From assembly GCA_913040915.1 (NCBI GenBank), contig CAJWHW010000026.1:1-29189 (forward strand): a stretch of DNA of 29,189 nt. The letters run 5' to 3'. Below the pieces are notes generated by a model. It was given only the letters and a program-made list of their open reading frames with translations. It made no database searches and was not told the origin of the DNA. A program made the translations under genes and the position numbers. Every line of letters begins with the position of its first letter. Position 1 is the first letter of the stretch. Shown one piece after another: positions 1 to 29,189 of this stretch. Source of the DNA: an uncultured Fidelibacterota bacterium. Lineage in GTDB: Bacteria > Fidelibacterota > Marinisomatia > Marinisomatales > UBA1611.

Positions 1-2704
1 ATGCATTATATTTCCCAGAGTTTACATTTAAAAAATAAACTCCGGTTGGTACTTTTCGACCCGTACGATCTTTACCATGCCATTGGACTGAATATTGTCC
101 TGCATCCTGATTTTCATTAATCAATACAGTTATTAAACGCCCTGATATATCATATACACTTACAATTAAATTATTTAATTCAGGTAGATTAATATCAACA
201 GTTGTAGAAGGGTTAAATGGGTTCGGATAGTTTTGACTTACGGAGAATGAAGTTGGGACTATCTTATCTTTTGAGTTGATTGCTGTCAAAGTCATCTCAT
301 AAAAACCTGTTCGCTCTTTATTACCACGGTGCATCTTCCATGAAGATCTCTCACCCATTGGTGACTTAATGTCAATAACTTGTAGGCCACTTGTTGTACC
401 GAAAACAATTTCATAATCATCATCACTATCAAGTCGTCCTATAGCTGGAGTACCTTCAATATCGCCTGGAACTGTGTAAGGAAAATTGTTAAAAATTGTT
501 CCATCATGATGAAAAATATATATTGTACCTGATTTATTAGATGTGACAATTTCCAAATCTCCATCATTATCTAAATCTGCTGTCACTGGACAAGAAACAG
601 CGTTACTACCCAAATCATATGGCCAACCATCTAATTCATTTTGAGTAGATGGATTCCATACATGGATATGGTCATCATAGCCCACAAACAATAATTCATG
701 AGAACCATCATCGTCAACATCAGCAACAGAAATACCACCACGGATATCATCTCCCACATCATAGGTTGCCAATTCAGTACCATCATGGTGCAGTACATAT
801 AATATCCCATCATCATTCCCAACAACGATCTCTAAATCGTTATCCCCATCTAAATCAACTAAAGTTGCAGGTGATCTAAAACGATGGGAAGCGACAAATG
901 GGAAACCATTCTTTACCGTTCCATCAATATTTACAGCATACACATTATCTTCATAGGTAGCTATAACAATGTCCAACAAGCCATCCCCTTCTAAATCACC
1001 AACAGAAGCACCTACTACCATTTTTTCATCCACATCAAAAGGAAATCCATCCACATTTTCGCCGGTATGATGTATTGCATATAAGGAACCAGAAGTCCCA
1101 TTTTGAGTTGTAAATATTATTTCTAAATCTCCATCACCATCTAAATCTGCTAAAGCAGGTGCCCCAATTATCCAACCAGCTTGGGGGTATGCTAGCTCCT
1201 GATTTCCATTGAGACTTAATATATAAAGATTACCATCATAGGATCCAAAAATAACTTCATTCTCACCATCCTGATCCACATCTCCCGCGGCTGGACTGGA
1301 TCGAATAAAATCTTCAGACTCAAAGGGGAAACCCGGAATAGCGATTCCTGCAATCATATAACTATATAGATTATCATCTTCACTACCAAAATAAATTTCC
1401 CCAAAGGTATTATTGTCTAGATCTGCAATTAGAGGAGATGATTTGATGGACATTCCGGTGACAGGAAATCCATATTGGTTCAAAGAAAGGGAAATTTGAA
1501 TTTCATTATCAATTTCATAAGGATATTCTTCACTGCCACTTGTAATATTTACATTGCAGGTAATATTACCTAATTGGGCGTCTGAATAAGCATAGACTTC
1601 GAACCAATCTAATAGTTCAAAGGTTACTTCTCCAGGATCAATAGGATCTTGAATATGAATAATACCATCTGTAATTGCCAATCTTTCATCTTCCGTTGAA
1701 AGAACTAGAGTCACATCAGAAGCAGTTGCGCCCCAATGGTTGGTTATGTTTGGTTTAATTTTTATCGTCTCTCCAGGATTAAAATTCCCATCTCCATCAT
1801 TATCATTGGTATAATTCAACCCACTAACAGACAGACTAGGATAATAAAACTCATTTTCTAAAAGACCTGGGTGGTAATTTTCTATCATTGTATATGCACG
1901 TGAAGCCTGTCCATCAGTAAAAACAGACTGGCAATCTGAATAATTCATATAATTTGTAACTGGATCATTACCTGGATCATCTGGGCAACTGTCTTGGTTT
2001 TGGTTACAGGAATAGATCGCATCTTCCGACATAGCAGGTGTATCATCCACGGCATCATTAGAAAGACCGCAACCTCCTTGAAAAGTATGAAATAGTCCAA
2101 AATAATGACCAGCTTCATGGGGTAAGGTTCCATTGTTAGGACTTATATAATTATAATGGATTGTAGTCCCTTGCCAGATACTGCCTTCTGGATTCCAAAA
2201 AGGAAAATAATTCCAACCCAGAGTTATATATCCTCCAGAAGCAATGGTCTTAACAGAATAGACATTATAATAATGGACAGGATCTATACTTAGTGAATCT
2301 CTCATAGCTTGTTCTTGAGAAGAATATGTAGCCGCATCATCAGAATTCACTTCAAACCATTCATCGCTCATCGTTCTCGTTACAGTATCAAGTGTAAAAT
2401 AATAATTGAAAGTTTCATTATATGCATTGTTCAAGCCTTCAACTGCTTGCTCAATTGTAAAATCACTGATATTTCCTTGGCCTGAAGAAGAATATATTAC
2501 ATGCCATGCAACTAATACATGTACAGCATCATTATCACGAACATCTCTATCATTTAAATCCCAGTATTCATCCACTAGTCTCCTAGTTTCAACAATCTCA
2601 TCTTCAGTTGGCTCCGGTGTGCCACAAACTTCTTGATACTGCTGCAAAAGAATAATATTACAAGAAAAAATAAAAATTGAAAAATATTTTGATAATATCC
2701 TCAT
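1..2704 (-). CDS. Secreted pappalysin/ulilysin-like (M43) zinc metalloprotease with Ig-like domain, FG-GAP repeat propeller and T9SS type-A/FlgD-like C-terminal domain; 3' end runs off the window
   Basis: Translated by hand; absent from the ORF track because no stop lies in the window. ATG at 2704 with RBS AAGGAG; signal-like MRILSKYFSIFIFSCNIILL; cysteine-switch-like VCGTPEP; HEAGHYFGLFH (2087-2119); Met-turn NYMNYSDC (~1946); about 8 FG-GAP-like motifs (e.g. GDVDQDGENEVIFG, ADLDGDGDLEII, ADLDNDGDLEIV); then QNYPNPFNPST...WHGKDRTGRKVPTGVYFL. The frame at 2704 matches the frame at the left edge. Confidence 0.9.
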   Translation of the reverse strand, partial: MRILSKYFSIFIFSCNIILLQQYQEVCGTPEPTEDEIVETRRLVDEYWDLNDRDVRDNDAVHVLVAWHVIYSSSGQGNISDFTIEQAVEGLNNAYNETFNYYFTLDTVTRTMSDEWFEVNSDDAATYSSQEQAMRDSLSIDPVHYYNVYSVKTIASGGYITLGWNYFPFWNPEGSIWQGTTIHYNYISPNNGTLPHEAGHYFGLFHTFQGGCGLSNDAVDDTPAMSEDAIYSCNQNQDSCPDDPGNDPVTNYMNYSDCQSVFTDGQASRAYTMIENYHPGLLENEFYYPSLSVSGLNYTNDNDGDGNFNPGETIKIKPNITNHWGATASDVTLVLSTEDERLAITDGIIHIQDPIDPGEVTFELLDWFEVYAYSDAQLGNITCNVNITSGSEEYPYEIDNEIQISLSLNQYGFPVTGMSIKSSPLIADLDNNTFGEIYFGSEDDNLYSYMIAGIAIPGFPFESEDFIRSSPAAGDVDQDGENEVIFGSYDGNLYILSLNGNQELAYPQAGWIIGAPALADLDGDGDLEIIFTTQNGTSGSLYAIHHTGENVDGFPFDVDEKMVVGASVGDLEGDGLLDIVIATYEDNVYAVNIDGTVKNGFPFVASHRFRSPATLVDLDGDNDLEIVVGNDDGILYVLHHDGTELATYDVGDDIRGGISVADVDDDGSHELLFVGYDDHIHVWNPSTQNELDGWPYDLGSNAVSCPVTADLDNDGDLEIVTSNKSGTIYIFHHDGTIFNNFPYTVPGDIEGTPAIGRLDSDDDYEIVFGTTSGLQVIDIKSPMGERSSWKMHRGNKERTGFYEMTLTAINSKDKIVPTSFSVSQNYPNPFNPSTTVDINLPELNNLIVSVYDISGRLITVLINENQDAGQYSVQWHGKDRTGRKVPTGVYFLNVNSGKYNA

Positions 2705-2745
2705 CTGGATCTCCTTAATATGATTAGAAATATATGACTCATTTA

Positions 2746-5577
2746 CTACTTCATCAATACTAGTTTCTTTGTTGAAGAGAAAATAAAAACTCCAGACGGA
2801 TTACTTGCATTTAACTGATAAAAATAAATACCAGATGACAAATCACTTGCATTCAAACTATATACATAGTGCCCTGCGTTGAAGTTTCGTTTTACAAGTG
2901 TTTTTACTATACGTCCGGTTACATCAAAAAGAATAAGTTCAATAGATGCAGCAGATGCCAGATCAAATTCGATAGTTGTTGTTGGATTAAATGGGTTTGG
3001 GTAGTTTTTGTTGAGTCCAAAAGATTTTGGAATGCTTACTGTTGATCCATCTTCTACACGCAAAACATTTGCAGAATCCAATTCGGCGCGAATCATCATA
3101 GCACCTTCTGCCCAATTCCCAAAAGGCTCCCATCCATTACCAAAACCTAAATCAATCATACTATTTGGTGATGGACTATCAGTATCTATTCCTATAGGTG
3201 GTGTCTGGTTTGTTTCTTGCCAACCCACATAAAAACTACCTTCAGTGATTGTAATACCAAAATCGTATAATGGTATTGATTTCCAAGAATTACCAACAAA
3301 CGTTATCGGAAGTTCTTCTAATAAAATTGTACCAGGCATCCCATTATCTCCATCATCATCCCAAACATGGACAAGCCCCATACCATTGGTATTTCCCACA
3401 GTATAAAAACTAGCACGATATAAATCTGCTGGGTAACCGGTAGGCGTAAATTTTACTGCAAGAAAATTTAATGTTCCCGCATTAATACTAGTTTCAAATG
3501 TACCATCATCATACGCTATTTCATAAATTGTTTCAGCTTCCGGTATGGCACATAACGGACCCGATAAGTCACTTTCTTCATCTCCATATACAGCAGAAAC
3601 TTTATAACAATATTCAACACCATTATTGGTTATATTATCAACATAATAATTCTGACTTATGTTAGACCCATTAAACATCAACTGCCATTGACTGCCGTCT
3701 ATACCTGGATCACGATACACATTGAAACTTGGCTCTACAGCTGTTCCTGTAGTTGTTACAGTAGAACGAATCAGCCACTCACCACCAACATCTAATATGT
3801 CATTAATTCCCCTCCAATCGTTAGTACTAAAACTTGGACTGCTAATGTAAGAATAACCAGTAGTTGCATTTTCATCTATGCTCATATAGACCGTAGAATC
3901 AACAACAAGAGCGATTAAAAAGTCACCTTCAAAAGTCCAATCAGAAAACTCAACAGTTGTCCATGTCTCATCTTCTAATATCGCAGTGGTGGTATAAATC
4001 GGTGTGATTTCAGGGATTCCTATGGGTGAAACATTATAAGCTTCAATTCCAGCTGAGATTGGAATATCATTTAAAGAATTGGGAGCAAAACTAGCTGAAT
4101 GAACTACAACAGATTCTGTACCGTAAGGCATATCAAAAATAGATCCAAATCGAACTGTATCCACACTCCAAGCCCAGCTATTCTCTGGGGTTCCGTCATC
4201 ATGGACTACTTCATCATTTTCGTAAGATTCTGATGGAGGCATATCCCAATTAAGTGTAACTTGTTGATTGCCAGAAGAAATACTAAGGTTTTGAACTGTT
4301 GGTACAACATTATACTCCACTTTCCAAACATGAAAATCATCTATAAATAAACCAGCGCCATTTCCACCATCATCATTATCATCTAAACGAACTCTCCAAC
4401 GGAACATAACATCTGATCCAGCAAAATTAGAAAGATCTAAGTTTACGTTTCCATTCCAAGGATCTCCAGCATCATAACTGTCCCAACCTGATCCACCAGG
4501 TGATAAGGCACCACCATAATCATAAAAAATTTCTTCCCATGCAACCCCTTGTGCTGTCATGGAAACCTGTTCATCAGCATTATCAGTAAATACGATACCT
4601 TCATTTGAATTTGATACTGCTACATTATCAACAAAAAATCCAGTAATCGTTGCATCGTCGACTGTGGAGTACGCAGGATCAGAACCAAATGCAAATCTAA
4701 TCTTGACAGTCTGGCCCGCATAAGCGTTTAAATCAAATGTTCCATCAACCCATTGCGCAGGGGCAGAACCGCCACTATATCCACCCCAACCAGGAATATT
4801 GGCACCTTCTCCATTATAGCCCCAGCCATATCCACTTGAAAAATCATAGGCAGGAGAACCATTCAATACTTCCCATGTTTCAAAATTATCATTGGAAATT
4901 CTGACATTTGCCGCATCCCAACCATTATATGGTGGATAATCTCCTGGTAACTCAATTGCATAAAATAACTTGAATGTTAAAATATTTTCCCCATCTACAG
5001 GAAGGGGAATTTCAGGTGTATCCAAAAACTGAAGCCAGCCATCTAGATATCCTCCTACTTCTTCACTTCCACACCACCAGGAATTTTCTGAATAAGCATT
5101 ATAATCTGAAATATGCCAAGGTGTAGCACCCAAATCGGCAATGTCCATAAAATAATAATCATCAAGATAATCATCGTTATCTCCATTATAATCAGGTAGG
5201 TCACAATTCAACATAAATGAAAAAGTAATGCCTGAATTTTCATCAATCTCAATTTCCGGAATAGTAATTATGGGAGAGAGAAGTGAAGATGTTGCACCAT
5301 TATTATTGTCATCGATATTATAGCTATAGAAAGGGCTATAGGAATCTTCTTCAGTTAGGCCCCACTCTGGGTCAGCAGTCCAATTAGTTACATCACCTTC
5401 GAAATCTTCAAAAAAAATGGTAATGGTATCGTCTCGGGAAGTTAATGTATTCCTGCTTTGTTGTATGCCATCATTATAAAAAAGGACTGATTCGGTTCTA
5501 TTTGGCTGGTATGGAAGATAAAGTTCCTTCGAGTATAAAATACTAAAAATTGTGATTATTGTTAAGGTAAAACGCAT
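2746..5577 (-). CDS. Secreted acidic multi-beta-sandwich protein (immune-inhibitor-A C-terminal/MAM-like jelly rolls, Fn3-like domain) with T9SS type-A CTD, ~943 aa
   Basis: ORF 2746-5637. The likely start is ATG 5577 (MRFTLTIITIFSILYS signal peptide, RBS AAAGGGG); the longer start lies inside a hairpin. Motifs FDLNAYAGQTVKIRFAFGSD...GFFVDNV, VTLNWDMP...FNVYRD...YCYKVSAVY, and KNYPNPFNPTT...LSSGIYFY...KKLVLMK. Confidence 0.85.
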   Translation of the reverse strand: MRFTLTIITIFSILYSKELYLPYQPNRTESVLFYNDGIQQSRNTLTSRDDTITIFFEDFEGDVTNWTADPEWGLTEEDSYSPFYSYNIDDNNNGATSSLLSPIITIPEIEIDENSGITFSFMLNCDLPDYNGDNDDYLDDYYFMDIADLGATPWHISDYNAYSENSWWCGSEEVGGYLDGWLQFLDTPEIPLPVDGENILTFKLFYAIELPGDYPPYNGWDAANVRISNDNFETWEVLNGSPAYDFSSGYGWGYNGEGANIPGWGGYSGGSAPAQWVDGTFDLNAYAGQTVKIRFAFGSDPAYSTVDDATITGFFVDNVAVSNSNEGIVFTDNADEQVSMTAQGVAWEEIFYDYGGALSPGGSGWDSYDAGDPWNGNVNLDLSNFAGSDVMFRWRVRLDDNDDGGNGAGLFIDDFHVWKVEYNVVPTVQNLSISSGNQQVTLNWDMPPSESYENDEVVHDDGTPENSWAWSVDTVRFGSIFDMPYGTESVVVHSASFAPNSLNDIPISAGIEAYNVSPIGIPEITPIYTTTAILEDETWTTVEFSDWTFEGDFLIALVVDSTVYMSIDENATTGYSYISSPSFSTNDWRGINDILDVGGEWLIRSTVTTTGTAVEPSFNVYRDPGIDGSQWQLMFNGSNISQNYYVDNITNNGVEYCYKVSAVYGDEESDLSGPLCAIPEAETIYEIAYDDGTFETSINAGTLNFLAVKFTPTGYPADLYRASFYTVGNTNGMGLVHVWDDDGDNGMPGTILLEELPITFVGNSWKSIPLYDFGITITEGSFYVGWQETNQTPPIGIDTDSPSPNSMIDLGFGNGWEPFGNWAEGAMMIRAELDSANVLRVEDGSTVSIPKSFGLNKNYPNPFNPTTTIEFDLASAASIELILFDVTGRIVKTLVKRNFNAGHYVYSLNASDLSSGIYFYQLNASNPSGVFIFSSTKKLVLMK

Positions 5578-5607
5578 CCAGAATTCCCCTTTCTTTATAT
5601 CTAAAAC

Positions 5608-5651
5608 GATAAAGTGGGACATTGCCCTCATGAACAATGCCCCACTTTATC
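5608..5651 (-). terminator. 17-bp stem-loop: intrinsic terminator or mRNA-stabilising hairpin
   Basis: Minus strand reads GATAAAGTGGGGCATTG-N10-CAATGTCCCACTTTATC (one G-U pair), followed by GTTTT. It begins 24 nt after the stop of the 760-aa gene. Confidence 0.65.
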
Positions 5652-5675
5652 AATCTATCATTTTCCTTATTATAC

Positions 5676-7958
5676 TTATTTCATTAATACCAGTTTACGA
5701 GTTTGTACGATATCGTTTGCTGTCATAGTATAGAAATAGACCCCACTAGATAATTGTGAACCATCAAAAGTAAAATCATAAGTACCAACTGGTTTGTGCT
5801 CATTAATAAGTGTTTTGACTTTTACACCTCTTACATCAAATAATTCTAATGATACCTGTCCAGCAGAATTTATTTCATACTGTATCTGGGTAACTGGGTT
5901 GAATGGATTTGGAAAATTTTGTTTAAGCGTGAAAGATGAAGGTATGACTTCTTCACCGGTTGCCAGATCTGTATATTCCCAATCATTCTCATAAATACCT
6001 ACAAAGTACCAATTCTTATAATCTTCATAGCCATCATTATCACTTATCGTGTTTACGTTAGGATCCATCATTTGATAAAAAACGCCCACGGATTCATCCA
6101 TACCTTGGTTAGCAAGATGAACACCATATTCTAAAGCAGCTTCTTCCGGATATCCTAAAGCTGTTATAGCCCCCGTAGATGATGTATTGGTCACATTCTC
6201 CGGCTCTGACCAATTGCGTCCATTATCAGTTGACTTTGCCATCCAAACGTCAATATCAGTAGGAATGATTGTACTATCTTCTCCTCCACCATATTCATAT
6301 TCAGACATTCCCGAAATGGAGAACCACATCACGTCTTCAGATTCTGCGCTCATAGTAATATTTGGAAAAAAGTACTGCATGGTTCCAAGAAAATCATCTT
6401 CGCCGCTATGATATTGTGTTTTAATATTTGAATTAAACCAATCTGCTTCATATTCCATAGACATATCATAGATCAAAGATCCAGTCCAATTGTCTTCATC
6501 AGCCATAGGATCAGGGCTATAAATATGCAAGATACCTGTTCCACCTAAACCGTAAAATGAATACAAGGAATCGGCATAGCCATCACCATCTAGATCTTGG
6601 CAGCCAATGCCAGCGTAGTCTCTACATACATATCTCGTTGTTGGAAATACAATGTGTAGACCGCCATTTACATCAGTCCGAATTTCAGCGGTATAGAACG
6701 GATCCCAACCCGAAGCCATTAGCCAGGGAACAAGACTTACTCCGTCTTCATCAAATTCATCATCATAAAAAAGTGTGTCACCATAATGATAATAATATTC
6801 ATTTCCTTCTGCAGCCCATGCTGAATAAAGTGAATCGGTCAACCGGTGGGCGACAGCTTCACCAACTATATGATAACCAGAATTTTTGAATCCGCCTTCA
6901 TCTGTCCAGGTCTCACCAAAGTCTTCTGTCTTTTTTATAAATATTGAGTGAGCATAGTAACTAGCATTGTCAACATCGGTATCATCACCATCATAGTCAT
7001 CTAAATTCGGCCAACCAACCTGCACCATATATCCAACACCATCAGCATTTATATGATAATCAGGACCGCTAACATAATTACCACCGTAAAATAATGTGTC
7101 ACCATCTTCTGTCATTTCCAAATCATCAGAAAGAACATATGCGTTATTCATAAGAAAACTTCCACTAGTAGTCTGGTAAAAACTTGTAATCATATAAGTT
7201 TTATATTCATTTAATGCCCAGGTATTATAAGCGCCCAAGAATTTATAAGAATTCCCTGCTGGAATTATCATTGCGTTACCATACCAAAGATCGGGAGGAT
7301 CGCAAGGAAAAGTATTACATCCGTTATTTGTTGCCATGGGATCAATCCAATAAGCATCTTCGCCCATACCTAATGTATTAAAGGTGTATAAAGGATAACC
7401 ACCATATTGGCCACCACCGAATGTAGGCAATGTATATTCATTCCAAATTGCAGTGGGTTTTGCACCTTCCCAAAAACCTGCACTGGGATACCGCCCTTGC
7501 GGTGGGCCACCACCAGTTGCAGTAGGAAGATTAGGTGCTTCATCACCATTTGGATATTTCAAATTTAATTCCTGAGACTGGAACCATTCTTCCCCATCTT
7601 CGGATTGTGCAGCACCAATAATCCCGTGAGTGGATTGAGATGAGATCCATTGGCGATAAACAGCAAAATATCCTTCATCAACACCATATGCAAGCGGGTT
7701 AGTTGTTTTACCAAAACCGCCATATCCATTCCTACCTGAATCTATGAGCACTGAATTAAATTCACCGTCCCGACTGTTAGCCTTTGGAGCTTTTCCATGA
7801 TTGTAGGAAATACCATGTGTATTAAATGAACTTTGCCCATCAACAAGTTTAATTCGTTCTAAAGCAAGTCTTGAAATATCTTTTTTCTGTGCATAGACTA
7901 GATTGGATAAAGAAAATAATAAAATTACCGTTAGTAATGATTTAGCTTTTTCTAGCAT
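5676..7958 (-). CDS. Secreted Asp-box (BNR/sialidase-like) beta-propeller protein with T9SS type-A CTD, 760 aa
   Basis: Signal peptide MLEKAKSLLTVILLFSLSNLVYA; Asp-box-like QSEDGEEW, KTEDFGETW, KSTDNGRNW; CTD KQNFPNPFNPVT...LSSGVYFY...RKLVLMK; RBS GAGG. Confidence 0.8.
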   Translation of the reverse strand: MLEKAKSLLTVILLFSLSNLVYAQKKDISRLALERIKLVDGQSSFNTHGISYNHGKAPKANSRDGEFNSVLIDSGRNGYGGFGKTTNPLAYGVDEGYFAVYRQWISSQSTHGIIGAAQSEDGEEWFQSQELNLKYPNGDEAPNLPTATGGGPPQGRYPSAGFWEGAKPTAIWNEYTLPTFGGGQYGGYPLYTFNTLGMGEDAYWIDPMATNNGCNTFPCDPPDLWYGNAMIIPAGNSYKFLGAYNTWALNEYKTYMITSFYQTTSGSFLMNNAYVLSDDLEMTEDGDTLFYGGNYVSGPDYHINADGVGYMVQVGWPNLDDYDGDDTDVDNASYYAHSIFIKKTEDFGETWTDEGGFKNSGYHIVGEAVAHRLTDSLYSAWAAEGNEYYYHYGDTLFYDDEFDEDGVSLVPWLMASGWDPFYTAEIRTDVNGGLHIVFPTTRYVCRDYAGIGCQDLDGDGYADSLYSFYGLGGTGILHIYSPDPMADEDNWTGSLIYDMSMEYEADWFNSNIKTQYHSGEDDFLGTMQYFFPNITMSAESEDVMWFSISGMSEYEYGGGEDSTIIPTDIDVWMAKSTDNGRNWSEPENVTNTSSTGAITALGYPEEAALEYGVHLANQGMDESVGVFYQMMDPNVNTISDNDGYEDYKNWYFVGIYENDWEYTDLATGEEVIPSSFTLKQNFPNPFNPVTQIQYEINSAGQVSLELFDVRGVKVKTLINEHKPVGTYDFTFDGSQLSSGVYFYTMTANDIVQTRKLVLMK

Positions 7959-7993
7959 AATTAGGTCCTCTCTCTTTTTGATTTTTAATTGTT

Positions 7994-8038
7994 ATAGTAC
8001 TTATCGGATGTAGAGTGGATTAGGAATATAAGTACCAT
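7994..8038. promoter_or_regulatory. 11-bp inverted repeat with 23-nt spacer, overlapping a candidate -10-like element
   Basis: ATAGTACTTAT (7994-8004) and ATAAGTACCAT (8028-8038), one mismatch that is G-U on the minus strand. Lies in the 99-bp gap before the 760-aa gene. Confidence 0.35.
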
Positions 8039-8056
8039 CTATTATAAAATTCTACG

Positions 8057-9102
8057 TTTAAAATTCGAGTCCAATAGCAAATTGATTGGTCTGTTTCAAC
8101 ACATCATAATTCACATGAGCATAATCTACCCGCAAAGCCATTTTACCCAAACGCAAATTCACTCCCGCACCAATACTCCACTTGGCCGTATCATGGTTTA
8201 AATGAGTGCCAATCCTCACAAATGCTATATTCTCCCAGCCATATTCTAGGCCCATACTACCATAAACGACATAGTCACTGGGCTTGATCCCATCCATGCT
8301 GATGATCAACCGGTGACTCTCATTTTTCATAAATGCACTACTGGGCCCCATTAATTCATTCTCTATACCTAAACGGAATATGAGTGGTAGAGGAAACTTA
8401 TCCGTAATGCGCTCTAAACTCTCATCCACATCAATGGTGTCCGGTACCTGTACAGAGAGCCCTTCTCCAGCATACTCAACTTCAGGGCCAAAATTGGTAA
8501 TACTCATACCCAGGATTGTACCATAGATACCTGTATCAAAATTGGAACCTATATCATAGGATACAGCTTGCATGCCTGTCTCCCATATCTTATCCCGGAT
8601 ATAATTAATAGAAGTGCCAATCTTTAGTCTATCTGTTAATGACCTGGCGTATGTAGCTCGAATGGCCATAGACTCTACTTTAAAATCTTCACCTGTCCCA
8701 TCGGGGAATAGCTCTGTAGTTACTGCCATGGGACCACTATCTAAATAAAACAAGTGAAACCCAATAAAATCAGAAGGACCAATCCTCGTGCCATAGGTTA
8801 ATACACCATGTTTAATCCCTGCTAGGTAATTTACTTGAGAAAAATAGGCTTCCTGCTTCTCAATAAAACCAATACTGGATGGATTATAAGGGATACCAGA
8901 AACACCCCGACCCGAAGCAACGTTGGAGCCACCCATACCAATAGCCCTGGCTGAAGTCTCAAGCTTTAAAAAACTGCCTGCAGCTGTAGCAACCTTTGTA
9001 ACAACATCAGGTATATCCCGATATTGAGCAAATACAAAATAGGGCAATAATAACAGTGCTAGGTATCTGCTCTTCATCGAATTACCGCAAATTTGCCAAT
9101 AT
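8057..9102. repeat. 1046-bp direct repeat, copy 1
   Basis: Line-by-line comparison with 14048-15093 (offset 5991) found no mismatch. First mismatches are at 8056/14047 and 9103/15094. Confidence 0.95.
8058..9077 (-). CDS. PorV/PorQ (UPF0164, FadL-like) family outer-membrane beta-barrel protein, copy 1, 339 aa
   Basis: Signal peptide; family-like N-terminal motif AGSFLKLETSARAIGMGG...YNPS; amphipathic beta-strands; terminal Phe (GLEF); ATGA overlap with the upstream gene. Confidence 0.85.
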   Translation of the reverse strand: MKSRYLALLLLPYFVFAQYRDIPDVVTKVATAAGSFLKLETSARAIGMGGSNVASGRGVSGIPYNPSSIGFIEKQEAYFSQVNYLAGIKHGVLTYGTRIGPSDFIGFHLFYLDSGPMAVTTELFPDGTGEDFKVESMAIRATYARSLTDRLKIGTSINYIRDKIWETGMQAVSYDIGSNFDTGIYGTILGMSITNFGPEVEYAGEGLSVQVPDTIDVDESLERITDKFPLPLIFRLGIENELMGPSSAFMKNESHRLIISMDGIKPSDYVVYGSMGLEYGWENIAFVRIGTHLNHDTAKWSIGAGVNLRLGKMALRVDYAHVNYDVLKQTNQFAIGLEF

Positions 9103-12100
9103 GGTCTTTGGTTTTACCATCATTAAATTGAATAATATAAAAATACAAGCCCGGAGCAATTTCAGGGCCATCCTGGTTATTGCCTGTTCGCAAATTCCAC
9201 CAAGCATTACCATCAAATTCTTTCTCATGATCAAATGTAGTCACATGCTCACCAGTAAGTGTATATATAGAAATTTGGCATTTTTTTGGAAGATGCGTAA
9301 ACCTAATTTTCCTTTCATGCTGTGTTTCGTTAAACCTTGAGCTAGCCTTATAAGGATTTGGGACCACTCTAATAGTATCTAATTTCAGGGTATCAGCTAT
9401 ACCAACTTCTTTACCCAAGGCAGTCATATCTGAATACCATGAATCTCCATCAACAAAAAATTTCTTGGGACTTAGAATTAATTTTTCTCCTCCACGCCAG
9501 GGATAAGATATGCGCCATGGACTGTTAAGAATCCCATCATCTTTCATATCATTGTATTTTGAAATAGGCTCAACACCAGCATCTACAGGTGCTGTTGCTT
9601 CCCATAACATTTGCTTATAGGATACAATATCTTCGGGGTTATAGGATTTTGTATCATCATATTCTCTAAAATTTGTCCCAGTATCCGCACCGAAAAGATC
9701 AGAAATAAAATTATAATTTAAATCAAAATTGTAAATGTATTGACTTTCCCAGATACCAGCAATTTGAAAAGTGTCTTCTCTCATAAGTATATCTTCACCT
9801 CGAGTCCAAACATAATCTCCAGCACCATTAATTACATCACCTGGAGCATCTAACGATCCAAAATCTAAACAATCTAGTCCTACTTTTTTATTGGTAAGCA
9901 AATTGGTTATTCGAAAGGGTGTGTACATGTAAATATCAAGCCCGTTTTCTCCTTCACCAAAATAAATTGAATCCCCAGTAGGTGAATCAAAAAATTCAAT
10001 CATATAATTGCAGTTTGTACGTCTCTTATAACCATCAAGATTAGTATAGGATAATATAGGGAACACCGTACTCAATAGACTAATAACTGTCGCACTGTCC
10101 ATTGTTAAAGTATCAGAATCCCAAGACCAAATCAAAGTATCCATTACTACATCTGGCGCTGAAGATGGATTTAGTTCAAGCGCATTTTCTATATTAAACC
10201 TGATGCCTTTAAACTGATTACTCCACTGGCCGACTTTATTTATAATAGAGTATTCAGGTACCAAATACTCCCCATTTTCTAGAATCGTTCCCGGCAAGCC
10301 AGAGATTGAATCTTCTTCAAGAAATCCCAAACTTTCTTGTAAATAAGGTTTTGTATTTAATGGCGTACCCAATGAATCATTAACCACATACCCATAAAGA
10401 TAAGGGTCTTCACAAGCCATACCATCTACGGCACTTGGACTCTGTTGTGCCTGGATCTCATACATGAGTTGATCTTGAACAATTTTTGTTCGGTCAACAA
10501 TGAAATATTTTCGAACTCCATTACCTATGTTATTTGATGCTGTTTTAAATAATGCTTCAATATTGGATGCATCCGGAAATGAGATATCCAGAGCAGTATA
10601 TCCAGGGATAACAGTAATAAAATTATGATCGCTACTGTCACCACGTGCAGATTCCAAACTGTAGTAGCCACGAGTTGGGTTTGCAGAAGTTCTTATTGCT
10701 TTTCCTGATTCATTAAAATATATAAGAGAATCAGGACCTAAAAATTTATCAGGATTTGTTTTTGTCCAAACTGTGTCAACTTTCACTATTTCATTACTTG
10801 AAATAATACTGTAATACACACAACCACCGGCATTATAAATTGAATCAACAACATAAGAATATGTAATTCTATCAATAGTATCAATCAGAACAGTATCTGT
10901 TGCAATTCCTAAATTTTCCATTTCTAAATCAAAAGGGTTAAATCCAATATCATATGCCGTGACAGTATAGGAATATTCAACACCATCAATAACATTTGAA
11001 TCTACAAATGAATATTCTATACCTGAATTATTCCCTAACGAGAATCTTGGTGATAAAGGATCTAAACCAGAGATGGGAATTTCTCGAGTTAAACCGGATT
11101 CACAATTTTCATCTTCATAAATGCAATGATCTTGATCAGCTTCAGAACTTAAATCAAATTGGGCATAAGGTTTCCAGCCAACAAAATGGCCATTATAATC
11201 ATAAAGCCGATCATCATCATTACCCCATGTTATCCCACCATCGATAGATCTGTATAATTTATACCCTTCAAAATCTGCATAGCCTGTAAGTGAATCAACG
11301 GATGATTCTGAATCCGCGTCCCAGGAAACGAGAACACGGTTATGATCTGCTACAGCATAAATAGCCGGACTCTCCGGAGTTGAAAAATTAGCAAAAATCA
11401 CTTCAACCGAATCTTCAGAGATAGCGTTTTCATCATCCATTACTTTCAATTTGTATATATATCGGGATTGTCGTTTTGTTGGCTCCAAATCTTGAACGGT
11501 AAGAATTGAATCAGAGGTAATGTTACCGGATGGGCTAGTCCATTCAAAGTTTAAATCAGAACTGTCAGGATCGAATGATCCAGTCGCTGCATTGATTATC
11601 ACCGGTTTAGAACTGAATTTAGGTATTCTAACTGTTTCACCAGCATCAGCAACTGGGCATATATTTTCATTTATTGTTACAAATAATGTATCATAACTAT
11701 CACAATATCCATCATTCACTTTAAGCACAACTCTGAATGTAGAATCAGATTCCAAATCTATAGGACTGGTTACTGTTGTGAACGGATTTGAACTATTTTC
11801 TAAATCTAAACCATCAAGAGATTCCCAACTGTAGATCAATTCATTTTTATTAATGTCATAAGAGCGAGATCCATTTAAATCAAATTTATAGTCGCATATG
11901 GGCATCTCAACTGTTGCACTGGCTACAGCAACCGGTGAATCATTTATGATATAATTTACGTAAATAGAATCCTTATCATAATTAACACCATCGTATACTG
12001 AAAGAACGAATGTGAACACGGTGTCCATATCAATCTCTGGGATTGTAAAGAGAGCTTTATATGAATCTGCATCTGATATTGAACTATTGTAACCATCTAG

Positions 12101-14035
12101 GGACGTCCATGAATAAACGAGCAATGAATCTTCAGGATCAAATGAATCTCCACTGACTAGGTCAATAGTAGTGTTACAACCGCTGGGGATTTCCATATCA
12201 ACACCTGCATCAGCAGTAGGGCACATATCAGCTAATAATGTTACATTAATGGTATCAAAATCTTCACAATATTCTTCATCATCATAAACTCTTAATTGGA
12301 ATTGAATAACTGTATCTTCTGTTAACCCTTCAGGATACTCAAAGTAGGGTGTCTCTTTTTTAGATTGAGAGTTACTCATATCTACATCTAGCCCAAGTGT
12401 CTGAATCCATTTGTATTTTAAATTGCCATCTAAATCAAAAGAACCGGTACCATCTAGATAAACACGGTAGGTACCATTACTACGCCTCTCATACTCACAG
12501 GATTCAAAATCTTCTCCTGCATTAGCAACAGGTGGCATATCATCTAGAACAGATACAATTATTGAATCCGTATCTGTTAAGCCAGCTAAATCTGTTACGG
12601 TAAGATAAAATGTCAAATTTTCACCGATTACCGATTCACTAATTGAAAACATGGCCGAATCAGAAGAAGTTGGATTGATCAAAAAGGATGATAATTCTTC
12701 AGCAACTGACCAAACAAAAGTTAATGTACCATTTTCTGGATCTTCAGATTCAGAACCATCTAAATTAAAGGTAGTTTCACAACCACCACTTATAGAAAAA
12801 TTTTCTCCTGCTTCAGCTATGGGGTTTAAATTATCAAAAATAGTTATTGTAACCGTATCCAAATGAGTGCAATAACCGTCATCCACTTTTAGCTCAAATC
12901 TAAAAGTCCCACCAGTATGGCTTTCATTAAAATTTGCAGTAGCAATGGACTTGTTTGAACTTGACACAGATGGTCCATCAAGTGAATACCAGTCATATTC
13001 TAAAAATGCTATATTATCATCAGTGGAACTAGTACCATCTAGGGTTACTGCGATTAAATTAGTGGAAATATCTTCACCTGCATTCGCAATAGGTGCCAAG
13101 TCATTTATATACTCAATTTCTAGTGTATCAATATCCTGGTTATCTCCATCACTGACCGTTAGCTGGAATCTTAAATCTTTATCTGCAGTGAAGCTAGGAA
13201 AAGTAAAGACAGGGTTGGCTAAAGAAGCATCATCCAAATTAGAATTATAGCCATCTAAAGAAATCCAGTTATAAGTTAAAGACCCTCCATCCGGTTCTAC
13301 AGATCCGGAACCATCTAAATTAATACTTGTATTACATCCACTGCTTAATTCTAAATCACTACCAGCATCAGCTACTGGGCACATATCAGCAAGACAGACA
13401 ACACTAACAGTATCCTTATCGGAACAATAACCATTGGCATCAGTAACCATTAATTCTATTCTATATACAGTATTTTCAGTTAAATCAATTGGATGGTTAA
13501 AATATGGTCTCGATTTTGTGGATTGTCCATCGGAAATTGTTATACCTTCATCCAGAACAGTCCACAAAAATTGAATATCGGTACTGTCTTCAAGGTCAAA
13601 AGATTCTGAGCCATTTAGATAAACTCTATAATCATCTCCGCTTATCGAATAATCACAAGCAGTAAAATTAATTCCCGCATCTGCTTGTGGTACATGATCA
13701 CCCAAAACAGTTACTTTGACTGTGTCAGTACTCGATGCACCGCTGTCATCGGTGACTGTTAAAGAAAAATGATAATCATAATCAATTTCAGTTTGGGGGA
13801 TTTCAAAAATTAATGTATCTGCGTCAAAATCAGTCAAGACCGCGCAACCATCGATAGCAAGCCAAAGATAACTAAGATTGTTACCTGTGGATGCTCTACC
13901 ATCTAGAGTAACCATTTCTGTACAACCCGAGCTGACAGTAATATCATTTCCGGCATTCGCAACTGGATTTTGAGAATACAGGAAAGTAGAAAATATTATA
14001 AGTGGGATTAAACTGAAATGGAATTTATGAATCAT
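9074..14035 (-). CDS. Large secreted surface protein (~1653 aa): 9 PKD/K319-like Ig repeats, Fn3-like core, inserted region with CBM5/12-like motif, atypical CTD (VVPNPY...GKFAVIR)
   Basis: ORF 9074-14071. The likely start is ATG 14035 (MIHKFHFSLIPLIIFSTFLYS signal peptide); the longer start overlaps the barrel gene. Repeats follow PxAxAGxD...LDGxxSxD...W...FxLxVxD...D. Core and CTD are homologous to the 1058-aa protein. Confidence 0.88.
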   Translation of the reverse strand: MIHKFHFSLIPLIIFSTFLYSQNPVANAGNDITVSSGCTEMVTLDGRASTGNNLSYLWLAIDGCAVLTDFDADTLIFEIPQTEIDYDYHFSLTVTDDSGASSTDTVKVTVLGDHVPQADAGINFTACDYSISGDDYRVYLNGSESFDLEDSTDIQFLWTVLDEGITISDGQSTKSRPYFNHPIDLTENTVYRIELMVTDANGYCSDKDTVSVVCLADMCPVADAGSDLELSSGCNTSINLDGSGSVEPDGGSLTYNWISLDGYNSNLDDASLANPVFTFPSFTADKDLRFQLTVSDGDNQDIDTLEIEYINDLAPIANAGEDISTNLIAVTLDGTSSTDDNIAFLEYDWYSLDGPSVSSSNKSIATANFNESHTGGTFRFELKVDDGYCTHLDTVTITIFDNLNPIAEAGENFSISGGCETTFNLDGSESEDPENGTLTFVWSVAEELSSFLINPTSSDSAMFSISESVIGENLTFYLTVTDLAGLTDTDSIIVSVLDDMPPVANAGEDFESCEYERRSNGTYRVYLDGTGSFDLDGNLKYKWIQTLGLDVDMSNSQSKKETPYFEYPEGLTEDTVIQFQLRVYDDEEYCEDFDTINVTLLADMCPTADAGVDMEIPSGCNTTIDLVSGDSFDPEDSLLVYSWTSLDGYNSSISDADSYKALFTIPEIDMDTVFTFVLSVYDGVNYDKDSIYVNYIINDSPVAVASATVEMPICDYKFDLNGSRSYDINKNELIYSWESLDGLDLENSSNPFTTVTSPIDLESDSTFRVVLKVNDGYCDSYDTLFVTINENICPVADAGETVRIPKFSSKPVIINAATGSFDPDSSDLNFEWTSPSGNITSDSILTVQDLEPTKRQSRYIYKLKVMDDENAISEDSVEVIFANFSTPESPAIYAVADHNRVLVSWDADSESSVDSLTGYADFEGYKLYRSIDGGITWGNDDDRLYDYNGHFVGWKPYAQFDLSSEADQDHCIYEDENCESGLTREIPISGLDPLSPRFSLGNNSGIEYSFVDSNVIDGVEYSYTVTAYDIGFNPFDLEMENLGIATDTVLIDTIDRITYSYVVDSIYNAGGCVYYSIISSNEIVKVDTVWTKTNPDKFLGPDSLIYFNESGKAIRTSANPTRGYYSLESARGDSSDHNFITVIPGYTALDISFPDASNIEALFKTASNNIGNGVRKYFIVDRTKIVQDQLMYEIQAQQSPSAVDGMACEDPYLYGYVVNDSLGTPLNTKPYLQESLGFLEEDSISGLPGTILENGEYLVPEYSIINKVGQWSNQFKGIRFNIENALELNPSSAPDVVMDTLIWSWDSDTLTMDSATVISLLSTVFPILSYTNLDGYKRRTNCNYMIEFFDSPTGDSIYFGEGENGLDIYMYTPFRITNLLTNKKVGLDCLDFGSLDAPGDVINGAGDYVWTRGEDILMREDTFQIAGIWESQYIYNFDLNYNFISDLFGADTGTNFREYDDTKSYNPEDIVSYKQMLWEATAPVDAGVEPISKYNDMKDDGILNSPWRISYPWRGGEKLILSPKKFFVDGDSWYSDMTALGKEVGIADTLKLDTIRVVPNPYKASSRFNETQHERKIRFTHLPKKCQISIYTLTGEHVTTFDHEKEFDGNAWWNLRTGNNQDGPEIAPGLYFYIIQFNDGKTKDHIGKFAVIR

Positions 14036-14047
14036 ATAAGCAGCTGT

Positions 14048-15093
14048 TTTAAAATTCGAGTCCAATAGCAAATTGATTGGTCTGTTTCAACACATCATAA
14101 TTCACATGAGCATAATCTACCCGCAAAGCCATTTTACCCAAACGCAAATTCACTCCCGCACCAATACTCCACTTGGCCGTATCATGGTTTAAATGAGTGC
14201 CAATCCTCACAAATGCTATATTCTCCCAGCCATATTCTAGGCCCATACTACCATAAACGACATAGTCACTGGGCTTGATCCCATCCATGCTGATGATCAA
14301 CCGGTGACTCTCATTTTTCATAAATGCACTACTGGGCCCCATTAATTCATTCTCTATACCTAAACGGAATATGAGTGGTAGAGGAAACTTATCCGTAATG
14401 CGCTCTAAACTCTCATCCACATCAATGGTGTCCGGTACCTGTACAGAGAGCCCTTCTCCAGCATACTCAACTTCAGGGCCAAAATTGGTAATACTCATAC
14501 CCAGGATTGTACCATAGATACCTGTATCAAAATTGGAACCTATATCATAGGATACAGCTTGCATGCCTGTCTCCCATATCTTATCCCGGATATAATTAAT
14601 AGAAGTGCCAATCTTTAGTCTATCTGTTAATGACCTGGCGTATGTAGCTCGAATGGCCATAGACTCTACTTTAAAATCTTCACCTGTCCCATCGGGGAAT
14701 AGCTCTGTAGTTACTGCCATGGGACCACTATCTAAATAAAACAAGTGAAACCCAATAAAATCAGAAGGACCAATCCTCGTGCCATAGGTTAATACACCAT
14801 GTTTAATCCCTGCTAGGTAATTTACTTGAGAAAAATAGGCTTCCTGCTTCTCAATAAAACCAATACTGGATGGATTATAAGGGATACCAGAAACACCCCG
14901 ACCCGAAGCAACGTTGGAGCCACCCATACCAATAGCCCTGGCTGAAGTCTCAAGCTTTAAAAAACTGCCTGCAGCTGTAGCAACCTTTGTAACAACATCA
15001 GGTATATCCCGATATTGAGCAAATACAAAATAGGGCAATAATAACAGTGCTAGGTATCTGCTCTTCATCGAATTACCGCAAATTTGCCAATAT
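14048..15093. repeat. 1046-bp direct repeat, copy 2
   Basis: Matches 8057-9102 with no mismatch on visual comparison. Contains the whole barrel gene plus the IGKFAVIR-stop codons of the upstream gene. Confidence 0.95.
14049..15068 (-). CDS. PorV/PorQ (UPF0164, FadL-like) family outer-membrane beta-barrel protein, copy 2, 339 aa
   Basis: Translation identical to 8058-9077; ATGA overlap with the 1058-aa gene. Confidence 0.85.
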   Translation of the reverse strand: MKSRYLALLLLPYFVFAQYRDIPDVVTKVATAAGSFLKLETSARAIGMGGSNVASGRGVSGIPYNPSSIGFIEKQEAYFSQVNYLAGIKHGVLTYGTRIGPSDFIGFHLFYLDSGPMAVTTELFPDGTGEDFKVESMAIRATYARSLTDRLKIGTSINYIRDKIWETGMQAVSYDIGSNFDTGIYGTILGMSITNFGPEVEYAGEGLSVQVPDTIDVDESLERITDKFPLPLIFRLGIENELMGPSSAFMKNESHRLIISMDGIKPSDYVVYGSMGLEYGWENIAFVRIGTHLNHDTAKWSIGAGVNLRLGKMALRVDYAHVNYDVLKQTNQFAIGLEF

Positions 15094-18000
15094 AGGGTTC
15101 ATTAGAGCTGTCTTTTTGTTCAACATAAAAGAGATAAAGACCCGGTGCAACTTCCTGGTTATTTATAGTTCTCATATCCCACCAAGCATTACCAGATTGC
15201 TTGTTGCTGTGCTCAACAGTGCTTACATGCTCACCAGATAGAGTGAAAATTTTGATGGTACATCTCTCAGGAAGATTAGTGAAGCGAATTTGCCTCAAGT
15301 GTTCAGTTTCCTTAAACCCAGATTGTACTCTATAAGGGTTAGGTACAACACCAATTTTATCCGTATTTGCAGCAGGCGTTACGCCTGGGTATAATTGTAT
15401 AAAATTTCTGTCTAAAACGGTTGTACCCTTTGAATTTTCAATGGATGCATAGCCATCAGGATCAGCCCATTTATCTGGGTTGGAATAATTAGTGTCTACC
15501 ACAGCTTCAAAAGATCCATCACCTAATTCATTGTATGTGGTTTTATAAGGTGGCTCAACACCCATGTCATAGGCCACAACAGAATAGGTATACTCTAATC
15601 CATCTATAACGTCATTATCGATAAACATATATTTCATCGTATCACCTTCAATAATTTTAGGCTCATCCAATCTGATTGCGTCCAATCCAGTATCATCGCC
15701 TAAACTAAACCATGGGAAATAAGGATCCCCACCTTTTATCCCATGGCCCCTTTGTTGCATTGGGTCATCTGCGCAGTCACTGGGATTGCTGGAATAAATA
15801 CAATGTAATGAATCTTCTTCAGCGCTCAGGTCAAACTGCTGAAATGGCCGCCAACCTGCAAAAATACCATCAGTGTCATAAATCATATCATCCGCTTCAC
15901 CCCAGGAACTCCCACCATCCATACTTTTAAAAATTTTATACCCTTCAAAATCAGCATACCCTGTTACCACATCACGAGAAGATTCTGCACGATCATCCCA
16001 GTAGATTCGAACTTCACCCTGACTAGTTTCTGAATATACAGTCGGTCTTGTTGGTGGCGTAAATCCTTGGTAACGAGAATTATACATCACCTGTGCAAAT
16101 CGCGCGTTGTTTACGAGATCATCTTCAGTTTGTCCAAAGATAATGCAGAAAGAAAATGGCACTTCTCTACCAACAGGCAAATCAAATGGTGCACAGCTCA
16201 TAATCAGCACACAGTCTAAACCTGGATCATCCCTGAGATAAACCGGCTCAGACTTTAACCCAATAACGGAATCAAAATGTGGATTCAGCTCTACTCCTAG
16301 ATCTGTTCCAGGATTTGGTGTGTGAAAGTGCCACGCATTTTCATTATCACTTATGTTTGAAGTGTCACCCACCATTAGCTTATACAAAATTTCTTCTTTA
16401 TTTCGAGCCACAGGACACCCTTCGTAACCAGCATAACAGGGGGGTGATGAATCTTCTGGACGAATCACACCGGGGCGCTGGAACCAATCCACCCAATGCC
16501 AATCAGTCATTTTCAATGGCTCACCAGGAAAGATATCAATTGTGCCATCTTGATCCAAATCAACCGGAGTAGTGGCTTTTGGTGAATCGAGTAACTGAGT
16601 AGCTACTATCCCAAATTCATTACCGGGATTTTGTTGTGATGAAGGCTCATCTAGCGCATATCCCAATTCACCAGATATCCCATCATGGTCCCCGATCATA
16701 GCCATACTGATGAGCATCCTTTCATTGTTTACTTCAAAAACTTCCCAATGATATTTCATAAAATCATCATCATTGGTATGTAAAAAAGAACTGTATCCAT
16801 CCCAATCACCCATGAGAACATCAGCATCCATATAAAACCCCAGCGCCATTCCAGAATAATCAAATCCTTTTCCACGATTGAGCTTTGTACCATCTGGCAT
16901 TATCATTCCTTCACCGCAAATTTGCTTACCATCTTTATCAAGAACAGGATTTCCATCTTCATCTTCAGCACAGAAATCACCACTCTCATTCCGAACCCTC
17001 ACTGTAACAAACATAATATCTTCAGCATAGGAGACTCCATAGGAATGCGCAGAAGCCATAACTCTAAGACCCATAGGATATCCTGTTTGTTCGTATTCAT
17101 TGTTTGTATTAACATTATTTGCTCGATGAGCCCAGCGGTCATCAAACTCCATGTATACATCCATATCAGAGATAAATCTCCCTGGGACTTCTTCCCAACA
17201 ATCAGGATCTTTTCTTGATTGAGAACAGCCTGGTAAATTGATATTAAAATCCTGAGCCCACCAACCTGGCCAAAAAGCTTCTGTCTTACCTGTTAGCTCA
17301 CTATATTTCTTCGGCCATGTTTGCGAGTGACCTGAATGCGCTAAAACCGGATATGTATCTCCAGGAGGCACAAATGGTGAATCCTTGAAAACATCACCGG
17401 TTGTAGTTTCAGTTTGGTGGGTATTAATCCGGGACATAGTAGACGCGTGCCAGTCTGTTTTATAATCAACATTTATAAAATGTGATTCAGCAGCATTTGC
17501 ACCATAATAAACATACCCATCATCATCTGTCCATTCTTCTAAATCATCACCATAATCATAAAAATCAAAACTATTTTCACGACTAATTAGTTTAGGACGA
17601 AGAGCCCAGGGATGAATAAAACCAATTCGTGTAGATGTTTTATTTGGATCTTTCTCTCCAAATGTAGTTAAAACAATTTTTTTATTTTCATGATCAAACA
17701 TGAATTGCTTATCATTATTAAAGGCTTCCACGGAAATGACTTCATTATCTGGTAAGTACAAACCTTCATCATTTCCTAATTCAAAAAGAACACCTGAAAA
17801 TATTGTATCACCAGTGGCGGGAAACCAAGCTTCATAGGCACTGTTGGATTCCCAAATACTATATTTGGGTATGCCATCATCATCAACAATTGTTTCTACA
17901 TTTTCCCAAGTATAATTCGCCGTATTAGAATGACCGGGCAAACCAGCAATAAAAGATACTGCTGGTAAATAAGAATAATCACCCCAAATCCCCGAAGGTT

Positions 18001-18241
18001 GGTGATCCCAATTAATAAAACTACCATAATTAGTAACGGCAGCTTTAACTCGTCCTTGCACTACAAATCCCTTTCCACGATCACTCATAGGATTGGTAGG
18101 GAATGGATTATCACCTATTTTTGCAGCTCCAGCTGGGCGAAACGGATCAGGTGCAGATTTGTTGCTGTTCTGTATGTAGCTCTTATCAATTGCAAGTAAA
18201 CAACCGATTAATAGGATACAGAATGATAATTTTATTTTCAT
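15065..18241 (-). CDS. Secreted TonB-receptor-associated protein of unknown function, 1058 aa, with Fn3-like core and atypical CTD (VVPNPY...GKFAVIR)
   Basis: Starts 5 bp after the receptor stop; signal peptide MKIKLSFCILLIGCLLA; DFEGYKIFKS...YTYSVVAYD Fn3-like segment; CTD IGVVPNPY...IRFTNLP...WWDMRT...APGLY...GKFAVIR. Confidence 0.85.
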   Translation of the reverse strand: MKIKLSFCILLIGCLLAIDKSYIQNSNKSAPDPFRPAGAAKIGDNPFPTNPMSDRGKGFVVQGRVKAAVTNYGSFINWDHQPSGIWGDYSYLPAVSFIAGLPGHSNTANYTWENVETIVDDDGIPKYSIWESNSAYEAWFPATGDTIFSGVLFELGNDEGLYLPDNEVISVEAFNNDKQFMFDHENKKIVLTTFGEKDPNKTSTRIGFIHPWALRPKLISRENSFDFYDYGDDLEEWTDDDGYVYYGANAAESHFINVDYKTDWHASTMSRINTHQTETTTGDVFKDSPFVPPGDTYPVLAHSGHSQTWPKKYSELTGKTEAFWPGWWAQDFNINLPGCSQSRKDPDCWEEVPGRFISDMDVYMEFDDRWAHRANNVNTNNEYEQTGYPMGLRVMASAHSYGVSYAEDIMFVTVRVRNESGDFCAEDEDGNPVLDKDGKQICGEGMIMPDGTKLNRGKGFDYSGMALGFYMDADVLMGDWDGYSSFLHTNDDDFMKYHWEVFEVNNERMLISMAMIGDHDGISGELGYALDEPSSQQNPGNEFGIVATQLLDSPKATTPVDLDQDGTIDIFPGEPLKMTDWHWVDWFQRPGVIRPEDSSPPCYAGYEGCPVARNKEEILYKLMVGDTSNISDNENAWHFHTPNPGTDLGVELNPHFDSVIGLKSEPVYLRDDPGLDCVLIMSCAPFDLPVGREVPFSFCIIFGQTEDDLVNNARFAQVMYNSRYQGFTPPTRPTVYSETSQGEVRIYWDDRAESSRDVVTGYADFEGYKIFKSMDGGSSWGEADDMIYDTDGIFAGWRPFQQFDLSAEEDSLHCIYSSNPSDCADDPMQQRGHGIKGGDPYFPWFSLGDDTGLDAIRLDEPKIIEGDTMKYMFIDNDVIDGLEYTYSVVAYDMGVEPPYKTTYNELGDGSFEAVVDTNYSNPDKWADPDGYASIENSKGTTVLDRNFIQLYPGVTPAANTDKIGVVPNPYRVQSGFKETEHLRQIRFTNLPERCTIKIFTLSGEHVSTVEHSNKQSGNAWWDMRTINNQEVAPGLYLFYVEQKDSSNEPYIGKFAVIR

Positions 18242-18246
18242 ATGCT

Positions 18247-21200
18247 TTAATCAAAATCAATTCTTACAAAAAAGTTAATTTCTCTAGGCGTTGATAGACG
18301 CCACGGCCTGTCATAATATGCACTGGATTTATTGGCAAATTTCCCCTGGCCACTTGGATCTGTACCCGGAAGTCCAACATAGTCTGTATAATATGTTCCA
18401 GGGTCATCTGGCTTACCTGTCATTGCGTAGACATCAACTGCATTTCGTATATCAAAAATATTGAAAATATTCAGCCCGATTGAGAACTTATGACCAACAG
18501 CCTGGAAATACTTTGAAAATGAAAGATTTACATTCTTGTAACCAGGCCCACGTTTTGAATTTCGGTTTCTTTCATCAGAAACAGGGTCACGGCCACGAAA
18601 GATGATTGGTGTATACGGATAGCCACTTTGATAAAATGCTGTTATGCCCGCCTGGATACCATAAGGCAAGAACGTATAGGCATAGTAAGTTAAATCATGA
18701 GGACGATCAAAATATGTGATTGTTTCCTGACTCGGTGCATCTACATATTGGCCGCTAATACTTGCCCAGGCATATTCACTATTTGCCTTAGCAATGGAAT
18801 AAGTATACTGTAGTTGCGAACCAAAAAATCGCCTGCGCCATTCCAAGGTGACATCAAATCCCTTGGCAGAACCATAGTCTCCATTTGTGGAAATCTGATA
18901 ACTGTAAACACCGGATCGTTCATGGGTATAGCGGGTCATTTGATCCATATCTCTGACCCATGCACCTAGAGAATATGCCCAACTTTCCCCAACCTGTACA
19001 TTGAAGGCAACCGAATAATCCTGTGTGCGCTCTGCTCCCATGGAAGCATTCCCAACTTGTCCTTCACCTTCTTCAAATAATTCTTCCGGGTTTTCAAGTC
19101 GGTTTGTGTTTAAATAAATATTTTGATACACTGGTGTCTGATAATAAAGGCCGTAGTTAAAAGTGAAGGTAGATTTATCGGTAATCACATGACTAAAACC
19201 GAGTCTTGGACTAATCTTATAAAACCATCCTGATTGTTCTAGAAAGACCTTTTGTCTCGGCAACCCTGCGATATTGGAATAATCTTCATCATTGTCCCAC
19301 TGGTTATTAGCATTCAGATCAGAATAAAAATAGGGCTGACCCGGACTGTATAGACCTAATGAATCCTGCAAAGGTGGCGGCACGCCCCAAATCTGTGTGT
19401 TATAGTTAACCATATCTATACGGATTCCATAATTGATTACCATCCAGGGTACTTCAAAAGTATTCTGCACATATGCTGAGAATTCCTCTGGCTCACGAAA
19501 CTCATCCCAACTACCATTATTGTTGGCATCCGTAAATGCTTCACCCTTATCCCAGCGACCATTTCCTTCACCTTCATCTGCTTCAGTATAACCATCATCG
19601 CCAAGAACTAAACCATCAGGGCCAGTATCTTCCCAATATTCTGCAAAAGTTTGAATAAATGCAGCAGCTCCAAGCCATGGATCCATTACTTCATAGAAAT
19701 TCAGCTTATGATATTTATAATCAATACCAGATCTAATTTTCCATTTATCAGTGATTTGGGAAGTTAAATCAAAACGAATTTCATCTGTAACCGAACGAGA
19801 ATCAGCATAAAAAGTATCGTGACCTCCAAATGCTCTGCCTTCATCCCAAGCAACACCACCCTGAGAAAGATTTGGCATATAATAATAAGGATTCGTTCCA
19901 CCAAAAAAGTTGCCCGAATTATACGGCACATTCCAAAATGAAGAACCCGGTACATTTTGATATCTTAATTCGATTGAGCTGTAATCATAAAACGGCTCGT
20001 AATCTTCATACATTTCAGGCTCGAGCCAATAATCACCATCTCGTTTAATCAGCGGTTTAACTAAACTTGGGCCATCCCAAATTCCATCATTGTCCGTATC
20101 ATCGAAAGATTCGCCAACGTCCCATACGCCATTTCCATTTTGGTCTTTAAAATCTTCAGCTAATTCCCAACTGTATAATCCTGGGTCTGCACCGTGATAC
20201 CATCCAGTACGCTCATCCACATTCGTATAGCGGATTGTATCACCATCCTCACCAATGCTATAGGGAATAACATTCTCATTTTCGGGATCTGAAATGTCTT
20301 TATATCCGGCAGGATGACGCCATTCAAACCAGTTTGGATACCCGTCTTTATCATTATCTCGCCAACGGACACCCTGGAATTGATCCTGAATGAACCTTGA
20401 AGTACGGATTGTATAAAATGTTCTTTGTGTGACAGAATGATTGACCTCAAAATTCCATCGATATGTATCTCGGAAAAGCTCATTACGTCCTTCGTCCCAA
20501 TAAAGATATCGCGGGTTAAATGATTGCCGATGATTACCAACCTGCCAGTAAGCAGCATGGAATCTTAGTTTATTAGTGAATTTATATGTTAATTTTGAAA
20601 ATACGTCCCATGTTTCAGTAAATCCAAATCCACGGAAACCGGCAACACTATCCCATGGGTATACAAGAGCTCTTTGGTTCTTTTCAATATTACCTGCATT
20701 TGCAATAAGGTCATCTTCAGTTCTGTAATAATAATCGCCATTATAGAGATTGAATATTTTATCATCAAATTCATAAACGCTGTAATTATCTTCCGTAGTA
20801 TATTGCCCTGAAATCCAGAATGATAATTTGGGTATACCTAATACGGGGCCACCAATTCCAATATTTAAATCATCGTATCCTCTAATGAGATCAAAGTTCT
20901 CCGTTTCACTTGTCTTTCCCAAAGCCGAATTAATTAAAGCTCCTACCTGACTGGTCTCAAATTTAATCTTATACTCAATCTCCTTTGCTCCTGAATTTGT
21001 ATGGTAATTTGATACTGCAGATTGGGCATCACCATATTCTGCATTAAAACCACCGGGCTGCCAATCAAACTCTTTCACAGCAAATAGATTTAGCCGAGTG
21101 CCCGATCCAATTGAACCAAAAATTGGATTTCGCAGATACATTCCATCCATCATATAAGCAATTTGTCCGGAGCGACCTCCCTTTACATGTATTTCTTCAA

Positions 21201-21711
21201 TGCCACGTTCTTCATGGTTTGGGACTGATTTAGTTCGGCTTTCAACTTTTACTACACCAGATTGCAAAGTATATAACTCTGTAAGGTCACGGATTGGAAG
21301 TGATTCGATCGCTTCCTTATCCACGGTAACTTTTTTTGATGTGTTTCCACGCTCAACTAAAGGACGGCTACCAAGGACTTCTACTTCCTGACCTTTAATT
21401 ACTTCTTCTTCTAATTTGAAATTTAGCCAAACAGTTTGATCCATCATGACATGAATTTCTAACTTAGTGGTTTTAGCATAACCAATCATTGTACAAACTA
21501 CATCATAGGTGCCAACTGGAATATTCAGGATAAGATAGTTCCCATCCATGTCAGTCGCCGCTCCAATATTAAGGTCTGGAATTATTACGTTAGCACCTGG
21601 GAGAGGCACGCCATCAACATCTGTAATTTTTCCACGTATTGTCCCATCGGTTCCGGCTATTAGGATAGATGCATAAAAAATTAATATGGTAATATATCTC
21701 AATGGAATCAT
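18247..21711 (-). CDS. TonB-dependent receptor with N-terminal carboxypeptidase-regulatory-like domain, 1154 aa
   Basis: GTIRGKITD...PLPGANV...GAATDMDGNYLILNIPVGTY; plug motifs IHVKGGRSGQIAYMMDG and GGFNAEYGDAQS; barrel motifs ISPRLGFSH, GDYGSAKGFD, NIFNIFDIRN, PREINFFVRIDFD. Confidence 0.92.
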   Translation of the reverse strand: MIPLRYITILIFYASILIAGTDGTIRGKITDVDGVPLPGANVIIPDLNIGAATDMDGNYLILNIPVGTYDVVCTMIGYAKTTKLEIHVMMDQTVWLNFKLEEEVIKGQEVEVLGSRPLVERGNTSKKVTVDKEAIESLPIRDLTELYTLQSGVVKVESRTKSVPNHEERGIEEIHVKGGRSGQIAYMMDGMYLRNPIFGSIGSGTRLNLFAVKEFDWQPGGFNAEYGDAQSAVSNYHTNSGAKEIEYKIKFETSQVGALINSALGKTSETENFDLIRGYDDLNIGIGGPVLGIPKLSFWISGQYTTEDNYSVYEFDDKIFNLYNGDYYYRTEDDLIANAGNIEKNQRALVYPWDSVAGFRGFGFTETWDVFSKLTYKFTNKLRFHAAYWQVGNHRQSFNPRYLYWDEGRNELFRDTYRWNFEVNHSVTQRTFYTIRTSRFIQDQFQGVRWRDNDKDGYPNWFEWRHPAGYKDISDPENENVIPYSIGEDGDTIRYTNVDERTGWYHGADPGLYSWELAEDFKDQNGNGVWDVGESFDDTDNDGIWDGPSLVKPLIKRDGDYWLEPEMYEDYEPFYDYSSIELRYQNVPGSSFWNVPYNSGNFFGGTNPYYYMPNLSQGGVAWDEGRAFGGHDTFYADSRSVTDEIRFDLTSQITDKWKIRSGIDYKYHKLNFYEVMDPWLGAAAFIQTFAEYWEDTGPDGLVLGDDGYTEADEGEGNGRWDKGEAFTDANNNGSWDEFREPEEFSAYVQNTFEVPWMVINYGIRIDMVNYNTQIWGVPPPLQDSLGLYSPGQPYFYSDLNANNQWDNDEDYSNIAGLPRQKVFLEQSGWFYKISPRLGFSHVITDKSTFTFNYGLYYQTPVYQNIYLNTNRLENPEELFEEGEGQVGNASMGAERTQDYSVAFNVQVGESWAYSLGAWVRDMDQMTRYTHERSGVYSYQISTNGDYGSAKGFDVTLEWRRRFFGSQLQYTYSIAKANSEYAWASISGQYVDAPSQETITYFDRPHDLTYYAYTFLPYGIQAGITAFYQSGYPYTPIIFRGRDPVSDERNRNSKRGPGYKNVNLSFSKYFQAVGHKFSIGLNIFNIFDIRNAVDVYAMTGKPDDPGTYYTDYVGLPGTDPSGQGKFANKSSAYYDRPWRLSTPREINFFVRIDFD

Positions 21712-23978
21712 TGGTTCAGCTCCATTAAATCGAGTGTTTGAATCCCCTTTTGAGCACTGATACGGAGAGGCTCATAGTCAAAATCAGGGTGATTACCAAT
21801 ATCACGCAATTCAATTGTATTTACTGGATGGGTTAATTTTCGAAAAACACCAGCTGATTCTATTTTGTCAATCGATGTTAATTCTATTCTATTTAAACCA
21901 ACCCAAGCTTCATTATTCTCATCTGGTTCACCGTTATCTGTGAAATCTTCATTATATGGATTTTCAGTCCAGCGGATATGGATCTCACTTTTGACTAACC
22001 CTTTATTCTTAACTAGCCATGATTCCGTACGCTCACCATACTCTACACCAGTACCTATCATTGTCATGGTAGTAATCTGGGTTACTTTAAAACACTCTGT
22101 AAAAGTTGTATCTGCTGGAGGACACTCTTCGCTATTATTTACAATTTCATCGGTAGCTAGACATTGATAATTTCCATCATCTGTAGCATTGAAACTTATT
22201 CTTGCAGCTGGTACAGTAACAGTATCAGATTCTACATTATAACTTTTTTGAATGTAATAGACAGCAATACCGGTGGTATCATAGTATGCTGTATCCACCT
22301 GCTCACCATCACGCAAATTACCGCCAGATGTGTAATATAGCACTTCGCTTTGCAAATCAGGTTTATGCCAAAAACCATTTTGTATTTCCTTTGGAGCAAA
22401 ATAGAAACCAACCGGAAGAAAATATGATGGATAAACAACTTGGTTTAAATGGTTTGGCTCATGAAAAATATGATAGTTGTAGTTTCGTTCGATTGTACTA
22501 CCACTTTTGCGGTACCATTCAGACTTTGTTATATAATAATCATCTGCAGATATGGAAGAACCATTTATGTGACCAATTTTTTTGCGTGTATAAAGTGTTA
22601 CCAGTGAGTCTATATCATCCACATATTGCTGTTTTAAATCATTAAAATCAACTGTCCCTATTAAGTTATTATATTCATTGCCCCAACGATCGATTATATC
22701 ATCTCCTACTTCAACTTCTAAAAGAACTTTAGGATCTTCAGTGTCAGTGTAATCTACAATAAGGTTATTGGGTTTATCGCCAATAAGATATAGGTACTTT
22801 TCAGATGTACCATCTCCATCAGAATCTTTCATCGTATATTCTTCTTCTAAATCAAAGATCTTGTTTCCTCGATCACAAAACCCACCATCAGTATCTACTA
22901 AATAATTTCCGATTCCATCACAATCTGAAGCAGAATTCACACGCGGTTCAGCATTATCCCAGATTTGATTGCAATTGCGGTCCTGATAAGGCTCGCTTAT
23001 GTTGTATACTTGGTCAGCATTAATATCATAATAAGGTTCAGCTCGATCCCAAATACCATTACCCCTATCAATGAACTCATAGGCAATCGATATGATATCA
23101 TTTCCATCATAATCCTGGATAAGACTATCACCTTCGTCATATTCTCCATTATTATTGTTATCTTTATATTCATATAATGCTTCATATTTACCATCACCGT
23201 TAAAGTCTGTCAAAGTAGTCTCACCCTCATCCCATGTACCATTATCATTGCAATCTGTATTAATTCGAAATACGAGCGAATCCGCACTAAGCTCTTGTTT
23301 TTCAAATTCGAAATTTGAAACGAATCGAATTTGATTATCATTTAAAAAGACATAATTGGTATCAAGCCATTCTGAAGAATCAACAAACAATAAACCTTGA
23401 TCAATAAACGGAGTATCTACAACGGCTCGGTAGGCACTTACATCAAATGTATCTGAGTAATAAAGTGTTGTATCAGCCTGGATCCAATCAGAGTTTACCA
23501 ATTTATAACGTTGCAGTGATGGATCTGCTAAAAGATCCCATTCTAATTTTTCAAGATTTTTAAAAGAAGTAGATACCATTAGTAAAGAATCAGAAACGAT
23601 GGAATCTTTCACTGAAAGTGAATCAATAGAATATCGGCGAGTAAATTCATTTTTATCCGATGGAGTCATTGAAAGAAGATAATTATTAAAGGTTTTGAAC
23701 TCCATCTCAGGAGGAGTTTCACCCCGCTGGTTATAATATTCTAAATAAGTATTATACCCAGCCATTAAACTAGGATCATAACGAAAAAAGTTAGCATTTA
23801 TCTCGTCTTCGAAATTATAAAAATAGTCTGATATCGAACCGGAAGCACCTGGTAGATCTTCATTCAAAGTATTTCTCAATGAAGTTTGATTATTTGAAGC
23901 TTCCGTTGAAATCTCTTCTTCACAACCAAATTGGGATAAACTAATAGCTAATAAAAAGAGAGAAAGTTGTTTATTCAT
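21708..23978 (-). CDS. Putative surface lipoprotein with DxNxNGxWD/DxDxDG calcium-binding-like repeats, 756 aa
   Basis: MNKQLSLFLLAISLSQFG-C followed by acidic EEE; repeats DCNDNGTWDEGE, DNNNNGEYDEGD, DRGNGIWDRAEP, DRNCNQIWDNAEP; ATGA overlap with the receptor start. Confidence 0.75.
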   Translation of the reverse strand: MNKQLSLFLLAISLSQFGCEEEISTEASNNQTSLRNTLNEDLPGASGSISDYFYNFEDEINANFFRYDPSLMAGYNTYLEYYNQRGETPPEMEFKTFNNYLLSMTPSDKNEFTRRYSIDSLSVKDSIVSDSLLMVSTSFKNLEKLEWDLLADPSLQRYKLVNSDWIQADTTLYYSDTFDVSAYRAVVDTPFIDQGLLFVDSSEWLDTNYVFLNDNQIRFVSNFEFEKQELSADSLVFRINTDCNDNGTWDEGETTLTDFNGDGKYEALYEYKDNNNNGEYDEGDSLIQDYDGNDIISIAYEFIDRGNGIWDRAEPYYDINADQVYNISEPYQDRNCNQIWDNAEPRVNSASDCDGIGNYLVDTDGGFCDRGNKIFDLEEEYTMKDSDGDGTSEKYLYLIGDKPNNLIVDYTDTEDPKVLLEVEVGDDIIDRWGNEYNNLIGTVDFNDLKQQYVDDIDSLVTLYTRKKIGHINGSSISADDYYITKSEWYRKSGSTIERNYNYHIFHEPNHLNQVVYPSYFLPVGFYFAPKEIQNGFWHKPDLQSEVLYYTSGGNLRDGEQVDTAYYDTTGIAVYYIQKSYNVESDTVTVPAARISFNATDDGNYQCLATDEIVNNSEECPPADTTFTECFKVTQITTMTMIGTGVEYGERTESWLVKNKGLVKSEIHIRWTENPYNEDFTDNGEPDENNEAWVGLNRIELTSIDKIESAGVFRKLTHPVNTIELRDIGNHPDFDYEPLRISAQKGIQTLDLMELNQ

Positions 23979-24283
23979 TTATAATTTGTTGAGTTTCAAC
24001 TAAAAATTGAATCGTCTAATTTAAGTAAGATTGTTAGTTATTTCGTTTTTTTTTTTAATCCATAACAATCAATGGCCTGATTAATGTGGAATATTTTGAT
24101 ATTGTACTTTTTATATCATTAACCTTTGCTTTTATAGTCTAAAATTGTTTTCTGCAAATATATTTTCTAGATTTTACTTTATAGAAATCAGATACAGAAA
24201 TAAGATAAAATTCAGAAAAATACCTTCTTTGAAATAAAAAACTTTTTAATTACCTGAATAAATTGATTAGTGTTGAATATCCT
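23979..24283 (-). promoter_or_regulatory. AT-rich intergenic region, probable promoter of the surface-protein cluster
   Basis: 305-bp gap, the largest in the window; candidate -10-like TAAATT at 24018-24023 (minus strand); T11 run at 24046-24056. Confidence 0.4.
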
Positions 24284-25432
24284 CTAGGCTGACTTTCGTT
24301 TAAGGCCACCCTTCAATAATGGTTCTTTACCATACAGGATAGTTTCTTTAGTAATTATCACCCGCTCCACGCCTTCCATTTCCGGCAGATCATACATAAT
24401 ATCTAGTAGATGCTCTTCCATTACCGACCGTAACGCTCTAGCTCCAGATTTATGTTTAATTGCAAGACTTACAATAGCCCTGAGAGCAGACTGCCTAAAT
24501 TCCAGCTCAATACCCTCCAGCATGAAAAGCTTTTCATACTGTTTCACTAAAGAATTTTTGGGCTCAAGTAATACCTTCATCAAATCATCTTCATTTAGAG
24601 TGTCAAGTGTACTTACTACCGGTAAGCGGCCCACCAGTTCAGGAATCATGCCATAAGCAATCAAATCTTCCTGGCGTACTTCTTTAAAAATAGTATTGGA
24701 ATCTTTTTTTGTTAATTTCTTTTTTGTACCAAATCCTAACTCGCCCTTTCCAATTCTTCTTGAGATAATTTCTTCTAACCCTGAAAACGAACCGCCGCAT
24801 ATAAATAAAATATTAGATGTATCAACAGAGATCAAACTTTGCTCAGGGTGTTTCCGACCTCCTTTTGGTGGTACATTGGCAATTGTACCTTCTAAGATTT
24901 TCAGTAGTGCTTGCTGAACACCTTCCCCGCTCACATCTCTGGTAATTGATGCACTTGCACCTTTTCGACCAATTTTATCTATTTCATCAATGTAAACTAT
25001 ACCTTTTTCAGCTGCAGCTATGTTATAGTTAGATACCTGAAGCAATCGCACCAAAATATTTTCTACATCTTCACCCACATACCCTGCTTCTGTAAGTGTT
25101 GTAGCATCTGCAATTGCAAATGGGACAGATAAAAACCGGGCCAAGGTTTGAGCAATTAAAGTTTTACCGGTGCCAGTTGATCCGACAAGGAGAATATTGC
25201 TTTTATCTAGTTCTACATCAGAATTATATACTTGATGAATAATCCTTTTGTAATGGTTATAAACTGCAACTGCTATAGCTTTTTTGGCATTATTTTGTCC
25301 AATAATGTGTGCATCAAGATTTGATTTTATTTTTGTAGGTTTTTGAAGTGAAACCTTAAAGCCATTTTTCTGTTTATCATCCTCGGCCTCGAGATTAATA
25401 AAGGGCTTTTTTCCTTTTTTTATTTTACTCAT
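24284..25432 (-). CDS. clpX: ATP-dependent Clp protease ATP-binding subunit ClpX lacking the N-terminal zinc-binding domain, 382 aa
   Basis: VAVYNHYKR, Walker A GSTGTGKT, pore-1 [10 protein letters not shown], Walker [21 protein letters not shown] loop, LGF loop, GARALR; synteny after clpP. Confidence 0.96.
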
Positions 25433-26037
25433 TTACGTACAGTTAAAATTGTATCAATAATACCATAGGCCTTTGCCTCTTTAGATGACATGAAATTATT
25501 CCGATCTGTATCTGCTTCTATTTTTTTGAGAGTCTGCTTTGTATTCTTTGCTAGAATTGTATTTAGCTGTCTTTTCATTCGAAGAATTTCATCTGCCTGG
25601 ATTTTAATATCAGTTGCCTGTCCTTCAGCACCTCCAAGTGGCTGATGAATCATAATCCGTGAATTTGGTAAAGCAGACCTTTTTCCCTTTGCACCGCCAG
25701 CTAATAAAAATGCCCCCATACTTGCTGCCTGTCCTAAGCAGATAGTTGCCACATCTGGTTTGATATATTGCATGGTATCATATATACCCATACCTGAAGT
25801 GATAATACCACCAGGTGAGTTGATGTAGAGATTAATATCTTTTTCCGAATCTTCCGCTTCAAGGAATAAAAGCTGAGCAATCACCAGTGATGCTATTGTA
25901 TCATCAATTGGTGTACCTAAAAAAACAATTCTTTCTTTTAATAACCTGGAGTATATATCAAAGGCTCTTTCCGATCGTCCCGTTTGTTCTACAACAATTG
26001 GGACCAGTTGACTTAATATTTTTTCATCAATGTTCAT
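25429..26037 (-). CDS. clpP: ATP-dependent Clp protease proteolytic subunit ClpP
   Basis: [40 protein letters not shown] (Ser), MIHQPLGG (His), DTDRNNFMS. Start is ATG 26037, or GTG 26049 as in the ORF track. Confidence 0.96.
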
Positions 26038-27316
26038 GGTCTTGTTCACGTAAATCTTTTGTAAGTACTTCTACCTCTTTGACTTTAGCAAATTGTTTCA
26101 GGTAATCCAAGATTTTCTTTTCCTGTATATCATCTTCTACTCTTTGGCGGTTACTGGGTTTCTTATAGAACTTAATAATTTCTTTTTCAGATTGAGGTGA
26201 ACGATGCACTAAAGTTTTGATTTCAGCATCCACTTCTTCTTTTGATATGGAAATATTTTCTGATTCGATTATTTTATTCCGCAGTGAAAACCACTTTAGA
26301 TTCCTTTCAGCCGATGGTTTATAATGTTCCCGAACCTTAGATTCGTCCAAGGGCTCTCCCTTATTTTGTTTTTTCACATCTTCAACCAAATTGTTCATAT
26401 AATTCTCTACCATCGAAGGTGCAAAAGATGGATTTGCTAGTTCAATTAGAGAGTCTGATAAATCTCGATCAAATGCCTGCCGTGATCGTTCATTAAAATT
26501 GGATTCTATCTTTTTTTCTACATCCACCATTAATTCTTTCACTGATTTCAAATCCGGATTTACCAGTTTTAAAAAATCTTCAGTTACTTCAGGTAAAATT
26601 TCCCGTTCAATATTACTTACTGTTAATTCATAATCTCCATCTTCGCCTTCTTTGCTCACGGGTATTTTGATTCGAGTCTTTTCTCCAGTTTTGAGACCAA
26701 TTAGTTTATCTTTTTGATCATCAGTGAATGATCCTTTACCAACTCTCAGATATTGTTTTTCAAATTTTTTACCAATAATAGGGACGCCTGTTTCATCTAA
26801 TTTTTGTAAAGTACAGATAAGATAATCTCCTTCAACAGCACCATCCTCTACAGTGGTAATTGTTGCATGAGCTTTACGAAGTTGCATAATAGCATCTTCA
26901 ATATCATGCTCATCATGTCTGTAAACAGTCTTTTGAACTTTTAAGGAGTTTTTTTTCAATTTAGGTAAAATTACCTCCGGTTCAACTTCAAATTTCGCAT
27001 CAAAAGAAAAATGTTGTTTCATTTGAAATTGTACTTCACTGATCTCAGCTTTATTCACTGGAACTAATTTTTCTTGCTGGACGGCGAGTAAGTAGTATTT
27101 TTGAAAATTATTTTCCATGAACTCTGCCTCTATATTCGGTTGAAACTGTCTCAACAAACGATCCTTAGGAAGCTTACCTGACCGGAATCCGGGCATCTTT
27201 ACTTTTTTTCCAAATTTTTTAATGGATTTATCAAAATCTACTTTCAATTCATCCCATGGAATATCAATGGATAGTACCCGGGTATACTCATTGGTTTTTT
27301 TTACATCGACTTTCAC
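26027..27316 (-). CDS. tig: Trigger factor
   Basis: Ribosome-binding signature [15 protein letters not shown], typical length, tig-clpP-clpX synteny. Likely start is GTG 27316 with RBS AGGAG. Confidence 0.93.
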
Positions 27317-27414
27317 GTTTTCTCCTGAAAAAATAGCGGGCGAATTTATGTGCAATTATTAATGGAGTTAAGAATTAAGATTATTTGCTACCAACTTAGG
27401 ATGAAGATGTTGAA

Positions 27415-28053
27415 CTAGAATACTGGTATCTCCATACCACCACGATACATCAAAACCATCCCCAGAATTTGGATCATATGAAATAAATCATTATGATTAA
27501 AATGTTGATGTAGGGAAATGCCACTCATCTGAATCCAGGATGCCACTAGACTCACCACCAATCCAATAGAACAAAACAAAGCTCCTAAATATCCTGTGGT
27601 TACATATGCGATTGAGAAACCAAAAAGGGAAACCACAATAAGCGGAAAATAAAATTTAACCGCCTGACCAAACGTGTCCTGTTTATTTATTTGGATAAAA
27701 TAAAAAATGAGCATTAGCGCTGCAATTATCATTAAAAGATTTTGTACCTTGTCATTGGTAAAAAATGTTAGAGCTGCCAGACTAAGAGACAAACCTGTTA
27801 CTCCCACAAATATTAATGTAGATCTCCAAATAATTTTTTTTAATAGTTCTGAGAAACGCGGTCCAAAACCGTGGCTTATACCGCCTAAAAGCCCGCCTAT
27901 CCCAACAGCAAAAAAACAATTGCCCCATAAAAAGTGAAATAGAGAATCTGGGATGTTAAATAATTGCCATCCAAAAGCCATTCCTAAAACACCAATAATA
28001 AAATCGGTGATAGCTGTAGTTGGCTCGTATAAATAGGGATGTTTTCCTGACAT
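27415..28053 (-). CDS. Multi-pass (about 7 TM) membrane protein of unknown function, 212 aa (DUF6962-like from recall)
   Basis: About seven hydrophobic segments; polar motifs EPTTAITD, GGISHGF, HFNHNDLFH; RBS-like GGAAGG. Confidence 0.65.
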   Translation of the reverse strand: MSGKHPYLYEPTTAITDFIIGVLGMAFGWQLFNIPDSLFHFLWGNCFFAVGIGGLLGGISHGFGPRFSELLKKIIWRSTLIFVGVTGLSLSLAALTFFTNDKVQNLLMIIAALMLIFYFIQINKQDTFGQAVKFYFPLIVVSLFGFSIAYVTTGYLGALFCSIGLVVSLVASWIQMSGISLHQHFNHNDLFHMIQILGMVLMYRGGMEIPVF

Positions 28054-28145
28054 AATTTAGCCTTCCATGTCCTTACATAAGAATCTCTTAAAAATTAAAT
28101 AAAATCACACATCCTAAAAATATCGTCTTGCGGTATATAGTTCAA

Positions 28146-29189
28146 CTATGGCTGGAGTACCATATTTACCAAGAAAATAACATCAAAAATATTCAAACTG
28201 TTATCTTGATTAACGTCTGCAACTATTTGCGGGCAGGCACCAGGAAACTCACCTGCTATGACATAATCAGCTAGGAGAAGAATATCTGTAATATTCAGTT
28301 CACCAGAATTATTTATGTCTCCAATATTCCACTCCATACAAGCATTAGGTGCCAGTGCAATAAATTCATGCCACCCTGCAAGTGGGCTGTTCTCAATTCT
28401 TCCTGACGAATCTGCAGCCTGAATAAAATATTGTAATTGACCTTCATCAGCTAATGGAGGAATCCAGCCGACCCATGTATTTGGTTCTTCCTGACTTAAA
28501 GATTCAAAAAGATGGACATCATTCCAATCTAAATCACCTGCGATACGCCAAAATACTTTCATCGAATCACTGATGATTCCTTCACCGCTCAATGGATCAA
28601 CATAAACAGAGACTAGGTAGCCCTCATTATCCGGTTCAGTATCGTCGTTCAAAGGATTATGCATTACTTGAAGCATTTCGAGATCAGGTATACCTTTTGT
28701 ACGGCAATGTAGTGCATCCGTGGATTCCCAGGAACCGGCAAATGGTATTACATCATAACCTGGCATAGCTGATTCATACATTTCTAATGCATCATCATCC
28801 CAAATGCCACCTGTGATTGGGACTAAAATTTTATGATTCAAAATAGTGGAGTTAGTATAGGGCTGATTGTTTGGGGTATAAACACGAAATACATCCCAGG
28901 GTTCGCCCCACTTATTTGTAGAATTTCCGAAATAATTTGCTGTTGCTTCTATTTCATCATACTGTGCATGGTTAGTTGGGACTTCTCTGATTAAAACTTT
29001 TGTAGGGCTTAAATATTTTCCCCAACAATCGATATGATCTATATATGTGTTATTGGGATCAGGAACAACATGATATGTTTCAATTCCAAAATAATCATCC
29101 ATGATTTGATTTACTGAAGCATTAGATATCTCATTCTCATCATATACCAGATCCGATGATGCGGCAATTCCCATACCATCGGTCATATA
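28146..29189 (-). CDS. Agmatine deiminase/Porphyromonas-type peptidylarginine deiminase family protein with Ig-like domain and C-terminal type I dockerin; 5' end outside the window
   Basis: Frame is open to the window edge (Y-M-T-D-G resembles the internal GGN.xxDG motif); YIDHIDCW, YTNSTILN..ILVP, DALHCRT; dockerin GDINNSGELNITDILLL...ADVNQDNSLNIFDVIFLVNMVL. Confidence 0.85.
   Translation of the reverse strand, partial: YMTDGMGIAASSDLVYDENEISNASVNQIMDDYFGIETYHVVPDPNNTYIDHIDCWGKYLSPTKVLIREVPTNHAQYDEIEATANYFGNSTNKWGEPWDVFRVYTPNNQPYTNSTILNHKILVPITGGIWDDDALEMYESAMPGYDVIPFAGSWESTDALHCRTKGIPDLEMLQVMHNPLNDDTEPDNEGYLVSVYVDPLSGEGIISDSMKVFWRIAGDLDWNDVHLFESLSQEEPNTWVGWIPPLADEGQLQYFIQAADSSGRIENSPLAGWHEFIALAPNACMEWNIGDINNSGELNITDILLLADYVIAGEFPGACPQIVADVNQDNSLNIFDVIFLVNMVLQP

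Follow-up and report, generated by a model that had tools for sequence, protein, structure and literature searches.

Genes and repeats of the locus

The window analysed here was a 29,189-nucleotide stretch, the whole of one contig (C26) in a 71-contig genome of an uncultured bacterium of the phylum Marinisomatota. A run of reverse-strand genes carried two copies of an outer-membrane barrel gene, each directly behind a gene for a large protein, here termed cargo 1 and cargo 2. The features were as follows.

21708..23978, reverse strand: putative lipoprotein, 756 aa, first gene of the run; lipobox-like N-terminus by eye, no family match, position supported by synteny
18247..21711, reverse strand: TonB-dependent-receptor-like gene, 1154 aa; Plug and CarboxypepD_reg matches, conserved upstream neighbour by synteny
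15065..18241, reverse strand: cargo 1, 1058 aa; predicted structure (mean pLDDT 67) with fold matches
14048..15093, no strand: first repeat copy in transcription order (copy A); spans the barrel gene with 1 nt beyond its stop, and the final 8 codons and stop of cargo 1
14049..15068, reverse strand: PorV/PorQ-family outer-membrane barrel, copy A, 339 aa; NF033709 at 162.5 bits against a cut-off of 90; predicted holder of cargo 1
9074..14071, reverse strand: cargo 2, 1665 aa from TTG; PF22352, model with fold search, domain content
8057..9102, no strand: second repeat copy (copy B), the same 1046 bp; spans the barrel gene with the final 8 codons and stop of cargo 2
8058..9077, reverse strand: 339-aa barrel of the PorV/PorQ family (copy B), predicted from a complex model to hold cargo 2
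5676..7958, reverse strand: 760-aa protein downstream of copy B with a type A T9SS C-terminal domain (CTD); TIGR04183 at 39.5 bits against a cut-off of 23
5608..5651, reverse strand: terminator-like hairpin with a 20-bp stem, after the 760-aa gene

The hairpin had the longest stem among the 12 terminator-like sites found (10.6 expected), and the promoter scan remained at chance level (71 against 77.3). The TTG start of the 1665-aa frame of cargo 2 falls inside the repeat; judged from the reading frame, the likelier start is the ATG at 14035 (1653 aa), which is followed by a signal-peptide-like stretch.

Comparison of positions 8057-9102 with 14048-15093 revealed an exact match of 1046 bp at an offset of 5991 with no N, confirming the sequence-only reading that both barrel genes and the last 8 codons of their partners are identical. 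The identity started 1 nt past the barrel stop, crossed the ATGA overlap and reached 29 nt into each upstream gene (the stop codon, 8 codons for IGKFAVIR, and 2 nt). As that reading had also described, the upstream partners were diverged paralogues, with 34% identity across 289 aa and 52% in the C-terminal 109 aa. No third copy could be found by BLASTN across the genome, in whose self-comparison the repeat was the sole 100% match of at least 150 bp. An orphan cargo 1 paralogue on another contig (C31) ended in the same 8 residues but differed silently at 4 of 27 nt, where cargo 1 and cargo 2 showed no difference from each other.

Barrel family, C-terminal domains and secretion machinery

The barrel, above the curated cut-off of the PorV/PorQ family, fell under those of the PorV equivalog NF033710 (62.7 against 250) and the PorQ equivalog NF033711 (82.4 against 220). 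The Pfam scan returned PF19572 (PorV) alone, and the only significant match in the PDB sequence search was PorV (6h3i_F, E 8e-14). SprA, PorU and RecA could be detected over cut-off in the genome, and no true PorZ was found at E 1e-8 in this 85%-complete assembly. Among 60 CTDs, 57 matched TIGR04183 and 53 matched the tail of NF052228 (PorZ) at E 0.1 or better, while the type B model TIGR04131 matched 2 with a best E of 0.012. A reading as type B CTD with PorP/SprF shuttle was rejected on these CTD and Pfam results. The shuttle gene lay directly downstream of its cargo, overlapping it by ATGA here, and this adjacency was conserved in relatives.

The complex model of barrel and CTD reached 0.92, against 0.00 for the best of three controls, although a similar PorV-CTD complex has been solved, so that the score may reflect the model's prior exposure to it. 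Of solved pairs, 116 of 157 reached the mark used, as did 2 of 215 mismatched ones, a calibration only roughly valid for the alignments used here. Runs agreed in at least 84% of contacts, with a partner pLDDT of at least 78. The barrel may bind the CTD of the adjoining cargo. The locus documents putative cargo-specific PorV-family anchors in Marinisomatota.

Domain content of the two cargos

Cargo 2 consisted of a PKD-like stalk (about nine repeats by eye), an FN3-like domain common to both cargos, a specific middle domain and a PorZ/PorU-like CTD. In the model and fold search, its CTD matched that of PorZ with Z 10.6 (rmsd 2.7, 92 aligned), and the middle domain gave a middling match to the FlgL beta domain (Z 8.8). 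The modelled N-terminal beta-supersandwich of cargo 1 resembled the N-terminal domain of GH15/GH94/GH116 enzymes (1ulv_A; Z 13.2, rmsd 3.4, 215 aligned), and its PorZ/PorU-like CTD matched the PorZ structure 5m11_A (Z 11.7, rmsd 2.3, 89 aligned). No match to the catalytic (alpha/alpha)6 barrel was found in cargo 1, whose domains were folded within longer models rather than singly. Whole-protein Foldseek searches returned no match for either cargo, and the ESM Atlas look-alikes of cargo 1 were unnamed proteins.

The middle domain was present in 0 of 29 cargo 1, 29 of 29 cargo 2 and 8 of 8 one-piece proteins of other lineages; the N-terminal domain was present in all 29 cargo 1, no cargo 2 and all 8 one-piece forms. 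The domain sets of the two cargos thus complement each other, and other lineages have them united in a single protein. The one-piece forms were not a single clade and are compatible with a split or a re-fusion.

Identity of the barrel copies across relatives

Within the order, 35 genomes offered a complete tandem pair, and 957 nt were compared. The copies were at least 97.4% identical within 29 genomes, spread over 7 families of the order, while the same barrels were 62-89% identical to those of the nearest other paired genome. No difference was found in 23 pairs. Other converted pairs differed at 4 (G125), 5 (G020), 7 (G224) and 25 (G185) positions; G014 and G183 had one real difference each, the remainder being ambiguity codes, and were rejected as resolved non-identical pairs. 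Two genomes outside the order (G238 and G319) showed 0 differences in the barrel gene, and converted pairs occur in at least two orders of the same class. Intergenic spacers were also identical within genomes (e.g. G147 and G319). Barrels outside the query's family had 51-62% amino acid identity to the query.

In the nucleotide tree, the two barrels of a genome formed a cherry in 30 of 35 cases, whereas the cargo trees split 47 + 47 rows by position with one change and a support of 99; the cargo and nucleotide trees were built with FastTree only, and the amino acid barrel tree was a quick tree. Wherever the locus was complete, cargo 1 preceded copy A and cargo 2 lay between the copies. Barrel and cargo distances were correlated with Pearson 0.75-0.78 and Spearman 0.25-0.34, so that rank tracking was loose. 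The sequence-only reading had offered ongoing gene conversion or recent gain of a module; the clustering of copies within genomes strongly supports ongoing homogenisation, and recent gain is refuted by cargo 2, which formed one old clade at the same position across the order.

The single-contig genome G125 carried both copies at 99.6%, and the 25 differences in the 10-contig genome G185 were 21 synonymous and 4 non-synonymous codon differences. These small, mostly synonymous differences indicate that the copies were resolved and still near-identical. Differences were patchy in the metagenome loci L202 (only codons 187-336) and L138 (only 17-43) and in G020 (only the last 4), as expected of partial conversion tracts, although metagenome pairs could be strain chimeras; one locus (L139) seems to combine sequence from two relatives. 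The genome G053 was rejected as single-barrelled, since its second barrel sits on another contig (100% over 1023 nt).

Tract ends, silent-site GC and escape lineages

The barrel genes were spaced 3.2-6.4 kb apart in direct orientation. On the cargo side, the tract of identity ended 24-30 nt into the cargo in 16 of 25 pairs, 93-111 nt in 7, and 39 and 14 nt in one each; on the other side it ended 0-9 nt beyond the barrel stop in 25 of 25. The ends sit at the edges of homology, namely the barrel stop on one side and an indel-rich CTD loop on the other. Site-specific recombination was rejected, since the ends vary, include longer spacers and track homology edges. As the sequence-only reading had noted, no recombinase was annotated among window ORFs of at least 80 aa (three ORFs were judged by eye); the two tyrosine recombinases found in the genome lie on other contigs.

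Fourfold-site GC was higher in the barrel than in the cargo in 20 of 22 converted pairs (mean +0.061), against 10 of 22 non-converting controls (group means 0.001-0.008); the count treats kin as independent, which weakens it, and codon selection is an alternative cause. Assembler collapse cannot produce the raised silent-site GC of converted barrels.

Six of the 35 genomes have escaped homogenisation. Diverged pairs, at 77.5% and 53-55%, assembled as two copies. In family f11, five pairs clustered by position, which points to an old two-barrel state, and in G192 and G193 the two terminal strands had diverged as well. Five genomes (G028, G029, G227, G228 and G229) held both cargos with one barrel in the order cargo 1-barrel-cargo 2, indicating that the second barrel is not essential; G395 had the order cargo 1-cargo 2-barrel. 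In cargo 2 only the N-terminal repeat stalk varied in length (713-1793 aa in pairs).

Sequence depth in public runs

Coverage inside and outside the cassette, a check that the sequence-only reading had proposed, could be approached through contig depth. In public runs the repeat had about twice the flank depth, and in X1, X2 and X5 the cassette stood near flank depth, being somewhat above it in X5 (6.2-8.2 against 4-5.8). In X2 the repeat formed one 1046-nt contig with 11 strain substitutions at a depth of 21, against 8.2-10.1 for its neighbours. Logan contigs omit rare variants, and contig depth does not equal copy number; run X4 had too little depth. Three RNA runs matched the window at 6-9% of words.

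Alternative explanations

Perfect direct repeats of 1 kb are standard substrates of recombination. A reciprocal crossover through the barrel could yield deletion, circle and triplication at appreciable frequency, and such expansion and contraction would keep the barrels alike and make the display of cargo 2 variable, as the sequence-only reading had envisaged for surface-protein variation. Consistent with this, 9 deletion-like and 4 cargo 2-barrel-cargo 2 arrangements occurred among 74 metagenome loci, RecA is encoded in the genome, the region G005:C22 is deletion-like, and G004 (96% complete) has cargo 1-barrel-760-aa gene with no cargo 2 orthologue found, so that deletion may be viable. Such shapes are, however, also what an assembly graph gives for a loop: at least one deletion-like locus has its skipped loop as a contig of its own, the barrel of a one-unit contig (L184) was 99.9% identical to that of the deletion-like L183, and of 10 candidate loop contigs examined, 5 had ends overlapping exactly by 77-120 nt. 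G004 and G005 are, moreover, ambiguity-coded consensus assemblies, and no recombinase is annotated in the window. A system for surface variation finds no support: cassette depth is near parity with the flanks, the same cargo 2 orthologue is always kept between the repeats (all 35 pairs), and its identity tracks that of cargo 1 (Pearson 0.92, 37 genomes). Expansion and contraction as the main process is considered rather unlikely, although contig data leave room for low-level deletion through the repeat alongside conversion.

That each lineage recently duplicated its barrel or received the cassette on its own is very unlikely. Tandem position makes local duplication conceivable, a caveat raised for tandem fla in the part of PMC6053082 drawn on here, and barrel number does change, as in G395 and the five cargo 1-barrel-cargo 2 genomes; but some 30 independent events would be needed, all with identical ends and at one syntenic position. 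The position-clustered f11 pairs show an old two-barrel state, and cargo 2 is one clade. Still less probable is an assembly in which two diverged copies or strain variants were merged and written twice. The repeat does exceed the short-read span, the assemblies of many relatives end right at the barrel (G023, G024, G053 and G220) and one locus looks like a chimera, but collapse requires near-identity beforehand, and diverged pairs and the single-contig G125 assemble with both copies. Nor do the GC shift and the doubled repeat depth, with every junction contig present, depend on how the repeat was resolved. One metagenome locus (L134) also reproduces barrel end-cargo 2-barrel at 99.7%. An artefact as sole cause is thus largely refuted; a few hidden SNPs in this genome are possible, and collapse may inflate 100% values in individual short-read genomes but does not account for the pattern. 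Least credible of all is that the copies stay similar solely through purifying selection at the protein level. All cargos, unlinked paralogues included, do share the terminal strand motif, but synonymous sites and spacers show no difference within a genome while protein identity falls to 50-60% from one family to another, and the synonymous identity refutes it.

Probable concerted evolution of the barrels

Long-lasting concerted evolution by homologous recombination is the best reading of the locus and is considered probable. An ancestral module of a secreted cargo and its cognate PorV/PorQ-family barrel would have been duplicated in tandem early in this Marinisomatota class. The cargos would then have diverged, cargo 1 keeping the N-terminal supersandwich, and cargo 2 the middle domain and, later, a variable PKD stalk. 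Each cargo may be exported via SprA and, by likeness to PorZ-PorQ, its CTD probably fastens it at the surface to the barrel whose gene follows; a role in glycan uptake is possible. The nearby direct-repeat barrels would be repeatedly homogenised, possibly by a RecA-type conversion route; non-crossover outcomes would persist, and crossovers deleting cargo 2 would mostly be purged, probably because the cargos hold complementary domains and cargo 2 is not redundant. Directly observed in this account are the identity pattern, the old age of the duplication, the tract ends, the GC shift, the escape lineages and the complementary domains. The contig data fit conversion or repeated unequal crossing-over alike, and most 100% pairs come from fragmented assemblies able to collapse near-identical copies.

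Selection beyond mere proximity might also maintain the homogenisation, a proposal we regard as doubtful. The cargos, as halves of one ancestral surface protein, could cooperate at a TonB-dependent receptor, and barrel and CTD docking strand could be co-converted as lock and key, so that either barrel holds either half; lineages that escaped (five of f11, G055 and G413) would evolve specialised barrels.

Comparison with known systems

Deep, recurrent concerted evolution of protein genes is reported to be rare, with 26 genes in 682 species in PMC6053082. As in the parts of that study drawn on here, syntenic paralogues cluster within genomes across species (there in at least 5; here 30 of 35 cherries), synteny is conserved, synonymous sites are identical, the product is part of a complex, and a tandem case with diverged context (mtrA) exists. 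In those parts, neither a secretion-system gene nor an outer-membrane barrel gene is among the 26, and outer-membrane cases are called usually short-term; at the present locus, by contrast, the tract includes the tail of a diverged partner, and on/off sister lineages exist. PorZ-PorQ and PorU-PorV anchoring in the Bacteroidota T9SS, as far as described in the portions used of PMC5562754, PMC10947112 and PMC10994853, shares the PorV/PorQ-family barrel, the PorZ-like CTD, SprA and PorU; here, in contrast, the barrel falls under the equivalog cut-offs, neither cargo is PorZ or PorU, the duplicated barrel gene directly follows its cargo gene, and the phylum is Marinisomatota. The type B CTD with PorP/SprF shuttle, in the corresponding part of PMC12618676, likewise has one shuttle gene directly behind each cargo gene, but the present CTDs are type-A/PorZ-like, the barrel is of the PorV family, and the two shuttles show no specialisation, being identical. 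PMC4450053 treats GC-biased gene conversion in bacteria.

A literature search in which most subscription journals lay outside the scope turned up nothing published on this locus, nor on PorV-like genes evolving in concert. In Helicobacter pylori, the outer-membrane paralogues homA/homB and babA/babB are reportedly homogenised by recombination, within one species, segmentally and with a role in allelic variation, whereas the present case is whole-gene, class-wide and without a variable cassette.

The barrel locus is also one that may yield false deletions and circles in metagenome assemblies. It represents a known process in a new gene class with natural on/off controls. About 30 converting species, together with lineages in which conversion stopped long ago, stopped more recently or lacks a partner copy, form a natural experiment on GC-biased conversion, on the escape of duplicates from homogenisation and on the cargo specificity of T9SS barrels.

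Organization of the repeat and its operon

The window carried an exact 1046 bp repeat (8057–9102 and 14048–15093, offset 5991), in agreement with the coordinates in the sequence-only reading, and a third copy could not be found anywhere in the source genome (G000). Each copy consisted of a full 339-amino-acid (AA) barrel gene, 1 nt past its stop, and 29 nt of the upstream cargo gene, to which the barrel gene was joined by an ATGA overlap. The genes were arranged in the following order:

Minus strand: putative lipoprotein, 756 AA
Minus strand: TonB-dependent-receptor-like gene
Minus strand: cargo 1, 1058 AA
14048–15093, minus strand: repeat copy A, holding barrel A
Minus strand: cargo 2, 1665 AA
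8057–9102, minus strand: repeat copy B, holding barrel B
Minus strand, 3′ of barrel B: 760-, 963-, and 901-AA proteins, all with type A type IX secretion system (T9SS) tails

A tig-clpP-clpX-like housekeeping run, recognized by eye, lay immediately upstream of the operon (24284–27355), and T9SS-tailed proteins were located at 2–5637 and 28146–29186. These were the 963-AA protein, which has a MAM-like domain; the 901-AA protein, which is an M43 metallopeptidase with FG-GAP repeats and is truncated at the contig end; and a peptidyl-arginine-deiminase-like protein with a dockerin; approximately 40 type A tails occurred across the genome. All sequencing runs listed for the window were marine, and named records of barrel relatives at 77–79% identity were labelled Neomarinimicrobiota or Marinimicrobia.

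Barrel and cargo proteins

The barrel exceeded the PorV/PorQ family cut-off, lay below the PorV and PorQ equivalog cut-offs, and had PorV as its sole significant sequence relative in the PDB. Also above cut-off in the genome were SprA, PorU, and a further three genes of the PorV family. The cargo tails were type A/PorZ-like (at E 0.1 or better, TIGR04183 in 57/60, the PorZ model in 53/60, and the type B model in 2/60), and the best fold match of both was the PorZ C-terminal domain (CTD). In Porphyromonas, the CTD of PorZ stays uncleaved and the protein is held by PorQ (PMC10947112, PMC5562754). The complex model of the barrel with the cargo-2 CTD scored 0.92 (best control, 0.00), with contact agreement of at least 84% and partner pLDDT of at least 78; the mark for such models was reached by 116/157 solved and 2/215 mismatched pairs, counts that are only rough here. 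Because a comparable complex has already been solved (PMC10994853), the model shows likeness and not binding. The modelled interface takes in the converted terminal strand (CTD residues 103–107 and 109–110) and segments beyond the repeat tract; the interface therefore does not set the limits of the tract.

A fold search revealed a glycoside-hydrolase-type supersandwich (Z 13.2) at the cargo 1 N-terminus, which, together with the upstream receptor, suggests a glycan-capture complex. An orphan cargo-1 paralogue (G000 contig C31:17915–21081; 65% AA identity) had no barrel behind it and may use the same barrels; most family members carried one to three such paralogues. Two more receptor-(cargo)-PorV-family loci (C5:36578–43979 and C25:9430–13193) were single-barrelled.

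Comparison of barrel pairs across genomes

A total of 233 genomes of the order were searched; 126 matched at E 1e-40, with a further 78 weaker matches. All same-contig pairs among the matches listed at E 1e-40 gave 35 complete pairs, the partial G203 being left out. Over 957 nt, the two copies showed no difference in 23 pairs, 1–25 real differences in six, 215 in G055, and 442–464 in five genomes of family f11. The 29 near-identical (converted) pairs had 62–89% identity to the nearest other paired genome. Same-genome copies formed cherries in 30/35 pairs of the barrel nucleotide tree, while cargos grouped by position. The f11 pairs, five in all, sorted by position in the protein tree, with support of 100 on each side and longer copy B branches. 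Together with the loci beyond the order described next, this pattern indicates that the duplication is old and that barrel identity is maintained, not recent. The ongoing homogenization proposed from sequence was strongly supported, while the proposed recent gain of the module was refuted.

Among 20 loci from genomes beyond the order, fetched from a 401-genome phylum sample, barrel pairs were identical in G238 and G319 and diverged in G413, and G395 had a cargo1-cargo2-barrel arrangement. One long cargo with one barrel was present in eight, as well as in the partial G260 and G372, and three loci of another class had a single cargo of approximately 1100 AA with one barrel. Diverged loci, those of lineages that escaped homogenization, were L045, L050, L051, L053, L054, L055, and L129 (G055, 77.5%; five f11 genomes, 53–55%; G413); copy B evolved faster in them, and the cargo terminal strands differed in G192 and G193.

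Tract ends and base composition

Tract ends were measured in the 25 converted pairs having both cargo ends. Identity ended 0–9 nt beyond the barrel stop, and reached into the cargo by 24–30 nt in 16/25, 93–111 nt in seven, 39 nt in one, and 14 nt in one; the short class stopped at a variable-length loop immediately ahead of the last strand. Such behaviour is that of homology-limited recombination, and a site-specific system was rejected on this basis; RecA was present in the genome. The terminal motif also occurred in unlinked paralogues, but with silent differences, and is conserved by selection there as well. An 826-bp direct repeat (G000 contig C12:26154–27993; 96.1% identity, copies approximately 1 kb apart) is possibly another conversion case.

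Fourfold-degenerate GC was higher in the barrel than in the cargos in 20/22 converted genomes vs 10/22 controls, where kin are not independent and 7/29 converted genomes were dropped (six whose locus contained no cargo 1 of sufficient length, and a frameshifted one). In G000, it was 0.40 in the barrel vs 0.285 and 0.231 in the cargos. This fits GC-biased conversion (PMC4450053).

Assembly effects and retention of both copies

Assembly collapse could partly explain barrel identity in any single short-read genome, but not the pattern as a whole. The single-contig assembly G125 and the ten-contig assembly G185 each contained both copies, with few and mostly silent differences, and collapse cannot produce the GC shift, notwithstanding the kinship of the genomes. 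Two full barrels occurred in 8/74 metagenome loci, with 0 differences in 900 nt in four, and 2, 20, 34, and 103 in the others; those of L138 and L202 were restricted to one segment. In run X2, the repeat was represented by a single 1046-nt contig, which differed from the window by 11 substitutions and had a depth of 21, the contigs around it being at 8.2, 9.2, and 10.1; X1 and X5 showed the same approximately twofold depth, and X4 was uninformative. These depths are supporting only, since contigs lose rare variants and depth is not copy number. Cargo 1 seemed to be split in two genomes, G015 and G027, and in G008 it seemed fused to the receptor (the L020, L027, L019, and L036 set); given the 100-N gaps in this region in G027 and G008 and several frameshifts in G224, these structures are probably assembly effects. 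The barrels of L139:4586–13574 (103/900 differences) were each closest to a different relative, so that the locus looks like an assembly chimera of two relatives, the alternative being a true inter-species recombinant through the module.

The cassette system for surface variation was not borne out, as the gene between the repeats was never replaced and repeat-stalk length alone varied. Low-frequency deletion through the barrel repeat may nevertheless occur, as it would for any 1-kb direct repeat. Deletion-like contigs were seen in 9/74 metagenome loci, along with loop contigs; however, barrel match and end overlap in L183 and L184 showed how both shapes can arise from an assembly graph.

As for the persistence of the pair, the middle domain was absent from cargo 1, and the N-terminal domain from cargo 2, in 29/29. 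The operon would lose its middle domain if a crossover took place through the barrels; deletions would therefore probably be selected against, with conversions nearly neutral. Against such purging, cargo 2 was seemingly missing in G004, and five genomes get by with one barrel. One-piece cargos carried both domains. Those of 1439–1535 AA with one barrel were found in L116, L117, L118, L120, L123, L125, L126, and L133 (G366, G362, G389, G371, G367, G378, G410, and G383, respectively). One-piece forms were not one clade in FastTree trees, which also counts against this account, and could be ancestral or repeatedly re-fused.

A literature search, with most subscription journals outside its scope, found no description of the locus or of concerted evolution of PorV-like genes. 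Where the criteria that PMC6053082 sets for recurrent concerted evolution could be tested, the barrel pair agreed with them; the gene list there includes no gene like this barrel. Homogenization of this T9SS anchor barrel is real, old, and ongoing, and is a fresh example of a known process.
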